NCBI GenBank assembly: GCA_050331735.1
Contig: JBHJGN010000077.1
Location: 1-64,000 of the forward strand
Direction: 5' to 3'
From: Cyanophyceae cyanobacterium
GTDB lineage: Bacteria > Cyanobacteriota > Cyanobacteriia > Cyanobacteriales > JBHJGN01
Length of the DNA stretch: 64,000 bases
Part shown: one piece after another, positions 1-64,000 of the stretch
Layout of the letters: every line of letters begins with the position of its first letter
Numbering within the stretch: position 1 is the first letter of the stretch
Program-made: the position numbers and the translations under genes
The notes under the pieces: generated by a model
What the model was told of the DNA's origin: nothing
Seen by the model: only the letters and a program-made list of their open reading frames with translations
Databases searched by the model: none

Positions 1-108
1 CTGGGTTTCGAGGTGATGCACGAGCGCAATGCTCACAACTTCCCCTTAGACTTGGCTAGTGCTGAGGCCCAGACGGTTGCTCTGACGGCTCCCTCTATCA
101 ATGGCTAA
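1..108 (+). CDS. psbA: Photosystem II D1 protein, 3' end (partial)
   Basis: Frame 1 reads [35 protein letters not shown], the canonical D1 C-terminus with its processed extension. Confidence 0.98.
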
Positions 109-135
109 TTCTTAGCTAGCTTTTTCTCTCACTTG

Positions 136-164
136 GCTCTCCCTTTACCGGGAGGGCTTTTTTT
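136..164 (+). terminator. Intrinsic terminator of psbA
   Basis: Stem GCTCTCCC / GGGAGGGC with a 6-nt loop, followed by a T7 run. Confidence 0.85.
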
Positions 165-250
165 GTGCTTGATTAGCTTCTGAGGCTGAATCACTGAATA
201 CAAAAGAGTTTGTCTATAAAAGAAGATAGATATAGTAAGTTAGCTATTAA

Positions 251-463
251 ATGATTGTGAACAAGTTACTAGCAGCAGGAGCGGCAATCTCTTTCTTCGC
301 TTCACCAGCAGCGGCTTTTAACAAGCAGCATGCAGAAAGGGAAATCAAGTCTGGGGAGCTGCTGGTGAGTCTTATCGATTCCGCTGGCTGGAGTAAAGAC
401 AAATTGGACAAAATGTCTAATTTGCCACCTTTCGGCAAACAACTGGTACTGTCAAAGCGATGA
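251..463 (+). CDS. Small hypothetical protein with signal-peptide-like N-terminus (possibly a remnant)
   Basis: 70 aa; NKLLAAGAAISFFASPAAA resembles a Sec signal with an AxA site; no recognisable domain. Confidence 0.35.
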   Translation: MIVNKLLAAGAAISFFASPAAAFNKQHAEREIKSGELLVSLIDSAGWSKDKLDKMSNLPPFGKQLVLSKR

Positions 464-503
464 TGCTTAACGGACTGGGCTTGGTCAGTGCCCCCATGTG
501 AGC

Positions 504-1304
504 TCAATCTAGATCGATGCCTAAAGCCTGTAGCCGCTCTCTCATGGCCTGCGATCGCAATCGTTCTTCTTCTAGAGCCGCCTGTACTGCATCGGCTCGC
601 TGCCTTTCCTGCTCAGCTCGCTGCCTTTCCTGCTCGGCTCGCTCTTCTCCAATCAGTAGCAAGTTGCCCTGGTTGTCCCACCAGCGCAGCCACGTTTGAG
701 TTTGATTTTGATAGCTTCCTTCCCACAAACCGAGTTCTACACCTAGAGGCAAAATAGCATAGTGACCCCGTTCGTTTGGTTCTAGCTGCTGATAAAAAAC
801 ATCAACTAAGTGATACACTTCTAGCTTTTGATTCTTAATCTCGAAGATTCCATAATAGGGAATTCGAAAAATCTGTTCATAGACCCAAAATTTGCCAGGA
901 CGAGTTCCTGGTTGGGCTGAAGCTAACGGCGTTCGATCTCGTTCTTCATCTCCATTGCCACTGGCAAACTCTAAGGCAATAAGGGGCGTTCTATGTTCTC
1001 GCCACAGCACGTAGGAGCGGCGAATTTCTCCATCCAGTTTGGGGGGGACGTGAGGAACATAAAACCAATCGGGAGCTTCTGCACCTTTTTCAGGCGGCTC
1101 GGTTTCCCGCCAGTAGATCCCGCAATCTTGCCCGATAGCGTACTGACCGTCGGGATGAAGTTGCTGTAAGACCGGACCGATTGAGTCAGTGAGAATTAAG
1201 CTTTGCGGATGTTCCTGAAAATTCTTCACAAAGGTACCATCAGACTCAGGCAATTGAGTGTGGTCGGGAAACGGTGGCGGTAGATCGATGGGGTAGATGG
1301 ACAT
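504..1304 (-). CDS. Uma2 (DUF820) family putative endonuclease
   Basis: PDHTQLPESDG, APDWFYVP and EFAS motifs; C-terminal RAEQERQ coiled-coil repeats ending LGID. Confidence 0.92.
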   Translation of the reverse strand: MSIYPIDLPPPFPDHTQLPESDGTFVKNFQEHPQSLILTDSIGPVLQQLHPDGQYAIGQDCGIYWRETEPPEKGAEAPDWFYVPHVPPKLDGEIRRSYVLWREHRTPLIALEFASGNGDEERDRTPLASAQPGTRPGKFWVYEQIFRIPYYGIFEIKNQKLEVYHLVDVFYQQLEPNERGHYAILPLGVELGLWEGSYQNQTQTWLRWWDNQGNLLLIGEERAEQERQRAEQERQRADAVQAALEEERLRSQAMRERLQALGIDLD

Positions 1305-1604
1305 ATAGCGATTGATAATTAAACGGGGTACAGCTTGACATCCTCGTTTTCTGTTAATGAATAATTGTTGATGGTTTCTTGTCTATGAGAAGATGTAATT
1401 GATCAATTCAAAAAACGCTTCAGTTAACAAAATTAGTAGCTTTTCAATACTATAACAATGGCTCAGCGTATAACAGTTGGAGGACACAAAGAACTTATTG
1501 TAGGAGTTAAGAGCTTGAAACCTATGAACAATTAACAATCGACAATCGACACGACTATAAAATCCGGCAAAATAAGGACAGATGTAATCTGAACAGCGAA
1601 GTAC

Positions 1605-1964
1605 ATGGCAGGAAAACTAACAACTCACGTTCTCGATACGGCTCAAGGCTGTCCAGCAGCACACATGGAAGTAAAGCTGTGGTCGATCGATCCTCAATTC
1701 GGCGATCGCATTCTCCTCAAAACAGCCCACACCAATATCGATGGACGCATCGACCCCCCACTACTAGCCGATGACACCTTCAAAGTTGGGGTGTATGAGC
1801 TAGAGTTTGCCGTCGGCAGTTACTTTGCGCAATCGAAGTTAGCCGCCTCTCCTCCGTTTCTTGGTCGCGTCCCGATTCAGTTTGGAGTCGCCGATGCTGA
1901 TGCTCATTACCACGTGCCGCTCCTCGTATCGCCCTGGTCTTACAGTACCTATCGCGGCAGCTAA
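1605..1964 (+). CDS. uraH: 5-hydroxyisourate hydrolase (transthyretin-like)
   Basis: LTTHVLD N-terminus, HYHVPLL, and C-terminal YSTYRGS signature. Confidence 0.96.
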   Translation: MAGKLTTHVLDTAQGCPAAHMEVKLWSIDPQFGDRILLKTAHTNIDGRIDPPLLADDTFKVGVYELEFAVGSYFAQSKLAASPPFLGRVPIQFGVADADAHYHVPLLVSPWSYSTYRGS

Positions 1965-2014
1965 GTAGATGGGTGACACTAATGACTGGCACTATTCGAT
2001 GTCCCTGACGCTTG

Positions 2015-2086
2015 CGTCTGCTCAAGCTGAACGGACTATTTGCTCAGCTCTATCGCCCGCAACAGCGCCCCTACGCTGAGACTTAG
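2015..2086 (+). pseudogene. Possible 3' remnant of an ABC exporter gene
   Basis: Reads RLLKLNGLFAQLYRPQ..*, resembling the ELL..NGxYAxLYxxQ tail of MsbA-type ABC proteins; nothing upstream supports it. Confidence 0.35.
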
Positions 2087-2169
2087 AAAACGTGTCGCTG
2101 TTCTCCCGCTTGTCTTTCCCTGACCAATTGGTAGCCAACAAACCTTAGCCCGACATCAATTTATCCCTG

Positions 2170-4742
2170 ATGTCTATTTCAGTTCATGACACCCAACGAC
2201 TTATGAAGGTATCTATTGTCATCCCAGCTCATAATTCAGCAGCAACCCTTGAGGAGACGCTCAGCTCCGTTCGCGCTCAAACGTTTGCCGAGTGGGAAGC
2301 GATTATCGTAAACGACGGCTCTTTTGACCAGACCGAAACCGTAGCTCAATGCCTTGCCGACGAAGACTCCCGCATTCAAGTTGTTAGGCAACCCCAGGGG
2401 GGCGTATCAGCCGCCAGAAATACGGGCATTGTCCGTGCTCAGCACGATTGGCTGCTATTCTTAGATGCCGATGATTGGCTGGCCCCTGCCCACCTAGAAG
2501 GTTAATCACTGCTCTCAAAAAAGACCCGACGTTAGATGTTGTGTATAACGGCTGGGTCTGCGTAACCCCAGACGGTAATCTAACCCGCAAAGCCTTTCTC
2601 GAGCAGCCCAGCCAAGTTTTCTTTGAGTTTGCTCGCAATTGCGTACTCGCGATTCATGCCTGTTTAGTTCATCGCTCGGTTGTCGTAGCGCTAGGAGGGT
2701 TTGATACTTCTTTGCAAACCTGCGAAGACTGGGATTTGTGGCAGCGGATTGCTCGCACCGGGGCTCGCTTTAGCTCTATTCCTGATGCTCTGGCCTACTA
2801 CCGAATTCGTCCTGGGTCCGCTTCTATGAATGCGCTCCAGGTCTTTAAAGATGCCGTTCGCGTGATGACCCTTGGTTACTCTGCCGACCCTCGCGTTCCC
2901 AATCCAGCCCCAGAATATGCCAGCGGGCTAGCCGAAAAATCTGAACTGACCGACTCGATTCTGACGCATCTTGCCTGGACGGCTGGCCTCTGTATCAATG
3001 AAGATCAAGACCCCCTGATTTTGTTTGAGGCCGTGCCGCCTCATCCCTATCCGGGAATTGACCCCGATACTGTAGCCCGCTTACTGTTCGGAGCCCTCGT
3101 TCCCAACAGCCTCTCTGTTGAACCTTGGGACGAAATTTGGCCTCGCTGGGATGGAGATTTAGTGGAGGCAGCGACGCTAGCAGGCGAACCGGTTTGCCAT
3201 GCCAACGCCAACCAGCCGCCTCAGCAGGTGCTCTACGCTCCAGAACTGATTGCTCAAGTCAGTCAGCCGACGAAACCGAAACCGAGCCAGCCGCTAGCTT
3301 CTCCTCGCAACGCCGCCAAGATTTTTGGGAGGGACTACTTTGAAACTCTCTTTGCCAACCAGGCTGACCCGTGGAAGTACACAGAACCCTACGAGGAAGT
3401 TAAATATCAACAAACCCTTGAGCTATTGCCCCCCACTCCCATCGAACATGCCCTCGAACTGGCCTGTGCCGAAGGTCATTCTACGGCAAAATTAGCGCCT
3501 CGCGTCGGTCATCTGACGGCGACGGATATCTCCCAAATTGCTATCGAGCACGCTCAGGAAAGGTGCCAAAACTGCGACAATATTCGCTTTCTCACTATAG
3601 ACCTGACTAAAGAAGAGCTGCCGGGGCAGTTTGATTTAATTGTGTGTAGCGAAGTCCTCTATTACCTGGAGGATCGAGAGGCGCTGCGCTACTTTGCCCG
3701 CCGCATTGCTGAGGCTCTTAGACCGGGGGGCTACTTCCTAAACGCCCATGCCAATCTGGTCGTCGATGACCCCAAGAGTACTGGCTTCAACTGGGATCAT
3801 CCTTTCGGGGCTAAAGTGATTAATGAGAAGTTCGCCCGTATCCGAGCTCTGCGGCCAGTTAAGGAGATTCGTACCCCCCTTTATCGAATTGGGCTGTTTC
3901 AACGGCCCTCCGATTTAGAGAGACTGGGGGCGCTAGAGGTCATCGAAATGCCGCAGCCAACGCCCCCACCAAACATATCCGCCAGAGATATCTTGTGGGA
4001 GGGCGGCTCTCTGGTGCGGGATGATTCTGACCAGGTGACGACCGATCATCTGCCGATTTTGATGTATCACCGAGTTCAGCCTCATCGATGCGATTCTGAC
4101 CTAGATTACTGTAGCGTCTCGCCAGATGCTTTTGAAGAACAGCTACGCTACTTACGCGATGCTGGCTATTACAGCATTCGGCTAGAGAACTGGCTCCAGG
4201 CTAAGATTAATAATCGCCCTCTCCCGGGTCGAGCCATTACCTTGACGTTCGACGACGGCTACGTTGACTTTATGACCTATGCATGGCCGTTACTTAACCA
4301 GTACGGCTTCGGGGCGACAATGTTTTTAGTCACCGAGCAGATTGGTGGATTCAATGTTTGGGATCGGTCCTATGAGGAACAAGTCCCGCTGATGGGCTGG
4401 TCCGACATTCTCAAGCTTCAGGAGGAAGGCGTAGAATTTGGCTCCCATTCCGTCAGCCATCCGTTTTTGACAGCGCTTTCTCCCGAGGAGGTCGTTCGCG
4501 AAGCGGTGTGATCGCGCGCTATCCTCACTCGCAAACTTGCTCAGCCTCCAGTGGCGTTTGCCTATCCCTATGGCGATGTCGATCCGGTGGTACAGCACTT
4601 GATTGGAGCTTGCGGCTATACCTTTGGTTTAACCTGTTTCCCAGGTTTATGTACCTTCAAAGATACACCGCTAGCGCTGCCTCGCCAGGAAATCGTCGAC
4701 ACGGACGAGCTGGCGGACTTCGTGACCAAACTTTCTTGGTAG
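2170..4742 (+). pseudogene. Disrupted GT2 glycosyltransferase / SAM methyltransferase (NodS-like) / polysaccharide deacetylase fusion
   Basis: GT2 N-part (VSIVIPAHN, FLDADD) is frameshifted near 2500 (GAAGGTTAA). An in-frame TGA at 4509-4511 splits the NodB domain (TFDDG, HSVSH, then FAYPYG in the same frame). Methyltransferase motif LELACAEG is present. Confidence 0.85.
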
Positions 4743-4753
4743 AAGTCACGCTC

Positions 4754-5932
4754 TCAGTAGGTTTGCATCACCGGATTTGAGATCAAGTGTTTGTCTGAGC
4801 AGCGATGGGTAGCAGATGACCGGATTAACCGAGCGGCCCAGGAGGACAGAAAAAACAGGGCCTGTCCGGCCAGTGCCGCGACAGCGGGATTAACAAAGTG
4901 AAAGTTCCAGGTATTATCGTTGAGCTGTTTAGCCCCGATTGCATAGTAAACTACGCCAGCAAGAAACCACCAGTGAAATAGCCAGGGGGCTCTAGGAAGG
5001 TCTAGCCGCTGCTGCCAGGTGGCGCTATTGGTTTGGCTAGGAGGCAGGATTAGACCCAACAGAAGTAGTGCGATGGTTGGTCCACTCCACAGCAGATAGT
5101 AAGCATTCTTGGCAAAGTCGCCCAGGAAGTATCCTTGGCTCAGCCACTCTTGAAGGCCATCGTCCCAGAGCCAGTTCCCGGCTCCCGCAAAGTGATAGGG
5201 GGGATAATTCATCGCTAAATGTCTAGCCCAGAGGTAGTAAGCCACGACTGGAAGCAGCACCAGTCCGGCGGTGATGCCAATCGGAATCAGCCGCTTAGCG
5301 GTGAGCTGCTGTTTGCGGTGCAGAATCGCAAAGAGGGCATAGAGCATCGGAATCCCGATCGCTAAGCCAGGAAGCTTGGTCAATACCCCCCACGTACACA
5401 CCAGAGCAGCCAATACCAGGTAGCGCCAGCGATCGCTTTGCAGATAAACCACGAACAGCCAGAGATTGGTGGTGACGAGGGAAACCATCGCCGGGTCGGG
5501 CAGAAACGAGCGCTCGATGAAGATTCCACCCGGGAGTAAGGCCATTACCGCAGCGCTGGCTAAGGCTCGTTCTACGTCCCAGACGCGGCGAGCGAGCTGG
5601 TAGAGGGCAAAAATTCCCCAGACTCCAAACACGGCAGCCACAGAGCGTCCGACCCAGTCGTGTTGACCGACAACGGTGTACAGAAGAGCCGCGAGATAGC
5701 TAACGGTTTGGAATTCGCGTCCGTTATAGCTTGGTCCCGGTCCATCCCAGCTAATCTCTGGGTAAAAGATATTCCAGCTATGGCGATAGAAATTATCCGC
5801 CATCATCGCCGTGCTGGTTTGCCGCCAGCTAAAGACATCAACGAAGGGCTGATCGATGCGGTAAAATCTCAGCGCGGCGGCTAAGGCGAGAATGGCGAGC
5901 AAAAGATAGGGGGTGGAAGACTTAAATTTCAT
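4754..5932 (-). CDS. ArnT/PMT-like (GT-C) membrane glycosyltransferase, probably C-terminally truncated
   Basis: WRQTSTAM and EFQTVSY motifs with many TM segments; start at MKFK (ATGA overlap with wzt, GAGGAG RBS); tail turns non-conserved next to the convergent pseudogene. Confidence 0.75.
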   Translation of the reverse strand: MKFKSSTPYLLLAILALAAALRFYRIDQPFVDVFSWRQTSTAMMADNFYRHSWNIFYPEISWDGPGPSYNGREFQTVSYLAALLYTVVGQHDWVGRSVAAVFGVWGIFALYQLARRVWDVERALASAAVMALLPGGIFIERSFLPDPAMVSLVTTNLWLFVVYLQSDRWRYLVLAALVCTWGVLTKLPGLAIGIPMLYALFAILHRKQQLTAKRLIPIGITAGLVLLPVVAYYLWARHLAMNYPPYHFAGAGNWLWDDGLQEWLSQGYFLGDFAKNAYYLLWSGPTIALLLLGLILPPSQTNSATWQQRLDLPRAPWLFHWWFLAGVVYYAIGAKQLNDNTWNFHFVNPAVAALAGQALFFLSSWAARLIRSSATHRCSDKHLISNPVMQTY

Positions 5933-7170
5933 CGACTCCTCTCGTGTCCGTGCAATACGTTGTTCATCCGCCACCGCAGCGGCGGACTCAACACTCCTTG
6001 AGCAGATGCTGGTGAGTTAACCTGCAACGAGTACACGTGCCAGTGGTAGTCGTAGGCATAAGCCCAATCAGTGCGGTACACTCCCACATCTACAAAGTAT
6101 TGTCCGCCGTTTAGGTCTAGGCGCTCGAGGTGAAGCTGGAGCTGTCCAGTCTCTTGGAGGGGTGGAAGCGGTGTTTCCTCTGTATGGGTGTCAAAGCAAA
6201 CCTGAGCGTCTGCACGGCTGATCGAGACGCTGAACCTTGCTGATTCGACTCGTTGAGCCGTTCGGTACTCAATTTCGATGCTCAGCGGAGCCCCGCTTGG
6301 CATGGCTGAAGGCAGCAGCCGCACATCCGTAATTTCGACTTCTAACGAGCCGAAGCGGTTATCGTTGACGCGTAGTTCTACCCCAGAGCGAGTGAGCTGA
6401 GGTGGTCGGTTGGGGGTACGCTGTTGGGTTTGCGATCGCATTTCGCTCGCGTACTGCCCCACCACTACCCGCGGTTCCCCCGAGGCGACGACCTGTCCCT
6501 GCTTGAGCCACAGAGCACGATCGCATAGCTTCTCGATTTGCCCGGTGTCGTGAGAAATCAAGACAATCGCACAGCCTTGTTCTTTGAGTTGGGAAATTCT
6601 GTCTAAGCACTTTGCCTGGAACGACAAATCTCCCACTGATAGAAACTCATCCACTAATAGGACATCAGGTTCGGTGTGGACAGCAACCGAGAAAGCCAAC
6701 CTCATCTGCATCCCGGTGCTATAAGTCCGCACTGGGTTATCAATAAACTGCTCTAATTCGGCAAACTCAACAATTGCTTCAAAGCGTCGCGCGACCTCTC
6801 GACGGTCCAACCCGGAAACGATAGCTGTCACAAACAGGTTTTCTCGTCCTGTCAGGTCGGGGTGAAAGCCAGCTCCCAAATCTAGCAGTGCTCCGATCCG
6901 TCCGCGAACCCTCACTCTCCCTACATCAGGACGACCAACGCCACCGATAAGCTGGAGTAGGGTGGATTTACCAGCTCCGTTGTGACCGATAATTCCTAGC
7001 ATTTCGCCCGGAAAAACAGTCAAGCTAACATCGCGCAATGCCCAAAAACGTTCAACTGGTCTTAAGCGCTGAAACCCTGATAGAACTGTCTCCATAATCG
7101 TGCGCGGTTGCTCTGTCTGATAGCGGTTAAAGCGCTTGCCTAGTCCCTGGACAACAATAGCTTCGCGCAT
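5929..7170 (-). CDS. wzt: Wzt-type polysaccharide ABC transporter ATPase with C-terminal Wzt_C domain
   Basis: Walker A GHNGAGKS, YSTGMQMRLAF signature and Walker B LLVDE; start taken at MREAIV. Confidence 0.92.
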   Translation of the reverse strand: MREAIVVQGLGKRFNRYQTEQPRTIMETVLSGFQRLRPVERFWALRDVSLTVFPGEMLGIIGHNGAGKSTLLQLIGGVGRPDVGRVRVRGRIGALLDLGAGFHPDLTGRENLFVTAIVSGLDRREVARRFEAIVEFAELEQFIDNPVRTYSTGMQMRLAFSVAVHTEPDVLLVDEFLSVGDLSFQAKCLDRISQLKEQGCAIVLISHDTGQIEKLCDRALWLKQGQVVASGEPRVVVGQYASEMRSQTQQRTPNRPPQLTRSGVELRVNDNRFGSLEVEITDVRLLPSAMPSGAPLSIEIEYRTAQRVESARFSVSISRADAQVCFDTHTEETPLPPLQETGQLQLHLERLDLNGGQYFVDVGVYRTDWAYAYDYHWHVYSLQVNSPASAQGVLSPPLRWRMNNVLHGHERSR

Positions 7171-7171
7171 T

Positions 7172-7954
7172 CTACAGTTCCTCCACAAAGCGATCGCTCT
7201 GTTGCCGAAAAATATGCAGACCAACCGGAAGAAAGAGAGCGGTGAACCCGCTAATGATGAGCAGCGGCAGCCACTGGGGTTGGGTGCCACCGAGCAGAAC
7301 ATCTCGATAAGCGGTGACGATATGGACCATTGGGTTGAGAAAATAGAGAGACTGGTAGCCGCTGGGGACGTTACTGACGGCATAGAAAATGGGGGTGAGA
7401 TAGAAAAATAGCTGTAGGAGTACCCCTAGAGTGTGCTGCGTATCGCGGAAGGTGACATTTAAAGCGGCCAGGATATAGGCGAGACTAACGGTAAAGGCGA
7501 ATTGCAGGGCTTGCAGAATGGGCAGCAACAAGACCGTTGGCTTGAGGGGAATGCCGTCAATCAGTAAGAAGACGATTAAAACGGGAAGTGCGAGCAGAAA
7601 GTGAATTAACCCGGTCGTGGTAATGACGATTGGCAAAATTTCGTTGGGAAACCCAGGCTGGCGAATCAAAGGGCGATTGGCAATAATCACTCCAGTAGCC
7701 TGAAAGAGTGAGTTTTGAAACCAAGTCCAGACTAGCAACCCCGTAAAGACAAAGGACGCGTATTGTGGAATTTCTACCTTCAGCACCAACTGGAAGACAA
7801 ACGCAAACACGGCCAACTGCAACAGCGGATTAATCAAAGTCCAGGCAACGCCAAGAACGGAGCGCTTATACAGCAGCTTCATGTCGCGGGCAACTAGTTC
7901 CCGCAGCAGATCGGTTAGATAGGGAAAACGCCACCGAGAGCGAGTGTGAACCAT
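7172..7954 (-). CDS. wzm: Wzm-type ABC-2 permease
   Basis: RDMKLLYKRSVLGVAWTLINPL and FYLTPIFY..NPM motifs. Confidence 0.92.
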   Translation of the reverse strand: MVHTRSRWRFPYLTDLLRELVARDMKLLYKRSVLGVAWTLINPLLQLAVFAFVFQLVLKVEIPQYASFVFTGLLVWTWFQNSLFQATGVIIANRPLIRQPGFPNEILPIVITTTGLIHFLLALPVLIVFLLIDGIPLKPTVLLLPILQALQFAFTVSLAYILAALNVTFRDTQHTLGVLLQLFFYLTPIFYAVSNVPSGYQSLYFLNPMVHIVTAYRDVLLGGTQPQWLPLLIISGFTALFLPVGLHIFRQQSDRFVEEL

Positions 7955-7967
7955 AGAGAATTCTGAA

Positions 7968-10631
7968 CTAGTTGCTAGTTGCTAGATGGTCAACAGTCTG
8001 GCGAGCTTGACTTTCCTCTCCGGAGCGTTCCGCCACTGGAAGATAGGGGCGGCTCCGTCCTTCCCGTTTGACTCGTTGATAGGACTGCCACAGCGACCAA
8101 GGACCAGCCAAATTCCCGGTTATTTCTAGCCCCACCAGTGAGAGAGGATAGGTGCTCTGCCCCAGCAAGCGGTTTTTGATTTGCTCGGCATGGTAGATGG
8201 GCAACGCGACTAAAATCTGCACCAGTCCACGCCAGTCACCATCCAGAAGCCAAGTTGTTAGGTTATAGGAAACGTGTCCTTTGCTGTAGCCGTAGATCTG
8301 GCGGCGGAGGGATTCAAGTTGGCGACGGTGTTTGTGCCACACATAGGCCCGTGGCTCATAGATAAGCGTGTAGCCAGCTTTGAGCACCTTGTAAAACAAA
8401 TAGGTATCTTCGCCAACCCCAGACGGCATCCCCGGACCGAGGGTTTCTTCCATCAAACCAATCTGGGGATGATGCAGCATACTAGCCCGAAAAGCGGCGT
8501 TAGCGGTCGCTCCTAAGCTCCAGGTTGGGATTGCTATTCGGGGGGAAGATTCGAGCCACTCTCCGTCTACTTCTTTCGGGTCAAAGCCACGCCCCAAACC
8601 GCCGTAGGTCTCGAAGAACTGCTGGGGAGAGGTTTCCAACTCAATCGGCAAGACGTGTCCGGTGACTACCATGACGTCTGGTCTGGCAAAGGGAGCGAGT
8701 AACTTTTCTAGCCAGTCGGGAGGCACCGTTACATCATCGTCAGTGGCAACGACAATATCGCCTGTACTGGCCACAAAGCCAGCATTTCGGGCATAGGCGA
8801 GTCCCTGACGTTCTTCGCTCACTAGCTTGACACCGGGAAATTCGGCGACCACGGGTGGCGTTAAGCCGGAGGCTGGATGGTTATCCACCACAATAATTTC
8901 CACCGGGCGAGAGGTGATTTGGGCCATCAGACAGCGCAGACAGTTCCGCAAATCGTCCGGTCGATCGAAGGTTGCTAAGTTAATCGTGATAGCAACGGGG
9001 TCAGGCAGTCGAGACGATGTCGCTGCTTGAGACTGAACGGAGAGTCGGTTTTGCAGCGCAGTCTGAGCCTGGGACCAACAAACAGCGGTGCTGAGGTCGC
9101 TATCCCGATAGAGTAATTGTGGGGCTACTGCGTTGACAAGCGCTTCCCGCAGACGGGCCGCGCTCACGGGTTGATATTGATGAACAATATCGGCACTTCC
9201 GAGAGGCTCGTCATTGCAAGTGATAAAAATTCTGACCTGGAGAGAGTCTGTTACGTCGGTTAGGGGGTGTATCGGCTGATTTAGCTCAACTCGGCGGACA
9301 GCCATCCCACTAGAACCACCTTCAGCGGGGCTTTGAGCGGAGACTGACGTGCCTGGTTCGACCGGAGTCAGAAGACCAAAGGTTGTCGCAATGTGAGCCG
9401 CGTTGCGGCGGGCTTTGGGATAGCGTGTTAGCCCGATGAAGACACCTTTTAATTCAGCAACGACTAAATCCCGTGGCAGTTGAGTGGGATGCTTGAGGGT
9501 GATCCACAGGCGGCGGAGATGCCAATACAGCAGCCACCACAGCCCTATTTTGACAAAGGACAGGCGCTCCTCCCGGTAGGCTAAAGCTCCGCAGACGAAG
9601 TAAGCATACAGGCCAATCCCGTTGTTGGTAATCTGCGATCGCAGCCGAGTATACTCCCGTCGGTGGCGGTGGCGGATCACGGCCCTTGGTTCGTAAACGA
9701 GGGTATGCCCTCCTTTAAGAACTCGCAGGAACATCTCTAAATCTCCGCAGCCGTTGGTAACGGTGCCAACATCTAGAGCCGGGTCAAAGACTCCAATCTC
9801 AGTAAAGACGCAGCGACGGTAAGCCATATTCGCCCCCGTCCCGAACTGTCCAGTCCCCAAGAGCTGCCAGGGCATCTGGCCTCGACCCACTCGATACCAC
9901 TGCCGTTCAAAGCCGCGCCCAAAGCCGCCATACTTTTCAAAGAGAACCTGCGCTTCGGTTTCTAGCTCGTAGGGCACAACCAGCCCGGTGACGGCCATTA
10001 CTTCAGGATTTTCGGCAAAAATCTGAGCAAGCGCCTTGACCCAGCCAGGATCGACTACGACATCATCATCGGTGTAGGCAATGATGTCGCCTTTAGCCTC
10101 TAGGATGGCGCGATTTCTGGCCCAGTTCAAACCCGGACGCGGTTCGCAAACGTAGCGCACTGCGGGGAAATTCGGCACCAGCTTCTTCGTAGCGTCGTTC
10201 GTTGGGGCGTTATCGACAACCAGGATGTCGAGATGCGGGTAATCTAATTGCTCTAGAGACTCCAAGCAGAGGGCCAAGTCTGAAGAGCGATCGCGAGTAC
10301 AAACGGCAACGGTTACCAGCGGATAGTCCTCGGTGTATTCAGGAGGCGGAACCGTCCATAGATTCTCCAGGCGCAGTTCTTCCGGCTTGAGTGCTGCCCC
10401 CAAACCGTTTTCCAAAAGTTGCTTAATAATGGTCCAGCTATGCTCGGCAAGAATCAGCTTTTTTAAAGTAGTGGCGAGGCAGCAACCATTCACAATGGGA
10501 GCTTTAACAGTGCCGACCGGAACGTTGTGGAGACGAACGAGACCCTGTACACCCATATATCCGTCTAGATTCTCAATCGTCACCAGCGGACGGCTCAGTT
10601 CAATATCAACAATTTTGAGCGGATAAAGCAT
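7968..10631 (-). CDS. Tandem GT2 glycosyltransferase (two GT-A domains)
   Basis: Two repeats of VVDN...GL..ARN...TDDDV. Confidence 0.9.
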   Translation of the reverse strand: MLYPLKIVDIELSRPLVTIENLDGYMGVQGLVRLHNVPVGTVKAPIVNGCCLATTLKKLILAEHSWTIIKQLLENGLGAALKPEELRLENLWTVPPPEYTEDYPLVTVAVCTRDRSSDLALCLESLEQLDYPHLDILVVDNAPTNDATKKLVPNFPAVRYVCEPRPGLNWARNRAILEAKGDIIAYTDDDVVVDPGWVKALAQIFAENPEVMAVTGLVVPYELETEAQVLFEKYGGFGRGFERQWYRVGRGQMPWQLLGTGQFGTGANMAYRRCVFTEIGVFDPALDVGTVTNGCGDLEMFLRVLKGGHTLVYEPRAVIRHRHRREYTRLRSQITNNGIGLYAYFVCGALAYREERLSFVKIGLWWLLYWHLRRLWITLKHPTQLPRDLVVAELKGVFIGLTRYPKARRNAAHIATTFGLLTPVEPGTSVSAQSPAEGGSSGMAVRRVELNQPIHPLTDVTDSLQVRIFITCNDEPLGSADIVHQYQPVSAARLREALVNAVAPQLLYRDSDLSTAVCWSQAQTALQNRLSVQSQAATSSRLPDPVAITINLATFDRPDDLRNCLRCLMAQITSRPVEIIVVDNHPASGLTPPVVAEFPGVKLVSEERQGLAYARNAGFVASTGDIVVATDDDVTVPPDWLEKLLAPFARPDVMVVTGHVLPIELETSPQQFFETYGGLGRGFDPKEVDGEWLESSPRIAIPTWSLGATANAAFRASMLHHPQIGLMEETLGPGMPSGVGEDTYLFYKVLKAGYTLIYEPRAYVWHKHRRQLESLRRQIYGYSKGHVSYNLTTWLLDGDWRGLVQILVALPIYHAEQIKNRLLGQSTYPLSLVGLEITGNLAGPWSLWQSYQRVKREGRSRPYLPVAERSGEESQARQTVDHLATSN

Positions 10632-10650
10632 CGGAATAACCTTTCTAGAT

Positions 10651-12717
10651 CTAGACGAGCAGTAACAAGCGGTGGAGTAAGTTTCCGACTAGCAGTTTGA
10701 AGCCAATGATGGTTTTTCGCTGACTAAAATCCGTCAGGCTGATGTCGTTAACTTGAACAGGATACTCGCGCTGATTCGCGAGCGCTAAAGTATTTCCCCC
10801 AGTTTGCTGCCGGAGCAACCCTAACAAGCTTTTGGCTGACAGCGTATACAGACCGTACCGCCAAACAGGAGTTACCCAGTCCGATTTTAGGGCTTGATAC
10901 AGCCAAAAGAGCGTTTCTTGATGCTTGCCTTGGAGGTGACTTTGACGCGCCAGGTATATATAAAAACTACTACAGGACAGACGAAACAGAGCCGAGTTGA
11001 TTTCTGGATGTTTGTGTCGAATATCCTGCAACATCAGCGAGTGAGATTTTGCCATTGTAGTGTAGTCTTTGGACATGCTGCCGGATATCTTTCGATAGCC
11101 GACGAGGAACTCCGGCACGACACCAAATTGATAATGCTCGGCAATGCGGAGATAAAGCTCCCAGTCTTCACAGCCTTGAGCCTGCTGTGCTTTTAGCTGG
11201 CCGTTATAAGCGCCAAGGCGCTCAATACAGGCGCGTCGGAATAAAGAGGCGCTGGAATTCCCGATAAAATTATGGCAGATCAGGGTTTTATAAACATTGC
11301 CTTCGATGGCGGCAGCTCGGAATTCTCCGGTGAGGACATCGTCCTCATCAATGTCTACTGACCAGGAATAAACTAATCCAATAGACGAATCTTGCCTGAG
11401 GCGCTGGACCTGTTTTTCCAGGTTCTGGGGATACCAAATATCATCGGCATCGATGGGCGCAATCAATTCTCCCCGTGATTTTTCAATGCCTAAATTGCGG
11501 GCAGCGGCGACTCCGGCATTGGGCTGCTGAACGAGAACGAGGCGCTGGTCTTGCTGAGCAAGGGATAAAATGATGTTGGCTGTTTGATCTTCTGAACCAT
11601 CATCGACCACGATCACTTCTATGTTGCTGTAGGTTTGATTTAGAATAGAATAGAGCGTCTTTTCAATAAAGCCTTCAGCATTGTAGGCTGGCACAATCAC
11701 TGAAACGAGAGGCTCGGTTGTGCCGTGACGCTGTTGATGCCAAGCCCAGGCGTGAGCGAGAATATCTTCTAGGTCTGGATACTGAGGTTGCCAACCTAAC
11801 ACTTTTCTCGCTTTCTCACTGCTTGCCACTAGAATAGGCGGGTCTCCGGGTCGGCGATCGCATTCTTTGACTTCAATATCTTTCCCGGTTATGCCTCTGG
11901 CCACCTCGATCAGTTGTCTAACTGAAAAGCCATTGCCGTTGCCCAGGTTAAATACGTCGCTGCGTCCTTCTCTGAGCAAGTACTCCAGCCCCAACACATG
12001 GGCTTGGGCTAGATCGCAGACGTGAATATAGTCCCGAATACAGGTTCCGTCGGCTGTCGGATAATCCGTACCGAAGAGAGAAAGACTGTCTCGTTGACCT
12101 AAAGCCGCGAGCAAGACGAGGGGAATCAGATGGGGCTCGGGATCGTGATCTTCCCCTAGTCTGCCTGTTGGGTCTGCCCCAGCAGCATTAAAAAAGCGAA
12201 AGATGACTGATTTTAAGCTGTAAGCCTGCTCAAAATCGGCGAGCATTCTTTCGACCGCTAGCTTGCTGGTTCCGTAGGGATTAATCGGATTTTGCGGATC
12301 GTCTTCCCGGATCGGAATGGCGGGCGGCACTCCGTAGGTGGCGCAGGTTGAGGAGAACACCAGATACTGGACCGAAGCAGCGACCATCGCTTCTAGTAGG
12401 GTGAGCGTGGTAGCAACGTTGTTGCGGTAATACTTGGCTGGCTGGGTAAACGACTCGCCGACGTAGGCAGAGGCGGCAAAATGGATGACGGCGGAGATCG
12501 GGTGGGTTTTAAAGATGCGCTCGAGTAGAGAGCGATCGCCAACGTCCCCAATGACTAGTTCGGTTTGCCAGTCTTGAGCAACAAAGTCTGGATGCCCGCA
12601 GGTTAAGTTATCAAGAACAACCATCCGATAGCCTTTACTGCGTAAGACCTGTACAGCATGAGAGCCAATGTATCCAGCTCCGCCTGTTACCAGCAACGTT
12701 GACTGATTGTGAAACAC
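10651..12717 (-). CDS. galE: UDP-glucose 4-epimerase fused to a GT2 glycosyltransferase
   Basis: TGGAGYIGSH, YGTSK and RDYIHV in the N-half; VSVIVPAYN, DDGS and DADD in the C-half; one continuous ORF with GTG start. Confidence 0.88.
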   Translation of the reverse strand: MFHNQSTLLVTGGAGYIGSHAVQVLRSKGYRMVVLDNLTCGHPDFVAQDWQTELVIGDVGDRSLLERIFKTHPISAVIHFAASAYVGESFTQPAKYYRNNVATTLTLLEAMVAASVQYLVFSSTCATYGVPPAIPIREDDPQNPINPYGTSKLAVERMLADFEQAYSLKSVIFRFFNAAGADPTGRLGEDHDPEPHLIPLVLLAALGQRDSLSLFGTDYPTADGTCIRDYIHVCDLAQAHVLGLEYLLREGRSDVFNLGNGNGFSVRQLIEVARGITGKDIEVKECDRRPGDPPILVASSEKARKVLGWQPQYPDLEDILAHAWAWHQQRHGTTEPLVSVIVPAYNAEGFIEKTLYSILNQTYSNIEVIVVDDGSEDQTANIILSLAQQDQRLVLVQQPNAGVAAARNLGIEKSRGELIAPIDADDIWYPQNLEKQVQRLRQDSSIGLVYSWSVDIDEDDVLTGEFRAAAIEGNVYKTLICHNFIGNSSASLFRRACIERLGAYNGQLKAQQAQGCEDWELYLRIAEHYQFGVVPEFLVGYRKISGSMSKDYTTMAKSHSLMLQDIRHKHPEINSALFRLSCSSFYIYLARQSHLQGKHQETLFWLYQALKSDWVTPVWRYGLYTLSAKSLLGLLRQQTGGNTLALANQREYPVQVNDISLTDFSQRKTIIGFKLLVGNLLHRLLLLV

Positions 12718-13057
12718 TGAATACCTGCTCTTAAGACTTGCTCAAAATCATTTCAGAGTCTTAGACAGGCGATGGCAGCAATAGATGGGCAATTCCATAC
12801 TTTTGTCTAATCAGCTTGTGACTTTTTTCGATCTTTCAAAGAGTATCAAATTTGGCATGTTTTTGAAGCATTTAAGTAATTACGATAACTAATCAGTTAT
12901 TGGTTTATTCATGTGAAATGTGACTATTGACTGGCAAATCAGTATCTAAAGCGACAGAGGCAGAAATTTCAAGGTTTCTTCTGAATTAAAAAGTGAGTTA
13001 ATTAGATGCTTTATTGATGATTAAGTGTGGTAAAAGATTAGCTTGCTGAACGCAGCC

Positions 13058-13075
13058 CCCGGAAGTGATTCCGGG
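13058..13075. repeat. REP-like GC hairpin
   Basis: CCCGGAA-GTGA-TTCCGGG, a perfect 7-bp stem in an intergenic region. Confidence 0.45.
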
Positions 13076-13345
13076 TGAACGTTTAGAACCAGTTAGCAAA
13101 CCAACGTCTCGATACCACAAGTCTTCTTGCCCGTATCCTTTGAACATTGCTAACTACAGGTATTTGCTATTAGTAAATTATCTGCGCCTCTAGATCAAAC
13201 TTCAGGGTTCATGCTGAGCTAACCTTAAACGTTAGTTAATCAAGGAATCATCGATAATTTGAAGGCGTAAGCTCGACGGACGGTTCGAGTGCTGAAGCTT
13301 CTGACCGCTGAACGTTGAGAAACTAACCCAGTAAGGAGAAACGGC

Positions 13346-14713
13346 ATGACCACTCTGCTAGTCAAAAACATTCGGACGCTAGTCACAATGGATGAGTCGC
13401 GACGGGAAATTGAACAGGGAGCTTTGTTCATTCGGGATAACGTTATCGAGCAGGTGGGTAAGACGGCAGAGCTACCGCCAACGGCGGATGAAGTTTTAGA
13501 CTTACAGAATCGTTACGTTGTCTTGCCGGGTTTAGTCAATACGCACCATCATTTTTTCCAAACCCTCACTCGCGCCGTTCCCAACACCCAAAACAAAGAA
13601 CTGTTTGGCTGGCTCCAAGGTCTTTATCCCCTGTGGTCGAATCTGACCGCAGAAGGGGTTTACGTCAGTGCTCAAATGGCGGCGGCGGAACTCATTCTCT
13701 CTGGCTGCACGACAGCGAGCGATCACCTCTACCTGTATCCCAACGGCGCTCGCTTAGACGACGAAATCCAGGCCATTCAGGAGATTGGCCTGCGCTTTCA
13801 TGCTAGTCGGGGCAGCATGAGCGTGGGTGAAAGTCAAGGCGGACTCCCCCCCGATTCTTTAACTGAATCAGAAGCCGACATTCTCAAAGATTCCCAGCGA
13901 CTTATTGAACAGTATCACGACAACAGCCGACACTCGATGCTGCGAATGGTGCTGGCTCCGTGTTCTCCTTTTTCGGTATCTCAAGACCTGATGCGAGAAT
14001 CGGCTCAGCTTGCTCGCGCCTATCCGGGGGTGAGACTGCACACCCATTTGGCAGAAACTCAGCCGGATGTCGCCTACAGCTTAGAAAAATTCGGCACGAT
14101 CCCCGGCGATTACGCCGAAGCGGTCGGCTGGCTAGGGAACGATGTGTGGCACGCTCACTGCGTTCACCTCAGTGACGAGTCGATTGGTAAATTTGCCCGC
14201 ACTGGTACAGGAGTCGCTCACTGTCCGGGGAGCAACATGCGTCTGGCTAGCGGCATCGCTCCGGTCAGGAAAATGCTCAATCGGGGAGTTCCAGTGGGTC
14301 TAGGAGCAGATGGTGCCGCTTCTAACGATGCGACTAATCTGCTCAACGAAGCGCGGCTGGCCATGCTGTTGGCTCGCGTTGGCAGCGGCGATCCCCTGGC
14401 GCTGACGGCTCGCCAAGTCCTGGAACTGGCCACTCGTGGAGGCGCTCGCGTTTTAGGGCGAGACGATGTTGGCTATCTGGCTCCCGGCATGTCTGCCGAC
14501 TTTATTGCCTTTAACTGCGATCGCCCTCACTTTGCCGGTGCTCTCCATGATTTGGTAGCCGCGCTGGTGTTCTGCCACTCCGACAGCGTTGACTACAGCT
14601 TCATCAACGGCAAAAAGATTGTCGAGCGGGGACGATTGACCACCGTTGAACTAGAGCCGCTAGTCGAAAAAAACAACCAACTCGCTCAGAAACTAGCTAA
14701 TGGGGAAAGGTAA
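13346..14713 (+). CDS. 8-oxoguanine deaminase-like amidohydrolase (AtzB/hydroxydechloroatrazine family)
   Basis: NTHHHFFQTLTRA, SDHLY, APCSPFS, HTHLAE, HAHCVH and DGAASND motifs; AAGGAG RBS. Confidence 0.88.
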   Translation: MTTLLVKNIRTLVTMDESRREIEQGALFIRDNVIEQVGKTAELPPTADEVLDLQNRYVVLPGLVNTHHHFFQTLTRAVPNTQNKELFGWLQGLYPLWSNLTAEGVYVSAQMAAAELILSGCTTASDHLYLYPNGARLDDEIQAIQEIGLRFHASRGSMSVGESQGGLPPDSLTESEADILKDSQRLIEQYHDNSRHSMLRMVLAPCSPFSVSQDLMRESAQLARAYPGVRLHTHLAETQPDVAYSLEKFGTIPGDYAEAVGWLGNDVWHAHCVHLSDESIGKFARTGTGVAHCPGSNMRLASGIAPVRKMLNRGVPVGLGADGAASNDATNLLNEARLAMLLARVGSGDPLALTARQVLELATRGGARVLGRDDVGYLAPGMSADFIAFNCDRPHFAGALHDLVAALVFCHSDSVDYSFINGKKIVERGRLTTVELEPLVEKNNQLAQKLANGER

Positions 14714-14940
14714 AGCGCCGCAGGCGCGGGGAAAGCAGCGAAGCTGCTGGGAAAGGGGGAAAGGGGAAGGGGAAAAGGGGTGAATGAATCAGCTTGCTCC
14801 TTAGCTCTGTGTTCTTTTCCCGTCGCGAACGCGACAATTTACCCCTTCCCCGTTCTGGAGGAACAGATTTCCCTTTCCCCTTTTCCCGCCGCGACAGCGG
14901 CTTTCCCCTGCGCCTGCGGCGCTTCCCCGTTCCGGAGGGA
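14701..14940. repeat. Composite palindromic/heptamer dispersed repeat, copy 1
   Basis: Outer inverted repeat 14715-14736 / 14900-14922, GGGGAAA heptamers, and mini-hairpins GCAGCGAAGCTGC and GTCGCGAACGCGAC. Confidence 0.8.
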
Positions 14941-14941
14941 C

Positions 14942-16756
14942 TTAGAAAGTAAACTGAGTCCGCACATGCCCCACAAAAATGTTGGCATTGTCGTCGAAGT
15001 TGTTGGGGTTGGCGATAAAGTAAAAGGCGGGATAAAGCCCGATGTTGTCGGTTAAGGGGAAGAAGTAAGCTCCTTCGAGCTCGTACTGGACTCCGCCATC
15101 GCCGCCGCCAGAGACGAAGAATTCCCGACCATCGCGGATCGAGTAGGGAATCAGATAGGAAACCGTGGCGATCGCTCCTTCTTTGAATAGGTCGGGGAAC
15201 GCGACTCCTAGCTGGAGCGACTGCACCTCTACTTCTTCAGATTCGCGTCCTTCAATATCGAGATTAGAGATGCTGTAGCCGTAGCGACCAAAAACGCCGA
15301 TGCGCTCGGTAATCAGCCAGTCGAAATTGACGCTAAAGACGTCAGCCGCGAGATCGTCGAGTTCTCCGCCTTCTGGTCCCGCATCAACGAAGCCGCCAAT
15401 CGGTTCTCCGGCTGCTCCGCCGATTTGCCCGTCGATGGCCTCGCGGCGAGCGCGGTTGTACAGAAACCGGAGGTTGATGCGATCGCTCGGAGAAAAGGTG
15501 ACTTCGGCAGTGATGGAATTGGTACCGTCGAATAAACCTTCTTCGGGATCGGAGGCGGTATTAAAGCCCGGAGTAAAGGCGAGAAATTCGGTATTTTCCC
15601 CGAGGTAGGCCGCTCCAAATCTAAACTGCTCAGAAATATCCCAAATGGCTGCTGCTCCCGAACCGCGGTCGATCATGTTGAGTAAGGTACTGCCGCTAGA
15701 GTTGAAGCTGCCGGCCCCGTTAAGAATAAAGGTAAAGCGATTATTGTCGAAGTAGCGATACCAGTTGATGCGGGGTCCAACCACTACCTGAAGACTATCG
15801 GTGGCCGCAAAGCTGTAGAACAGTTCCCGGATTAGGGTGTTATTGTCTCCCCCTCCAGCAGACTGGTCGAGGAAGGGAACCCCATAGGTATTAAATAAGC
15901 CTGCCGAGACAAATTGATTAGCGGGAGAGTTACTGTTACCAGAGGCAAGCTGAATGGTTAAGTTATCTCTTCCCGTAAAGGACGTGTTTAAATTCAGCCA
16001 CACCAGATCGCTTAAGACAATCTCCGGGTCGTCATCGACGACTCGCGTGACGGGTTCGCTGGCGGTTCGTTCGGCGCGAAACGCATCTCTGCCCTCGGCG
16101 AGAATATCGCCATCGGAAAATGCACCAGTTAAGTTGAAAAACGCTTGTCCAATCAGTTTAGTTGTTGTGGAAAACTGATTGTCTTCTAGGAACGCTACGC
16201 GACCCTCCAGATTATCAATCCGTCCGCCAATCGTTGCCAGTTCTGCTTCAAACTCCTGCGCTAACCTTTGGAGCTGCTCAAGATCTTCTGGCGCAATGCC
16301 GCCGCCGCTGGAAGCGATCAGGCTTTCAACGGCGTTTAAGCAGGAGTTCAACCCCGCCGCAAATTCATAGCGAGTCAGGGCGCGGTTTCCGCGATAGGTT
16401 TGGTCGGGGTAGCCTTCGATGCACCCGTAGCGCTCGACTAAACTCCGCAGCGCCTCAAAGGCCCAGTCTCCCGGAGAAATGTCCCGCAACTGCTCGACGG
16501 TGGTAACTTGCTGCATTGGGGTTGCTTCTAGCTCCCCTAGGTCGTTGTAGCTGTCCATGCGGTCGAGGGCGGGATTGTAGGGAAGCTGGGCGACTTGAGC
16601 CTCCCGCTCAGTTACCGTCTCCTCCGCAAAGGGCATTTCCACCGCGGTTGGGTCTAGCCCAGCACCGGAATGGGCGATCGCCGGAAGCGGCAAACCGGTA
16701 ATTATTGCGGCTGGCAACGTCCATTGCCAAATTTCAGTCCATCGCTTGCTCATCAA
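14942..16756 (-). CDS. Cyanobacterial outer-membrane porin (SLH domain + OprB-like barrel)
   Basis: Signal peptide, SLH (DWAFEALRSLVERYGCI...RYEFAAGL), coiled coil, QFSTTTKL, and C-terminal RTQFTF. Confidence 0.93.
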   Translation of the reverse strand: MMSKRWTEIWQWTLPAAIITGLPLPAIAHSGAGLDPTAVEMPFAEETVTEREAQVAQLPYNPALDRMDSYNDLGELEATPMQQVTTVEQLRDISPGDWAFEALRSLVERYGCIEGYPDQTYRGNRALTRYEFAAGLNSCLNAVESLIASSGGGIAPEDLEQLQRLAQEFEAELATIGGRIDNLEGRVAFLEDNQFSTTTKLIGQAFFNLTGAFSDGDILAEGRDAFRAERTASEPVTRVVDDDPEIVLSDLVWLNLNTSFTGRDNLTIQLASGNSNSPANQFVSAGLFNTYGVPFLDQSAGGGDNNTLIRELFYSFAATDSLQVVVGPRINWYRYFDNNRFTFILNGAGSFNSSGSTLLNMIDRGSGAAAIWDISEQFRFGAAYLGENTEFLAFTPGFNTASDPEEGLFDGTNSITAEVTFSPSDRINLRFLYNRARREAIDGQIGGAAGEPIGGFVDAGPEGGELDDLAADVFSVNFDWLITERIGVFGRYGYSISNLDIEGRESEEVEVQSLQLGVAFPDLFKEGAIATVSYLIPYSIRDGREFFVSGGGDGGVQYELEGAYFFPLTDNIGLYPAFYFIANPNNFDDNANIFVGHVRTQFTF

Positions 16757-16807
16757 TACCTCACACCTAAATTAATCGAACTTTTAGCGAATAACGCGTT
16801 ATTTTGC

Positions 16808-16864
16808 TGCATACGGCATACAAGCTAGAACAAAATTTAGGGGGCAATTGTTAAGCAGGCTACA
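16808..16864 (-). promoter_or_regulatory. Putative NtcA-activated, GntR-repressed porin promoter
   Basis: On the minus strand, GTA-N8-AAC (16863-16850) is followed after 22 nt by TAGCTT (-10; 16827-16822), then operator TGTATGCCGTATGCA (16822-16808). Confidence 0.65.
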
Positions 16865-16960
16865 ATTATGGACAAACGTGTAGGGATTCGATTACATTCC
16901 AAAAAGAGTTCCTTGGGGCTGAAACAGCTTCAGTTTCTAAGAATTCCGATGCGAGAGAGT

Positions 16961-17004
16961 TTGCTCCCTCCCCTTGGCTCGCTATAATGTGTATGCTGTA
17001 TGCA
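16961..17004 (+). promoter_or_regulatory. gntR promoter with autoregulatory operator
   Basis: TTGCTC (16961), 16 nt, TATAAT (16983-16988), then TGTATGCTGTATGCA (16990-17004). Confidence 0.65.
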
Positions 17005-17051
17005 AGAGAAACAGCCTGTTTTCTAGTTTAAAGTGGTTTTCGGCTTGACCT

Positions 17052-17750
17052 ATGGTTGCTATTCAACGAAGTAAATCCCTACGAGAGCAAGTCTATCAAG
17101 CCCTGCGTAAAATTATTTTGGCAGGAGATTTAGCATCAGGAGAACGCATTGTCGAAACCCAGTTAGCTCAACGGTTGAAGGTGAGCCGGACACCGATTCG
17201 TGAAGCGATCGGGCAACTCCAGCGAGAGAAGCTAATTGTTTCCAACCTCAACGGCGGTTTTAAGGTCGCGACGCTCTCGACAGAAGATGCTATTCAGCTC
17301 TACGACTGTCGGATTGCGCTAGAGCAGCTCGCGATCGCGAGCGCTTGCGAACAGGCGACTCCTCAGCAGTTAAAACAATTAGAAAACTACGTGCTGTCAG
17401 CAGAATTAGCCGAATCGGAGCTGAATCAACGAGACAGCCTAGAGCGATTGGAATTAGACTATCAGTTTCATCGCCTGATCGCCGAAATTTCGGGGAACCA
17501 ATGGTTGCTCACTCTGCTCGATCAGGTATTTGACAAGATGGCCCTGCTTAGGATTCAGACTACCAAACATAATCCGCAGGTGTTGGAAATCCGGTTGGAG
17601 CATCGGCAAATCTACGAGGCGATCGCCACCAGAAACCCGGAGTACGCCCGAAAAACGATTAAAGAGCATCTGAGCGCGAGTAAAGTCAGAGTGGTGCGGG
17701 AACTAGAAAACTTGCAGCAACAAACGCAGAATATTACCGAAGGAGAATAA
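17052..17750 (+). CDS. GntR (FadR/FCD) transcriptional regulator
   Basis: wHTH LAQRLKVSRTPIREA and FCD domain (DYQFH, EH..IY). Confidence 0.95.
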   Translation: MVAIQRSKSLREQVYQALRKIILAGDLASGERIVETQLAQRLKVSRTPIREAIGQLQREKLIVSNLNGGFKVATLSTEDAIQLYDCRIALEQLAIASACEQATPQQLKQLENYVLSAELAESELNQRDSLERLELDYQFHRLIAEISGNQWLLTLLDQVFDKMALLRIQTTKHNPQVLEIRLEHRQIYEAIATRNPEYARKTIKEHLSASKVRVVRELENLQQQTQNITEGE

Positions 17751-17756
17751 CGTTCA

Positions 17757-18161
17757 ATGACAGCAGCGATGGCGACCAAGCGAGTGTTTATCTGTGGTTC
17801 GGCGCTCAGAGGTCAGCCCGATCATCAAAATCTTCAGTCAGCAAAATTTATTAAGCCAACTAAAACGCTGCCGCAGTATCGCCTCCACGCCGCCGAAAAC
17901 GGGTGGCATCCAGCCATTTATGCTGTAGCAGAGGGCGGCGTTAGTATTCCGGGCGAAATTTATGAAATGACCGACGAGCAGTACGACTACCTGCTTGCCA
18001 ACGAGCCTCCTCATATGTACCCCGACACCGTTAATCTGGAGTCAGGAGAACAGGCGATCGCCATGCTCTACCCCCAAGAACTAGTCGAAAAACATCGCTG
18101 GCCCGATATTTCCGATATTGGTGGCTGGGCAGCCTATAAACTTTCACAGCAGGAAGAGTAA
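17757..18161 (+). CDS. Gamma-glutamylcyclotransferase-fold protein resembling the allophanate hydrolase C-terminal domain
   Basis: VFICGSALRGQPDH, T.P.YRL, IPGEIY and GGWAAY motifs; starts 6 nt after gntR. Confidence 0.7.
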   Translation: MTAAMATKRVFICGSALRGQPDHQNLQSAKFIKPTKTLPQYRLHAAENGWHPAIYAVAEGGVSIPGEIYEMTDEQYDYLLANEPPHMYPDTVNLESGEQAIAMLYPQELVEKHRWPDISDIGGWAAYKLSQQEE

Positions 18162-18275
18162 AATTATGTTCCTAGTTAACTCAAAGTTCTGCCGAACTCA
18201 GGTTCCGGCGGCTGCTTTGAGCAAGCTCGATGGTTTCAGTTCGCCGTCTACTACATTTCCTATTTACTTGAAAAA

Positions 18276-19586
18276 TTACAGAGCTTCTACCAACTTTTCT
18301 TGAGATTTCTTGACTTTTGAACACCAGTTTTTGTATCTATGCAAAATTTCTGCGTAGGAAACAGTGGACTCATAGAGAGCCTCAAATAGTGGTGGGAAAA
18401 AACGTTTGGGAAAGAATCGATGCAGAACTGTAGCGACACGCTCTTTAATAATAAACTCAATAAACAATGGTTTAGATAAAGGAAGAGTATTACTACTAAG
18501 CTCGCTCGCCGCGTGAGTATCAGCCAAACGGCAAGTCGTAAATTGTTCTAGCACCAGCTTTAAGTCGTCGGCATATTGATTCAAAAGCTGGTTGAGAACA
18601 ACCACATCCTCAAGAGCGCAATTGCACCCTTGACCAAGAGCGGGGGATACAGCATGAGCAGCATCGCCAATGAGTAAGGCGCTATCGGAATAGTGATAGT
18701 GGCTACAGCGAATGGTTAACGTAGTGGCAATAGGTCTTTTGAGAAAAGCTGCCGCTTCTGATTCAGGCATGAGTTGACCGACTTGGGGAAAATTTTGCTC
18801 AAAGAATTGCAGAACTTCTGCTTCGCTCTTAAGAGCAGTGACTCGTTGATCTCCTCTGGGAAAGCGAATAATCCCGCTCATTGTGCCGTCAGCTTGATGC
18901 AGCAGAATGACTCCGATGCTGCCATCTAATCTCCAGGCATGAATCTTACTCGGTTCAAGGGCAATCTGGAGTTTTTCATTGCTCCCAGAGGGCAGGAAAA
19001 CTGATTTGTAGTCATCAGAAACGTATTTTTGTTCCAATTCAAATAACTTAGTATTTAAAAAATGTCTTCTCACAACAGAACGTGCTCCATCTGCTCCCAC
19101 TAAGAGGTCATAAGCAATAGATAAATATTCTGGTTCTGTTGAGGCTAGATTTTGAAAATTTGCTGTCTTCGCGTCTAAGTCTATATGGGTACAGGAGCAT
19201 TGAAAATATAAATTTAAGCGGGAATTGGCAAACTTTTGTAGGGTATTTAATAAGACTTTTGTAAAGTCAGTGCGATCGAGGGCGAATAAGGGCTTATTTC
19301 TGATAACAACTATCTGCTTCCCATTTTGCTGATGAACAATATTCCCCCACATCTCTACACTGATCGCTAAAACGGCTTCTTCTAAACCTGGTATTTTCCG
19401 TAAGGCGTTCATTCCTCTGCCGCTTAAACTAATCGGAAAAGTTCGAGACTTAGAAACGGATACAGTTCTCGGATCGGGGCGACGCTCGTATATATCTATC
19501 TGATATTTGTTATCGCGGGCCAGTAAATAGTGAGCGAGAAGAAGGCCGCTTGGTCCGGCACCAACAATGACAACTTTTTTAGACAT
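18276..19586 (-). CDS. FAD-dependent monooxygenase, kynurenine 3-monooxygenase-like
   Basis: GAGPSG, GADGARS and GDAAHAVSPALGQGCNCALED; start at MSKK. Confidence 0.85.
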   Translation of the reverse strand: MSKKVVIVGAGPSGLLLAHYLLARDNKYQIDIYERRPDPRTVSVSKSRTFPISLSGRGMNALRKIPGLEEAVLAISVEMWGNIVHQQNGKQIVVIRNKPLFALDRTDFTKVLLNTLQKFANSRLNLYFQCSCTHIDLDAKTANFQNLASTEPEYLSIAYDLLVGADGARSVVRRHFLNTKLFELEQKYVSDDYKSVFLPSGSNEKLQIALEPSKIHAWRLDGSIGVILLHQADGTMSGIIRFPRGDQRVTALKSEAEVLQFFEQNFPQVGQLMPESEAAAFLKRPIATTLTIRCSHYHYSDSALLIGDAAHAVSPALGQGCNCALEDVVVLNQLLNQYADDLKLVLEQFTTCRLADTHAASELSSNTLPLSKPLFIEFIIKERVATVLHRFFPKRFFPPLFEALYESTVSYAEILHRYKNWCSKVKKSQEKLVEAL

Positions 19587-19767
19587 ATCCAGCGTTTCTA
19601 ATGGTTTAAGCAAAATATTTTATTGTTAGTGGTTAAGCTTGTTTTTAACTAACCACTACCCCAAGCTCAACTTCTCAAAGTGCAACTAATGAAGTAGATT
19701 GGATTTTACTTGGGTTTTCTTGAGTTAGAACAATGTATGTGATTGATTGTCATAAGGTATACAGGAT

Positions 19768-19950
19768 TCATGGTAATAATTTGATGTACTCTCTTCCTCG
19801 ATACTTAAGAGTAAAACCGTTTTTAAGCGTTGCATTCCTCGTCTTTCCAATCTGATAAGAGACTCCCCGATACTTGCCATTAATCGTTTTATCGGTTGCT
19901 GAGCGGGTTAAGTTAGATTGGTAAGAAATACCGCGATAAATGAGCTGCAT
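19768..19950 (-). CDS. DUF4278-like small protein
   Basis: MQLIYRGISY...GKYRGVSY...LKYRGREY repeats; AAGGAG RBS. Confidence 0.8.
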   Translation of the reverse strand: MQLIYRGISYQSNLTRSATDKTINGKYRGVSYQIGKTRNATLKNGFTLKYRGREYIKLLP

Positions 19951-20044
19951 CTTTTTCTCCTTAAATTTTCGTGTTGTTTTTTTAATGGCTACCAAGCGAA
20001 CTAACTGATGCACTTATAGCTAAAACGATGGCAGGTTAAAGAGT

Positions 20045-22075
20045 TCATCTAAAGGTTGTCGGAACAGAAACAGTAGACACCCGATTTTGAGCAAAATGTT
20101 CTAATAACATGCGGTGATAAAATACATAGCTACCACCCACTTTTTTCATCAACAGTCGTTCTGAGGCGTAGTCAAGAAAGTGAGCTAGATTCCTAGGAAT
20201 TAAACCCTTAGCCCATAATATAAGTCGTAGGTTGACGTGTTGAATGCAGGCCATTCCGCCTCCAAAAAGTAGCCCTAAAATCAGTCCCCAACTGATTACA
20301 GAAGTGATTGACTTTAATCCTTTAGGAAATAAACTAATCGGAAAAGGAAACAAAATGATTGGGATCAAAATTAGCCAACTAGCTAATGCGACGATCGCGG
20401 CATTCGTGACCGATTTCCGAATACCTTGGTTAGGGATAGTTTTTGTCTCTATTTCTGAGCCTCTTAGCCCACGGATTAATCCGATAATTAGTCCTAAAAT
20501 TACTCCTAAAAATAGTCCAAATACTATTATTGTTAAGCCATTGCTTGGCTCTTTCCAAGTCAGGTAACACCACACTACACTAATCGGGGACAAAATTCGA
20601 CTCCAGCTTAGTCCATCCCTTAAACCATTAAGCAGATCTTTTCGCGTTTTTTTCCAAGGCCACGTCAAAGTTTCAAAGGTTTTTATTTCTGCTTTATCGC
20701 TTCCAAACCATAACAAAACAAGTCCCCATGTTACTCCGTTGATCGCTAATACTTTAAAAAGGTTAATTTTTTCGTTATGCAAGTCTAAAACATAGCCTAG
20801 TAACAAGATTAATAGAACAACCAGCATCCCCATCAGTATACTTCCCACTCGATAAAGTCTTCTTTGGAGATTAGGCTCCAACCAATAGGGCTGCATTCTC
20901 TCAATTAAAAAGACAGATTGAGCTCCCTGAGACATCCGCTGTGCCAGCCAAGTTAGCCAGTATATTGACCTATCTTTCTGGTATTGCTGAACTCCTTTAC
21001 GCTTGAACATCCGATCAATATAAGTATCGAACAGGTGATGACGGCGTTCTTCACTTGAGCAAAACTGCTGTAATAGATCTTCTACTGACCAATCTTGATA
21101 AGCAACACTCATAATACTGAGAATTAGAGGAGTTTGGGCAAAACGTTCTAATTCTCGATCTTGCTGTAATAGCGTTCTTAAGCCAGCGAGGGAATCACCT
21201 GCTTCTGCTAAAAAACGATCTACTTGTTTTTTTGAAAGAGGTTTAATACAGATAGCACTGCTAAGTTGCAAACGCGCTGTCAGTGCCTCATAATCCTCGA
21301 CTCGGCTACAAATCACCATCTCAGTAATATTATGAGTTGTGATAAATTGATTTAAAGCTCTAACGCAAGCGTTGCGCTTTCCAGCTTGTACTTCATCTAA
21401 TCCATCAAGAAATAGAATTAGCTGTTCCTGTTCAATCCAAGGTTCGCTTAGCGTTTTGGGAACTTGATATTTATCTTTTAGTTCTTCAATTAGCCATTTT
21501 TCTATGGGTTGCTGCTTGTATTCCCAAGAAGATAAGTTAAACACTACGGGGATAGGCTTCGTTAAATCTTTTTCGGTTTGAGCGATCGCTTTTTTGGCTA
21601 GCTGTAATAAAGCAATCGTTTTTCCTGAACCAGGCTCTCCTAAAATTAATAGGGTTTTACCTTGTCCGGTTTGATTCAAAATATCTGTTGATTTAAGTTG
21701 GTCAAAAGACTTATCCAAGTCTATTGCTATATCTTCAACGCCTGTAAAAGGTCTAATTACCGCACTTGAATTTTTTTCCCAGTCGAGGTTAATGACATTA
21801 TTTCTATAGAGAGAAGAGTTGAGAAAACCCTCGATCCAAGACTCTTTAACTTTGCGCAATAAGGTGATTCGCTGTCTATATTCGTGTTGAGTTAATACTT
21901 GGCGCACTACTGGAGTTTGACCTAACCAGTCCAGATCATTCGTGACGCGATCGCGATATTGCTCGCGACTGAGAATGGTAATGTTGTGATTGTGAACAGT
22001 GTTATTGTCACCAACCGCAAAGCCTTTTGCTGAAGCTTCAAACCTTTGATTGTATTTAGCACTACGTTCAACCAT
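20045..22075 (-). CDS. NACHT NTPase with N-terminal amyloid-like motif and C-terminal transmembrane region
   Basis: Walker A GEPGSGKT, PVVFNLSSW, Walker B LFLDGLDEV, PLILSI, several TM helices and GGSYVFYHRMLLEHF; GGAG RBS before MVERS. Confidence 0.9.
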   Translation of the reverse strand: MVERSAKYNQRFEASAKGFAVGDNNTVHNHNITILSREQYRDRVTNDLDWLGQTPVVRQVLTQHEYRQRITLLRKVKESWIEGFLNSSLYRNNVINLDWEKNSSAVIRPFTGVEDIAIDLDKSFDQLKSTDILNQTGQGKTLLILGEPGSGKTIALLQLAKKAIAQTEKDLTKPIPVVFNLSSWEYKQQPIEKWLIEELKDKYQVPKTLSEPWIEQEQLILFLDGLDEVQAGKRNACVRALNQFITTHNITEMVICSRVEDYEALTARLQLSSAICIKPLSKKQVDRFLAEAGDSLAGLRTLLQQDRELERFAQTPLILSIMSVAYQDWSVEDLLQQFCSSEERRHHLFDTYIDRMFKRKGVQQYQKDRSIYWLTWLAQRMSQGAQSVFLIERMQPYWLEPNLQRRLYRVGSILMGMLVVLLILLLGYVLDLHNEKINLFKVLAINGVTWGLVLLWFGSDKAEIKTFETLTWPWKKTRKDLLNGLRDGLSWSRILSPISVVWCYLTWKEPSNGLTIIVFGLFLGVILGLIIGLIRGLRGSEIETKTIPNQGIRKSVTNAAIVALASWLILIPIILFPFPISLFPKGLKSITSVISWGLILGLLFGGGMACIQHVNLRLILWAKGLIPRNLAHFLDYASERLLMKKVGGSYVFYHRMLLEHFAQNRVSTVSVPTTFR

Positions 22076-22091
22076 TTTAAGTCTCCAGCAG

Positions 22092-22463
22092 CTAAGAGCC
22101 AAATGTATTTGTTTGAGTGTTGCGATCGCCGAATTGACCCCCTTTAACTTCCCCTTGAAACAGCATGTTATATTTACCTGCTGCTGTTTCTTTAGGATCT
22201 AACTGTTTTAGTATTTCCTGAGCTTTTTCAACAATTTTCTCGTCTCGATCGGCACCAACCTCAGTTAATTTCTTTTTGAGTGGAGCTTCATAGGTGTCAG
22301 GGTCTTTTTCGTATTCTTCTAAAACCATTTCTGCTTTTGGTTCGCCATCAAATTTATGCTTAATTAAAGTTTTTAAGCCTTGATAAGCATCTGGAGCAAC
22401 ATCTCTAGCCGCTTTTACTGCTCCAGCAACCAGTGCAGCAAGAATTAAAGAAATTGGTTCCAT
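22092..22463 (-). CDS. Bell-like helical protein with C-terminal RHIM/BASS-like amyloid motif
   Basis: MEPISLILAALVAGA...DAYQGLKTLI N-terminus; C-terminal GKYN..F.G.VKG.QFGDRNTQTNTF. Confidence 0.8.
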   Translation of the reverse strand: MEPISLILAALVAGAVKAARDVAPDAYQGLKTLIKHKFDGEPKAEMVLEEYEKDPDTYEAPLKKKLTEVGADRDEKIVEKAQEILKQLDPKETAAGKYNMLFQGEVKGGQFGDRNTQTNTFGS

Positions 22464-22617
22464 TACTCATTATTCCTCTGTTAGTTCAATTTTTGGAGTT
22501 GAATTATTCGCTAGATTCAACCCGAACGATAATTTTAAATCTGCAACAAATTTAAAGAAGTAAAGGAATAGGAGGTTTTCTGATTTAATTACACGCCATA
22601 TCTGCTATCTGCGTTTA

Positions 22618-22702
22618 ATATTAATTTGATTCTTTATCCCTCGATCTCATAAAGCTCATTCCGAAGCTCTTGAGAAATCTCATCTAAAAACTCATAGAAA
22701 AG
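22618..22702 (-). promoter_or_regulatory. Repeat-array promoter upstream of the Bell-NACHT operon
   Basis: CTCAT units on + at 22646, 22655, (22667), 22679 and 22691; minus-strand -10 TAATAT at 22623-22618. Confidence 0.6.
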
Positions 22703-22708
22703 TTGGTC

Positions 22709-25700
22709 TTAAACAAAGATCGATTTATAAATGCGGTTCTGAACTTTTAAAGTTCCCTGTTGCTTAACGACTAGCCCCGATAACAGCAGTTCTCTTTCCT
22801 CGGGGCTATTATCTGAAACTATTGCACCTCGGTGTAAAATTTGTCGATAGAGTTCTAGTAGTCGGACGGACTGTTTGCTCTTGAGCAGGCGATCGCGGAT
22901 CGTTCTCAAATGCTCGGGTTCATCCTGATATTCCCAATTCTCGACGATCTTGGTTCGCACCAAGTTTTCGAGCCACTCGGCTTCTTGGTTAGCAGGGATT
23001 GAAGAGGAAGCATCGCGGATAAGTTTGCAGAGCTTTTGGGTTAAAAAGGGCTGTCCGTTCGTCCAGGCAAACACTTCTTTGAGCAGCGTTTGTGGATTAT
23101 TCACTTTGTCCATTAATCCTTGCAGCAACGGTTGCGCTTCATGCTGTTTAAAGCCCTCTAGTTGAATCGCCTGACCGATGTTAAAGGGGGTTCTTTGATA
23201 GTCGGTTGCTAAATCGCTCGGAGTAGCGACACCAAAAAAAGCAAAGGTTAGGCGTCGATACTCTGGATCGATACTGCGCTGATTGTAGCAGGAGCGTATC
23301 AGCGCCAAAAAGTCATTAACGGGAAAATTCAGGCTTAAGAGGCTATCAAGTTCATCGATAAAAATAACTAGATTGGGAAGAGCATTATCTTGGCACTCGA
23401 CTTCAACTAACAAAATTTCTCGAATAAACTGACTCAATTTTTGTACTGGAGAAAGATCTTCTTGCTCTCGCCACCAGGTTTTTAAATCGACTGTCCTCAG
23501 CAAACCAAAGCCATACCATAGCTCTACGGCTAATCCCTTATACCATTGTTCGGGCGTAACGCTTTCGCTGCCAATCCGAGTCAGATCGATCGCTCCGCAG
23601 CTAAACCCTTCGTGCTGGAGGTGACGCATCATGCGCACCATCAAGCTTGACTTGCCCATCTGCCGAGGATTGAGAACATGACAAAACTCTCCTCGTTTTA
23701 ACGCTTTATAAAGACAGCGATCCGCCGAGCGTACCACATAAGTCGGGGCATCCATCGGCAAACTTCCCCCCACTTGATAGTCAAACTCAGAGGATTGTTC
23801 GGCACTTCTGAGCAGTTCATTTTCAAACATGAGTTCTGCTTGAGTCGCTTGGAGAATTTCCAAGGTTTGCGATAGCTCTTGAGTGCGTTCTGAAACTCGT
23901 TGTTCGAGGGTGCGATTGTAGCCTGCTAGCTGTTTGTAGAGACGGGCATTTTCGATAGAGATAGCGGCTTGAGCGGAAAGAATCTTTAAAACTTCTACGC
24001 GATCGCTAGTAAAGGCACCGCTGGTTAAATTATTTTCTAAATAGAGAATCCCGATCAGTTGATCTTGATGAAGCAAAGGAGTACAAAGAATCGATTTGGG
24101 GTGAGTCGCCACTATGTAAGGATCGCCGCTAAACTGTTTTGCCTCAGTCGCGTTGTTTAGCACAACGTTTTTGTGGGTGCGGGCAACATAGTGAACGATG
24201 GCAACGGATAGAATTGGTGCTTGGCAATCGTCTACAGAGTCAATGGCAATTGATTGCAGAACAGCCACCTCATCAGCCTCTACTGCTCCTCCCGCTTCAA
24301 TTGTTAAGTGATCCTCGTTTGCTAGAATCAGAAAGCTTTTTTGAGCGCCAGCATTCTCAATGACAGTTTTCATCAAATTTTTGAGCAATTGGCTCAGCGC
24401 GATCTCCCGCGAAATTGTCTGCGAAGCTTTGATAACGCTGGCTACATCTAATCCTGCCTGGGTCAAGGTTGAAGATAAGCGGTTGGTCGATTCTGAGGCT
24501 AAATGTGGGTATCGTTGCTCTAGGTGCTTCACCTTGGCGTGTGCGCCCCATCTTTGGTAGGCATAATGAGCATCCTGTATGTAGTGGCGAGCAACATGAT
24601 TCTCCTGAGCTAGGTAAAATTGACCAGCCAGTTCGCAGGCAAGAGCTTCTTCATTAAGATAGTTGTTTTCCTGAGCCAGCATAATAGCCTGGTCATACTG
24701 CTCTCGGGCTTCTTGAACTTGCCCCAACACTCGGCAACGTTCTGCCTCGACTAAATGAAGCTTGTGTAAAAAATTCATGGGAGCACTTCGCGCCCACGTT
24801 CGTATCTGCTTTTGATTACTGGCTACTTTTGCTAAAATTTGTTTCTGTTCAACGGCTAAAGACTGAGGGTAGACCGCCAGTCGTGCTAAAGAGTCATAAA
24901 AGTAGAAGAGGGGACAAAGCAGCGTTCCTGTAGAGGTGTCTACATAGGGTTCAGCACAAACAGCATTTTCAAACGCTTCCTGATACTGATTAAACAGGTA
25001 GCAGAGAATTAGTTTGTTGAGATACAGATAGTAAATAGTTGAGCGTTGATTTCTTTGCACATAGAGAGGAAGTTCCTGTTCTTCGTTATAAACCTCCCCG
25101 ACTAGACGGTAGGGTTCGTCTTCTCCAATCAGGTTCAGAACAATTTGATGGATCAGAGTGTCGTTTCTGAGCTGATTAATGGTACTGCTATAGGTAGTGA
25201 TTTCCTGCTCTAATTCAGGTAGGGGACGAGCAGCGCTGAAATAGGAAAGATAACAATAGATTTGGATAGATAGAGCGGCATGTTCAAGATCTCCCGTGGC
25301 TAAACCACTGTGATAGGCAGCTAATAAGGCGCTAAACGTCTGGCTAATGTGGAATTTCCCAGGAATTGTAAAATAGGTGGTCACAAAGAGGGTCATCGCT
25401 TTGAGTTCTTTCGCGTTTAACCGCTCTAACAGACGCAAAGCAAGCTGACCGAATTGGTAGCCAAGCTCAAAGTTTGCGGCTCTACAGAGAATCAATCCGT
25501 AATTCGCATAGGCATGGGTATGAGCAACAGCGTTGCCATAGTGAAGAGCCAAATTAATTTGGGCAAAGATAATGAGCGGCAACAGGTGAGGACGGGCTAT
25601 ATAGGCGGCAGGGCAGAGAGTGAGTAGGATACGGGTAGCGGCAATTTTGGTCGGATCGCTCATCAAAGGCGCATCCAGTAAGTCTTGAGGCTGTTTTTGT

Positions 25701-28330
25701 GCCAAGGATTGTTGCAGCGTCTCGAACCCCAAGCTCACGTCAGATTCAGAAGGCTGCGTCGGTAAATTCACGCCGAGGATTTTCAGCACCGAGATGCCAA
25801 GCTGGAGGGCTTCGGTAAATTTTTTCTGGGCTTTGAGCGCTTGGATTTCGATTTCGTGAACTTTCACCTGCTCTAAGTCAGATTGAGCCTGTTGCCGTAC
25901 CGCCTGAACTAACTGCTCCATCCGCCTAAAATCGTGGTTGAGATAGGCTGCCTCTGCGGCGGCGGTGTGTAGAGCTAGCGATAGGTCGTATTGCTGCCAG
26001 TTTGCTTCAAGTAGTTCTAAGCCGACGGTAAAGTAGGTGAAGGCAGATTGATGGGCGGCTGATGCTTTCGCGATCGCTCCTGCCTGGAGATTTAAGCGGG
26101 CGAGTTGCTCTCGCTCTGGACGGTGGGAGAGCAGTGACCGTCCCTGGTTGAGCTGATTAACAATCGTAAAGGGGTCCGATTCTAGGGGGGTGTGTTTGAG
26201 CAACCGTTGACCAATCTGCCAATGCACAGCCTGGGTTTCTGCCTGGGGAATGAGGCCATAGACCACCTGCTGGATGCGATCGTGGGCAAACTTGTATCCG
26301 GCTGATTTTGATAAACCGTTTACCTCCAGCGACCTTAGCGTGTAGCTGTCGTTCAGGGGTAGAATATATCCCTCGGCGATCGCTGCCTCTAAATCTACTG
26401 CTACTTCCCGAGCCGTTTTTTCAGAGATAATCGCTAATCGGTCTAAAGTAAATCGGTTCCCCAGGCAGGCGGCTAATTTCAACGCGGCCTGAGTTGGTGG
26501 CGTTAGCTGTTTGACCTTCTCCGCCATCAATTGGGCGACATTATCCGCAATCGGCTGGGTTTGAATCTGCTTCAAATCCCACCGCCATTGCCCTCGTTCG
26601 TCATCAAATTCGATCAGCGATCGCTCGTGTAGAGATTTCAAAAACTCGCTGACAAAAAAAGGATTGCCCCCCGTTTTTGCCTGTAACATCGTTGCCAGCG
26701 GACTGGCGGTGGTGGAGTCAACCCGAAAAGTATCGCTGAGCAGTTGGCGAGTATGGGTTTGGGTTAGGGGCAACAGCGAAATTTGATTAACGGTGATAGA
26801 AGACTCGATTTCCCTTAAAGTGAGCAGGAGCGAACTCTCGCTTACTTCGTTGTCTCGATAGGCTCCAATCAGCAGCAAGTATTGGCTATTTCCAGCCGTG
26901 AATAACCGTTGAATAATTTCAAGCGTGGCTCGATCTGCCCACTGCAAATCGTCTAAGAAGATGACGAGGGGATGTTCCGGTTGAGTAAAAACTTTAACAA
27001 AATCTTGCCATACCCGATGAAAACGATTTTGCGCCTCTGTCGGCGCAAGGTTTGGGAGGGCTGCTTGGGAACCGATAATCAATTCTAAGTCGGGCAGAAC
27101 ATCGAGCATCACCTGTCCATTTGCCCCCAAAGCCACCAACAGTTTTTCCCGCCATTCTGCAATCTTGGGTTTACTTTCAGTCAGTAGCTGTTGGATTAAT
27201 GACTGAAACGCTTGAATTAGGGGAGCATAGGGAATGTTGCGCTGTAGCCGCTCAGATTTCCCAGAGATAAAGTAGCCTCGCTGACGGGTCAGGGGCTGAT
27301 ACACCTCCTGCACCAGAGCGGATTTACCCACCCCTGAATGTCCGCAAATCACCATCATTTCGCTAGCGCCTTGGCTCACGCGATCGCAGGCAGCTAATAA
27401 GCGAGCCAACTCTGCTTCTCTTCCGTAGAGCTTTGGGGAAATTTGAAACCGATCGGAAATATCCACTTGACCTAATGGAAAGGAAGCAATTTGCCCTTGG
27501 GTTTGCCACTGATGCCAACAGTGTTCCAAATCTGCCTTGAGTCCAAAAGCCGATTGATAGCGATCTTCGGCGTTTTTGGCCATCAGCTTGAGCACAATGT
27601 CTGAAATTGCCGGGGGAAGGTTGGCATTATGTTGATGGGGAGGAAGCGGAGATTTGGCAATATGGCCGTGAATTAATTCCAGAACATCCTCTGTAGGAAA
27701 GGGCAACCGACCAGTGAGCAGTTCATAAAAGGTTACCCCGAGAGAGTAAAAATCCGTTCGCTCATCGATTGCCCGATTCATCCGCCCCGTCTGCTCTGGG
27801 GAAATATACGTTAATGTTCCCCTTAATACCTTTGGATGACGAGTTGAGTTTTTCGGGGTCAGTAGGAGCGAGCTACCGAAGTCGATCAGTTTGACCTGCT
27901 CAGTCGCGGGACTCCAAACAATATTGGACGGGTTGATATCGTTGTGGACAACGTGCTGTTGATGCACTTGGGCAAGAATACGAGCAAGTTGAATGGCAAG
28001 CGGGAGAAACTCCGTGACAGAGAGAGGGCGCTCTTCAATCACCCGATCGAGAGCTTGCCCCCCAAAATCCTCTAAAACCAAGAGCCAGCGGTCCTGCTCA
28101 TTCTCTAAACCATAGACTTGTACTACCCCTGGCAAGTTAAGTTGATTGAGTTTTTTGGTGGTTTCATACTCCTGTCTAAACCAAGCAATTTCCTCGGGTG
28201 TCGGGTAAGGCTGTTTGAGAAATTTGAGAATGACGGGTTGACAATCTGCTAATCGTCGTCCGCGATAGACTTGCGAGCTAGCGCTTTCGTGAAGCTGTTC
28301 GATAATTTGGTAGTCTAAAACACAAATCAC
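22709..28330 (-). CDS. Ser/Thr kinase - STAND ATPase - TPR-like - GAF - AAA_35 multidomain protein
   Basis: [11 protein letters not shown] and [12 protein letters not shown] (kinase); GHSGVGKS and DDLQWAD (ATPase); ILYLENN...QAAISIENA (GAF); YQVGGSL..DAPTYV and RQMGKSSL (AAA_35). Confidence 0.9.
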
Positions 28331-28348
28331 GACGCTCTCCGTTTGCTT

Positions 28349-29878
28349 CTAGAACCAGGTCAGATGTCTAGGCTGCCGTTGTTGCCGTTCAGCAGATCGC
28401 TTTTGCAGTGCTTCTACCAAGGCTTTCTCACTTGTGTCTTCTGGGGAGGGACCGTACAAAATCCCGACAACCTTTTTCATCTTCTCCACGTCGTAGTGAT
28501 GTTCGCCATGTTCGTGTTCGTGACTAGGACCAGCCCAAGGGGAATCGGTGTGAACCCACTGCCCTTTCTCGAACCAATCTACGCCTTGAATAACCGTCTT
28601 CACCACCTCACCGGGATGAGCCGCTTCATGGGCGCTGAACCAGTCATTGATGCGGTCATCCACCCAGCCGTGCAGCCGCCAGAACACCGGGTTGACGTGA
28701 GAGGAATAGAACTCGCCCAAAAAATCGTATTCGGGGCGATCCCAAAAGTCACGGATGTCGTTGTCTTCCCGTCCAGATGGCAGTACGCCGAGCGCGGGAT
28801 GATAGGGGGCTGATGTCCAACGCATGTGCATATCGTTATGAACCGAGTACTCAAGCAGTGCACCAAGTTCTCCGAGCGAGAGGGTACTGAGGTACTGTTT
28901 GTTCTTAAACTCCCGGTCCCACCACGCCATCCGCGACCAGTAGTGTCCGTCTGTCTTTAATAGAGCAATGCGGCGGTTGGTGATTTCGTCGGTCGGATCG
29001 ATCCAGGCTGGAGGAATAGCAAATCCGTCTGGGTTGCCGGGGGTGGGGAGAACTGGCGGGTCTTCCTCGTAGTCTGGTTCGGCTCCCACAGAACCGGGAC
29101 GGGGAATCGTCGGCCATCCGGCGATCGGCTCCTGTCCAGCTTCCTTGATCTTGCGATTCACTTCTTGAATCATCTGTCGGTGCATGAAGAGAAAGTCCTC
29201 ACCGGAGCCATTGCGAATTAGGGGAGCACCTGTCGCATCGACTGACGGACGTTCTTCTTCGCCGCCTGGTTGCCATCCAAGTTCTCGAATTGCCTGTTTT
29301 TTCTCTTCGTTGATCATCGGATTAAGCCACAATCCGCGCACACTGTGCCAAACGGTATGGTGGAGCCGATGGTGTTTCGATGCCAGCATCTTGAGAACTT
29401 CCTGTGGAAGCGGAATGACCGTTCTTGGCTCAGGGAAATCCCGTTGAACAGCAACGAAAGAGGCTACTACGCCAGCCGGACTATCCTCGCCATGCTCCAC
29501 AGTTCGGATTACCGTTCCTACCAACGCAGGTCGCTGATTCTTTCCGTTCGGCCACTCAGGGACAAAATAGGCGACGTAATCGTACACCCACCCCTGGGCA
29601 AATGTTCCCAACACGCCAGTCCCTTGAAATCTTAGGGAAAATGGGTTGCCTGTCTGGAGCGAGCCTTGGAGTGAGAGTCGGGCGTCATTCATCTTCGGCG
29701 GGTCACTCCTAAAGGCAAGCTGTCCGCGAATCGTCCCAGGCTCGGCAGCCGCCTCAAATACCATCTCACCTTCCCCAAAGATGAGGTTTTTGAGCTTGTC
29801 ACAATCATCGCTGACTGGCTCAGTAATGTTGTTATAGCTGCGGTAGGTCCAAGCCCCGCTCAGAAATTCGTTGGTCAT
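28349..29878 (-). CDS. PvdP-like tyrosinase (N-terminal beta-barrel + type-3 dicopper domain)
   Basis: HRLHHTVWH, GEDFLFMHRQM, HNDMHMRW and SSHVNPVFWRLHGWVD copper-site motifs; AGGAG RBS; no signal peptide seen. Confidence 0.78.
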   Translation of the reverse strand: MTNEFLSGAWTYRSYNNITEPVSDDCDKLKNLIFGEGEMVFEAAAEPGTIRGQLAFRSDPPKMNDARLSLQGSLQTGNPFSLRFQGTGVLGTFAQGWVYDYVAYFVPEWPNGKNQRPALVGTVIRTVEHGEDSPAGVVASFVAVQRDFPEPRTVIPLPQEVLKMLASKHHRLHHTVWHSVRGLWLNPMINEEKKQAIRELGWQPGGEEERPSVDATGAPLIRNGSGEDFLFMHRQMIQEVNRKIKEAGQEPIAGWPTIPRPGSVGAEPDYEEDPPVLPTPGNPDGFAIPPAWIDPTDEITNRRIALLKTDGHYWSRMAWWDREFKNKQYLSTLSLGELGALLEYSVHNDMHMRWTSAPYHPALGVLPSGREDNDIRDFWDRPEYDFLGEFYSSHVNPVFWRLHGWVDDRINDWFSAHEAAHPGEVVKTVIQGVDWFEKGQWVHTDSPWAGPSHEHEHGEHHYDVEKMKKVVGILYGPSPEDTSEKALVEALQKRSAERQQRQPRHLTWF

Positions 29879-29963
29879 GATGTTCTCCTTGGTTCGCGGT
29901 CGGTTATCAGCTTGCGGCTATATACTCTACAGGCATGAGCATGGCGGCTTTAAGCTGTGCTTC

Positions 29964-30028
29964 ATAGTATTCTTGCTCTGAGCCTTTTAATCTCATAAAA
30001 CTCATAGAAAAGCTCATAAAAAACTTAG
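29964..30028 (-). promoter_or_regulatory. Repeat-array promoter upstream of the tyrosinase-kinase operon
   Basis: CTCAT units on + at 29992, 30001 and 30013; minus-strand -10 TACTAT at 29969-29964. Confidence 0.6.
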
Positions 30029-30039
30029 GCGATCGCCCT

Positions 30040-31419
30040 CTAGCTCTCAAAAACCGATGTGATGGACAGATGTTGTCCCTTGGTAAAATACTGCCGATAC
30101 AGTTCGCACCCGGCGATCGCGCGATTGCCGCAAAGTTTAATTAACCCCATACTGCATAGCTTGTGGGTTTGAATCGGATCTAAGGAAACAGGTTCAGCGG
30201 CATTTAGAACCTGATGAAGAGCCTGCATCAACTCAGGCTGTTGTTCTAGGGTGGCCCAATGACGCTGCAGGTGATGAGCATATATTCCTGTCGCCGTGAA
30301 CGCCGTTTTTAGCAGTTGCGATAGCGTTATTTCTCCCCGATTCAGATGATAGAGTGCCAGATTCACCAGTGCAGGATGACCCCCGACTAGAGACATCAGT
30401 TGCTGGGCTTCTTTGTCATCCGTCCAGTCCAGTCCGTAACGTTGGGCTAGGAGCTGTACTTCCTCTGGAGTAAAATCCTCTAACTGAATGGGTAGCCCGA
30501 CATTGAATGGGGATTGGTTACAGTCGAGAGGAACGTAAATTTCTGTTGAGTGAACCACAATCAGACGCAGCTTTCGCCAAATCGGTAATCTTTTTGTTTC
30601 TTCGTACCACGACCGCAACAGCGGTAAAAAATCCTGCGCCACCTGCGGATGCTCGAAAATCTGGTTCACTTCATCTAGCGCCAAGACGAGGGGAGCGTCG
30701 ATTGACTCTAATAAATAGTCTCGAAAGTAAAGGGTGCAGCTCAGATTACTGCCCAAATCTTTGTCCCAATACTCGTCTAGCATCGGTTTAAGCTCAAGCT
30801 GGCGAGAGATACTCGTACACAGCCAGCGCAAAAATTGATTCAAATTACCCAAAATTGATTGCTCGACTTGCTCTAGGTTCAGGCTGACGGTATGGTATCC
30901 CAGGTGAGAGGCGTAGTTAAGGCTCCTCAGCAGCAGTGAGGTTTTCCCCATTTCTCTCGGAGCCTTAATCCGAATTAACGCTCCTGATTTTCTCACTTCT
31001 CGCTCGACTTGTTCCTTAACAGAAGAGCGTTCGAGGTAAAAGGGAGAGTCAAGCGGAACTGAGCCGCTGGGGTAGCAAGGTGACGGATCCTGGTTGACAT
31101 GGGGGAACGCTTCCGCCAGAGGTGACCTTAAAGGTCTTGTTTGAGGGTCGGGTCTGGTGGTGACGTAAGACTCCAGTAATCCCCGACAGTTCTTTTTGGT
31201 CACGCGCTGACCGACGACCTTAGAAAGTCGCTGATACAGCTCTGGGGCAGCAACGTTGGTAAAGTAGCCAGGACTATAGCCTGCCTCGATTGCAATCTGG
31301 TTGTAGGTTTTATACTGCCAAATACCCTGTAGGATCAGCATTTCTGCGGGATTGAGGGGTCGATTTTGGCTCTCAATGAGCTGGCGGTCAACAATTTTAC
31401 AGAGATTATCTAAATTCAT
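30040..31419 (-). CDS. N-terminal HTH (vWA-MoxR-associated type) + AAA_35 STAND ATPase
   Basis: LILQGIWQYKTYNQIAIEAGYS...LSKVVGQRVTKKN (HTH); GSVPLDSPFYLER, APREMGKTSL, LALDEV, SPFNVG and GGHP (AAA_35). Confidence 0.85.
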   Translation of the reverse strand: MNLDNLCKIVDRQLIESQNRPLNPAEMLILQGIWQYKTYNQIAIEAGYSPGYFTNVAAPELYQRLSKVVGQRVTKKNCRGLLESYVTTRPDPQTRPLRSPLAEAFPHVNQDPSPCYPSGSVPLDSPFYLERSSVKEQVEREVRKSGALIRIKAPREMGKTSLLLRSLNYASHLGYHTVSLNLEQVEQSILGNLNQFLRWLCTSISRQLELKPMLDEYWDKDLGSNLSCTLYFRDYLLESIDAPLVLALDEVNQIFEHPQVAQDFLPLLRSWYEETKRLPIWRKLRLIVVHSTEIYVPLDCNQSPFNVGLPIQLEDFTPEEVQLLAQRYGLDWTDDKEAQQLMSLVGGHPALVNLALYHLNRGEITLSQLLKTAFTATGIYAHHLQRHWATLEQQPELMQALHQVLNAAEPVSLDPIQTHKLCSMGLIKLCGNRAIAGCELYRQYFTKGQHLSITSVFES

Positions 31420-31528
31420 AAGCCAATCTCCATCGAGTTTTACAGAGCGTTTCAGACTATGTAATTGAGCTGGCAGCTCCGGCGGAACGTTGAGCGTCGA
31501 GAAGAGGGCAAACTAACTGCTAATTAGC

Positions 31529-31682
31529 TAATACCATTTACCGAAAGTAGTCAGATAGTTCCCAAACTAACCAACAATTGGAGGTTCAAGGGGAAAGAGC
31601 TGCTGTGCTTCCCTTTCCCCTTGACCCCTTCCCCTTTCCCCCAACTCATCAAGTCTCCTATTACTTTTTCTAATTGGTATAA
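31529..31682. mobile_element. MITE-like element, copy 1
   Basis: Ends TAATACCATTTACCGAAAG ... CTTTTTCTAATTGGTATAA; homologous along its length to the copies at 49053 and 49259. Confidence 0.75.
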
Positions 31683-31805
31683 GATGCCCGCTCATTTTTG
31701 TTCCATTGCGTCCTCCTTATTGTCTACTGATTTGAGTTTTACTTCTGTCTTCTGGTTTATCTTTATTGATTAATCATTGACACAGTTTTTGCTAGAGGTG
31801 TGCTC

Positions 31806-32065
31806 ATGTGGTCTCTTAAAGCTTCGCGCCAGGGATTAACCCAAATCAAACGAGCGATCGCCTTCACGCCAAATGGGCAAGTGCTAGCCAGCAGCAGCAC
31901 CGATGGAACGATCCGACCCTGGGATATGAAAATCGGACAAACTGTGAAGCGGCTGCGCCCGCCAAGACCCTATGAGGGGATAAATATTGCTGACGTTGGG
32001 GGTTAACGGCAGCCCAGGAAAACGCCCTGATTGCCCTAGGAGCAACTCGATCTAGGGGCAATTAA
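31806..32065 (+). pseudogene. Collapsed NB-ARC/NACHT-WD40 gene (N-terminus joined to last WD40 repeat)
   Basis: MWSLKASRQGLTQIKR is joined at GCGATCGC to FTPNGQVLASSSTDGTIRPWD...RPPRPYEGINI; a G-run frameshift near 32000 precedes LTAAQENALIALGA. Confidence 0.78.
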
Positions 32066-32222
32066 GGGATGGGGAAATGTCCGGTGCGGAACGGGGAAAG
32101 GGAAAAATATTGCTGTGCGACGGCAAAGAAATACAGGGTCAAGGAGCAAACTGATTGATGTCTCCCTTTCCCCCTTACCCTTACCCTTTTCCCTTTTCCC
32201 GCAGCTTCGCTGCTTCCCGGTC
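32066..32222. repeat. Composite dispersed repeat, copy 2 (overlaps hydrolase 3' end)
   Basis: TGTCCGGTGCGGAACGGGGAAAGGG, pyrimidine heptamers and GCAGCTTCGCTGC (32201-32213). Confidence 0.75.
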
Positions 32223-33452
32223 CAACTTCAATAAAGTCAGCAGTAGAACGTTAGCCCCCTGGGTACACTGTTCGGGGGAGGTATATTCGCTTTTGTCGTG
32301 GGAAACTCCTTGCTCGCTGGGAACAAAGATCATGCCCATGTCGGTAATCAGAGCCATTTCTTGAGCATCGTGACTGGCGCGACTGGGTAGATGGGTATAG
32401 CTCAAATTTAGCTCTTGGCAGCTCTGGGCGATCGCCTCTTGCAAGCTGGGTTCGGCTAGGGCGGGTTCGTTGTGCAGACAGGGATGGAGGCGAATTTGGG
32501 TATGGGTGGCGACGGCAATTTCTTCGAGGTGAACGCGCAACTGATCCAGCAGGCGATCGATATGCAGACTAGATAGGTCGCGGATGTCTAAGCTCATTTC
32601 TACCCAACCGGGAACGACATTTGCCGCATTAGGCCGAACATTCATTTGACCGACTGTGGCGACCTGCTGCCCCGGAGTATGGGCAATTTGGTTGACGGCT
32701 AAAACAACCTGCGCCGCAGCCACTAAAGCATCGCAGCGCATCTGCATTGGGGTTGTCCCAGCGTGGTTTGCCCGACCTCGAACGGTAATCGTAAAGCGTC
32801 GTTGTCCGACAATCCCTTCCACAACGCCAATTTGTTTGCCCATCGTTTCCAGGACTGGTCCCTGCTCAACATGCAGTTCGACGAAAGCGGCGATCTCTTG
32901 AGCACTCCGGCGAGCGTGAGGAATCTGGTTCCAGCGACCGCCAACTCTTTCTAAACAGGTATAAATATCAGTGCCGTCGGGACGGCGGTAGTAGCCCGGA
33001 TCGTTAACCACTCTGCCAGAAATGGCTTTAGAACCAATCATGCTGCCTTCTTCGTCGGTAAAGACGATCACTTCTACAGACCGATTGAGCACAATTTGCT
33101 GTTCTTGAAGTACGCGCACCACTTCTAGTCCGGCCAAGACTCCGTAGGCTCCATCGTAGTGACCGCCGCAGGGAACGGTGTCGATGTGAGACCCGGTTGC
33201 CCAAGCGGGGGCATCGGGAGATTTTCCAGGATATCTACCAATAATATTGCCTGCTGCATCAATGCGGACCTGCATGTGGGCTTCGTGCATCCAGTGCTGA
33301 ATCAAACGGCGGGCTTCAACATCTTCGCTGCTGTAGGCAATCCGCTTCACGCCGCCATCGGGCAGTTGACCAATTTGAGCCAGACGAGCAATGCTGTGAT
33401 TGAGGCGATCGCCATTCACTAATACCTGTTCTTTGTTTGGGCTAATAGTCAT
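32181..33452 (-). CDS. M20 Zn-dependent hydrolase (allantoate amidohydrolase / N-carbamoylase family)
   Basis: GSHIDTV, DGAYGV, DEEG, ELHVEQGP, HAGTTPM and HDAQ motifs. Confidence 0.88.
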   Translation of the reverse strand: MTISPNKEQVLVNGDRLNHSIARLAQIGQLPDGGVKRIAYSSEDVEARRLIQHWMHEAHMQVRIDAAGNIIGRYPGKSPDAPAWATGSHIDTVPCGGHYDGAYGVLAGLEVVRVLQEQQIVLNRSVEVIVFTDEEGSMIGSKAISGRVVNDPGYYRRPDGTDIYTCLERVGGRWNQIPHARRSAQEIAAFVELHVEQGPVLETMGKQIGVVEGIVGQRRFTITVRGRANHAGTTPMQMRCDALVAAAQVVLAVNQIAHTPGQQVATVGQMNVRPNAANVVPGWVEMSLDIRDLSSLHIDRLLDQLRVHLEEIAVATHTQIRLHPCLHNEPALAEPSLQEAIAQSCQELNLSYTHLPSRASHDAQEMALITDMGMIFVPSEQGVSHDKSEYTSPEQCTQGANVLLLTLLKLDREAAKLREKGKG

Positions 33453-33549
33453 CGTTCCCTGCCAATGCGACTAAAGAATGCTTTCTGCTGCATTGAAGCT
33501 CTCATTTAGAAAAATAAATATTATATGGACTAACAAGCAAGCAGAATCC

Positions 33550-33564
33550 TGTATACAGTGTACA
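33550..33564. promoter_or_regulatory. Putative GntR operator upstream of the hydrolase gene
   Basis: TGTATACAGTGTACA matches the TGYATAC-N-GTATRCA consensus. Confidence 0.6.
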
Positions 33565-33667
33565 AGCAAATTAAGTTCCTGTCCGCCAACTGAGATACCA
33601 AATGCTCTGTCGTACAGCGACGAAGCCCGGGAGCATCGCTCGTCGATTTGCTGTTTTTTCGATAAAC

Positions 33668-33726
33668 TGTGCGATTTGATACACTGAGTGATTTAAAAAT
33701 CTGTAATTCTCTGTATACAGAATGCA
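33668..33726 (+). promoter_or_regulatory. NtcA-like box plus GntR operator upstream of the permease
   Basis: TGTG-CGATTTGA-TACA (33668-33683) and TGTATACAGAATGCA (33712-33726); the -10 (TAATTC) is imperfect. Confidence 0.55.
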
Positions 33727-33911
33727 GTAGCAGGCAAGTGATGGTAGGTTGGTCAGTCTTACATGAACTGAGTATTCGGACATACCGCGATGGCATGAGT
33801 AAATAGCCCTGAAGGGTTCCAGTCCCGTTAGCCGTAAGCTGTTTCAGTGTTACCCACACCCTCCTCGTCTCTTTCCTATTGGCTCCATCAATTACAACAC
33901 CGCTCAAAATT

Positions 33912-35306
33912 ATGGTACAGCCCAATCGAGAATTAGCCTTAGAAGAAGTTCAGTCTGAAGCCTCCTCTACCATCGAATCGGATCTAATTTACGGGTTAGA
34001 ATCCCGCCCGCCATTTGTCGAATCGGTGTTCGTTGCCCTACAGCACGTTTTTGCCTGTTTTGTCGGCATTATTACACCGGGTTTAATTATTTGCTCGGCG
34101 CTACAGGTACCGCCAGCCGATACAACCTTTATTCTCAGTATGTCCTTGGTTGTTTCCGGAATTGCGACCTTTATCCAGGCCAAAAGAATTGGACCAGTTG
34201 GTTCGGGACTGTTAAGTGTGCAAGGAACGAGCTTTGCTTTCCTCGGACCGATTATTGCCACCGGATCAGCCGTGACGGGGGCGGGGGGAACTCCTCAAGA
34301 AGCACTGGGGCTAATTTTTGGCCTCTGCTTTTTTGGGGCTTTTGTTGAAATTTTTATCAGTCGCTTTCTGCATCTGGCTAACAAAGTCATTACCCCATTA
34401 GTAACGGGAGTCGTTGTCACCCTGATTGGCTTGACCTTAATTCGGGTCGGAATTACCAGCATTGGCGGTGGCGTACCGGCCCAAAATAACGAAACTTTTG
34501 GTAGCCCAACCTATTTAGGGGTAGCGTTTTTAGTGTTAGCGGTCATTGTTGTGCTCAATAGCCTCAACAACAGCTTTTTGCGGATGTCGTCGATTGTGAT
34601 TGGTTTAGCAGTAGGCTATTTGGTTTCTATTCCCCTGGGACTGGTAGACTTTAGCAACCTGGCAAATTTACCAATAGTGGCCTTTCCGATTCCCTTCCGC
34701 TATGGCTTTGGATTTGACTGGGGAGCGTTTATTCCCTTTGCTTTTCTGTATTTGATTACGGCCATTGAATCTATCGGCGACCTAACGGCAACGTCGGCCA
34801 TTTCTGGCGAACCGATTGAAGGGGGCACCTATTTCCGCAGACTCAAAGGAGGGGTATTGGGCGATGGCGTGAACTCAATGATTGCGGCTTGTTTGAATAC
34901 GTTTCCTAACACAACCTTTAGCCAAAATAACGGCGTGATTCAGCTAACTGGAGTAGGCAGTCGCTACGTCGGCTACTTTATTTCTGCGATTTTTATCATT
35001 CTCGGTTTGTTTCCGCTGGTGGCAGGAGTTTTTCAGGCATTACCTCAGCCGGTGTTAGGCGGTGCTACTATCGTTATGTTTGGAACAGTCGCCGTGGCGG
35101 GAATTAAGATTCTCTCCTGCGTTAATCTAACCAAGCGTAATTCCATCATTCTCGCCCTGGCGTTGGGCTTGGGCTTAGGCGTAACCTTCGTGCCGGAAAT
35201 TCTTGATACTTCGCCCCCGCTGGTGAAGAATATTTTTTCTTCTGGGATTTCCACAGGAGGAATTACTGCTTTGTTGCTGAACCTGGTTTTACCCGGTCGA
35301 GAGTAA
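33912..35306 (+). CDS. NCS2/NAT xanthine/uric acid permease
   Basis: ALQH motif, ESIGD and NAT signature TFSQNNGVIQLTG; start taken at MVQPN. Confidence 0.92.
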   Translation: MVQPNRELALEEVQSEASSTIESDLIYGLESRPPFVESVFVALQHVFACFVGIITPGLIICSALQVPPADTTFILSMSLVVSGIATFIQAKRIGPVGSGLLSVQGTSFAFLGPIIATGSAVTGAGGTPQEALGLIFGLCFFGAFVEIFISRFLHLANKVITPLVTGVVVTLIGLTLIRVGITSIGGGVPAQNNETFGSPTYLGVAFLVLAVIVVLNSLNNSFLRMSSIVIGLAVGYLVSIPLGLVDFSNLANLPIVAFPIPFRYGFGFDWGAFIPFAFLYLITAIESIGDLTATSAISGEPIEGGTYFRRLKGGVLGDGVNSMIAACLNTFPNTTFSQNNGVIQLTGVGSRYVGYFISAIFIILGLFPLVAGVFQALPQPVLGGATIVMFGTVAVAGIKILSCVNLTKRNSIILALALGLGLGVTFVPEILDTSPPLVKNIFSSGISTGGITALLLNLVLPGRE

Positions 35307-35526
35307 TGGGGAGTAGTTGATGGTTGATTGTTCCTCAATCATCACGCTTGTATTCCTGACTTTACTGGTTTGAAGAGCGTGTCTGGTGGAAAAATTGCTT
35401 GGACGCAAATTAGATTACAGACACAGAAGATTTAACAGTAGATGATTAAAGCAATCAGTCACCTGATGAAGCAAAGAATATGTACTATCCACCTACTGCT
35501 GTTACTTATACCTAATTTATAAAGCA

Positions 35527-36690
35527 ATGTACGAACTTAAAGCAGTAATCATCGGCGCGGGCATGGCAGGATTAGCCGCAGGAATTGCGCTGCGTCAATC
35601 GGGCTACAGCGTCGAAGTTTACGAAAAAACCAGGAAGCTGCGCCCTGCGGGGGCGGGGATTTCTTTGTGGTCGAACGGCATCAAAGTACTCAACAAACTC
35701 GGACTGGGCAAGGAAGTTGCGGCCATCGGCGGACAGATGAACCGCATGGCCTACCGCACCCATACCGGTGAATTGCTCAACGATGTCAACCTTCTTCCTC
35801 TCGTTGAACAAGTGGGTCAAAGACCCTATCCCGTCTCGCGAACTGACTTACAGCACATCATGCTCTCGGCCTTTGGCGAAGGAGACGTGCGCTTAGGAAT
35901 GCGCTGCGTTGAGGTCAAGCAGGACCAAGACAGCGCCACAGCAATTTTTGAAGACGGCAGTACAGCAACCGGAGATGTTATCATCGGCGCAGACGGCATT
36001 CACTCGGTTGTCCGAACCTATCTGGCGGGTCAGAAAATTGAGCCGCGCTACGCGGATTACGTCAACTGGAACGGCTTGGTAGAAGCCAGTCCCGATTTAG
36101 TCGATAAAGACGCTTGGATAATCTACGTTGGCGAGGGCAAACGCGCTTCGATGATGCCAGTGGGGAATAACCGCTTTTATTTCTTCTTTGGCTGTCCTAA
36201 ACCCAAGGGAACAGAAATTCCCCCCGGTGGCATTCGTGCGGAGTTGGAAGCCACCTTTAAAGGCTGGGCGCAACCCGTCCAAAACCTGATTCAGCAACTC
36301 GACCCCGAAGACACGAATCGCTTAGAAATTAGCGACCTCGATCCGCTTCCTCATATCGTCAAAGGCAGAATTGCCCTCGTCGGAGACTCCGCCCATGCTA
36401 CGACCCCGACCCTGGGACAGGGAGGCTGTCAGGCGATGGAAGATGCCGAAGTCCTCTGTCGCTACTTAGTAACAACCAACATCAGCGTTGAAGATGCCCT
36501 AAAGCGCTATGAAGCCGAACGCAAGGAACGAGTCTACAACCTGACTCTAAAAGCTCGCAAGCGCACCGATACGATTTACAACAAAGACCCAGAAGCCACT
36601 CAGCAGTGGTACGAGCAACTCAAGCACGAACAGGCTCAAGATGTCACTGATGCGCTTGCTAAAGTGATTTTAGCAGGGCCGTTTCATTGA
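35527..36690 (+). CDS. hpxO: FAD-dependent urate hydroxylase
   Basis: GAGMAG, GAGISLWSNG, RPYPVSR, YVNWNG, YVGEGKRASMMP and GDSAH..TPTLGQGG; purine-catabolism context. Confidence 0.88.
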   Translation: MYELKAVIIGAGMAGLAAGIALRQSGYSVEVYEKTRKLRPAGAGISLWSNGIKVLNKLGLGKEVAAIGGQMNRMAYRTHTGELLNDVNLLPLVEQVGQRPYPVSRTDLQHIMLSAFGEGDVRLGMRCVEVKQDQDSATAIFEDGSTATGDVIIGADGIHSVVRTYLAGQKIEPRYADYVNWNGLVEASPDLVDKDAWIIYVGEGKRASMMPVGNNRFYFFFGCPKPKGTEIPPGGIRAELEATFKGWAQPVQNLIQQLDPEDTNRLEISDLDPLPHIVKGRIALVGDSAHATTPTLGQGGCQAMEDAEVLCRYLVTTNISVEDALKRYEAERKERVYNLTLKARKRTDTIYNKDPEATQQWYEQLKHEQAQDVTDALAKVILAGPFH

Positions 36691-36693
36691 AGT

Positions 36694-36852
36694 CGCTCCG
36701 CGACGGGGAAAGGGAAAAGCAGCGAAGCTGCTGGGGAAAAGGGCAAAGGGGAAGGGGAAAAGGGGAGATGAATTAGCTGGTTCCTAAACCCGATGTTCTT
36801 TCCCCGTCGCGAACGCGACAGTTTTCCCTTTCCCCGTTCCGCACCGGACATT
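36694..36852. repeat. Composite dispersed repeat, copy 3
   Basis: GCAGCGAAGCTGC (36719-36731), GTCGCGAACGCGAC (36806-36819) and GGGGAAA heptamers. Confidence 0.78.
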
Positions 36853-36857
36853 AATTG

Positions 36858-37367
36858 ATGCAGCACTATACCCTCTCACAGTTAAACAGCATGACCCAAG
36901 AAGCGTTTACGGCTGCTTTAGGGGAAATTTGGGAAGAGACTCCAGAAATCGCTTGTAGAGCCTGGAATGAAATACCGTTTTCGGATGTAGATGCTTTACA
37001 TCAAAGTATGGTGCGAATAGTCGAGGAAATGAGCGACTCTGAACAGCTAGCCCTGATTAAAGCCCATCCAGATTTAGGCAGTAAAGCCAAGATGGCAGAT
37101 GCTTCAGTTCGAGAACAAGCAGGAGCCGGTTTAGACCGCTTAGATGCTCAAGAGTATGAACGGTTTCAAGAACTGAATCAGGCTTATAAAAATAAGTTTG
37201 GGATGCCCTTTATTATTGCCGTGAAGGAGCATACCAAGGCAAGTATTTTGGCCGCTTTTGAAGCTCGATTACGAAATGCGATCGCCCCAGAAAAACAGCA
37301 AGCTTTACAAGAAATTAGTAAGATCGCCCGCTTCCGTTTAGAAGCAGCCATTCACTCACCCCGCTGA
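36858..37367 (+). CDS. uraD: OHCU decarboxylase
   Basis: AHPDLG, S..EQAGAGL, YKNKFGMPFIIAV and EISKIARFRL. Confidence 0.93.
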   Translation: MQHYTLSQLNSMTQEAFTAALGEIWEETPEIACRAWNEIPFSDVDALHQSMVRIVEEMSDSEQLALIKAHPDLGSKAKMADASVREQAGAGLDRLDAQEYERFQELNQAYKNKFGMPFIIAVKEHTKASILAAFEARLRNAIAPEKQQALQEISKIARFRLEAAIHSPR

Positions 37368-37409
37368 AGGATAACAGCATTAGTGAACGCCGAGTCAGGC
37401 TAGCGTTGT

Positions 37410-38123
37410 CTAGGTAAATAGCATCCCCGCTCTAAGACAGACGTAAACACAGACTCCTGCCAAAAACCAGCCAAAACTCGAAGACTTTGGCGAAGGCAAC
37501 TCCTCATAAAAAACATTGAACATAATAGAGCCTGCCAAAATGGCAATCAGAAAATCAGAAACGACTTCATTGGCCGGTTCAGTAAAAACATCAATGAAAA
37601 AAGCCATAAAAATGACGCTGACCAAACAATAGCGTCCCCAAGAACTAAATAAGGAGCGATGCTTTTTGGTCAGACCATAATCATTGTGGAGAATATGGAA
37701 ACTAATAGAAATTAGATACAGTAAAGTAAAGGGGAAAAGCTGCTTAAATTGCTCAGGAATAGCGTAGATCAGCAAACCATTATATAAACTATAAAAGCCA
37801 AGCTCAATCGCAAAAATTAAGCGAGACTGAGATAGTCTCTGGCCATTGTTCTGCCAAACGAGACTCTGCATCCCGTAGAAAATGAGAAAGCCCAGTAAAA
37901 CAACCAGGTAAATAGAGGTTCCGAGAAGGTGTTCCCCCTGGTCTAATTCTGGGAGCAAGTGGATAAAGACGTAGGTAATCGCCATGCCACCACTAAAAGA
38001 AGCGGCCATTTCTTCTTCGCGGAAGAGAAGACGGTGAAGAGGCTGGGCCCAAATATGAATCGCCGATAGCGCGACCGCCACCAGTAAGGTGAGTCCAATG
38101 ACTTCTGGGTTGGCAGTGAACAT
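37410..38123 (-). CDS. Hypothetical membrane protein (distantly ZIP-transporter-like)
   Basis: Multiple TM helices; SFSGG.AITYVFIHLLPE and AG...FNVFYEELP. Confidence 0.65.
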   Translation of the reverse strand: MFTANPEVIGLTLLVAVALSAIHIWAQPLHRLLFREEEMAASFSGGMAITYVFIHLLPELDQGEHLLGTSIYLVVLLGFLIFYGMQSLVWQNNGQRLSQSRLIFAIELGFYSLYNGLLIYAIPEQFKQLFPFTLLYLISISFHILHNDYGLTKKHRSLFSSWGRYCLVSVIFMAFFIDVFTEPANEVVSDFLIAILAGSIMFNVFYEELPSPKSSSFGWFLAGVCVYVCLRAGMLFT

Positions 38124-38135
38124 GGCAGAAAGTCC

Positions 38136-38390
38136 CTGCGGGACGGGAAAACTGTCGCTTTGCGACGGGGAAAGGGGAAATTGTCCCTGACGGGACGGGG
38201 AAGGGGTAAGGGGAAAACTGTTCCTCCGGAACGGGGAAAGGGGTAAGGGGAAAGGGGCAAGGAAAATTTGTCCAGTGCGGGACGAGGGAAAAACGCAGGG
38301 TCTCAGGAACTAGCTATCAGTCCTTCCTTTTCCCCTTCCCCTTTACCCTTTACCCCAGCAGCTTCGCTGCTTTGCCCGCGCCGTCGGTGC
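38136..38390. repeat. Composite dispersed repeat, copy 4
   Basis: GGGGAAA/GGGGTAA heptamer runs and GCAGCTTCGCTGC (38358-38370). Confidence 0.75.
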
Positions 38391-40534
38391 TAGACTAGAG
38401 TGATTTCTTCATTTAATTCACTCTCTTGGATGCCTTGCATAACCTGACCCTTAGCGCCAGCAACGGTGATTTTGAACTCGCTGCCGGCTCTTTGTTTGTA
38501 GAAGAGCAAGTAGCGTAACGCCTCAGTTGAGATCGAGTTGAGCTCTTCCATGTTGAGAACAAGCCCCTGAATGCCGTGGATTTTCTCTAACTGTTCCTTG
38601 AGATATTTCAAGCTACTTGGCTCTAGAGCCCCCGATAAGTTAAGCTTGGCTACTCCCTCGTTGACTTCCATCAGATCGGCATCAAAATCAATTCCGGCAG
38701 GAACGAGGCGAACTCGGACTTTCATCTCGGTTTTGTCAGCAGGGAGTTTAACCGTTAGCGCCATCGGGTCGAAATCTGTATAAGGGCGCTCGTTGAGCCA
38801 CACTTCCCCAATGTGTACACTTCCTTGGGGTAATAGATCGGGCGCGACCCGCAAGAGGTTGTCTGGGAACGCGCTTGCTGTCGGCTTGAAGAAGAAATCC
38901 ATCGGTTCCTTCTTGATCAAAAGGTTGGTATATACCGCCGCTAGGTAGCACAGTTCAAAGGAATGATAGCCCGCCATCGAGTGACTGCCCTTGCCGCGCT
39001 CGGTGCCTAAAGAATAGGGCTGGCCGTTGGCTAATACGTTGAAGTAAACGCCGCCAGACTCGGTATCGAGGAACCAGCTATTGTAGAAGGACGTGCCTTC
39101 GCGGGCGAAGCGCAGAAAGTCGGGGTTGTCGCGGTAGACTCCGGCCATGATGTAATAGGCGAGGATGCCCTGCTCCTGCTGCCACCAAGCTTTGCGGTCG
39201 TGCCAGACACAGCGATGGAACTTCTCTCCTGGAGCCAGCACCCGTTCGAGCACGTCATACCAGCCGCCCCGCTGGCGATCGCATCCAGCATCGGGAATGA
39301 TCTGGCCAATTTTCTCGGCAAACTCCTTGTACTCCGCCTTGGGCTTGAGGCTATACATCCGGGTGAGGTTCCAGGCAATTTTGAGGTTATGACCCACCAC
39401 CGCTCGGTTCTGCTGCCATCCCCAGTGCTGATCTTTGGTCCAGTCATCAAAAAACTTTTCTTGCACAAAGGGGCTTTCGCCATAGTCTGGGAAGTGGGCG
39501 GTAATGGTGTCAAAGGTGTATTCAAGAAAGTCTGCGTATTCCTGAGCGCCTGTTGCTAGCCACAGATTGATTAAGTAAGCCGGCGCATGATCGCCCACTG
39601 AGTTCCAATTCTTTCGCGCTCGATTCTGCTTGAGAGACTCGCTGTAGGGGCTGAGCGTAATCGGATCGATGTGGGAATAATAGCCGCCTTTGTCGCTTTT
39701 ATCTTTAAAGAAGCGGTGAAAGAAGGAGACCGTGGCTTTGATATCCTCCATAATTTGCGAATCGCCCGTAATCCGATAGGTCTGAGTCGGACCCGCCAAA
39801 GCATAGATCTGTTCGTAGCACGGAATGGCATCGTAGTCGTCGCCAAACTCTGAAGCAAAGATTTTCTCTTCGGTGCCGTCTTCTTTGAGGTCAACAGCAT
39901 GATACCAGTAGCAGATGCCCTCGCCGCGATCTTGAAAGCGCAGGTGTTCGCGCAGGTAATCGGTTCCTTTTTGAGCCGCTTCTAGGTAGCGGTCATCGCC
40001 AGTGAGGAGATAGGCAGAGGCAAAGCCGTAGACCAGGCGAGAAATTGTGTCCGTTTCCTGACGACCCGCTTTTTGCTTTTGCCCCGTAATCGTTAAACTA
40101 GTGCGGTACTCCGAATAGTCAATGTCGCCCCCTTCTAGGGTTCCAAACTCGGCTTCCAGGTAGAAGTCTGCGAGCTGCTTAATCTGCTTAATCCACCAGT
40201 CTTGCGCCTCAAAGCGGTACTCGTGCTCTTTACGACCGAGAAAGACAATGTGCTTGGCTTCAAACTTGTACTCTCCATTCAATCCATCGGGGTAGAAAAT
40301 GCCGTAAACAAACAGATAGCGATCGCGGGTGAGCATTTCCTTCAGTTGTCCGCTCGCATCCTGATAGGGTTCGCCCAAATTACGCACCAGTTCGGCATAC
40401 AGGGTAGGAGTTAGATAGACAAGAAACTCGCGCTCGTCGGAGGTTTTTAAGCCGAAGGCATTTTTATCGGCATCGTATTGCGTGACGTAGCCAGCAATGA
40501 GATCTGAAAACGGAAATTCGATTCTCTTAGTCAT
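38390..40534 (-). CDS. AGE-family (N-acylglucosamine 2-epimerase-like) protein with C-terminal STAS-like domain
   Basis: ISRLVYG, NSVGDHAPAY, GHNLKIAW, KAWWQQEQ and GYHSFEL; C-terminal LNMEELNSISTEALRYL (STAS-like). Confidence 0.8.
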   Translation of the reverse strand: MTKRIEFPFSDLIAGYVTQYDADKNAFGLKTSDEREFLVYLTPTLYAELVRNLGEPYQDASGQLKEMLTRDRYLFVYGIFYPDGLNGEYKFEAKHIVFLGRKEHEYRFEAQDWWIKQIKQLADFYLEAEFGTLEGGDIDYSEYRTSLTITGQKQKAGRQETDTISRLVYGFASAYLLTGDDRYLEAAQKGTDYLREHLRFQDRGEGICYWYHAVDLKEDGTEEKIFASEFGDDYDAIPCYEQIYALAGPTQTYRITGDSQIMEDIKATVSFFHRFFKDKSDKGGYYSHIDPITLSPYSESLKQNRARKNWNSVGDHAPAYLINLWLATGAQEYADFLEYTFDTITAHFPDYGESPFVQEKFFDDWTKDQHWGWQQNRAVVGHNLKIAWNLTRMYSLKPKAEYKEFAEKIGQIIPDAGCDRQRGGWYDVLERVLAPGEKFHRCVWHDRKAWWQQEQGILAYYIMAGVYRDNPDFLRFAREGTSFYNSWFLDTESGGVYFNVLANGQPYSLGTERGKGSHSMAGYHSFELCYLAAVYTNLLIKKEPMDFFFKPTASAFPDNLLRVAPDLLPQGSVHIGEVWLNERPYTDFDPMALTVKLPADKTEMKVRVRLVPAGIDFDADLMEVNEGVAKLNLSGALEPSSLKYLKEQLEKIHGIQGLVLNMEELNSISTEALRYLLFYKQRAGSEFKITVAGAKGQVMQGIQESELNEEITLV

Positions 40535-40561
40535 TGGAGTTAATCCTTCGCTTGATAACAG

Positions 40562-42655
<2,094 letters not shown>

Positions 42656-42706
42656 AAGCATCCTCATACAATGAGCGGCGATCGGTTGTTGACCGCCAGG
42701 TGTTGG

Positions 42707-44248
42707 TTAGCAGATATCTTCTGCTAGAATCTTGTCCAGACAGCGTTCTGCAAAGGCGGCGATGGTCAGCGCCGGATTGCACGCGGCGGCTCCTCGGGGA
42801 ATAAGAGCGCCATCTACGACGTACAGACCGGAATACCCGTGGACGCGACCGTAAAAATCGCAGGCTTTCCCCATCACTGCCCCGCCCAGAGGATGAGCCG
42901 TGACCCCACTATTGGCAGTCGTTTTGAGATTAGCTGACACCGTGGTGGCTTTTTCTGGAAATCCATGCACGGGAGATTGATAGTGTCCCGAAAACTCCTG
43001 CATCGACTCTGGCGAAGGCTCCTGCTCTCGGGCCTCATCGAGGAGAGAGAGGGTGTAATTAACCGTTTCTAGAAGCTTCTGAGCACCGGGCGTTTCCTGG
43101 GGCCAGTGGAGCTTTACCGAGTCTGTCGCCGCATCATAGCGGAACTCGCCCGTATCTTGAGGAATGCTCATTCCCAAGAAAGTCAGAGTTTGCTCTGGAG
43201 AATCCCATTCAGGGAATACAATAATCGTTTGCGGTCCGTGGGGGTTATCTTCGTGGCGAATGGCAACCGAGGCGGGTCCGCCCTGACCGCCGTTGGTCGG
43301 CTTCCCAACGCTATGCACTGCAAAGGTATCGCCGTTATTGCCCCACTCCTTGCCAATGTACTCGTTAAGTTGGGGAAGAGTCCCTGTGGCTTTGGCGCGA
43401 GTCAGGAGCTTTGCGGTTCCCATAGAGCCTGCCCCCATAAACAGATAAGAACAGAGGATTTCGCTCGCCTCCAGTACCTGACCAGACTCATCGATTTTAT
43501 TGTAGGTGACGCGAAATCCGGCTTCGTCCTCATAGATGCCAGTGACGACATGCAGCGGACGCACATCCACAAACCCGGTTTCCTCCGCCTCTTTGAGATA
43601 GTTTTGATCCAGGCTATTTTTGCAGCCACTGTTAATGCCGTACCAAATTTCTCCCGCAATAGCGGCTGGTTTTTTCTCCCCACGAATTTCTTGGCGAATC
43701 ACCTCCCAGTCACTGCCAATATTGAGGCGCATGGTCGGTAGGCTTGCTTTGTCTGCCTGTTCGAGGAAAACCTGCGACGAAAGATAGTAGTCGGTTTCTA
43801 AAACGTCATCCGGAATTGAATCTGCCTTGAGCTTCTCAATCACTCGCGGATAATAGACGGTATCCATTTCTTCGTAGCTGATGGACTGGGGAAAGATTTT
43901 GGAGAAGCTGGCTTCGGTCGGCTGAAGCAGCACCGTGTTATAAACCAAAGACCCGCCGCCCACGCCAGAAGCCGCCCATACGGTAATTCCGTCTTCTATC
44001 AGTTGCTCAACAATTCCGGTATAAACATCAATGGGTTCCGGGGTAAACAACACGGTTTTCTCGCTGAGCCAAGCGGCACGTCCATCCGGGTGACGATAGG
44101 TGGCAAAGGTATCTTGAGCTTCGGTAATGTTCCAGCGTCTGCCGCGCTCTAACACCACGGTTTCGATTCCCGCTTTGCCAAGCCGATAAGCAGCAATCGA
44201 GCCACCGAAACCGCTACCAATCGCTAGTGCTTTTACTTTTTCACTCAT
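42707..44248 (-). CDS. GMC oxidoreductase, cholesterol oxidase-like, without Tat leader
   Basis: GSGFGG, ERGRRW, VGGGSLV, KNSLDQNYL, WGNNGD, HPLGG and NPALTI. Confidence 0.85.
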   Translation of the reverse strand: MSEKVKALAIGSGFGGSIAAYRLGKAGIETVVLERGRRWNITEAQDTFATYRHPDGRAAWLSEKTVLFTPEPIDVYTGIVEQLIEDGITVWAASGVGGGSLVYNTVLLQPTEASFSKIFPQSISYEEMDTVYYPRVIEKLKADSIPDDVLETDYYLSSQVFLEQADKASLPTMRLNIGSDWEVIRQEIRGEKKPAAIAGEIWYGINSGCKNSLDQNYLKEAEETGFVDVRPLHVVTGIYEDEAGFRVTYNKIDESGQVLEASEILCSYLFMGAGSMGTAKLLTRAKATGTLPQLNEYIGKEWGNNGDTFAVHSVGKPTNGGQGGPASVAIRHEDNPHGPQTIIVFPEWDSPEQTLTFLGMSIPQDTGEFRYDAATDSVKLHWPQETPGAQKLLETVNYTLSLLDEAREQEPSPESMQEFSGHYQSPVHGFPEKATTVSANLKTTANSGVTAHPLGGAVMGKACDFYGRVHGYSGLYVVDGALIPRGAAACNPALTIAAFAERCLDKILAEDIC

Positions 44249-44322
44249 GCTTTTCAATCTCAATTTAATTGATGTCCTCAGCTAACGAGCTGAGCAAAAC
44301 TGCTAGTGATGTCTCTACAGGC

Positions 44323-44937
44323 TCACTGATGTTCAATTTCTTTGATAAAAATCTCCATAAACCGCTCGGTCACGGCAGGGTGTTTACCAGAAATGAGATC
44401 GCCATCAACGTAAATATCAACGGTTCCTTCGTCGCCGAAGATAATTTCTGCCCCAGCGTTGGCAACATCGCAGATAATATTGTGGGCGCAGGTGACTTTT
44501 CTGCCCTGAAGCAGCTTCTGATCTGCACAGAGTAACCAGAGGCTGTGACAAATGGTTCCCACCTTGATGCCTGGGGTCTTCATTACTTGGCGCAGGAATT
44601 CCACTGCCGGAGCCTGATTGGGTTGTCCAGGTTGAGGTTTGGGCTGGTAGCGGAGGCGATCGCTAGCATAAGCGCCAATGCAGATAAATCCCTGATATTC
44701 AGTTAGCTCAACATCTTTAAAATCCTTAGTAACGGTAACGTGTTCCTCAACAGTTCCGTTATCAGGGTTACTGCCAAACTTAAGTTCAGAATTACCCCAT
44801 AGGTAAGAAATATACTCAACTTCATAGCCTCGCTGAGGAAAATATTCGTTAAACAAACGGAATTCTGTCGGATCAAAATGATCTTCAATCAGAACCCCGA
44901 TTTTTCCTGCGGCTGCTCCGCTCGGCGTTATTTTCAT
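44323..44937 (-). CDS. DJ-1/PfpI family protein
   Basis: EDHFDPTE and nucleophile elbow GTICHSLW. Confidence 0.88.
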   Translation of the reverse strand: MKITPSGAAAGKIGVLIEDHFDPTEFRLFNEYFPQRGYEVEYISYLWGNSELKFGSNPDNGTVEEHVTVTKDFKDVELTEYQGFICIGAYASDRLRYQPKPQPGQPNQAPAVEFLRQVMKTPGIKVGTICHSLWLLCADQKLLQGRKVTCAHNIICDVANAGAEIIFGDEGTVDIYVDGDLISGKHPAVTERFMEIFIKEIEHQ

Positions 44938-45178
44938 GATTTTATTTTCAGTTAGTTATCTAAACTCTTTAAGCGCCAGCCTTTAAAATACAAGCCTAAT
45001 CACTTTGACTTATTTATTGTTTAAAAATTCTTTTGACATTATTGTGTCTACAAACGATGCTGTGGGTAGATTAATGCTTTTTTCTAGCTGATAATATATT
45101 TTGTCGATTATTATATCTCTATCCCTTTAAATTCTTGATGGACAAGCTAACTAAAATTACTCAAAGCCGGCAATCAAC

Positions 45179-45781
45179 TTAAGTTTTTATCAGCTTCAAT
45201 AAATTATCGGGAGCAAAAACATCGCGGTAGAACGTCAGTTGTTCGCTCTTGAAATAGCAGCCGCCTCGATGTCCACGTCGTACCCAGCAAACGCTTCCTT
45301 TAGCCAGAGTTTCGTTGGTTTCATCATCAAAACAGTTCCACTCAAAATGAACAAACTCTCCCCAAAACATCACAATAGGCCAACACATTGTGACACCAGG
45401 TTGAGCAATTAACGCCCACCAATGTTTTTCTCGCGGCTTTTGCTCTTCTAAACCGTAGTAGGGACCGTCCTGACAGAAATAAACAAGGTCATTGCGATAT
45501 TCAAGCGTTAAAATATCTCCTCTACCTTGCCTCAGTGCCTCGCAATGAGTCGGCCACCACTCTTTGTTCTCTTTTTCAATTTGGGTCAGAGGATAATTAC
45601 GATCGATAGCAGGAAGCGTAGAGTCTTTAAGTTGAACAAATGTTTCAGCCTTTTCGATCAGAGTCTGCTGCATCTCTTGAGAAACTAGACCAGGCTTAGA
45701 ATAGTTGGCAGCTAAATCTTGATAATAGTTGTTTCGCTTTTTCATCTGTGCCACCTTTTTTGCTGACAATAGTTTAGCCAC
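45179..45781 (-). CDS. Hypothetical protein, probable SnoaL/NTF2-like fold
   Basis: 200-aa ORF with GTG start; the C-half pattern (Y..DLVYFC.DGP..G) resembles NTF2-like proteins. Confidence 0.6.
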   Translation of the reverse strand: MAKLLSAKKVAQMKKRNNYYQDLAANYSKPGLVSQEMQQTLIEKAETFVQLKDSTLPAIDRNYPLTQIEKENKEWWPTHCEALRQGRGDILTLEYRNDLVYFCQDGPYYGLEEQKPREKHWWALIAQPGVTMCWPIVMFWGEFVHFEWNCFDDETNETLAKGSVCWVRRGHRGGCYFKSEQLTFYRDVFAPDNLLKLIKT

Positions 45782-46030
45782 AGCTACGACTGTGCGACAT
45801 CGGTGAAGACATGCAAAGAATATTGTTTTGTCTACAAATAATCAGTAGATCTACTAATTCTTAAGAAAAAATACTGTGGAAATTACTGGTTTCTTCTGCT
45901 GTTTTCGTTTTTAGTAATCTTTACTTAAAAAGTCTGTGCAACAACGCTCGCTCACACCTAGAAAAAAGACTAGGATCACCTACAGCAAAACAGTGATAGG
46001 ATGCTGCCTGTAGAGTTCAGTTAACTACAG

Positions 46031-46669
46031 ATGCCGACAGTCGCTACTAACAATGACGTTGTTACAGTCATCATCATTTTTGCCGTTGAACCTCAGCGCC
46101 AGCAGGAACTCATCGACACCATTAAGGAATTTTTGGCAACGGTTAAGCAACAGCCCGGTTTTGTCTCTGCTAGCTTGCACAAAAGCATCGATGGCCAAAA
46201 AGTGGCTAACTACGCCCAGTGGCAAAGCCAGAAAGACTATCTAGCTTTTATCAATAACTCTGAGGTACAGGCGCAGGGGAAAAAACTCGGAGAATTTGGT
46301 TCGCCTGACTCTCATCTCTACCAAGTTGTCGTTTCTGAATCGAAAGCAGGCACTCCTAAAATTACTCAGGGAGGCTACATTACCCACTTTGCTGAGTTTC
46401 GGATGTCGCCAGAAAATCAGCCTCGCATGGTGGAATTAGCGCGCATACACGTTGGTAAAGCGATGGAACTGCCGGGGCTTGTCTCAGCTAACTTTCACCG
46501 TAGCCTCGACGGAACTCGCGTGATTAACTACGGACAGTGGGAAAATGCCAACGCCATCGAAGAACTTCGCCAGCAGCCCGGTTTTGGTTCAGAAGCTCCC
46601 TATTGGGAAGGAATCGCCGAAAATGAATTTCATCTCTATGAGGTGGTGCACACTGAACCTGCGGATTAA
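46031..46669 (+). CDS. Tandem antibiotic biosynthesis monooxygenase (ABM) domain protein
   Basis: Two repeats of PG.VSA..H.S.DG..V.NY.QW. Confidence 0.88.
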   Translation: MPTVATNNDVVTVIIIFAVEPQRQQELIDTIKEFLATVKQQPGFVSASLHKSIDGQKVANYAQWQSQKDYLAFINNSEVQAQGKKLGEFGSPDSHLYQVVVSESKAGTPKITQGGYITHFAEFRMSPENQPRMVELARIHVGKAMELPGLVSANFHRSLDGTRVINYGQWENANAIEELRQQPGFGSEAPYWEGIAENEFHLYEVVHTEPAD

Positions 46670-46680
46670 GCTATACCTCC

Positions 46681-47322
46681 TTAAAGGCTGTTCGGATCGA
46701 TGCCCAGTTCTCTGAGCTTTTCCGCTAACCTCTGCGCTCTTTGTGCTTCTTCTTCGTGGGATAGAAGAATCTTATCTGTGGCTGAGTCGTAAAATCTTAG
46801 CTCATCGCGAAGCTGTAACTCTAGCCCTAGCACGTCGCTCTTTAGAGAAGCTTCATCGGGAGAAATTGGCTCCATCTGCTGATAACTTCCCTTAACCAAC
46901 CGTAAGCCCTGAAGCCTTGGTTTCAGGTAATCTCCAGTCGGATCGTATTGAAAGTACTCTTGCACACCCAAAGCAGCGTATAAATTCGGCTTGGCGTTTT
47001 GATCTTCTTTCTTTGTACTTTTAGAAGTAATTTCTAAAACAAAATCTGGTGTTTTTCCTTCTTCCCACACTTTATAGGAACGGCGATTTTGCTTATTTAT
47101 GCCAAGAACAACAAATACATCCGGTGCGACTACGGCAGCAGGATTTCCCTGTTCGTAATAGATAAACAAATTTCCAGAAACATAAACATCCTGCCGATTC
47201 TGAAAATAAATTCTTAAGACTTTAACAGCATAAATCAAAGAGTCTCGCGTTTGATCGCTTTCTGCCATTGGCTTTCCGTCTGAATCTGGATATTCAATTT
47301 CCGTAAGTTCAGTTGAAGCCAT
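46681..47322 (-). CDS. Uma2 family putative endonuclease
   Basis: YPDSDGKPMAES, APDVFVV, EITSKST and EYFQYDP. Confidence 0.92.
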   Translation of the reverse strand: MASTELTEIEYPDSDGKPMAESDQTRDSLIYAVKVLRIYFQNRQDVYVSGNLFIYYEQGNPAAVVAPDVFVVLGINKQNRRSYKVWEEGKTPDFVLEITSKSTKKEDQNAKPNLYAALGVQEYFQYDPTGDYLKPRLQGLRLVKGSYQQMEPISPDEASLKSDVLGLELQLRDELRFYDSATDKILLSHEEEAQRAQRLAEKLRELGIDPNSL

Positions 47323-47452
47323 GCTCGCCGCCTCCGATTTGACTTAAATTGATACTAGCATTCCCAGAGATATCCAAGATACAGTAACGGTTTTCGGCTA
47401 ACAAACTAGTAAATTTGTCAATCAGTAAATAAACTTATAATTCTGAAGAGAA

Positions 47453-49036
47453 ATGGCAAACATTGTTAAACAGCCGTGTGATGAAGGAGTTATTCACTCC
47501 AAGTCCTGTACCTCTCCTTGTCAAAAGAATGCCAGAGTTTGGGTGCTGGTGGCGACGATTCTTGGCTCTAGCATGGCGTTTATTAGCAGTACGGTGGTGA
47601 ATGTGGCACTGCCTACTCTTCAGGAGCAGCTTGGCGCGACGGTGGCTGGTGCTCAGTGGGTAGTAGAATCCTACGCGCTATTTGTGGCGGCTTTGATGCT
47701 GGTAGGCGGCTCGCTAGGCGATCGCCTGGGACGCCGACGCATCTATGCGCTCGGCATCGGTATCTTTGCCCTGGCTTCGGTGTGGTGCGGACTGGCTCCC
47801 GATATTACTCAGCTCATCGTAGCGCGGGGAGTCCAGGGAGTTGGCGGTGCGCTGCTCATTCCCGGGAGTTTAGCGATTATCAGTGCTGCTTTTACCAGCG
47901 AGCAGCGCGGCGGGGCGATTGGCCTGTGGTCAGGCTTTACCGCGATTACTTCGGCGGTGGGTCCGGTGTTGGGAGGCTGGCTGATCGAAAATTTCTCCTG
48001 GCGCTGGGTGTTTTGGATGAATATTCCGTTAGCCCTCATCGTCCTAGCCGTAAGTTACTGGCGCGTTCCCGAGAGCCGAGATGAGGAAGCGACAGCTCGC
48101 CTCGACTGGCAGGGAACGCTCCTTGCCGTGTTGGGATTGGGAGGCGTGGTCTTTGGACTGCTAGAGTCTGCGAGTTTAGGATTGAGTCATCCTGTTGTTT
48201 TGGGAGCGATCGCCTTTGGAGTGATAGTGTTGGCCGGGTTTGTGTTTGTAGAGGCCCGCAGTGCTTCCCCCATTATGCCCCTCAACCTGTTTCGCTCCCG
48301 AACCTTCAGCGGTGCTAATTTACTAACGCTGCTGCTGTATGCAGCTTTAGGCGGAGTCTTATTCTTTCTGCCGTTTAACCTCATTCAGGTCCAGGGGTAC
48401 TCGCCCACGGCAGCCGGAGCCGCGCTGGTGCCGTTCCCCATTATCATGTTTTTCCTCAGTCGCTGGTCTGGAGGCTTGGTCAGTCACTACGGAGCTAAGC
48501 TACCGCTTATTGTTGGTCCCACGGTAGCAGCGGCGGGATTTGGGTTAATGGCCCTTCCTGGCGTTGGTGGCAGCTACTGGACCACCTTTTTTCCCGCCGT
48601 TGTGGTGCTGGGGTTAGGAATGGCGGTATGTGTCGCCCCGCTAACAACGGCAGTAATGGATGCGGTGATGGTGCGCTATTCAGGAGTCGCCTCGGGCATC
48701 AATAATGCTGTCTCTCGCATTGCCAGCTTACTGGCGATCGCCCTTTTGGGTATTGTCGTGCTCAGCACCTTTAACGGCAGCCTCGACCAGCGCCTTGCCC
48801 CGCTCAATCTTTCTAGCGAAGCTCAGCAGTTTCTCAACGAACAGCGCATCAACCTCGCCGCCGCCGCAGTGCCTCCGGGATCGAGCGATGAAGTCGCGGC
48901 AACAGTGAGAGAGGCGATCGCCTGGGCTTATGTAGATGGCTTTCGCGTGGTCATGTTTATTGCCGTTGGCTTGGCGCTCCTCAGCGCGATCGTCGCCGCG
49001 ACGATGATTAAAAGTCAAAAGAAACAAAGGGCTTGA
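47453..49036 (+). CDS. MFS efflux transporter, DHA2 type
   Basis: VVNVALP, GSLGDRLGRRR and WRWVFWMNIP; about 14 TM segments. Confidence 0.92.
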   Translation: MANIVKQPCDEGVIHSKSCTSPCQKNARVWVLVATILGSSMAFISSTVVNVALPTLQEQLGATVAGAQWVVESYALFVAALMLVGGSLGDRLGRRRIYALGIGIFALASVWCGLAPDITQLIVARGVQGVGGALLIPGSLAIISAAFTSEQRGGAIGLWSGFTAITSAVGPVLGGWLIENFSWRWVFWMNIPLALIVLAVSYWRVPESRDEEATARLDWQGTLLAVLGLGGVVFGLLESASLGLSHPVVLGAIAFGVIVLAGFVFVEARSASPIMPLNLFRSRTFSGANLLTLLLYAALGGVLFFLPFNLIQVQGYSPTAAGAALVPFPIIMFFLSRWSGGLVSHYGAKLPLIVGPTVAAAGFGLMALPGVGGSYWTTFFPAVVVLGLGMAVCVAPLTTAVMDAVMVRYSGVASGINNAVSRIASLLAIALLGIVVLSTFNGSLDQRLAPLNLSSEAQQFLNEQRINLAAAAVPPGSSDEVAATVREAIAWAYVDGFRVVMFIAVGLALLSAIVAATMIKSQKKQRA

Positions 49037-49052
49037 GTCGATTCATGCCTTC

Positions 49053-49207
49053 TTATACCATTGACCGAAAGGAGTGAGATAGTTCTCCTAACTAACAAAG
49101 AGTTGGCTCTTAAAAGGGAAAGGCTGGCTGTGTTTACCTTTCCCCCTTACCCTTTCCCCTTTTTCCCAACGGATCAAGTCTCTCATGTCTTTTTCTAATT
49201 GGTATTA
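49053..49207. mobile_element. MITE-like element, copy 2
   Basis: TTATACCATTGACCGAAAG ... CTTTTTCTAATTGGTATTA. Confidence 0.75.
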
Positions 49208-49258
49208 GCTTGTGATTGATCATCTGGTAATTTTTAAACTTCGTGTAACCCTGCCGAC

Positions 49259-49420
49259 TTATACCATTTATCAAAAGTAGTCAGAGAGTTCCCCAAACTA
49301 TCAAAGAGTTGGAAGTTAACTGGGAAAAACTGGTGCCCTTTTCCCCTTCCCCTTGACCCGTTCCGATAGGAACTATTTTCCCCAACCAACCAATCTCATT
49401 ACTTTTTCTAATTGGTATTA
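49259..49420. mobile_element. MITE-like element, copy 3
   Basis: TTATACCATTTATCAAAAG ... CTTTTTCTAATTGGTATTA. Confidence 0.75.
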
Positions 49421-49488
49421 GATATATCCTTTAATCCTGTCTGCCTGACACATCTTTTACTCTCGCCCCACCTATAGGCTTCATCCGC

Positions 49489-50001
49489 CTAGGAAGAAAG
49501 GTGAGTTTCTAGATGAAGTATGGCGATCTCAAAACCCATTGCACGATAGGCAGCGAGCGCGTCCTTGTTGGTGGCGAGCACCATTAAGTTGATGCGAGAG
49601 ATACCACGCTGACGGGCGAAGCGGCGGACCGCCTCGACCAGAGATCGCCCGACACCAGCACTGCGTGCTGTCTTCGTTACCGTAAGGTCTTGCAGGTAAA
49701 TCTGCTCTGGTGGGTCATCCAGAATGTCCTCCTCCGCCACGCAAAAGGCAAACCCAACGATGGTGTCGTCTTTTTCTGCAACGAAGAGGGACGCATCGCA
49801 GTCTGGGTCAGCAAGTTGCTCCTCAAATTCCCGGATATAGGCATTGCTAACGTCGGGTTTTGCTGAGCGGCTCACCCGCAGAGGTCGCTCATAGGCTTGA
49901 AGCTCTTCGTGCAGTGCCAGAACTGCTGGGCGATCAGGTGGCTCATAGATTCGGATAAGCACTTCGCCCGACCTGCGCTTTCCTTCTTCAAACTGTTCCA
50001 T
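49489..50001 (-). CDS. GNAT acetyltransferase
   Basis: V...ARSAGVGRSLV and N..A...YRAMGF. Confidence 0.88.
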   Translation of the reverse strand: MEQFEEGKRRSGEVLIRIYEPPDRPAVLALHEELQAYERPLRVSRSAKPDVSNAYIREFEEQLADPDCDASLFVAEKDDTIVGFAFCVAEEDILDDPPEQIYLQDLTVTKTARSAGVGRSLVEAVRRFARQRGISRINLMVLATNKDALAAYRAMGFEIAILHLETHLSS

Positions 50002-50032
50002 ACTTAAGTGCCTGACACCTCTTTTTTATGAA

Positions 50033-50326
50033 CTACCAGTCATTGCTACCTTGGCGCTTCCGCCCCTTCCGTCGCCTGTTGCTACCGGGAGGCGTACGGT
50101 GAGCCCCAAAATACTTCTCACTGCGATAGCGCAACCAAACTCTCAGCACTTGAGGAATTTTTTCTTTCTGCTCCTTGGTCAACGTATTGTATAGCTGTAG
50201 CGCTCGTTCTCTTTCCCGGCGGCAGGCAGCATTATTATGAGCATCCCAGTAGCTCCGCGCTACCCGAATCCGGCGACAAACTTCTTTAACGAGGGCTTCT
50301 CCGGTTAGCGCATCGGGATCGACCAT
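50033..50326 (-). CDS. Small basic hypothetical protein
   Basis: 97-aa ORF with ATG start and protein-like composition; function not recognised. Confidence 0.7.
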   Translation of the reverse strand: MVDPDALTGEALVKEVCRRIRVARSYWDAHNNAACRRERERALQLYNTLTKEQKEKIPQVLRVWLRYRSEKYFGAHRTPPGSNRRRKGRKRQGSNDW

Positions 50327-50405
50327 GAATCAGTACCGTTTTTCTTCACCTTAGCATTCACTTCAACAGAGACTAAACTATCCTCTCAAAGCGATCGCAA
50401 TTGCC

Positions 50406-50888
50406 GTGAAACTGACATTTCAACCCTTTGAAAAAGAGTACGCCCTGGCAATTCTTCAGTGGCGCTACCCTGCCCCCTATGATTGCTACAACTTCAACGC
50501 TAGTACTTTTCAGGAGGATTTGAGCTATCTGCTTAACGAGCAAAACGCCTTTTTTGCTATTTTGAACCAACAGGGAGAACTTGAAGGCTATTGCTCTTTT
50601 GGAGCGGATGCTCAAGTACCAGGAGGTTACTACAGGGCTGAAGCTCTAGATATTGGGTTGGGGATCAGACCAGATTTAGTAGGTCGAGGGTATGGCAAAC
50701 AGTATGCTCGGACGGTGACAGAGTATGGATCTATTCGATATCGCTCAAAGCAGTTACGGGTAACAATCGCAGAATTTAATCGGCGAGCACAGCGAGTCTG
50801 GCAGCAGCTAGGTTTTGAGCAGGTGGAGAAGTTTGTCAAAATCGGGACGGAAGAAGAATTTGTGGTCATGCTCAAGGCAGAAGCCTAG
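50406..50888 (+). CDS. GNAT (RimJ/RimL-like) acetyltransferase
   Basis: GLGIRPDLVGRGYG and FNRRAQRVWQQLGF. Confidence 0.85.
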   Translation: MKLTFQPFEKEYALAILQWRYPAPYDCYNFNASTFQEDLSYLLNEQNAFFAILNQQGELEGYCSFGADAQVPGGYYRAEALDIGLGIRPDLVGRGYGKQYARTVTEYGSIRYRSKQLRVTIAEFNRRAQRVWQQLGFEQVEKFVKIGTEEEFVVMLKAEA

Positions 50889-50964
50889 GCAACAGCAAAA
50901 AGGACAAGACGCTTAAATCATTTTCCTCTGTTGACTGATACTGATAACTGAATCTACTTATTTT

Positions 50965-52164
50965 TTAATCAAAGGAAATCAGTTGCTCAGAATCTGCTCT
51001 CCCGTAAGAAACCGTATCGACGACTTCTCCTTGAGGACTAATCAACTCAACGGTATCGCCATCGTTATTAAGCGCCATGTCCTGTCCCTCACGGAGGAGC
51101 TGCCGCTGCTCTCCTGGCTGTAGGGTTCCTAGTAGATCTAATTGCCAAGTTAGTCCAGTGCGATCGCGCAGTTGCCATCCTGCTAGGTTAACCGCCTCCT
51201 GGCTGTTATTAACAAGAGTGGCGGCTTCGCGCAAAGATTCGTCTCCCTCTGGGTTGGGCAGCAGGGCAGCGATGCCGATATTGGGGGTAGCGTCAGCACC
51301 CCCGTTAGCAGTGCTGCTGACAACATCAACCTGAATTTGCGCAGCAACCGGATAATGGTCCGAGTATCCTCGTTCTTCTTTCTCACAAACGGGTTGCTCT
51401 TGAAACAAAATTTGTGACTCTGCCCGCCACTGCTTGGCCTCTCCCGCCAGAAACACAAAGTCTAGGATGCTGTCGAACCGCGAGTCGCACTGAGTTCCCG
51501 TTGGGGGACAAGTACCGCTGCTCAAACACGGTGGTTTTAGCCAAGTAAACGTATCGTCCTGGGTAAAAATTCGGTACGCCTCATTTCCCTCTTGGGTTTG
51601 AATAGAAACGTCAAAGTTGTAGTCACCAGCAGCAATCACGGGCAGAGTTTGCTCTCGCGCCCAATTACGCAGGTTCTCGGCCTGTCGCTGTCGCTTCTGT
51701 TCGTCGCCCCGGTTAAAGTGATTAACGGTAAACAGAAATTCCTGTTTGTTAGGTAAAAATTCAAAGCGCCCGACTAACGGGGAACGAGTGCCGCCGAAGC
51801 CAGAGAGTTCTTCACTCTCAATGAGCCGGAGGCGCTGCGGGTTAAACAGAATTTGTAGGCGATCGCTCCCTCCAGTTTCACTTATCCTCGATTCATAGTT
51901 GACTCCACTACGGGAAATAGCCTCCTGAAAGACCTGTGCATCTTCGTCACCTCTTACTTCCGATAACCCCCAGAGATCGGCTGGTTCAATCTGTTGAATA
52001 TCTTCAGCAACTTGTTGCGGATTGGTATCGTTGATATCGTCGGATTCAACGTTATAGCTAATAATCGTGAGCACATCAGTTGGTTGTGCCCAAACTGGCA
52101 GAGGCAAATTGAAGCTCACAACCAAAAAGCAAGCCATTGCTAGCACAAAGCGTTTCCAGACCAT
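50965..52164 (-). CDS. Secreted endonuclease/exonuclease/phosphatase-family protein with C-terminal lamin-tail domain
   Basis: Signal peptide, SYNVE, GDYN, LDFVF and SDHYPV; LTD-like PNPEG.E...VNLAGWQLRD...LNNDGD. Confidence 0.85.
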   Translation of the reverse strand: MVWKRFVLAMACFLVVSFNLPLPVWAQPTDVLTIISYNVESDDINDTNPQQVAEDIQQIEPADLWGLSEVRGDEDAQVFQEAISRSGVNYESRISETGGSDRLQILFNPQRLRLIESEELSGFGGTRSPLVGRFEFLPNKQEFLFTVNHFNRGDEQKRQRQAENLRNWAREQTLPVIAAGDYNFDVSIQTQEGNEAYRIFTQDDTFTWLKPPCLSSGTCPPTGTQCDSRFDSILDFVFLAGEAKQWRAESQILFQEQPVCEKEERGYSDHYPVAAQIQVDVVSSTANGGADATPNIGIAALLPNPEGDESLREAATLVNNSQEAVNLAGWQLRDRTGLTWQLDLLGTLQPGEQRQLLREGQDMALNNDGDTVELISPQGEVVDTVSYGRADSEQLISFD

Positions 52165-52455
52165 GATTAATCCTGATACAGTCATCAATTAGATACAGCT
52201 TGCCTCAACCCAATTTCGGATGCTTTACCAACTTCTCGCCTCCGAGGGGCGCTGTCAACGATAGGATTTAGCGATCGCGGTGTCATTACTAGCCAGTGTC
52301 AGTAAGCATCTCTGATCTGCTCTCCCAATTTGAAAATCAGCCATCCATGAGTGATGGCCTGTATGGAGAAGTGGCAAGCATTCAACGAGAGACTCCTCTG
52401 CCTAAAGACAGAGGAAAGCTTTCTGCCTCCTGCCTTTCCACTCCTGCCTCCTCAA

Positions 52456-52773
52456 CTATCCAGCAACGCTCTGAACTTTAGTCATGGTGACCGTGAGAAT
52501 GCCATCTACTAATTCAGCCCTCACGCGATCGCACTCAATCGGCATCGGTAGCGAAACCACACGCTGAAAATAACCGTGGTGCATCTCGCGGCACACCACA
52601 TCGTCCGGCGCACAGTCTCTTTCGCGGTGCTCTCCAGCAATCAAAATGGCTTCTGAACCGACTTGAACCTTCAACTCTTTTTTATTGATTCCAGGCAGTT
52701 CAGCCTTCAAAATAAGCTGAGAGTTTGTTTCTTGCAGATCAATGGCGGGGGTCCAAGAAGTGGTGCTTGTCAT
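52456..52773 (-). CDS. Small heat shock protein (Hsp20)
   Basis: WTPAIDL.E, AELPG, G.FQRVVSLP and DGILTV. Confidence 0.88.
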   Translation of the reverse strand: MTSTTSWTPAIDLQETNSQLILKAELPGINKKELKVQVGSEAILIAGEHRERDCAPDDVVCREMHHGYFQRVVSLPMPIECDRVRAELVDGILTVTMTKVQSVAG

Positions 52774-53074
52774 AGTTCCTCCGGTGCAGCTACGGGGGGC
52801 GCTGCTTTTCGTTTTACGTTCAATCTAAAAGAAAAGTGTGAGGAAACTGTGGGGATCGTCCGCTTCTAATCATCTGTATCCCGCCAATTTCTGGCCCGCT
52901 CCTGGTCTCCCACCTTCCGACCCAACCAGGTTCTCGCTCATTACACCTTCTCAGCCATCTCTACTCGTACCTCCATCGCTTCAGGAGCGAAGTCATCTAA
53001 ATCGTCAATATTCAGAATTTTTTAAGACTTATTCGTTAGCCTAAGCTACAAGTTTAAAATTAGTCTCTATCAAA

Positions 53075-54511
53075 ATGACATTTTTTCGCCGTCTCTTCGG
53101 TCGCATAAAGTTGTGGCGGCAAATCGATTCATCGTCTCTGCGGGTTAATCTTACTGTCGGTATTGCAGCGGTTTCAGCTATTGGATTAGGAAGCGTTGCT
53201 ATCTGGACTAGCTTGAGAATGCAGCATATTTTGATTTCGACTCAAAAGGAAAACGTGCGCTATATCGCCGATCGCTTTCCTCATGATGTAGAAATATACA
53301 TTGAAATGGTGTCTCTAAGGGCTGCCGTCCAAAGGGCGATCGACAATCTTACCTCTGGGAATACCGTCCTGTGGGTGAAAGCGCCAGACGGTGAAATCAT
53401 TGCTCGCTCTGCGGCGTTAGCGGTGGATAGCAACGAGTCGGCTTTACTCTCAGTCAGCCATGTTCCTCCTTATCTAGAGGTGGAAGTGGTTAACGGACGT
53501 TCTTGGCTGTTGTGTGTGGCTTCTTTAGAAGTGGATGGAGCAAACCTGGGTCGATTCTATATCGCCAGGGACGTTACAAACGATCAAATTATGTTTTCTG
53601 ATTTGATTCTTAATTTGAGCATCGCTAGTCTGATTGCCATTGTTTGTATGACCGTGGCAATTGCTCTCTACATCCGCAAATCTCTTCAGCCGCTCCACAA
53701 AATTAGTCAATTAACACAAATGATCTCCGCAGAACGTTTAGGAGAAGCTCATATTCAGCTAGAAAATGCCCCGAGCGAAGTCAGAGAATTGGCGCAAACC
53801 GTTGACAGTATGCTCGTTCGGTTATCAGAAGCTTGGGAACATCAGCGACAGTTGGTGAGTAACGTTTCCCACGAGTTACGCACTCCCCTCACCATTGTGT
53901 CCGGTTATTTACAGAGTACGCTGCGTCGCGGCGATAATCTCACCGAAACTCAGCGAGAATCGTTAGAGATGTCGGCTTCAGAAGCTCAGCGCACAATTCA
54001 ACTGCTGCAGGATTTGCTCGACCTGGCGCGGGCCGAAAGTGGCAGAATGCACTTGACGCTGCAACCGCTAGAAATTAATCAGATTGTGGCTGAAGTAGCG
54101 CAAGCCGCTAAACAATACAGCGATCGCCCGATCAAGGTGGAAATTAGTCCTCATCCGATTTGGGTAAAGGTCGATGGCAACCGTCTCAAACAAGTCCTTC
54201 TCAATCTGGTTGATAATGCCGTCAAGTACTCGGATCTTCAGCCGATTACGGTTAAGCTGGCAGAAGCAGACAAAACAGCGATTGTACAGGTATGCGATCG
54301 CGGGGTGGGGATTGCTCTCGCGCAGCAGGCCCGAATTTTTGAGCGGTTTTATCGCGTTGATGAAGCCCGGAACCGAGCAGGCGGGACGGGTTTAGGATTA
54401 TCAATTGTCAAAGTTCTTGTCGAAGGCATGGGCGGGACAGTGGCTGTTCGCTCCCAGCTCGGTGAGGGCAGTACTTTTACCGTGACTTTTCCAACGGTTA
54501 ATCGCCTGTAA
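53075..54511 (+). CDS. Membrane sensor histidine kinase (HAMP-HisKA-HATPase); no response regulator in the window
   Basis: Two TM helices, SHELRTPL, NLVDNAVKY, DRGVG and GTGLGL. Confidence 0.93.
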   Translation: MTFFRRLFGRIKLWRQIDSSSLRVNLTVGIAAVSAIGLGSVAIWTSLRMQHILISTQKENVRYIADRFPHDVEIYIEMVSLRAAVQRAIDNLTSGNTVLWVKAPDGEIIARSAALAVDSNESALLSVSHVPPYLEVEVVNGRSWLLCVASLEVDGANLGRFYIARDVTNDQIMFSDLILNLSIASLIAIVCMTVAIALYIRKSLQPLHKISQLTQMISAERLGEAHIQLENAPSEVRELAQTVDSMLVRLSEAWEHQRQLVSNVSHELRTPLTIVSGYLQSTLRRGDNLTETQRESLEMSASEAQRTIQLLQDLLDLARAESGRMHLTLQPLEINQIVAEVAQAAKQYSDRPIKVEISPHPIWVKVDGNRLKQVLLNLVDNAVKYSDLQPITVKLAEADKTAIVQVCDRGVGIALAQQARIFERFYRVDEARNRAGGTGLGLSIVKVLVEGMGGTVAVRSQLGEGSTFTVTFPTVNRL

Positions 54512-54828
54512 TCTGCTTTGACTGGCGCGCTTGCTTGTGCTGACAATGGTTAAGTAACTCAGCTCGGATTTAATTGGGCAGTTTCAGTAGCGAGTCGATG
54601 GTGATATTGCTTGCCAAAACCCGACTCCCTTTTCCCTCGGCGATAGCTGACAATCTCGGTTAAGTCGCGAACAAAGGTGCAGGTCTCAAGATTTTCTTCA
54701 GTAAAACCAATTCTGTTTTTAAAATAGGTTGTGCTGATCGTTCAGCTCAAATTTAGGGAACTCTTGCAAAAAGAGACGTTCTTCGCGATAAAAAGCCTTA
54801 CTCTTTAAACAGACTTCTAATTGACGCT

Positions 54829-55992
54829 ATGACTTCCACGACCGTAAAAGTTCCTTTTGTCGATCTCTCTCTCCAGCATCACCCGATCCATTCTCGCCTA
54901 GAACAGGCAATGCTGGAGGTCGTTCGGCAGGGAGACTTTATCTTAGGTCAGGCGTTAACCGAATTTGAAACAGCGTTTGCTCAGGCTTGTGGAGTGGAGT
55001 ACGGCGTGGGAGTGGCTTCGGGAACCAGTGCGATCGCTCTCGGTCTCCAGGCCTGCGGAATCGGAGTCGGTGATGAAGTGCTGATTCCGACGAATACCTT
55101 TATCGCCACCGTCATTGGCGCACTCCAGGCCGGAGCTACGCCCATTTTAGTTGATTGCGACCCCCATACGGCCCTGATCGATTTAGAAGCTGCCGCTCAA
55201 GCGGTTACCTCCAGAACCAAAGCCGTGATTCCTGTGCATCTCTACGGGCAGATGGTCTCCCCGCGTCAGCTTCTCGATTTTGCCGATACCTACAATCTGC
55301 TCGTCTTTGAGGATGCGGCTCAAGCGCATTTGGCTTATCGAGAAGGGTTTCGCTCTGGCAGCGTCGGAACGGCGGCTGCTTTTAGCTTTTATCCCAGCAA
55401 AAATTTAGGGGCGTTTGGTAACGGAGGCATGTTGGTCACTGGGGATGAGGCTCTGGCTAAAAAGGTGCGCAGTCTCCGCAATTACGGCGCTCCCCAAAAA
55501 TATTTTCATACCGAACCGGGAACCAACAGCCGTCTAGATACGATTCAGGCGGCTGTCCTCAAGGTGAAGCTGCCTTACCTGCCTCAGTGGAATGAAGCCC
55601 GCTATCGGGCAGCGCAGCAGTACGACCGTTCCTTGAAATTGACCCAACATTTTCTAAGCGCCATCGAGAACCAAAGCGGCAGTGGCCACGTCTATCATTT
55701 ATACGTTGTTCAACTCCATCCCGAAAGAGATCGTCAAGTCATTCAAGAGCAACTCGCCTCTCGCGGTATCCAAACCGGCATTCACTATCCCGTTCCCTGC
55801 CACCTGCAGCCGGCCTACAAATATCTCGGCTATCGGCTTGGTGACTTTCCCTGCGCCGAAGCCCTGAGTAACCGAATTTTTTCCTTACCAATGTATCCTG
55901 GCATCAGCGATCACCAAATCCAGTTTGTTTGCGAGCAGCTCTCTCTCTTGAGCGACTCTTTCCTCGGTTGTCAAAATCAAACAATTGTTTAA
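54829..55992 (+). CDS. DegT/DnrJ/EryC1/StrS sugar aminotransferase
   Basis: PVHLYG, EDAAQAH, SFYPSKNLG and NSRLD. Confidence 0.94.
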   Translation: MTSTTVKVPFVDLSLQHHPIHSRLEQAMLEVVRQGDFILGQALTEFETAFAQACGVEYGVGVASGTSAIALGLQACGIGVGDEVLIPTNTFIATVIGALQAGATPILVDCDPHTALIDLEAAAQAVTSRTKAVIPVHLYGQMVSPRQLLDFADTYNLLVFEDAAQAHLAYREGFRSGSVGTAAAFSFYPSKNLGAFGNGGMLVTGDEALAKKVRSLRNYGAPQKYFHTEPGTNSRLDTIQAAVLKVKLPYLPQWNEARYRAAQQYDRSLKLTQHFLSAIENQSGSGHVYHLYVVQLHPERDRQVIQEQLASRGIQTGIHYPVPCHLQPAYKYLGYRLGDFPCAEALSNRIFSLPMYPGISDHQIQFVCEQLSLLSDSFLGCQNQTIV

Positions 55993-56030
55993 TACTCGTC
56001 AGTACAGGCTCTCTAACCCCGGTTAATATC

Positions 56031-56903
56031 GTGCAAACTCGTAAGCTATCTCTCGTCTCGCAAAACTGGCTCAACTTCCTCATTTTGGCTTGTTTGGTGT
56101 TGCTATATGCTCCAGTTCTGGTTCACTGGTACGATGGCTGGCTTAATAAAACTATCGGCATCGAGCACGAGTACTTTAGTCACGGCATTATTGGATTACC
56201 GTTTGCTGGCTACCTGAGCTGGATCAACCGCAAGAAATGGCGACGACTTCCCAATCAGGCTCACCCTTTCGGTGCCGGATTGCTGGTGGTGGGAGCCGCC
56301 ATGTACTTGACGGGAACTCCGCAGCTAGTTAACTTGTCTTTCCCCGCGCTCTTGAGCGGGTTAGTTCTGTGGCTTAAGGGAGTCCCTGGCTTGCAGATGC
56401 ACAGCATTCCGCTGCTGTTGGTGCTGCTGGCTACGCCAAACGCCATTCCCTACCTGATTACGCCCTATACGCTGCCGCTTCAGCAGTTTATTGCCGGAAC
56501 TGCCGCGTTTATTTTGCTTCAGTTTGGTCTGGAGGTATCGGTACAGGAAATCTACTTAACAGTCGGTGGCCGGATTGTTGAGGTCGCTCCCTACTGTGCT
56601 GGATTAAAGATGCTGTTTACGAGCCTTTATGTCGCTTTTATGCTGCTCTGCTGGACAGACAATCTCGGCGATCGCCATAAGATGACGCTGCTTTTGAGCG
56701 GCACTGCGATCATTGCCGTTATTTCTAACATCCTGCGCAATACTCTCTTGACGTTCTTCTACGGAACGGGTCAAGAAGAGCTATTTCACTGGCTCCACGA
56801 TAGCTGGGGCGGCGACCTCTATTTGGCTGGAACCCTCGGTTCCATTATCCTCCTGCTCAAGGTTCTAGATTCAGGCCCGCTAGACTCTCCGCGCACCCCC
56901 TAA
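56031..56903 (+). CDS. Cyanoexosortase B
   Basis: EHEYFSHG, VEVAPYCAGLKML, NILR and WLHD; start uncertain (GTG 56031). Confidence 0.88.
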   Translation: MQTRKLSLVSQNWLNFLILACLVLLYAPVLVHWYDGWLNKTIGIEHEYFSHGIIGLPFAGYLSWINRKKWRRLPNQAHPFGAGLLVVGAAMYLTGTPQLVNLSFPALLSGLVLWLKGVPGLQMHSIPLLLVLLATPNAIPYLITPYTLPLQQFIAGTAAFILLQFGLEVSVQEIYLTVGGRIVEVAPYCAGLKMLFTSLYVAFMLLCWTDNLGDRHKMTLLLSGTAIIAVISNILRNTLLTFFYGTGQEELFHWLHDSWGGDLYLAGTLGSIILLLKVLDSGPLDSPRTP

Positions 56904-56917
56904 GCTCTTTCGGAACA

Positions 56918-57616
56918 ATGGAAACTCCCAAATCTCGCCCCTCAAGCTTTCCTCGGCTTAAAGGTCGCTCTCGCTTAGCCCTAGCACTGCTGTTAGCGCT
57001 GTTGCTGGGCATCGCCGCTGTTCCTGGCTACTTGTCGGGAAACTGGCTATGGTCAGACCTTCCCGAGACTGATTTAACGGCGGTCAGAGCCCTTAAACAA
57101 GGACTATCGCTACCGGGTTGGGAAACCATCGACCAGGCCACTGTCCGAATCGGAAGTCACCAATGGTCTGCTCAGTTAATGAGCAACGCAGAGCAACAGG
57201 CGACGCTGTTTCTCTTACCTCAGACCTACTATCGCAATCAGCCAGAAGTAGAGTGGATGGATGTTCGGGGAGCAGAGCGCTGGAAAACAGATTCCTCCCA
57301 GACTTTGCAGTTTTCTCTACCCCAAACCAACACGGTGACGGCGCACTTTTTTCGCGCCTGGAATCAGCGAAATACCTTTGCCGTAGTACAATGGTACGCC
57401 TGGCCCAGCGGCGGGCACTACGCTCCGGCGCGCTGGTTTTGGCTCGATCAGCAGGCTCAACTAAAGCGACAGCGCGTTCCTTGGGTGGCCGTTTATCTGA
57501 AAATACCGATTACTCCCCTGGGAGAGTTAGAGGCTGAGCGTACTCAAGCAGAATCGTTAGCCAAAACGGTGCAGTTAGCGCTGCTTGCTGGTCCGTTGCA
57601 GCCTCCCGCTCCCTAA
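56918..57616 (+). CDS. Cyanoexosortase B system-associated protein
   Basis: PGYL.G.W, PEVEWMD, QWYAWP.GG and RVPWVAV; lies directly after the exosortase. Confidence 0.82.
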   Translation: METPKSRPSSFPRLKGRSRLALALLLALLLGIAAVPGYLSGNWLWSDLPETDLTAVRALKQGLSLPGWETIDQATVRIGSHQWSAQLMSNAEQQATLFLLPQTYYRNQPEVEWMDVRGAERWKTDSSQTLQFSLPQTNTVTAHFFRAWNQRNTFAVVQWYAWPSGGHYAPARWFWLDQQAQLKRQRVPWVAVYLKIPITPLGELEAERTQAESLAKTVQLALLAGPLQPPAP

Positions 57617-57642
57617 CTGATGTTTACGCTTCCGTTGAGTAA

Positions 57643-58857
57643 ATGATGTTTAACTTACGACAGCGAGTCGCCCTGTCTCTAGCTAGCTTCCTGGCTTCCA
57701 GTCCTGGATTAGGAGCGCTCGCGGTGATTGGGGAGCCTAGCGTGGCTCAAACGCCGCCAACGGTTCCTACCCTAGAACCGCCTTCCTCCATCGAGCAACC
57801 GCCACAGCCCGCGCCGCTGGTGCCTCTGCCCACCGCTCCTGACTCCTCTCCTCCTGAAACCTTTAGCCCAATTAATCCTCCCCCACGGGGATTTGAGCCC
57901 GAGCCCTTTGAAGAAACTATTCTCAACGAATTTACAATTTACCGTCTGGACGTTGGCGATGCGATCGCCGTTCGCGTTGAAGACTTTCCCGAGTTTAATT
58001 TCAATAGCGTTGTCGATCTCGATGGCAACGTCATTGTCCCGGTATTGGGGGAAGTTTCGGTCCTGGGGCTCACCTTAGAAGAGGTCGAAACAAAACTTGC
58101 CTTTGAGCTGAATCGGGCTTTTTTAAGAGAAAGACCAGAAGTCATTGCAACCCTGTCCGGTGTGCGACCGGTAGAGGTGACGATTGCCGGAGAGGTTGTC
58201 AGACCCGGTTTCTATACGGTCGGTCCTGCGTCTCGGCTGAACCAGGTGCTAACAGTGGCTGGGGGCAGTACAGAGAAGGCAGATTTGCGAAGAATTATCG
58301 TCCGCCGTCCGCTGCCTGATGGCTCTACCATCGAAACCAGTGTTGACCTCTATACTCCACTACAGTCGGCTACCAGTTTACCATTCGTCCGCCTTCAGGG
58401 AGGGGACACGATTATTGTCTCTCGATTAGAAGTAGGAGCCGATGAAGACTATGATACAACCCTCATCGCTCGCTCTAACTTACCTCAGCAGCAGATTCGA
58501 GTGCGGGTTTTAGTTCCTGCACGTACCGGAACAGCTCTGCGAAGCGTGGCTTTACAAAGCGGCAGTACTTTTCTTGATGTGGTGGCCTCTCTTCCATCGC
58601 AGGAGCCTCTGCTGGTCGATCGGGACGTCGCGCTGCTGCGCTTCGATCCTGAGAGAGGGCAAATTGTGACCCAAGAGCTAGATGCTGAGGCCGCGATCAA
58701 AGGAGATGTGTCTCAAGATGTACCGCTGCGAGACGAAGACCTGATCGTGGTCAGCCGGACCTTATTAGGCGAAATCTTCAACGCCTTTGACACGATTACT
58801 CGACCCATCCGGACCTTCTTCGGGTTTAGACGTTTCATTGAAAATATTGTTGACTAA
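57643..58857 (+). CDS. Wza-like polysaccharide export protein with SLBB domains
   Basis: YRLDVGDAI, DGNVIVPVLG and GEVVRPG. Confidence 0.88.
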   Translation: MMFNLRQRVALSLASFLASSPGLGALAVIGEPSVAQTPPTVPTLEPPSSIEQPPQPAPLVPLPTAPDSSPPETFSPINPPPRGFEPEPFEETILNEFTIYRLDVGDAIAVRVEDFPEFNFNSVVDLDGNVIVPVLGEVSVLGLTLEEVETKLAFELNRAFLRERPEVIATLSGVRPVEVTIAGEVVRPGFYTVGPASRLNQVLTVAGGSTEKADLRRIIVRRPLPDGSTIETSVDLYTPLQSATSLPFVRLQGGDTIIVSRLEVGADEDYDTTLIARSNLPQQQIRVRVLVPARTGTALRSVALQSGSTFLDVVASLPSQEPLLVDRDVALLRFDPERGQIVTQELDAEAAIKGDVSQDVPLRDEDLIVVSRTLLGEIFNAFDTITRPIRTFFGFRRFIENIVD

Positions 58858-59081
58858 GGCGGGAGCAATTCGGGACAGAAATCGAGTAAATTAATCTTAA
58901 TAAACCTGATTAAATTGACCACGATTAGAACCAGCAGCAGCAATCGCCCCAGCAGATTGACCTAATATTTGTCCAAAAGCACGAAAAAATTTATAACATT
59001 AAGGATGAGCTGCATCCAATTTAGTTCATTAAGCTTTAGATTAGCTTCAAACCAAGATAATATTCGCTGCCCATAACTGCT

Positions 59082-61250
59082 ATGAGTCCACCGATCGTTA
59101 AGCGCTTTCTCATTGCTCTGGAAGAAAATAAGCTGCTAGGATTACTGGTCTTTCTCCTTTGTCTAGGAGTATCTGGGATTGTGGCTCTCCAGCCGCCACC
59201 CCCCGAACCCAGACCGGTCTTCCGAGCAACCGGAGCCCTGGCTCCCACGAACGCTACGCCTGCTTTTACCAGCACGGGAAATCAGCTTCAGGAACGAGGA
59301 AAGAGAATTACTCAAAGTATGCTGCTAGCCCCGCGAGTGCTGAGAGAGGTGTCTGAGCAGTTGGATATTGCTCCCCAAGAAATGAGAAGTCTGCTCCAGA
59401 ACAAGCTGATTATTGACTTTCCGGCAGAAGAGTCTGAATCTAACCAAATTACTCTCAACTACAACGATGCCAATCCAGAAGAGGCAGAAATTGTTCTGGA
59501 AACGTTTATGGACGAGATGATCGAGTATAGCCGCTGGCTCAATACTTCGCAGTTACGCACGAGAATTGAAGCCCTTGAAGAGCGCTTAACTCAGGTCCAG
59601 CAGGATCTGATTGCTGCAGAGGAAACCTTCTATCGGTATATTAGCGGAGAAGGCTCATCACTCCTAGCGGTTCAAGACGGAAGTTTATTTAACGGAATTA
59701 CCAACAGTCAGCGACGGCAGCGCGACCTCCGGGTTGCTCTTGAAGGCATCGATGGCGAAATCAGTACCCTGGTGGCTCAGCTCGGGTTGACCCCCGAGCA
59801 AGCCTATACCTCTGCCGCTCTCAGCGCCGACCCAATTATTAGTAACCTCCGCTCTCAGCTCTTGAATTTGGAGCTACAGCTAGAGCGTTTGCGGCAGGAC
59901 TACAAACCAGAAGCTCCCAGAGTGGTAGATTTACGCAAGCAGCAGCGGGTGACGGAACAACTTCTCCAGCAGCGAGCCTCAGAAGTCATTGGCGATGATG
60001 GCATTCTCACGCCGCTTCCCAGAATTCGCCAGGAGAGTAATTTAGATCCGGCTCGGCGAGAACTGGCAAACCGCCTAATCGCTCTTCAAAGCCAGCGCGA
60101 GAACCTTATTCAGCAACTGCAAACGGTCGAAGATACCGAATTGGGACTGCGGCAGCAGTACGAACAGTTTCCTGATAAGCAGGTTGAGCAAGCGCGGCTA
60201 GTTCAGGCGGTAGAAAGCCAGCGCATTCTATATCAAACAATCTTGTCGGCGCTAGTAGATGCGCGTTCTGCTGAAGCAGAAACGCTGAGCTCCCTGGCGA
60301 CTGCTCAGCCACCAACTGTGTCTAGGGTCAGACCCAATCCTCCCCCCGATAGGAATCCAGTTTTAATTATTGGGGCTGGCGCTGGTGTTGGCGTCCTCGC
60401 CGCTGCGGGCGTACTCTTTTTACTAGCAACGGTGGACGATCGCCTGCACACCGAACAGGAGCTCCAGCAGGTTCTCTCCGAACGAGAAGTGCTGCTTCTG
60501 GGGCAACTGCCGTTTATTCTCAGCTACGACGATTGGGGACGGGAAACTCCCATCCTGCTAGATTCTGATTCCAACTATCTGTCTTTTTACGAACGAGTCC
60601 GCAGCAATATTCGCCGTCTTGGCGAAGAGCCAGCCAAAGTCGTCCTAGTGACGAGTGCCTCCGACGGCGAGGGCAAGAGCGTTAGCGCCTATAATCTAGC
60701 GATCGCCTCTGCCCATGCTGGTAAACGAACGCTGCTGATTGAAGCCGATTTGCGCTCGCCCTCCAAAGCGCAATCGCTGAACGTTGAACCCGACTCAGAG
60801 GCCAGAATTGAACCCCTGCGCTACTATGCGTCTCGCAGCGATTCCATTACCCTCGTTCCAGAAGTTGAAAATCTCTACGTCCTGCCTAGCTGTGGACCGC
60901 AGCGGCAGGCAGCGGCAATCATCGAATCGAGCGAACTCCAGCGCTTACTTAGAGACGCTCGCGGTCGCTTTGATATGGTCATTATTGATAGCCCCTCCCT
61001 GTCTCGCTGCAATGATGCCTTGCTGCTAGAGCCGCTCACCGATGGACTTGTGCTAGTCACTCGACCGGGAACCACTCGCAGCAGCCTGCTCGGAGAAGCG
61101 ATTGAGCAGTTTATAGAAGCAGAACTCCCGCTACTCGGAGCGGTCATTAACGATGTCGATACTCTCGTGTCTCCATCGGAGCTCGTCACTGAAGAACCGG
61201 AAACGACAGAGGAAGATTCTGTTAATCCCCCAGTCGGGACAAGAGCCTGA
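59082..61250 (+). CDS. Wzc/GumC-like polysaccharide co-polymerase with BY-kinase domain
   Basis: TM - coiled coil - TM, then DGEGKS, EADLR and IIDSP. Confidence 0.88.
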   Translation: MSPPIVKRFLIALEENKLLGLLVFLLCLGVSGIVALQPPPPEPRPVFRATGALAPTNATPAFTSTGNQLQERGKRITQSMLLAPRVLREVSEQLDIAPQEMRSLLQNKLIIDFPAEESESNQITLNYNDANPEEAEIVLETFMDEMIEYSRWLNTSQLRTRIEALEERLTQVQQDLIAAEETFYRYISGEGSSLLAVQDGSLFNGITNSQRRQRDLRVALEGIDGEISTLVAQLGLTPEQAYTSAALSADPIISNLRSQLLNLELQLERLRQDYKPEAPRVVDLRKQQRVTEQLLQQRASEVIGDDGILTPLPRIRQESNLDPARRELANRLIALQSQRENLIQQLQTVEDTELGLRQQYEQFPDKQVEQARLVQAVESQRILYQTILSALVDARSAEAETLSSLATAQPPTVSRVRPNPPPDRNPVLIIGAGAGVGVLAAAGVLFLLATVDDRLHTEQELQQVLSEREVLLLGQLPFILSYDDWGRETPILLDSDSNYLSFYERVRSNIRRLGEEPAKVVLVTSASDGEGKSVSAYNLAIASAHAGKRTLLIEADLRSPSKAQSLNVEPDSEARIEPLRYYASRSDSITLVPEVENLYVLPSCGPQRQAAAIIESSELQRLLRDARGRFDMVIIDSPSLSRCNDALLLEPLTDGLVLVTRPGTTRSSLLGEAIEQFIEAELPLLGAVINDVDTLVSPSELVTEEPETTEEDSVNPPVGTRA

Positions 61251-61303
61251 TGTCAGTAACCAGCAACTAGTAACCGACGTCATGACGTTACCCTGATCGC
61301 TGT

Positions 61304-61993
61304 TTACTGATCGTTGAACAAACCGAGCAAAGGGCCCAGAAGAACTCCAAACACAAATCCTCCCGCATGGGCCCAGTAAGCAATGCCGCCAGCGTCAATA
61401 TCGCTGGTGGCACCGAGGCTAGCAACGCCGCTCAAAGCCTGCTGCACAAACCAAAAGCCTAGAAAAAAGACGGCTGGAATTCTCAAGGTGGTAATGAAGA
61501 AGCCTAGGGGAACAAGCGTCAGGATGCGCGCCTGCGGGAAACGAATAATGTAGGCTCCCATGACTCCGGCGATCGCTCCACTCGCTCCGAGGGAGGGAAC
61601 GCCTGACTGCATGCTGAAAAACCACTGGGCAAGGGCGGCTAACGCCCCACAGAGCAGGTAGAAAATAATATATCGGAAGTGTCCTAGCCGGTCTTCGATG
61701 TTGTTGCCAAACACCCAGAGAAACAGCATATTTCCGCCAATATGCATCAAGCCACCGTGAAGAAACTGGGAAGTAAATAGGGTCAACCATTCCGGCACGG
61801 GCTGGTTAATGTTGTCTCCTCCAAAGCTGGCGCTCAGTTCTTCGGGAACAACGGCGTAGAGCTGAAAAAAAGCGTTTAACTGCTGAGAGTTGAGGCTCAG
61901 CTCGTGAAAAAAAACCACCACGTTAATGGCTATTAGCGCATAGGTAACGTAAGGAGTGATTCTGGTGGGATTGTCGTCGTGAAGAGGAACCAA
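61304..61993 (-). CDS. Rhomboid intramembrane protease
   Basis: FLHGG.MH..GNM, GASG and AHAGG; TTG start. Confidence 0.92.
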   Translation of the reverse strand: MVPLHDDNPTRITPYVTYALIAINVVVFFHELSLNSQQLNAFFQLYAVVPEELSASFGGDNINQPVPEWLTLFTSQFLHGGLMHIGGNMLFLWVFGNNIEDRLGHFRYIIFYLLCGALAALAQWFFSMQSGVPSLGASGAIAGVMGAYIIRFPQARILTLVPLGFFITTLRIPAVFFLGFWFVQQALSGVASLGATSDIDAGGIAYWAHAGGFVFGVLLGPLLGLFNDQ

Positions 61994-62020
61994 AGCTGCC
62001 TTTCCTTTTTCTACAGGTCA

Positions 62021-62048
62021 ACCCCTCTAAAGCTAGTTTTAGAGGGGT
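62021..62048. terminator. Hairpin downstream of petE (terminator or stabiliser)
   Basis: ACCCCTCTAAA / TTTAGAGGGGT 11-bp stem. Confidence 0.55.
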
Positions 62049-62077
62049 CGATTACCAAAAATCCACGCGGAGATTAA

Positions 62078-62488
62078 TTATTCCACAGTGATTTTAGCGA
62101 CCATACCAGCGCCTCGGTGAGGCTGGCAGTAGTAAACATACTCTCCAGCAGGAGCATCATCTGGGAAAGTAGATTTGTAGGAGTCCCCGCTAGAAAACAG
62201 CAGCTTATCGTGAGAAAGATTCTTGCTCAGATCTTTAGCGGCATCGGGGACTTTGGAGACATCAAAAACGGCGTTATGAGGAGCGAGTTTATTATTGACC
62301 CACTCTACCGTGTCCCCAGGCTTAATGGTTAAATTTTCAGGGACAAACTTGAGTTGACCATTGTCGGTCCCCATTTTAACGGTATGAGTCTCTGCGGCAG
62401 CCGGAGCAGCGGAAAAAACGAAACTGCTAACTACAAGCAGGACCGTAGACAAAAATAAGGCTAGTCTTGACATCATTGTTGCTTTCAT
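62078..62488 (-). CDS. petE: Plastocyanin
   Basis: Signal peptide, PHN and [11 protein letters not shown] copper ligands. Confidence 0.97.
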
Positions 62489-62637
62489 TCTTTTACCTTT
62501 TGTTACAATTCTATCTTGAAATTCACTAAGAACTTAAAAAATTGCTCACGAATGAATGGCTCAGTTCAGTGCTGAGTAAGTTGACGTTTGGGAATGCGGA
62601 GGTCAGCATTGAGGACGTAGCGAATAACATCCTCGCG

Positions 62638-63126
62638 TTAGTTATAAACCTTACCGCCTCCCCACATTTTGCCGCGAACTTTGGGCTGAATCAAAATGTG
62701 TCCAGCAATCGCTTTAAGATCTTCGTCAGTCAGATTGCGCATTTCTGGATAGAGGTCAGCTCTTTCTGTATTGGGATGCAGAAGGGTAATTTCTGCTTCC
62801 CCATCGTAGGTAACAGGATGTTTCATGTAGTCTACAAGAGCCACAATGTTATCTTTCGGAGGTTCTGCCCCCGCCAGAGTTTCTAAACCCAATCCAACGT
62901 TAGGATTCGTTTTCGTTCTGCCTCCCGCATGACACTGAGAACAGGTATCGTTAAACAGGCGCTTGCCTCGCTCTACCTCTTCAACAGAAAGAACAGTTTG
63001 CTGTCCTGATTCATTCAGCGTGACTGTCCGAATCTCGGGATCAACTTCAACAGCGGCTGCACTACCGATCCCTTGCAACGCAAAGCAGAGGGTAACTACA
63101 GCTACTAAAAGCAATCGTTTTAGCAT
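62638..63126 (-). CDS. psbV: Cytochrome c550 of photosystem II
   Basis: CSQCH, TKTNPNV, HP and WGGGKVY; start at MLKRLL. Confidence 0.95.
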   Translation of the reverse strand: MLKRLLLVAVVTLCFALQGIGSAAAVEVDPEIRTVTLNESGQQTVLSVEEVERGKRLFNDTCSQCHAGGRTKTNPNVGLGLETLAGAEPPKDNIVALVDYMKHPVTYDGEAEITLLHPNTERADLYPEMRNLTDEDLKAIAGHILIQPKVRGKMWGGGKVYN

Positions 63127-63212
63127 TATTCTCCTCGAATTTGACCTAGTGATGAGCACCAAAAAACAGAGGTTTAATCTTCGCTCTTGAGGAAACTCAT
63201 AATTTTCTGGCA

Positions 63213-63410
63213 TTACTGAACAGCGTTGGTTTTGTTTGACTGTACTTCAGACAAAATTTGAGCAATGACTGCTTTGGCATCTTCTAATGCTAAACAGGTC
63301 TGTTCGTTTTTATAGGTAATTCCTGAGCGATCGCAAAGATGAAAGACATCCTCGACTGCCAGATCGTACTCGGCGGCAATATCCGCAATTGACAGCTCTG
63401 CAAAACCCAT
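63213..63410 (-). CDS. Small cyanobacterial protein (IF-2 N-terminal-like) upstream of psbV
   Basis: MGFAELSIADIAAEY...LALEDAK. Confidence 0.75.
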   Translation of the reverse strand: MGFAELSIADIAAEYDLAVEDVFHLCDRSGITYKNEQTCLALEDAKAVIAQILSEVQSNKTNAVQ

Positions 63411-63674
63411 AACTAATCGTTTGCCTAGAGGGTAAAGATTAAACGGTACTGATCAATATCATGCCATTTTATCAACACATTTCTTCAAGAGGCTTCTAAT
63501 CATTCGATTGACAGCAAGTTTCTGAGCAGACGCCCTTGAGCAAGACGTGTCGTCCGTCAAGCTTAATTTTGATAAACAAGAGCAGATGATGTTCAATAAC
63601 GCTTCTCCCCAGAGCCACCCTACTCGGACCTGAAAAACTTTAGCATAGGAGTAATGCCCTCTTCCTTAGCCGTT

Positions 63675-64000
63675 ATGACTCTCACTGAACGAATCCTCTC
63701 GCCACTTCCCGGTAATGTCTTAGCCAGATTACGACAAGCTGACCAGATGTGGCACAATCTGCGCGGAGGAAATCACGAAATTCCCGAGGTAATCACAGAA
63801 AGTAAAGAATCTTTAAGCTGCGAATGGGATGTGATAATCAGTGGCGGAACCCTCGGGATTCTTCTCGCCACTGTGCTTCAAAAACAGGGCTGGCAAGTCG
63901 CTTTACTAGAGCGAGGGTTCCTCCGAGGCAGAGATCAGGAGTGGAACATTTCGCGGCAAGAATTAACGGTGTTTCTAGAGCTAGACCTGCTTACAACGGC
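63675..64000 (+). CDS. cruP: CruP/CruA-type lycopene cyclase-like flavoprotein, 5' part (runs off the window)
   Basis: MTLTERILSPLPG...DVIISGGTLG...ERG.LRGRDQEWNISRQEL. Confidence 0.7.
   Translation, partial: MTLTERILSPLPGNVLARLRQADQMWHNLRGGNHEIPEVITESKESLSCEWDVIISGGTLGILLATVLQKQGWQVALLERGFLRGRDQEWNISRQELTVFLELDLLTT

Follow-up and report, generated by a model that had tools for sequence, protein, structure and literature searches.

A probable amyloid-signalling gene pair of Bell/BASS type with a membrane-type NACHT receptor in a cyanobacterial genome

Bacterial gene pairs in which a small Bell-domain effector and an NLR share an amyloid motif are already well catalogued. The Bell, HeLo and MLKL domains have a common signature: an acidic residue at position 2 or 3 combined with an N-terminal hydrophobic helix (Dyrka et al. 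2020, bioRxiv 10.1101/2020.01.06.895854). According to the main text of the same work, fibril and prion formation has been shown for BASS1 and BASS3 motifs, with conversion of the Bell side by the NLR side; the authors also allow that the RHIM likeness of such motifs could be convergent (Dyrka et al. 2020). By the account of Ibarlosa et al. (2024), the role of Bell/NLR amyloid pairs has been tested in one Escherichia coli system only. There, a Bell-type protein and its motif-sharing partner provide abortive-infection defence, and the available passages of that preprint present this pair, Bab/Agp, as the only one with a demonstrated defence role (Ibarlosa et al. 2024, bioRxiv 10.1101/2024.11.07.622273). 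The HET-S/NWD2 system of Podospora anserina signals by templating, as summarised in the same preprint.

The window analysed here, a 64,000-nucleotide stretch of cyanobacterial DNA, holds what is probably a two-gene amyloid-signalling module of this Bell/BASS type (Table 1). The small ORF on the minus strand runs from 22463 to 22095, codes for 123 aa and has its stop at 22092–22094; the NACHT ORF, on the same strand, starts with an ATG at 22075, runs down to 20048 and ends in a stop at 20045–20047 (676 aa). As the original prediction had described it, the two genes are co-oriented with 16 nt between stop and ATG. The whole pair occupies 2.4 kb. The span highlighted in that prediction, 21980–22463, comprises the small gene and the first 32 NACHT codons. 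The ORF list offers an upstream TTG at 22102 as an alternative NACHT start; the ATG at 22075 is supported by the N-termini of three close homologues (MVEHSAKYN, MSEYNQ and MVKYSQ). A single split gene was considered and ruled out: the small gene and the NACHT gene do not share a reading frame, which excludes read-through of a single gene, each has its own copy of the motif, and the two-gene layout recurs in 58 loci. A promoter and terminator scan of 19600–22900 found sites no more numerous than in shuffled sequences. Public sequencing runs list no RNA holder and one DNA holder, which may be the source sample itself.

Table 1. Features of the effector and receptor genes, in coordinates of the window
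Feature	Coordinates	Strand	Evidence
Bell-type effector gene, 123 aa	22092..22463 (including stop)	minus	ORF listing
Helical Bell-like domain, effector residues 1–94	22182..22463	minus	AlphaFold2 prediction; hydrophobic helix 1; Glu2
Effector-side BASS3-like motif, residues 96–121	22101..22178	minus	Match to NACHT head; profile, 64.1 bits
Intergenic spacer, 16 nt	22076..22091	minus	GGAG at 22083–22086
NACHT receptor gene, 676 aa, with inserted membrane block	20045..22075	minus	ORF listing; Pfam NACHT, 2e-10
Receptor-side motif, NACHT residues 6–31	21983..22060	minus	BLASTP; ungapped alignment; profile
NACHT NTPase core, residues 141–291	21203..21655	minus	Pfam PF05729, 41.2 bits against a cut-off of 26.7
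Six long hydrophobic helices, residues 401–622	20210..20875	minus	Hydropathy; AlphaFold2 prediction
Winged-helix-like C-terminal end of NACHT module, residues 630–663	20087..20188	minus	Model: helix, two short strands, helix

A short peptide is common to the two proteins: the effector has it at its C-terminal end, the receptor at its N-terminal end, and the two copies are those quoted in the original prediction. Residues 96–121 of the effector align without gaps to NACHT residues 6–31, with 11 of the 26 residues identical; this claim of the original prediction holds against shuffled sequences and in a genome-wide profile search. When the whole proteins are compared by BLASTP, the motif is the top segment (11/25 identical, E 4e-4). 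The BLOSUM62 window score between tail and head is 55, a value reached by none of 2000 effector shuffles set against the whole NACHT protein; a count of 11 identities against the whole protein was reached by 8 of 2000. When the last 30 residues were shuffled with their composition kept, 0 of 10,000 shuffles attained either the window score or the identity. A motif HMM was then built from 32 unique Bell-side tails taken from other genomes only, with the window excluded and the tail of P0092, a Phormidium protein, included as L006. Searched with filters off against 102,512 stop-to-stop frames of at least 30 aa from the window's own 5.57-Mb genome, it finds the effector tail (64.1 bits, E 3.7e-17) and the NACHT frame at residues 5–29 (25.4 bits, E 4.7e-5); the third-ranked match has an E-value of 0.63. 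The profile thus picks out two places only in the genome, the effector tail and the NACHT head. Short, G/N/T-rich peptides might be suspected of matching by chance, as any two low-complexity ends could; the shuffles, the outside-built profile with just these two sites and the same arrangement in 58 related loci refute this explanation, whose probability is close to nil.

Both copies of the motif lie in regions of predicted disorder. The effector tail is modelled with no secondary structure, with pLDDT below 50 at residues 103–106 and 108–120, and NACHT residues 1–58 likewise have pLDDT below 50 in the AlphaFold2 model. The NACHT head is kept in the homologues P0122, P0123 and P0124, and in the alignment of tails N115 and N119 do not vary. 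A complex prediction with the tail (residues 88–123) and the head (residues 1–40) scored 0.02 against a mark of 0.32, a result that is uninformative either way on binding. The placement of one motif at the C-terminus of an effector and at the N-terminus of the adjacent STAND NTPase is that which characterises BASS motifs.

The motif had originally been called BASS/RHIM-like, and the BASS part of this description stands. Tails of effector homologues appear among the C03 entries in the accessible part of the supplement to PMC8086366, and both tail and head match the class profile built from Bell-side tails. We read C03 as BASS3, the RHIM-like class, because C03 entries resemble a Frankia peptide that the paper names BASS3. 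The effector's own tail and the NACHT head are absent from that part of the supplement. The RHIM part needs qualification. At the G-φ-Q-φ-G core the tail has GGQFG and the head GFAVG, each agreeing at 4/5 positions; in the C03 entries seen in the published material, too, the Q or a hydrophobic position is sometimes missing. Pfam RHIM gave no row at E ≤ 10 for the effector, three homologues or the 58-aa NACHT head, and for this reason the pair is classed as RHIM-like by way of BASS3 and not as RHIM proper.

The motif peptides are rich in G, N, Q and T and about 25 residues long, as bacterial amyloid motifs are described in the source passages. A rival reading would make the shared peptide a docking tag that binds one-to-one, for example by strand addition, and forms no self-propagating amyloid. 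Tails that are merely disordered in the models and two motif copies that deviate from the core signature would fit such a tag, but homologous tails are catalogued in a class with experimental fibrils, prion behaviour and NLR-to-Bell conversion (Dyrka et al. 2020); with the amyloid-like composition and length of the peptides also against it, simple docking is distinctly unlikely. By analogy with the family, amyloid formation and templating would be expected in this pair as well.

The small protein had been described as Bell-like, and homology and modelling bear this out. Its AlphaFold2 model (17-row alignment, mean pLDDT 75.5) has helices at residues 3–20, 24–37, 42–53, 55–68, 75–88 and 90–94, with pLDDT of 76–90 in the blocks of the helix region; the effector is accordingly predicted to be a five-helix bundle with a disordered tail. 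The top 19-residue hydropathy window starts at residue 1 (value 1.65), and Glu at position 2 is followed by the hydrophobic helix at 3–20, which gives the protein the N-terminal signature of Bell domains. In size, too, it agrees with the described Bell domain, which is all-alpha, about 100 residues long and part of a protein of roughly 120–140 aa. The effector is 64% identical over 98% of its length to P0092, the last 30 residues of which are identical to the entry C03_s077 / A0A168V066_9CYAN. This entry is in the BASS data of PMC8086366, which are described in the main text there as Bell-side motif samples. By homology, helical model and N-terminal signature, the effector is classed as Bell-type.

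Of 382 candidates, 360 are homologues of the effector at E ≤ 1e-3, most of them from cyanobacteria. Precomputed labels (version.5) assign PF20701 (HetE-N) to 119 of the 120 homologues listed and to the effector itself, and the nearest Atlas clusters are likewise PF20701 (score 0.95, 201/256 features). The original prediction had proposed searching with Bell and BASS/RHIM HMMs; of these, the BASS-type tail profile gave a match, but Pfam RHIM did not, and HetE-N in the local Pfam copy (version.3) reached 12.6 bits against a cut-off of 25. PADLOC and NCBIfam searches of the small protein found no match, and neither fold searches with the Bell-like model nor a sequence profile set against the PDB found a specific one. 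The Bab structure 9H9V does not appear among the fold-search matches listed, from a library that may not contain it. The effector family has a single copy in the genome, so cross-talk with paralogues is no issue. A membrane-targeting, cell-death activity may be supposed for the protein by analogy with the Bell family.

The partner protein had been proposed as a NACHT receptor of the NLR kind. The NACHT half of this proposal is well founded: the NTPase core scores above the Pfam cut-off, a Walker A motif (GEPGSGKT) occupies residues 146–153, and DGLDE at 224–228 agrees with the D[GAS]hDE Walker B signature as worded in the passages of Kibby et al. (bioRxiv 10.1101/2022.07.19.500537). All residues of these two motifs are invariant in a 20-row alignment, and the protein thus has the features by which NACHT STAND NTPases are recognised. 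The NLR half does not hold in the strict sense: Pfam finds no repeat family in the receptor, which places it outside the definition of Dyrka et al. (NOD plus TPR, WD, ANK or LRR repeats), and the protein has six predicted membrane helices. Hydropathy peaks at residues 412–430, 437–457, 516–534, 560–578 and 590–611, and the AlphaFold2 helices run through 401–430, 439–459, 478–506, 513–537, 551–575 and 590–622. In the winged-helix-like end that follows, H654 is nearly invariant in the 20-row alignment; changing the corresponding histidine activates other bacterial NACHTs, according to Kibby et al. Judged from sequence and model, the receptor is an NLR-related NACHT of the TM type with no repeat sensor. 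It has 1235 homologues at E ≤ 1e-5 among 8000 candidates scored, and its body occurs in 66 of the 401 genomes that were sampled from the phylum; PADLOC and NCBIfam give weak partial NTPase matches only.

The three closest homologues of the receptor have a C-terminal zinc ribbon that the receptor lacks. No remnant of it was found 3' of the stop codon, and in tblastn the C-termini of four homologues can be followed as far as the stop and no further. Another member of the family, P0139 (648 aa), likewise ends without a zinc ribbon. The GC content of the pair is 39.4% against 49.5% for the genome, which falls in the lowest 1.1% of windows, and because of this difference the gene pair was probably acquired horizontally; a search for flanking repeats marking an insertion found only short, probably chance matches. 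Low GC and the missing zinc ribbon could also be taken as marks of a recently acquired cassette that is decaying and no longer works. This is very improbable: both frames are open and of full length, both motifs are retained, the Walker A and DGLDE residues are intact, and the example of P0139 takes weight from the zinc-ribbon argument.

Co-variation of the motif pair had been set beforehand as the test by which the original prediction could be refuted, and the related loci do show such co-variation. From 80 loci taken, 66 have a Bell ORF with a downstream co-oriented ORF, and at a tail–head score of at least 35 within 260 nt the downstream N-terminus matches the Bell tail in 58 of these 66. 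The tails sort into 8 motif classes. For tails of the largest class, the score with non-cognate heads is 54.6 if the head is of the same class and 22.8 if it is of another class; when tails and heads were re-paired, 0 of 10,000 trials attained the cognate sum. Within the class the cognate mean is 62.9 against 59.2, a difference reached by 2 of 20,000 permutations of rows that are mutually related. The window pair, with its tail–head score of 55, is among the more diverged of its class; its tail scores up to 67 with heads of other genomes, and its head 64 with other tails. Given this divergence and the narrow interval between 62.9 and 59.2, co-variation is clear between classes and weak within the class.

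Three further loci (L083, L084 and L086) pass the same test. Their receptors are 55–59% and their effectors 47–48% identical to those of the window, yet their motif belongs to a different class, and tail and head still match each other with scores of 65–86. This class has no match in the part of the PMC8086366 supplement that was consulted. These loci show cleanly, as far as sequence comparison goes, what appears to be a swappable address: both ends change class together with the effector and receptor families held constant.

In the 58 related pairs the partners comprise 48 nSTAND1, 5 NB-ARC, 1 NACHT, 1 WD40 only and 3 unassigned proteins; the six-TM NACHT receptor type is common to just one of these pairs. 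In 3 of 12 close NACHT-6TM homologues scanned, one of them 74% identical, an N-terminal CHAT protease stands in the motif's place. At L087 the receptor head is matched by the tail of a CHAT-like protein encoded separately (score 76), and P0243 is one fused Bell-motif-nSTAND1 protein. The heads closest to that of the window belong to a NACHT orthologue, L024 (score 139), and to the nSTAND1 proteins of L017 (101) and L002 (98), against a median of 51.5. The nearness of these two nSTAND1 heads, along with the foreign GC, supports the cassette element of a broader model that is possible and tentatively put forward. It holds that a membrane NACHT senses an envelope or membrane cue and, by a RHIM-like amyloid relay, fires a pore-forming Bell protein straight at its own membrane; the Bell gene, together with the 5' part of the receptor gene that codes for the motif, would form a cassette that has been grafted onto receptors of unrelated types (nSTAND1-WD40, NB-ARC and NACHT-6TM) and moved between genomes.

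The Bell/BASS module reading has direct support from the motif pair, its specificity in the genome, the co-variation of loci, the family assignments and the gene arrangement. On this reading, six helices, inserted ahead of the final part of the winged-helix domain, would anchor the receptor in the membrane, and the receptor's first ~30 residues would form a disordered BASS3-like motif. A cue, plausibly sensed in or at the membrane, might cause the NACHT modules to oligomerise; the gathered N-terminal motifs could then form a cross-beta nucleus, which would template the matching C-terminal motif of the 123-aa Bell-type protein. This conversion might free the hydrophobic first helix to attack the membrane, and the cell would be killed or arrested, probably as an abortive-infection defence. 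Amyloid formation, templating, membrane attack and the role in defence are proposed here by analogy with the family.

The same mechanism might serve another role, such as the control of cell death during development or under stress, or the distinction of self from non-self, in a colonial cyanobacterium. Passages of Dyrka et al. tie Bell domains and BASS pairs to multicellular lineages, and the nearest homologues belong to cyanobacteria of Pleurocapsales-type and filamentous kinds. The small protein has no model in PADLOC, where the NACHT protein has only partial matches that are weak; the neighbouring genes, by their Pfam names, encode purine catabolism and signalling proteins, with no known defence genes among them. 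Such a role is nevertheless rather unlikely, since the only functional test of an amyloid-motif Bell-type protein, as described in the Ibarlosa preprint, gave abortive-infection defence, and defence genes typically show low GC, patchy spread (here the 66 of 401 genomes) and exchange of effector modules.

The proposed defence module joins a RHIM-like motif class to a membrane-seated receptor. It is compact, intact and the sole member of its family in the genome, and with its membrane receptor it is well suited to asking what is sensed by a NACHT embedded in the membrane, and whether a membrane-anchored platform can support amyloid templating.

Among known systems, the BASS3 pairs of Dyrka et al. 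are close to the window pair: they too combine a small helical protein, whose first helix is hydrophobic and whose C-terminus bears a motif of ~25 residues, with an adjacent, co-oriented STAND NTPase that carries the same motif at its N-terminus, at a short intergenic distance. The window pair differs in that its receptor has no TPR or WD repeats and has a six-helix membrane block inside the NACHT module, and in that each motif copy misses one position of the described core. Bab/Agp, a BASS11 pair of E. coli ECOR25, shares the small Bell-related helical effector and the C-terminal effector motif repeated at the N-terminus of the adjacent sensor; in Bab, four helices cup the hydrophobic helix 1 (Ibarlosa et al. 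2024). Its sensor, as described there, is different. HET-S/NWD2 has, by the account in the same preprint, a NACHT protein with an N-terminal amyloid motif beside a pore-forming effector with a C-terminal motif, but it is fungal, with a HeLo effector domain, an HRAM-type motif and a WD-repeat receptor. The RHIM of animal necroptosis kinases differs, with Pfam RHIM unmatched by the window proteins and their copies reading GGQFG and GFAVG. The receptor itself fits the description of category 4, bacterial NACHTs with TM regions, in the Supplementary Discussion of Kibby et al., the available passages of which mention neither amyloid nor Bell domains as meant here. In the literature passages searched, no TM-type NACHT was described as bearing a BASS motif; such pairs may be listed in the supplementary tables of Dyrka et al. 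The prion-like design of immune signalling has already been described in filamentous bacteria, and the window pair is a further example of it; what it adds is a link of a TM-type NACHT to a Bell effector through a BASS motif.

The C-terminal motif of the Bell-type effector (the tail) and the N-terminal motif of the adjacent NACHT receptor (the head) match, and the match is real and specific. Effector residues 96–121 align without gaps to receptor residues 6–31 with 11 of 26 positions identical, exactly as stated for these two peptides in the original prediction of paired amyloid-signalling motifs. In a BLASTP comparison of the whole effector with the whole receptor, this is the top-ranked segment (E 4e-4). 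The observed score is reached by 0 of 2000 shuffles of the small protein and by 0 of 10000 composition-preserving shuffles of its last 30 residues. Following the strategy of the original BASS screen, a motif profile was made from 32 unique effector tails taken from other genomes, excluding the window. Run with filters off on every open frame of 30 aa or more in the 5.57-Mb genome that contains the window (102,512 frames), the profile recovers the effector tail (E 3.7e-17) and then receptor residues 5–29 (E 4.7e-5); the third-best match genome-wide has an E value of 0.63. The effector and receptor families have one copy each in this genome.

The two genes use different reading frames, and the 16 bases between the effector stop and the receptor ATG contain GGAG. 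An ORF finder offers an alternative upstream TTG for the receptor at 22102; the ATG is the likely start, given the N-termini of three close homologues (MVEHSAKYN, MSEYNQ and MVKYSQ).

Coordinates of the effector–receptor pair and surrounding features
Feature	Coordinates	Strand	Size or content	Basis
Effector gene	22463–22095 (stop 22092–22094)	minus	123 aa	
Receptor gene	ATG 22075, end 20048	minus	676 aa	
Both genes with flanking spacers	19614–22708		GC 32–40%	
ORF directly downstream of receptor gene	19768–20013	minus	81 aa; repeated 'YRG(I/V)SYQ'-like segments	
Kinase-STAND-GAF-AAA_35 protein, upstream of pair	22709–28330	minus	1873 aa; kinase, AAA_16, GAF, AAA_35	Pfam
Separate AAA_35 protein	30040–31419	minus	459 aa	Pfam
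Purine or ureide catabolism-type genes	13346–18161 and 33879–37367		amidohydrolase, GntR/FCD regulator, allophanate hydrolase C-terminal domain, xanthine/uracil permease, FAD monooxygenase, OHCU decarboxylase	Pfam names

The effector has no Pfam match at E<=0.01, and at a loose threshold the local Pfam copy places it below the cut-off for PF20701 HetE-N (12.6 bits, cut-off 25). The precomputed annotation, which uses a newer version, assigns PF20701 to the effector itself and to 119 of the 120 listed homologues, and the nearest Atlas clusters also carry it. The 360 homologues at E<=1e-3 are mostly cyanobacterial; contigs labelled Actinomycetota, Chloroflexota-type and Betaproteobacteria-type also occur among the related loci. 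The AlphaFold2 model (17 sequences, mean pLDDT 75.5) shows five main helices, a short sixth one and then an unstructured tail. Helix 1 is hydrophobic and preceded by Glu2, which the Dyrka et al. 2020 preprint describes as a feature of Bell, HeLo, MLKL and plant CC domains. In a Phormidium willei homologue (64% identical to the effector), the C-terminal 30 residues are an exact string match to entry C03_s077 (A0A168V066_9CYAN) of the BASS data set, whose entries are, per the main text, Bell-side motifs (PMC8086366). The window's own tail and head peptides are not among the listed entries of that data set. We read C03 as BASS3, because its entries closely resemble the Frankia peptide named as an example of this RHIM-like class (PMC8086366).

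Co-variation of the two motifs across related loci bears directly on the predicted pairing, and it holds. Among 80 related loci, 7 have no Bell ORF by the pattern used and 7 no downstream co-oriented ORF (for several because the contig ends there), leaving 66 scorable. In 58 of these, the tail is matched by the N-terminal end of the downstream protein (score >=35, start within 260 nt); of the remaining eight, seven have low scores and the other has its match at 400 nt. Eight tail classes are present, and heads change along with tails. For tails of the largest class, the score is 54.6 with non-cognate heads of that class versus 22.8 with heads from other classes. The cognate sum is not attained by any of 10000 re-pairings; cognate values are inflated here because pairs were selected on match score, but despite this selection the class effect can readily be seen by eye when the pairs are printed. 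Arrangement, motif and co-variation are demonstrated. Within the BASS3-like class, cognate pairs score 62.9 versus 59.2, a difference reached by 2 of 20000 permutations among rows that are related to one another. The window's own tail–head score (55) is under the class mean, and its tail and head each fit partners from other genomes better. Since the within-class effect is also small, the motifs carry a class code without a private code for the window's pair.

Class switching is also seen when the receptor and effector families are both kept fixed. The receptor body is present in 66 of 401 genomes of the phylum searched, and the 29 best matches were inspected. Three of these loci (L083, L084 and L086) encode a receptor 55–59% identical to the window's and an upstream protein 47–48% identical to its effector along the helical domain, and carry another motif class at both ends (tail–head scores 65–86). 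At two further loci, the receptor head is fitted by the tail of a separate CHAT-like protein (76) or of a 140-aa protein (66). Scores at the remaining 24 loci do not exceed 36; judged by eye from their heads, these have different N-terminal arrangements (fused CHAT-like, kinase-like, TIR-like and cyclase-like). L088 encodes a 350-aa CHAT-like protein with an internal matching motif, as judged by eye. In L085 and L091, a 146–150-aa protein upstream of the NACHT-6TM receptor resembles the receptor head at its N-terminus, not its C-terminus, which is hydrophobic; the motif pair may be arranged in reverse at these loci.

The predicted NACHT identity of the receptor is borne out by Pfam (41.2 bits, cut-off 26.7), the Walker A GEPGSGKT and a DGLDE signature, as worded in the Kibby et al. 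preprint; the residues of both motifs are invariant in 20 homologues. No repeats were found in the receptor. Residues 401 to 622 form six long hydrophobic helices (hydropathy and AlphaFold2 model, mean pLDDT 65), followed by a helix-hairpin-helix with a nearly invariant histidine, which in the model looks like the end of a winged-helix domain. Residues 1–58, motif included, have pLDDT below 50. The three closest homologues (69–77% identical) combine a BASS3-like head with a C-terminal zinc ribbon; the window receptor has no such ribbon, and no remnant was found downstream of it. A CHAT domain replaces the N-terminal motif in 3 of the 12 homologues scanned; these are slightly more distant, and one of them is 74% identical.

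Among 58 effector-family partners, the NTPase is nSTAND1 in 48, NB-ARC in 5 and NACHT in 1, with WD40 only in 1 and 3 unassigned (29 classified as whole proteins, 29 by their first 500 residues or fewer). The single NACHT partner is the window's orthologue in a Pleurocapsales strain (L024), so the combination of this effector with NACHT-6TM is, by these counts, a minority form. The 5' end that encodes the motif has apparently been transferred between receptors of unrelated type. After L024, the heads most like the window's belong to nSTAND1 receptors L017 (101) and L002 (98), with a median of 51.5.

Fused forms also occur. P0242 (341 aa) and P0251 (336 aa) carry a CHAT domain, linker, Bell-like domain and C-terminal BASS-like motif in one chain, so the "N-terminal" hydrophobic helix is internal; CHAT is carried by 7 of 12 longer effector homologues. 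P0243 (751 aa) joins a Bell-like domain through a single hybrid motif to nSTAND1-WD40, and is thereby a naturally occurring intermediate in the fusion or fission of the two genes.

At 39.4% versus 49.5% for the genome, the GC content of the pair ranks within the bottom 1.1% of 2252 windows of the same length and suggests that the pair was acquired horizontally and recently. GC3 is 0.24 and 0.34 for the pair versus 0.48 for the neighbouring kinase gene, and no flanking repeats were found around the pair. The 1873-aa and 459-aa proteins share its strand at a distance of at least 245 nt, and catabolism-type genes flank the signalling cluster on both sides; Pfam names in the window give no sign that flanking genes cooperate with the pair.

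By analogy to BASS1 and BASS3, for which fibrils, prions and NLR-to-Bell conversion are documented (Dyrka et al. 2020 preprint), and to abortive infection by Bab/Agp (Ibarlosa et al. 2024 preprint), the membrane-held NACHT would oligomerise and gather its N-terminal motifs as an amyloid nucleus. This nucleus would convert the effector tail and release the hydrophobic helix, which would then damage the membrane. The relay as a whole is quite probable; its biochemical steps and a defence role would carry over from the family's tested members, and the chances that phage defence is the natural role are about even. No description of Bell/BASS3 together with a TM-type NACHT was found in the literature searched; such pairs may be listed in the Dyrka preprint's supplementary tables. 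The window's pair belongs to the Bell/BASS3 kind, its receptor is of the already catalogued TM-type NACHT, and it is moderately interesting as an experimental model.

Follow-up and report, generated by a model that had tools for sequence, protein, structure and literature searches.

The closest described counterparts of the arrangement considered here are MalT, the STAND activator of the maltose regulon of Escherichia coli, and the SARP regulators of Streptomyces. MalT forms multimers and cooperatively occupies several asymmetric, directly oriented boxes at MalT-dependent promoters (PMC4381067, PMC6906923), and SARP and SARP-LAL regulators, which bind cooperatively and control secondary metabolism, recognize three plus two direct heptamers with periods of 11 and 10 nt, the SARP sites overlapping the -35 region (PMC5930380). 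The literature searched assigns no function to the Pfam family AAA_35 (PF14516), which one source simply lists among the accessory domains that some sigma-70 homologs of cyanobacteria carry (PMC11119718); the link between this family and a DNA motif is new here. Bacterial amyloid signaling, as laid out in another study, involves a short protein and an adjacent NLR with a shared motif (bioRxiv 10.1101/2020.01.06.895854), and that study deals with the protein pair, not with transcription.

Two arrays of ATGAG units in the stretch of DNA analyzed here (the window; 64,000 nucleotides from a Cyanophyceae cyanobacterium) are best explained, with a probability of roughly 0.68, as the upstream halves of activator-dependent promoters of a single conserved cyanobacterial type, read by a 459-aa protein that would act in a MalT- or SARP-like manner. 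Array 1 (22646..22695, minus strand) comprises five units in direct reading (22646-22650, 22655-22659, 22667-22671, 22679-22683, and 22691-22695; spacings of 9, 12, 12, and 12 nt, or 12, 12, 12, and 9 nt from distal to proximal), and array 2 (29992..30017, minus strand) comprises three (29992-29996, 30001-30005, and 30013-30017; spacings of 9 and 12 nt, or 12 and 9 nt from distal to proximal), likewise in direct reading and fitting the core pattern ATGAG-N7-ATGAG-NTTT-ATGAG. The shared 16-mer, the spacings, and the distance of 22 nt to a TAnnnT box that had been reported for these arrays in the original prediction are all borne out, but the units are not all CTCAT: the third from the promoter in array 1 (22667-22671) is CTCTT, or AAGAG on the coding strand, with one mismatch. 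Exact copies of the 16-mer, AAAACTCATAGAAAAG, lie at 22687-22702 and 29997-30012, with no third match at up to two mismatches in the window (shuffles expect 0.05) and no reverse complement elsewhere across the genome (99 contigs, 5,574,582 bases). These are the only two array sites of this kind in the 5.57-Mb genome, and a position weight matrix trained solely on 73 arrays from other genomes scored them at 85.7 bits (array 1) and 66.1 bits (array 2), its sole genome matches above 15 bits; the reversed-sequence control gave zero matches. Each array lies directly after a gene whose product ends in AAA_35, 13-23 nt past the stop and with no terminator between, and both share a reading frame with that upstream stop codon, a coincidence that counts against the favored reading.

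Both sites carry the TAnnnT -10 hexamer of a sigma-70 type promoter on the minus strand, 22 nt downstream of the proximal unit (TAATAT at 22618..22623 for array 1; TACTAT at 29964..29969 for array 2), and each box is followed by N6-CAG (22611-22609 and 29957-29955). Transcription on the minus strand is predicted to start near 22609-22611 and 29955-29957, which coincides with the starts first proposed. A consensus scan of the minus strand detected no TTGACA-like -35 hexamer 16-18 nt upstream at either site, and neither a sigma-70 type promoter with a -35 element nor a terminator was found in 22400-22760. In the proposed anatomy, the proximal ATGAG unit would instead occupy the -35 place (approximately -39 to -35), with a second unit 9 nt upstream of it and further units at 12-nt steps, each then followed by a T-run. 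The description of these units as phased sites is loose: only a 12-nt and a 9-nt step taken together, at 21 nt (12 + 9), make two helical turns, and the 12-nt period is not one turn; as this period is not the helical repeat, the same-face binding of SARP regulators is inapplicable to the distal units.

The design recurs well beyond this locus. When the pattern ATGAG-N7-ATGAG-N4-ATGAG-N22-TAnnnT was run on 185,579 species genomes, 114 stretches matched, of which 78 bear cyanobacterial titles and 2 more, titled "uncultured bacterium," agree with the consensus. The proximal spacer reads NTTT in 76 of 110 distinct instances, 74 of them from cyanobacterial loci, and T-runs, a fourth unit, and an AAAC ahead of the box are conserved although absent from the search pattern, giving the shared design (ATGAG-T-rich, 12-nt period)n, ATGAG-N4-ATGAG, N22, TAnnnT, of which AAAACTCATAGAAAAG is the consensus repeat unit. 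Judged from sequence, the array motif is real and lineage-specific. Among the 51 instances flanked by 1 kb or more on either side (ORFs of at least 100 aa), the nearest downstream ORF runs in the same direction in 48, runs in the opposite one in 2, and is missing in 1, with a median leader of 136 nt, whereas the upstream neighbor varies (co-directional in 30, divergent in 12, and lacking within 800 nt in 9), and the objection that the shared text is only a duplicated 3' flank fails on these counts. Core sites retrieved blind to the box have a TAnnnT at exactly 22 nt in 13 of 21 cases, and those missing it are mostly internal to long arrays or displaced by 1 nt. In its position and orientation, the array behaves like a promoter. 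No description of such a promoter motif was found in the literature searched, in keeping with the initial impression that this was not a described system.

The arrays also track the 459-aa regulator across the genomes compared. In a census of 150 genomes of the same order, core-pattern arrays occur in 7 (reversed control, 0 of 150) and a full-length relative of the 459-aa protein (at least 60% identical) in 10, with 6 of the 7 array-bearing genomes belonging to those 10 (Fisher p = 1e-7, a value inflated by the relatedness of the genomes, which are not independent; the pattern was, moreover, defined on the present locus). Variant arrays (up to 2 mismatches) lie 0.2-5 kb from the relative in two more of these 10 genomes (G058 and G087), while two others (G032 and G075) hold a relative at this identity yet no array even at 2 mismatches, and one has arrays and a best relative only 53% identical. 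Within the locus DNA of 76 arrays (up to 3 kb per side, with only 300-nt flanks for 18), a relative at least 60% identical is present in 15; five further array-bearing genomes, chosen since the 3-kb array flank had no relative, all carry one elsewhere (71-75% identical). Conservation near orthologs, which the original prediction had made a test of itself, is thus seen with the same geometry across many cyanobacterial genera, in which relatives 60-75% identical adjoin arrays or share a genome with them. The HTH-AAA_35 gene is itself downstream of an array in two genomes (G125 and G142), whereas the regulator gene of the present genome lacks one. In 13 genomes, an AAA_35 protein 62-68% identical in its core has a different N-terminal domain (a sub-threshold Cro/C1 match) and sits beside giant-kinase paralogs; none of the 13 has an array, and this swap of domains in nature implicates the N-terminal one.

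The candidate activator (30040..31419, minus strand) is a full-length member of Pfam AAA_35 (E 1.6e-151; 504.2 bits, the gathering cut-off being 27; positions 1-330 of the 331 in the profile), laid out as a LuxR/GerE-type HTH (approximately residues 1-88), a linker, and an AAA_35 NTPase with a C-terminal winged helix (116-446). Its AF2 model (pLDDT 77) is closest in fold to two archaeal ATPases, 2qen (Foldseek E 1.4e-9) and 2fna, followed by NLRs including NRC4, ORC/Cdc6, Avs3, MalT (8bob; rank 22, E 5e-6), and CED-4; the NTPase models as STAND/ORC-like, of the winged-helix NOD type, a fold that does not separate STAND from ORC/Cdc6-like AAA+ proteins. The Walker A and B motifs are conserved, with G158 K159 T160 S161 of Walker A and D249 invariant across 21 relatives. 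Pfam detects no HTH here, a profile of the N-terminal domain against the PDB reached only E 0.5, and Foldseek returned no significant match for this domain, but its 90-residue model (pLDDT 88.8) aligns in VIA-align with LuxR-type DNA-binding domains in 14 of the top 15 rows, led by RcsB (Z 7.5, rmsd 2.5 A over 67 residues) and including NarL-DNA (Z 7.1) and GerE (Z 6.5); the rmsd of these LuxR-type rows is 1.8-3.0 A over 63-69 residues, and Z scores under 8 may reflect a common arrangement. At the level of fold, the N-terminal domain models as a LuxR/GerE-type HTH, the class used by MalT.

The resemblance to MalT is partial. Like MalT, the modeled protein combines a P-loop NTPase, a winged helix, and a LuxR-type HTH; unlike MalT, it has the HTH at its N-terminus, in reversed domain order, its NTPase is of the AAA_35 family, and it lacks an arm or SUPR sensor domain. 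No other Pfam domain and no further folded part of the model that could provide C-terminal repeats (SUPR, TPR, or WD40) was detected, and the chain stops 13 residues beyond the AAA_35 match; without a sensor domain, the protein is not a member of the MalT family. The boxes here are 5-mers that carry T-runs and repeat every 12 nt, and lineage and regulon differ. The MalT box holds GATGAG-like text and the proximal MalT box is centered near -37.5, close to the arrays described here. With SARP-LAL regulators such as PimR, the protein shares its order of modules, DNA binding at the N-terminus and ATP binding after it, and with SARP operators, which are arranged as a triplet plus a doublet, the arrays share direct repeats and a shorter spacer in one step. 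In contrast to the OmpR-type domain plus BTAD of SARP proteins, however, the N-terminal domain has a LuxR-type fold (Pfam matched neither Trans_reg_C nor BTAD in the 459-aa protein), and 5-mers at 12- and 9-nt steps replace heptamers on one helix face.

In the mechanism proposed, the N-terminal HTH would read the ATGAG units, one per subunit; the AAA_35 module would link subunits into a nucleotide-dependent multimer that binds cooperatively; and the proximal subunit would recruit RNA polymerase, as MalT and SARP regulators do. The original interpretation is supported overall, with binding and activation predicted from sequence and models. The predicted outputs are an operon for a tyrosinase and a giant kinase (start approximately 29956) and one for a Bell-like protein and a NACHT protein (start approximately 22610). 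The first gene after array 2 (28349..29878, minus strand) encodes a 509-aa PvdP-like tyrosinase (NCBIfam tyrosinase_PvdP, E 2.8e-91), whose 306.6 bits, under the 625-bit equivalog cut-off, mark it as a relative of the PvdP tyrosinase. The second (22709..28330, minus strand) encodes an 1873-aa protein with Pfam Pkinase, AAA_16, GAF, and C-terminal AAA_35 (114.9 bits) domains, the last of these being among 8 AAA_35 domains in this genome; in 10 other instances, a relative 50-80% identical lies either immediately upstream of an array or two genes downstream of it. As the 459-aa protein has no sensor domain, its input most likely comes from this candidate sensor or partner, either through phosphorylation or through co-assembly via the partner's own AAA_35 module, and a predicted contact between the two AAA_35 modules (0.55 vs. 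0.00 for the best control) weakly supports such a pairing. After array 1 come a 123-aa protein (22092..22463, minus strand), for which neither Pfam nor NCBIfam gave a match, Bell profiles included, and, overlapping the end of its gene, a 685-aa NACHT NTPase (20045..22102, minus strand; Pfam E 2.1e-10). Residues 95-119 of the former resemble residues 14-38 of the latter (11 of 25 identical; BLASTP E 4e-4 in a single comparison), a C-terminal motif recurring at the adjacent NACHT N-terminus as in Bell/BASS pairs; on this likeness, the two genes are candidates for a Bell/amyloid-signaling type pair.

Genes downstream of arrays differ widely between loci, and arrays stand ahead of oxidase, cell-death, and immune-like genes. 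A bolder but doubtful reading is that of a danger-response regulon conserved in cyanobacteria, wherein the giant kinase-STAND-GAF-AAA_35 sensor and the sensor-less LuxR-HTH-AAA_35 protein would co-assemble through AAA_35 into a filament on ATGAG arrays and induce a genome-specific oxidative and cell-death arsenal. This arsenal would comprise vanadium-haloperoxidase-like and RPE65-like oxygenases, tyrosinase, amine and lysine oxidases, caspase and astacin proteases, ECF-like sigma factors, and, here, the Bell-NACHT amyloid module. If true, this regulon would parallel, at the level of transcription, the eukaryotic oxidative burst, phenoloxidase, and NLR responses, with positive feedback in G125 and G142, where the regulator genes lie behind arrays.

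Improbable, though the strongest of the competing explanations, is that the arrays are real promoter elements with another reader (an unlinked regulator, for instance, or an alternative sigma factor), in which case the HTH-AAA_35 gene would be no more than a frequent regulon member. Such a role would suit the position of that gene downstream of arrays in G125 and G142 and the relatives without an array in G032 and G075; ECF-like sigma proteins, moreover, are encoded by 6 of the 50 downstream genes examined, and sigma genes are often self-controlled. Both arrays are nevertheless intact in the present genome, which has no relative of this sigma-like family (tblastn E 1e-10), and the 13 domain-swapped genomes keep the kinase and the AAA_35 core and have no arrays. 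The remaining recurrent neighbors (a haloperoxidase-like protein, an RPE65-like protein, and the giant kinase) are enzymes, which leaves the 459-aa gene as the only recurrently linked one that both bears a DNA-binding domain and is present here.

It is less probable still that the 459-aa protein binds the arrays as a repressor or roadblock, covering the -35 region and, at these two sites, also halting read-through from the upstream gene. The proximal unit does occupy the -35 place, and control of read-through is conceivable where arrays follow the upstream stop so closely with no terminator; the missing -35 hexamer at both promoters, however, is the usual mark of activator dependence, and elsewhere the 12 divergent arrays and the 9 with no upstream gene in range have nothing to block.

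Very unlikely is a transcribed RNA element (a leader, a small RNA, or a signal in the 3' UTR) or the terminus of a small mobile repeat in place of a protein-binding promoter, even though the entire 70-nt stretch is conserved, spacer included, and the downstream genes are as varied as those of a portable cassette. A search of 22000-30500 against Rfam yielded nothing at E up to 1, the predicted folding of the leaders does not exceed that of shuffled sequence (z 0.34 and -0.75), the genome has two copies only, and a fixed distance to TAnnnT with strict orientation to the next gene suits the promoter.

Finally, leftover or read-through coding sequence, an AAA_35 C-terminal tail duplicated with the 3' end of its gene, would account for two arrays in the upstream frame (reading a helix-like ...LFYEF...), for spacings all divisible by 3, and for the AAA_35 paralogs in this genome that run on into coiled-coil linkers, but this explanation, along with that of a duplicated 3' flank, is rejected given the same design in the 78 cyanobacteria-titled loci: ATGAG and not a codon is conserved (the preceding base varies, as in TAT, GAT, and AAT, and all "E" codons are GAG), 1 of the 51 arrays lies within an ORF of at least 100 aa, one locus has its array 170 nt and four stops beyond the gene, and 6 of 10 relatives of the 1873-aa protein keep its stop position, terminating at the same residue.

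Every gene between 18.2 and 31.4 kb of the window lies on the minus strand. In transcription order the run opens with a 459-aa AAA_35 protein (30040-31419, -; the candidate regulator), followed by array 2 (29992..30017, -), a PvdP tyrosinase relative of 509 aa (28349-29878, -), a 1873-aa protein that combines Pkinase, AAA_16, and GAF domains with a C-terminal AAA_35 (22709-28330, -; the kinase), array 1 (22646..22695, -), a 123-aa protein (22092-22463, -), a NACHT protein (20045-22102, -), and, downstream of the NACHT gene on the same strand, an FAD monooxygenase. The arrays consist of ATGAG units (CTCAT on the opposite strand), and the original prediction, that both contain the same 16-mer and share one geometry, is borne out in nearly every detail: the 16-mer is exact at 22687-22702 and 29997-30012 (0.05 chance matches expected; no further copy in the 5.57-Mb genome), the unit positions and the spacings of 9/12/12/12 and 9/12 nt are as described, and a gap of 22 nt separates array 1 from TAATAT and array 2 from TACTAT, the one correction being that a unit of array 1 reads CTCTT rather than CTCAT. 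Both boxes are followed by N6-CAG, and the 16-mer itself is the commonest repeat unit of the motif family, placed on non-equivalent units in the two arrays. Where the 459-aa gene has stopped and array 2 has yet to begin with its distal unit, most of the sequence is a HIP1 palindrome (GCGATCGC, 30029-30036). The listed NACHT ORF starts with TTG, its first 11 nt lying within the 123-aa gene (22092-22102); an alternative ATG nine codons on (MVERSAKYN...) would bring the motif shared with the 123-aa protein nearer the N-terminus.

The motif recurs widely among cyanobacteria. A scan of one genome per species (185,579 species) for ATGAG-N7-ATGAG-N4-ATGAG-N22-TAnnnT matched 114 stretches, of which 78 carry cyanobacterial titles (Moorena, Symploca, Caldora, Lyngbya, Nostoc, Scytonema, Tolypothrix, Brasilonema, Chlorogloeopsis, Pleurocapsa, Hyella, Waterburya, Xenococcaceae, Prochloraceae, and others), two are "uncultured bacterium" loci in keeping with the consensus, and 34, from other phyla and without T-rich spacers, look like chance matches. 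The consensus is (ATGAGTTTTTnn)n ATGAGTTTT ATGAG (A/T)TT ... AAAC TAAnAT, with 3 to 7 units. In this genome, the sole member of its family, a weight matrix derived from 73 arrays of other genomes finds exactly two sites above 15 bits, both window arrays, and none in the reversed control.

Where the arrays stand, they behave like promoter elements, judging from conserved sequence and placement. Orientation was read from 51 instances flanked on either side by 1 kb or more. The closest ORF downstream points the same way as the array in 48 of them, the opposite way in two, and is missing in one, with a median of 136 nt from array to start codon; the neighbor upstream shares the array's direction in 30, diverges from it in 12, and is missing in nine. 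When the core pattern ATGAG-N7-ATGAG-NTTT-ATGAG is sought without any box, TAnnnT still falls exactly 22 nt downstream in 13 of 21 sites (eight genomes), and the sites lacking it there are mostly inside long arrays or one base off. Neither a -35 hexamer nor a terminator was found near the two window sites, the region of the arrays has no Rfam match at E up to 1, and the predicted leader RNA folds of both arrays are no better than shuffles. In the minimum-energy fold of the 123-aa gene's leader (22463-22611, minus strand; z 0.34), a CCUCCU pairs with the ribosome-binding region.

Co-occurrence links the arrays to relatives of the 459-aa protein. Among 150 other genomes of the same order (numbered with a G), the core pattern occurs in seven (G010, G029, G056, G080, G117, G125, and G142; reversed control, 0/150), and six of these fall among the 10 with a full-length regulator relative at least 60% identical; the Fisher p of 1e-7 overstates this association because the genomes are related, and the array-bearing genomes, the window's own (family f1) included, span six families. 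Allowing two mismatches adds variant arrays in G058 and G087, 0.2-5 kb from regulator relatives, and none in G032 or G075, both of which have such a relative, while G080 has arrays with a relative only 53% identical. (A dispersed repeat containing ATGAGCAAGTATATGGGATTTAGGAG, on at least five contigs of G075, is also caught by a relaxed pattern and is unrelated to the arrays.) A relative at least 60% identical lies in the locus DNA (up to 3 kb each side) of 15/76 array loci, and a 71-75% identical one is encoded elsewhere in 5/5 array genomes chosen for having none within the 3-kb flank. Within 330 nt downstream at 29 loci of regulator relatives, an array stands only at L007 (in G125), the remaining arrays of these genomes being farther from the regulator gene or on other contigs, and in this genome no array lies upstream of the regulator gene.

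A natural domain swap offers the strongest argument as to which part of the protein would read ATGAG. The N-terminal domain is the probable reader because 13 genomes encode an AAA_35 protein 62-68% identical in its core with a different N-terminal domain, and none of the 13 has arrays. The replacement domain gives a sub-threshold Cro/C1 HTH hit (HTH_26, E 0.0015), some of these sister proteins carry a second AAA_35 instead, and the sister gene adjoins giant-kinase paralogs; sister loci L021, L022, L025, L030, L033, and L034 belong to G050, G043, G132, G044, G124, and G086, respectively. The Cro-type group may read boxes of its own, and 8-mer counting found no boxes shared downstream of six Cro-type genes. 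Reading of the arrays by some factor other than the 459-aa protein is improbable; the sigma-like family encoded downstream of several arrays is an unlikely reader since no relative of it was found in this genome at tblastn E 1e-10. Other repeats also follow AAA_35 genes: tandem heptamers AGTTATC / ACTGATA at L006 (downstream of a relative of the regulator), L025, and L026, of the TAACTGA direct-repeat type, which reportedly abounds in Beggiatoaceae and in certain cyanobacteria (PMC4679880), and, at L030, five ~33-nt repeats, each with GCGATCGC, ~60-200 nt past the stop of a Cro-type AAA_35 gene.

The position of the window arrays, each starting 13-23 nt past the stop codon of a gene whose product has AAA_35 as its last domain, also suited a reading as coding remnant, read-through text, or the duplicated 3' flank that the original prediction had itself raised. 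Both lie in frame with the upstream gene's stop (22630-22711 and 29953-30042, minus strand), as does the L007 array with its own upstream gene; the array spacings are multiples of three throughout; and the translated text is helix-like (LFYEF...). Array 2 is preceded in this frame by TAG, four codons, and TAA, and the in-frame placement of both window arrays, a 1 in 9 event for two sites, is probably chance. This reading is rejected, however, since in G125 the same array stands 170 nt and four stop codons past the gene for a 72% identical regulator relative, conservation falls on ATGAG, the base before it being variable, and not on a codon pattern, an ORF of 100 aa or more encloses only 1/51 arrays from other genomes, and the 1873-aa protein keeps the same end residue in 6/10 relatives. 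That G125 array is likewise 22 nt from a TAnnnT box (TAAGAT), then N6-CAG.

As for the candidate regulator itself, its full-length model (pLDDT 77) best matches the archaeal ATPases PAB2304 and SSO1545, followed by plant NLR resistosomes, ORC/Cdc6, Avs3, MalT, and CED-4, which points to an NTPase of the STAND/ORC-like type that includes a winged helix; Walker A and B do not vary among 21 relatives, and no sensor domain was found. For the N-terminal 95 residues (pLDDT 88.8), LuxR/GerE-type DNA-binding domains make up 14 of the 15 top matches in a VIA-align wide search against representative structures, with RcsB at Z 7.5, NarL on DNA at 7.1, and GerE at 6.5. A profile search gives the same LuxR-type class, at E 0.5 only, and neither Foldseek at E up to 0.001 nor Pfam returned a match, so that a predicted LuxR/GerE-type HTH is held with moderate confidence, at fold level.

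A mechanism can be proposed from this geometry. The proximal unit lies at about -39 to -35, the place where the -35 hexamer is missing; the second unit is 9 nt upstream, the first-to-third distance is 21 nt (two helical turns), and 12-nt steps follow. Each ATGAG unit would be bound by one LuxR-type domain, the AAA_35 modules would multimerise along the array, and the proximal subunit would recruit RNA polymerase; a 12-nt step implies ~50 degrees of rotation per subunit, which we infer might favor a spiral over a flat assembly. Since no sensor domain is part of the regulator, its input would likely come from the kinase-AAA_16-GAF-AAA_35 protein. A predicted contact between the AAA_35 domains of the two proteins received weak support (0.55; best of three controls, 0.00), with at least 83% of contacts agreeing between runs and partner pLDDT at least 80. 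The pass mark was met by 116/157 solved complexes and 2/215 mismatches, passes at 0.60 or under comprising 18/157 solved complexes and both passing mismatches, and the pass may reflect only likeness to solved AAA+/NLR oligomers.

In its proposed working, the system would resemble MalT and the SARP-LAL proteins while belonging to neither. MalT, the model for the regulator, multimerises on boxes and recruits polymerase, and SARP and SARP-LAL proteins work in the same way on 3 + 2 direct repeats (PMC4381067, PMC6906923; PMC5930380). Unlike MalT, the 459-aa protein has no sensor domain and the opposite domain order; unlike SARPs, it has a different DNA-binding fold. AAA_35 is also listed as an accessory domain of sigma-70 homologs in a survey (PMC11119718). 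The original prediction had not recognized a described system, and the open-access literature searched likewise yielded no description of the motif, of the system, or of AAA_35 (PF14516) function.

Around the arrays, the cassette core is stable and the payload is variable. Kinase relatives 50-80% identical stand directly upstream of an array in four instances and follow an array and an RPE65-like gene in six; G125 has the order array, 582-aa protein, HTH-AAA_35, array, RPE65-like, kinase, in G142 both cassette halves are array-led and convergent, and the regulator gene of G117 is divergent from an array-driven ECF-like sigma gene. Among 50 proteins encoded downstream of arrays, a haloperoxidase-like family accounts for seven, RPE65-like and sigma-like proteins for six each, and amine oxidases, TP_methylases, HTH_32 proteins, and one unknown family for two each; the 23 singletons include a LodA-type lysine oxidase, FMO, caspase, astacin, YcaO, amidohydrolase, AraC regulator, and response regulator. 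Among the downstream genes examined, a tyrosinase and a Bell-like plus NACHT pair occur only in the window. Language-model features liken the 560-580-aa protein to vanadium haloperoxidases: it scores 0.99 against a cluster in which 71% of the members have VCPO_2nd, and which may be the protein's own cluster. This genome encodes a 74-78% identical relative of it outside the window (contig C39, 54905-56590) with no array upstream (best matrix score -54.6); regulon membership therefore varies between genomes. The giant-kinase relative of G142 is a single ORF of 2052 aa, and that of G125 (L170, 7669-13788) is split into adjacent ORFs of 1084 aa and 953 aa with 3 nt between them.

AAA_35 is a large protein family, mostly cyanobacterial, and one of its subfamilies thus gains a concrete, easily tested candidate job, that of activating transcription through a defined DNA motif. 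The motif provides a regulon prediction for dozens of genera, including the natural-product-rich Moorena, Symploca, Nostoc, Scytonema, and Pleurocapsales, and joins NLR-like, caspase, and amyloid cell-death modules with oxidases and haloperoxidases under one predicted switch. A 70-nt promoter reporter makes the timing of cyanobacterial module deployment approachable by experiment, and knowledge of the signal could turn the promoter and regulator pair into an inducible system that is orthogonal. Lastly, G117 carries very long multi-array stretches (C31:19808-20065 and C111:8130-8339; loci L149 and L168) whose units read ATGAGG instead of ATGAGT, and which could help to probe covariation between unit sequence and the regulator's recognition helix.

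Follow-up and report, generated by a model that had tools for sequence, protein, structure and literature searches.

Paired AAA_35 proteins in a cyanobacterium as a candidate two-protein STAND-type signalling relay

Introduction

Two types of AAA_35 protein and a conserved triple repeat are found travelling together across cyanobacteria, which points, on the comparison of sequences, to a two-protein signalling relay that has not been described. At the locus considered here, in a window of 64,000 nucleotides from a Cyanophyceae cyanobacterium (the whole stretch analysed, GCA_050331735.1 JBHJGN010000077.1:1-64000), it appears reasonably probable that such a STAND-type relay is formed by a sensor carrying one type of nucleotide-binding oligomerisation domain (NOD; type B) and by a sensor-less regulator in which a predicted helix-turn-helix (HTH) domain is joined to the other (type A). 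Within the reach of comparative genomics, the sequence-only reading, which took the AAA_35 pair for a relay from sensor to regulator, is supported. No published description of paired AAA_35 genes was found in literature searches. The teaching of bacterial signalling centres on phosphorelays, Ser/Thr kinases and second messengers, and STAND regulators of the MalT kind, made of a single chain, are treated as a side branch. Pairs of sensor and helper NOD proteins have been described in the immune systems of plants and animals. The locus may be the clearest entry to a bacterial sensor/helper logic that serves gene regulation; it offers a sensor with a NOD in place of a histidine kinase, a sensor-less NOD-HTH partner, and a genome-unique candidate operator.

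The locus

The features are as follows, all on the minus strand, in coordinates of the window.

30040..31419, minus: type A partner gene, 459 aa (ORF call)
31156..31419, minus: predicted N-terminal five-helix LuxR/NarL/GerE-like HTH domain, type A residues 1-88 (model fold)
30082..31074, minus: type A AAA_35 NOD, residues 116-446 (Pfam, Foldseek)
about 29989..30028, minus: upstream array, three direct repeats (repeat pattern)
28349..29878, minus: PvdP-like tyrosinase-family gene, 509 aa (ORF call; NF051454 below cut-off)
22709..28330, minus: sensor gene, 1873 aa, GTG start (ORF call and Pfam)
27554..28312, minus: Ser/Thr kinase domain, sensor residues 7-259 (Pfam)
23954..24397, minus: GAF domain, sensor residues 1312-1459 (Pfam)
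22715..23767, minus: type B AAA_35 NOD, sensor residues 1522-1872 (Pfam)
22646..22701, minus: second array of the same repeats (repeat pattern)

The tyrosinase and kinase genes are separated by a spacer of 18 nt. The 509-aa protein scores 307 bits with NCBIfam NF051454, under the equivalog cut-off of 625, and by its sequence it is a PvdP-family relative, not an equivalog of the PvdP pyoverdine-maturation tyrosinase.

A sensor with an exchanged output

Judged by its sequence, the 1873-aa protein is a member of the cyanobacterial kinase-STAND-TPR-GAF sensors. Its proposed layout was recovered from Pfam and the translation, with Pkinase (residues 7-259, 122 bits), AAA_16 (300-488, 157 bits), helical repeats, GAF (1312-1459, 52 bits), a coiled coil and AAA_35 (1522-1872, 115 bits at a cut-off of 27, spanning model positions 4-329 of the 331 in PF14516) following in this order, and the YQVGGSL..DAPTYV motif assigned to its AAA_35 domain is present and conserved in the aligned sequences. 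Neither HisKA nor HATPase_c is found in this protein by Pfam. The proposed exchange of a histidine kinase for AAA_35 is borne out by a paralogue in the same genome (L133:2402-8320), which is 47% identical to the sensor over residues 4-1489, remains collinear with it up to the coiled coil past the GAF domain, and then continues into HisKA, HATPase_c and Response_reg domains. The output swap is thus real, and AAA_35 occupies the exact place of the usual phosphorelay output. By our own count, Pkinase, GAF and AAA_35 are combined in 99 of 120 relatives among the matches listed, and between the kinase orthologues that were compared, identity of the type B domain ranges over 58-81%.

Two known families resemble this sensor. 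One is the cbSTKIII "dual protein kinases" of filamentous cyanobacteria, exemplified by HstK (Alr2258), which have, like the sensor, an N-terminal Ser/Thr kinase and a GAF domain in the middle (Zhang et al., 2007; PMC2176072), but which are defined by the C-terminal HisKA/HATPase, in whose place the sensor has AAA_35. The histidine-kinase paralogue in this genome is of that type. In the 2007 survey, AAA domains go unmentioned (0 occurrences), and it includes family-clustered members devoid of HisKA, Tery_3863 for example (PMC2176072), which may represent the same AAA_35 variant. The other is the TOMM system kinase/cyclase fusion protein (TIGR03903), likewise a kinase-AAA_16-repeat sensor with a swapped output, adjoining YcaO-type peptide-modification genes. 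Sensor residues 300-727 match TIGR03903 at 160 bits, far under the cut-off of 706, and orthologues of the sensor kinase adjoin YcaO cassettes; the output in the TOMM fusion is a cyclase, however, whereas here it is AAA_35, with a tyrosinase-family cargo.

A regulator with no sensor of its own

The second AAA_35 flavour that had been noticed on a nearby gene is indeed encoded by the 459-aa partner, with AAA_35 at residues 116-446 (504 bits at a cut-off of 27, model positions 1-330; Pfam) and a conserved GSVPLDSPFY motif. Orthologues of this protein are 69-77% identical across cyanobacteria. Its model (pLDDT 84.5) has a disordered stretch at residues 90-113, a linker rich in Ser, Thr and Pro in the translation, and neither Pfam nor the model reveals a sensor domain, or any sensor region past residue 446.

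As to the HTH also proposed for this protein, the resemblance stands at the level of the predicted fold, but not at that of profile matches. The domain modelled alone (pLDDT 87) has, as its best 14 matches in a VIA-wide search of 48,161 chains, only LuxR/NarL/GerE DNA-binding domains (rmsd 1.7-2.9 Å over 63-68 residues), at Z scores of 6.5-7.4, values under 8 being middling. Foldseek matches are not significant (E of 0.5 or worse), and the local Pfam library, which does not hold PF26355, gives no match, either to GerE or to Sigma70_r4, HTH_AraC reaching an E of only 0.2. In precomputed annotation the N-terminal domain is labelled PF26355, and PF26355 and PF14516 occur together on 119 of 119 type A orthologues among the matches listed. 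The same N-terminal domain is found on the other three type A proteins of this genome and on one of its NB-ARC-like STAND proteins. A 2024 survey places AAA_35 among the accessory domains of cyanobacterial proteins bearing sigma70 region 4 (PMC11119718). By its model, the N-terminal domain is of a LuxR/NarL-type, HTH-like fold, through which the 459-aa protein would bind DNA.

The disordered linker bears on one alternative explanation, in which the Ser/Thr kinase of the sensor modifies the 459-aa protein, for example at this very linker, and the type B domain serves docking or self-assembly only, or is unrelated. The kinase domain would present a different route to the same partner, which counts against the relay, and it retains the catalytic Lys, HND and DFG motifs in the translation, while the histidine-kinase paralogue has HQS and DFS. 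However, type A proteins also pair with type B proteins that possess no kinase (CHASE2, PAS, and B-cyclase-A fusions), and therefore the type B NOD is the common denominator of the pairing. Phosphorylation could, in addition, operate together with the relay; as a replacement for it, we consider it unlikely.

Two types of AAA_35 domain and their fold

The distinction between the two flavours is genuine and bimodal at the sequence level: the eight AAA_35 matches of the genome score at either 429-505 bits (four) or 67-118 bits (four), and a type A domain shares only 21-27% identity with a type B domain. Aligned type A sequences keep the GK of the Walker A motif in 38 of 38 cases and the Walker B aspartate in 36 of 38; in aligned type B sequences, both are present in 32 of 32. 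From these residues both NODs look active. The fusion partners of the two types differ, those of type B being of the sensor kind (kinase-GAF, CHASE2 and PAS, to which relatives from databases add WD40, TPR and even a whole hybrid histidine kinase) and those of type A of the output kind (HTH, GGDEF). Here, sensor and effector are not on one NOD, as type A has the HTH with no sensor and type B is on the sensor protein. Type B modules are present in 96 of 301 sampled genomes of the cyanobacterial phylum.

In Foldseek searches, the type A model matched SSO1545 (E 3e-9), PABY2304, NRC4, Avs3, Sr35, ORC/Cdc6, Apaf-1 and CED-4. Compared with the STAND, NLR, Apaf-1/CED-4 and ORC/Cdc6 cores, it consists of a STAND/ORC-like nucleotide-binding domain, a helical domain and a winged helix, and AAA_35 is thus predicted to fold like a STAND/ORC-like NOD. 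The best structural matches are two members of the archaeal ATPase family (ATPase_2), SSO1545 (PDB 2fna) and PABY2304 (PDB 2qen), at E values of 3e-9 and 8e-9, TM-scores of 0.60-0.62 on the target and 14-15% identity. These differ in being stand-alone archaeal proteins, and we know of no pairing for either of them.

The company of Avs3, plant resistosomes, Apaf-1 and CED-4 among the closest folds also agrees with another scenario, of an NLR-like conflict or immune module, in which the type B sensor and the type A helper are triggered by a phage or another invader, and the HTH or some other effector executes the response. A NACHT gene is located directly downstream at this locus, the type A N-terminal domain is shared with an NB-ARC-like STAND protein, and, going by UniRef name, the same domain is common to vWA-MoxR-associated proteins of conflict systems (PMC7159879). 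The distribution is patchy and includes a plasmid-borne copy. On the other hand, none of the 26 kinase loci keeps the NACHT neighbour, and the predicted output is a LuxR-like HTH and no killing domain. From one cyanobacterial order to another, both partners retain 70-80% identity, which is not the pattern of immune sensors that evolve fast. The sensor side belongs to signalling, as a GAF/TPR/kinase protein that has a histidine-kinase paralogue, and conserved operator-like arrays precede genes for metabolic enzymes. An immune role for this pair seems rather improbable.

Pairing and predicted contact of the two types

That the two genes should co-occur was verified both for loci and for genomes. 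Of the 26 kinase orthologues, 18 have a type A gene at a distance of no more than 10 kb; in 16 of these it is inside the locus as fetched (at least 298 bits), and in the other two it is 7.8 and 9.6 kb away, slightly past the end of the fetched sequence. Of the eight kinase loci with no type A gene within 10 kb, five have truncated flanks. At the level of genomes, type A (identity of at least 54%) is present in 17 of 20 that possess a kinase-AAA_35 orthologue, and a type B domain at 56% identity or more is present in all 22 of the 22 genomes holding such a type A. In five near-complete genomes, the other flavour is found within 10 kb for 20 of 28 intact type B and for 16 of 24 intact type A genes, against a chance expectation of 0.42. 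One example from the same genome is a second contiguous pair, L001:5682-7070 (type A) and L001:6958-9828 (type B with CHASE2). More intimate still are three loci in which B and A are joined in one ORF (L057, 904 aa; L060, 751 aa; L061, 738 aa), the first with a cyclase domain between them. The surroundings are far more variable, the tyrosinase, 123-aa and M20 neighbours being conserved, like the NACHT gene, at none of the 26 kinase loci, with RPE65, radical SAM/SPASM or YcaO cassettes standing in place of the tyrosinase at orthologous loci.

Such turnover, in which the cargo enzymes change and the flanking regulators stay, would agree with the two proteins being separate regulators with no direct contact, linked only by acting on, or travelling with, the same mobile cargo locus. 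The region is lower in G+C (0.40-0.43 at 18-24 kb of the window) and interrupts a purine-catabolism neighbourhood, and some orthologous pairs are unlinked, as in genome G074, where type A is 650 kb from the kinase gene. However, B and A are fused in single polypeptides, their adjacency (the 20 of 28 above) extends across many different sensor domains, and type A itself is devoid of a sensor domain. A complex predicted for the two AAA_35 domains, weak in score but clean in its controls, also speaks against separate action, which we regard as very unlikely.

The prediction of this complex agrees with the proposed interaction of the two domains only as a weak pass, with an ipSAE of 0.58 versus 0.00 for the best of three controls, at least 72% of contacts agreeing between runs, and a partner pLDDT of at least 81. 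Of 157 solved complexes, 116 attain the pass mark, as do 2 of 215 mismatched pairs; scores of 0.60 or less account for only 18 of the 157 solved complexes and for both mismatched pairs that passed, and any two AAA+/STAND paralogues may be placed adjacent through resemblance to solved rings. With this prediction taken together with the pairing of the genes, we infer a direct contact between the NODs.

Conserved repeat arrays around the operon

The array of repeats claimed to precede the operon is real, at about 29989-30028, and is one of two genome-wide, conserved beside orthologous genes. Its unit, TTTATGAG, is present in three copies, with ATGAG at 0, +12 and +21 and a repeat form of TTT(T)(C)TATGAG. 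Between the type A stop codon and the start of the upstream array there are 12 nt, and some 114 nt separate the last repeat from the tyrosinase start; the 161-nt spacer yielded no call of a sigma-70-type promoter. The second array begins 8 nt past the kinase stop and is followed by a conserved TAATAT(T/C)AAACG(C/T)AGATAG segment. In L008 and L040, too, the kinase gene has a homologous array with this segment downstream of it. Arrays of at least three sites are found in the 5.57-Mb genome only at these two places, flanking the tyrosinase-kinase operon, with 0.0015 expected. The location of a genome-unique, conserved array upstream of an operon that includes the kinase gene fits, as sequence evidence goes, an autoregulatory loop.

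The same pattern is seen twice in L008 and, by the pair rule, four times in L040. The strict rule of a three-site array holds at 1 of 26 kinase loci and the pair rule at 2 of 26, and the motif therefore tracks the closest subfamily only. A pattern of 22 specified bases retrieved 59 distinct regions from genome_contigs, 55 of them in records titled cyanobacteria. An orthologue of the partner (P0003; 58-78% identical) and/or a kinase/type B orthologue is located within 9 kb at 24 of the 59, and neither is at the other 35. These include 18 tandem arrays of 21 nt in Moorena, in which the motif takes the form of a plain repeat.

Closest analogues and the proposed relay

By analogy, the closest counterparts of the AAA_35 pair are MalT and the paired NLRs. 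MalT of Escherichia coli and the LAL regulators likewise combine a STAND NOD with a LuxR-type HTH, which is here predicted. In MalT boxes, direct repeats with a GATGAG-like core are set out in arrays, and the candidate counterparts of such binding-site arrays are the conserved triple direct repeats upstream of the linked operon. In MalT, however, the sensor (arm plus SUPR) and a C-terminal HTH share one chain. The predicted HTH of the present regulator is N-terminal, and its NOD is of the AAA_35 and not of the MalT type; the regulator lacks a sensor, and the signal is proposed to come from a second, paralogous NOD, which is part of a separate sensor protein.

In paired NLRs (animal NAIP-NLRC4, the plant NRC network), the genes are often adjacent, sensing domains are on one protein and output on the other, and the sensor acts as the nucleus on which the helper assembles. 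Here, too, two paralogous NOD genes are encoded together, with sensing domains on one and output on the other, and NRC resistosomes are among the fold matches. The NLR pairs differ in that they are immune receptors of eukaryotes, whose outputs are cell death or channels and in which the sensor P-loop is often dispensable, while here both P-loops are conserved, the output is a predicted HTH, and a signalling sensor is accompanied by metabolic cargo genes. The intact P-loop of type B, unlike that of many sensor NLRs of pairs, counts against the relay analogy.

In the proposed relay, a signal sensed by the kinase, TPR or GAF part would free the type B NOD into an ATP-bound, assembly-prone form, and this NOD would nucleate co-assembly with type A NODs, in the manner of a sensor NLR with its helper. 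The clustered HTHs could then bind cooperatively at the triple TTTATGAG repeats, upstream of the tyrosinase-kinase operon and just downstream of it, altering transcription of the variable cargo enzyme and of the sensor gene itself, in an autoregulatory loop. We infer that the signal passes from the sensor towards the output, and the feedback may be positive, as proposed from the sequence alone, or negative.

More tentatively, A/B pairs could represent a general, modular "two-component STAND relay" of cyanobacteria, with type B modules as transmitters (on kinase-GAF, CHASE2, PAS, WD40 and even whole hybrid histidine kinases) and type A modules as receivers (HTH, GGDEF, cyclase), in which nucleated hetero-oligomerisation would replace phosphotransfer and specificity would reside in the NOD interface. 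The present pair would be the transcriptional branch, its operator (the unit at 0, +12 and +21) controlling a swappable oxidase/peptide-modification cargo. If true, the relay would be widespread and would account for annotations as "AAA-like domain-containing" in their thousands. Unknown signals or natural products could lie behind the association with variable genes for tyrosinase, RPE65, YcaO and radical-SAM proteins; the genes directly downstream of arrays (RPE65, YcaO with an amidohydrolase, TP_methylase) are of the same cargo classes.

Kinase With an Exchanged Output Module

The genes in question are all encoded on the reverse strand.

Open reading frames and their Pfam domains
22709-28330, - strand: kinase ORF, 1873 aa, GTG start
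Residues 7-259 of the 1873-aa protein: Pkinase
Residues 300-488 of the 1873-aa protein: AAA_16
Residues 1312-1459 of the 1873-aa protein: GAF
Residues 1522-1872 of the 1873-aa protein: AAA_35, type B (115 bits, cut-off 27)
28349-29878, - strand: tyrosinase-family ORF, 509 aa
30040-31419, - strand: type A ORF, 459 aa
Residues 116-446 of the 459-aa protein: AAA_35, type A, very strong (504 bits)

The sequence-only reading had described the 1873-aa protein as a kinase-STAND-GAF-coiled coil-AAA_35 arrangement, and had placed AAA_35 of another flavor in a neighboring gene. Pfam agrees on both (504 bits in the 459-aa protein versus 115 in the kinase), and every checkable particular of the observation was correct. 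The Lys, HND, and DFG motifs are intact in the kinase domain. The middle gene encodes a protein related to the PvdP tyrosinase family, scoring 307 bits, which is under the equivalog cut-off of 625.

That such a layout normally ends in a histidine kinase, as had also been claimed, is supported from two sides. One is a 1972-aa paralogue encoded on contig C39 of the same genome (L133:2402-8320). It shares 47% identity with residues 4-1489 of the 1873-aa protein, a stretch that runs through the post-GAF coiled coil, after which the paralogue continues into HisKA, HATPase_c, and a receiver. The other is the like layout of the cbSTKIII "dual protein kinase," or HstK, of filamentous cyanobacteria (Zhang et al., 2007; PMC2176072), a survey that makes no mention of AAA domains. 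In the kinase domain of the paralogue, HQS stands for HxD and DFS for DFG, so that it seems to have lost catalysis; HND and DFG are both retained in the AAA_35-ended protein.

With E 0.001 as the limit, database searches returned 5,743 homologues of the type B domain and 6,031 of the type A protein, of which 120 and 119 relatives, respectively, were listed. The AAA_35-ended architecture is common: of the 120 relatives listed for the kinase's C-terminal 374 residues, 99 combine Pkinase, GAF, and AAA_35 by our own count, at 76-83% identity, in Nostoc, Scytonema, Fischerella, Pleurocapsa, Symploca, Moorena, and others. The type B module is also found, among the relatives listed, at the end of a HAMP-PAS-HisKA-HATPase-receiver protein.

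Two Types of AAA_35

Eight AAA_35 matches are present in the genome (99 contigs, 5.57 Mb), four at 429-505 bits (type A) and four at 67-118 bits (type B). All four type A proteins start with the same N-terminal domain of approximately 90 residues, and one of them carries GGDEF at its C-terminal end. The type B carriers are sensor-like: the kinase itself, one protein with CHASE2, one with PAS-PAS, and one of 536 aa. The type A gene at L001:5682-7070, on another contig, and the type B (CHASE2) gene at L001:6958-9828 form a second, contiguous pair. The A and B domains are just 21-27% identical; the GK of Walker A is present in all 38 type A and all 32 type B aligned sequences, and 36 of those of type A and all 32 of those of type B keep the Walker B aspartate. 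Coupling of the two proteins could in principle proceed through phosphorylation of the type A partner by the kinase, but kinase-less type B partners exist, which argues against this as the general mechanism.

Fold of AAA_35 and of the N-terminal Domain

A model of the 459-aa protein, built from a 38-sequence alignment (pLDDT 84.5), matched best in Foldseek to the archaeal ATPases SSO1545 (E 3e-9) and PABY2304 (E 8e-9), followed by NRC resistosomes, Avs3, Sr35, ORC/Cdc6, Apaf-1, and CED-4. On the strength of these matches, AAA_35 is a STAND/ORC-like nucleotide-binding oligomerization domain (NOD). Sequence searches for solved relatives gave nothing relevant, the sole match to the 459-aa protein being Clp1 (E 0.79), and the sole matches to the type B domain covering a 40-residue RecA P-loop stretch.

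As to the helix-turn-helix (HTH) ascribed earlier to the type A protein, the domain is supported by fold, while sequence profiles and Foldseek returned nothing significant: Pfam on the N-terminal 119 residues gave HTH_AraC alone (E 0.2), and Foldseek with the N-terminal domain modeled by itself (pLDDT 87) yielded nothing that reached E 0.001. In a structural search of this model against 48,161 representative chains, the top 14 were all DNA-binding domains of the LuxR/NarL/GerE type (RcsB, VqmA, NarL, TraR, DegU, DosR, GerE, and others), with Z of 6.5-7.4 and rmsd of 1.7-2.9 Å over 63-68 residues. As Z under 8 counts as middling, the domain is probably, rather than certainly, a LuxR-type HTH. 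The precomputed label PF26355+PF14516 is attached to all 119 listed type A orthologues, one of which bears the UniRef name "vWA-MoxR associated prote..."; AAA_35 occurs nowhere in the vWA-MoxR paper (PMC7159879). Traced through the genome with the domain itself as the query, the PF26355-labeled domain also starts an NB-ARC-like STAND protein. The one relevant mention of AAA_35 in the literature searched comes from a 2024 survey, which places it among the accessory domains of cyanobacterial proteins bearing sigma70 region 4 (PMC11119718).

A side observation concerns the type A proteins of one genus, g29 (L044:4617-4925 and L047:750-1058), in which another small domain stands in place of the LuxR-like one. 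Its matches to Cro/C1 (XRE)-type HTH domains are below threshold (HTH_26 at E 0.03-0.06) and are only a hint; if real, one HTH would have been analogously swapped for another.

Pairing of the Two Types

Among 301 sampled genomes of the phylum, 20 contain type B matches in open frames of at least 1860 aa, 24 in all. The stretches of up to 20 kb around these, with two loci from a search for related loci (single-protein patterns, mostly recovering 50%-identical paralogues, with 2 of 36 loci at 80%), make 26 kinase loci. Of the 26, 16 contain a type A AAA_35 (298 bits or more), and two further type A genes lie just beyond the fetched stretches, at 7.8 kb (G029) and 9.6 kb (G144), thus 18 of 26 within 10 kb. 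Contig ends cut the flanks in five of the eight misses (L008, L045, L048, L055, and L056), and in another, G074, the type A gene is on the same chromosome as the kinase gene, 650 kb off. The neighboring tyrosinase, NACHT, 123-aa ORF, and M20 peptidase genes are conserved at none of the 26 loci; the conserved core of the locus is the kinase/type A pair.

The expectation of the sequence-only reading that the two genes co-occur is likewise upheld at the genome level: a type A protein at least 54% identical to the 459-aa protein is present in 17 of the 20 genomes having a kinase orthologue, and wherever such a type A protein is present, a type B domain at least 56% identical to that of the kinase is found (22 of 22 sampled genomes). 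Among the 119 listed type A orthologues, 27 come from genomes whose longest contig has the same length as that of a listed kinase orthologue's genome, a proxy for co-occurrence matched by eye. These are given as counts, without P values, since the genomes are kin and not independent.

Mere co-carriage of the two genes, with no contact between their products, is argued against by two observations. One is the adjacency of types A and B family-wide: across five near-complete genomes, the other type lies within 10 kb of 20 of the 28 intact type B genes and of 16 of the 24 intact type A genes, where uniform placement predicts 0.42, suggesting that pairing is a general rule of the AAA_35 family. The other is the presence of both in one ORF, type B first, in classic Rosetta-stone fusions.

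Type B-then-type A fusions in a single ORF
L057: 904 aa, the two separated by a cyclase domain
L060: 751 aa
L061: 738 aa

The proposed association of the two AAA_35 domains was also modeled as a complex, which supports it weakly, with a score of 0.58 (best of three controls, 0.00), agreement between runs in at least 72% of contacts, and partner pLDDT of at least 81. Of 157 solved complexes, 116 reach the mark for this score, as do 2 of 215 mismatched pairs, and scores of 0.60 or under comprise just 18 of the 157 as well as both mismatches that passed; paralogous AAA+ modules may also score through likeness to solved rings.

Several genomes (G148:C114, G119:C10, G216:C10, and G005:C25) carry type B genes of ~1190 aa in tandem, three to five to a run and spaced by 3.5 kb. 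Each run adjoins one type A gene, so that several sensor paralogues may share a single output protein.

A Candidate Operator

The 161-nt spacer between the type A and the tyrosinase genes contains, on the gene strand, the repeats TTTTTTATGAGC TTTTCTATGAG TTTTATGAG, with ATGAG at 0, +12, and +21. The same repeats form a second TTTATGAG array (22646-22701) that begins 8 nt past the kinase stop. With a site defined as an ATGAG that has TTT among the five bases before it, and an array as three or more sites within 50 nt, the genome has 550 sites and only two arrays, 29989-30028 and 22646-22701, against an expected 0.0015. In L008 and L040, the closest relatives, with type B domains at 80% identity to that of the kinase, the same arrays flank the enzyme-kinase operon on both sides, the enzyme being RPE65 or unknown. 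A segment TAATAT(T/C)AAACG(C/T)AGATAG downstream is common to the window (within 22464-22645), L008, and L040. The 123-aa ORF of the window has no similarity to the ORF downstream of the L040 array, and because downstream genes differ between genomes, what the second array drives may be a small RNA or a short ORF missing from the annotation.

Searching one-genome-per-species contigs with the pattern TATGAGNTTTNNNATGAGNTTTATGAG (22 specified bases) gave 65 stretches, representing 59 distinct regions (by record title, 55 cyanobacterial, two "uncultured bacterium," and two from other bacteria). At 24 of the 59, there is within 9 kb a gene for an orthologue of the 459-aa protein, at 58-78% identity, and/or for one of the kinase/type B protein, and the array often directly follows the type A stop codon, as in the window. 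The genes just downstream, typically 70-180 nt away, encode RPE65, YcaO-cassette amidohydrolase, YcaO, TP_methylase, and a LodA-like oxidase, the same classes as those directly upstream of kinase orthologues. Against this, neither partner is within 9 kb at the remaining 35, of which 18 are Moorena loci with the motif in long tandem arrays of 21-nt period. Only one of the 26 kinase loci has an array by the three-site rule, and two by a pair rule; the motif therefore tracks the closest subfamily only, as expected if the HTH and its operator co-vary.

These TTTATGAG tandem arrays, at many Moorena loci with no AAA_35 gene within 9 kb (in L075, L083, L084, L097, L100, L115, L119, L123, and L131), represent either a much expanded regulon or an unrelated repeat family. 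ATGA[GA] also occurs within heptamer microsatellites, (AATGAGT)n in L059 and (ATTCATA)n in L044/L045; as simple repeats, these were rejected as arrays. A sigma-70 scan called no promoter on the - strand in the spacer (29879-30039), and overall counts from the promoter and terminator scan were not above those in shuffles.

Proposed Relay

We propose that the kinase-TPR-GAF sensor would control its own type B NOD, which would nucleate assembly of the sensor-less type A NOD-HTH protein, and that this assembly might bind the triple repeats and regulate the enzyme-kinase operon, resulting in autoregulation, either positive or negative. In MalT, the oligomerized STAND NOD is described as stabilizing the domains that bind DNA, so that they occupy several promoter sites cooperatively (PMC10427625). 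By analogy, NOD oligomerization in the proposed relay would aid HTH binding at several repeats. Sensor/helper NLR pairs provide the second analogy. Of this scheme, the domain layout, the exchanged output, the class of fold, the gene pairing, the fusions, and the uniqueness and conservation of the arrays are shown by the comparisons above; NOD contact, binding to DNA, and the direction and sign of regulation are inferred. The pair could instead be an NLR-like immune system, but both partners are 70-80% conserved across orders, the output is probably an HTH, and the accompanying enzymes are metabolic, all of which argue against this.

The pair belongs to kinds already known, STAND regulators and paired NOD proteins. 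New are the identity of the sensor partner, a kinase of the HstK type whose swap junction is mapped, the probable HTH output suggested by the structural model, and a candidate operator for the pair proposed from its repeats. No description of paired AAA_35 proteins or of an AAA_35-ended kinase was found in the literature searched, subscription-only papers being outside its reach.

Associated Enzymes and Locus Surroundings

The enzyme gene directly upstream of the kinase varies by genome, being a tyrosinase in the window (28349-29878) and RPE65, radical SAM/SPASM, YcaO with amidohydrolase, or YcaO with TfuA elsewhere (L044, L057, L008, L053, L042, L060, and L063), and in many cases it runs 4 nt into the kinase start. 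Such variation points to an oxidative or peptide-modifying cargo that can be exchanged under what may be one conserved control unit. Upstream of the type A gene is a gap of 760 nt that contains two G-rich GGGAAAGGG-type repeat blocks (31606-31640 and 32160-32200). The block from NACHT to type A (18276-31419) is of lower G+C than its flanks (0.40-0.43 at 18-24 kb), and it splits genes for purine/ureide catabolism, with GntR and an AH_C-domain protein on one side (17-18 kb) and an M20 amidohydrolase, a permease, an FAD monooxygenase, and OHCU decarboxylase on the other (32-37 kb). The block has the look of an inserted island.
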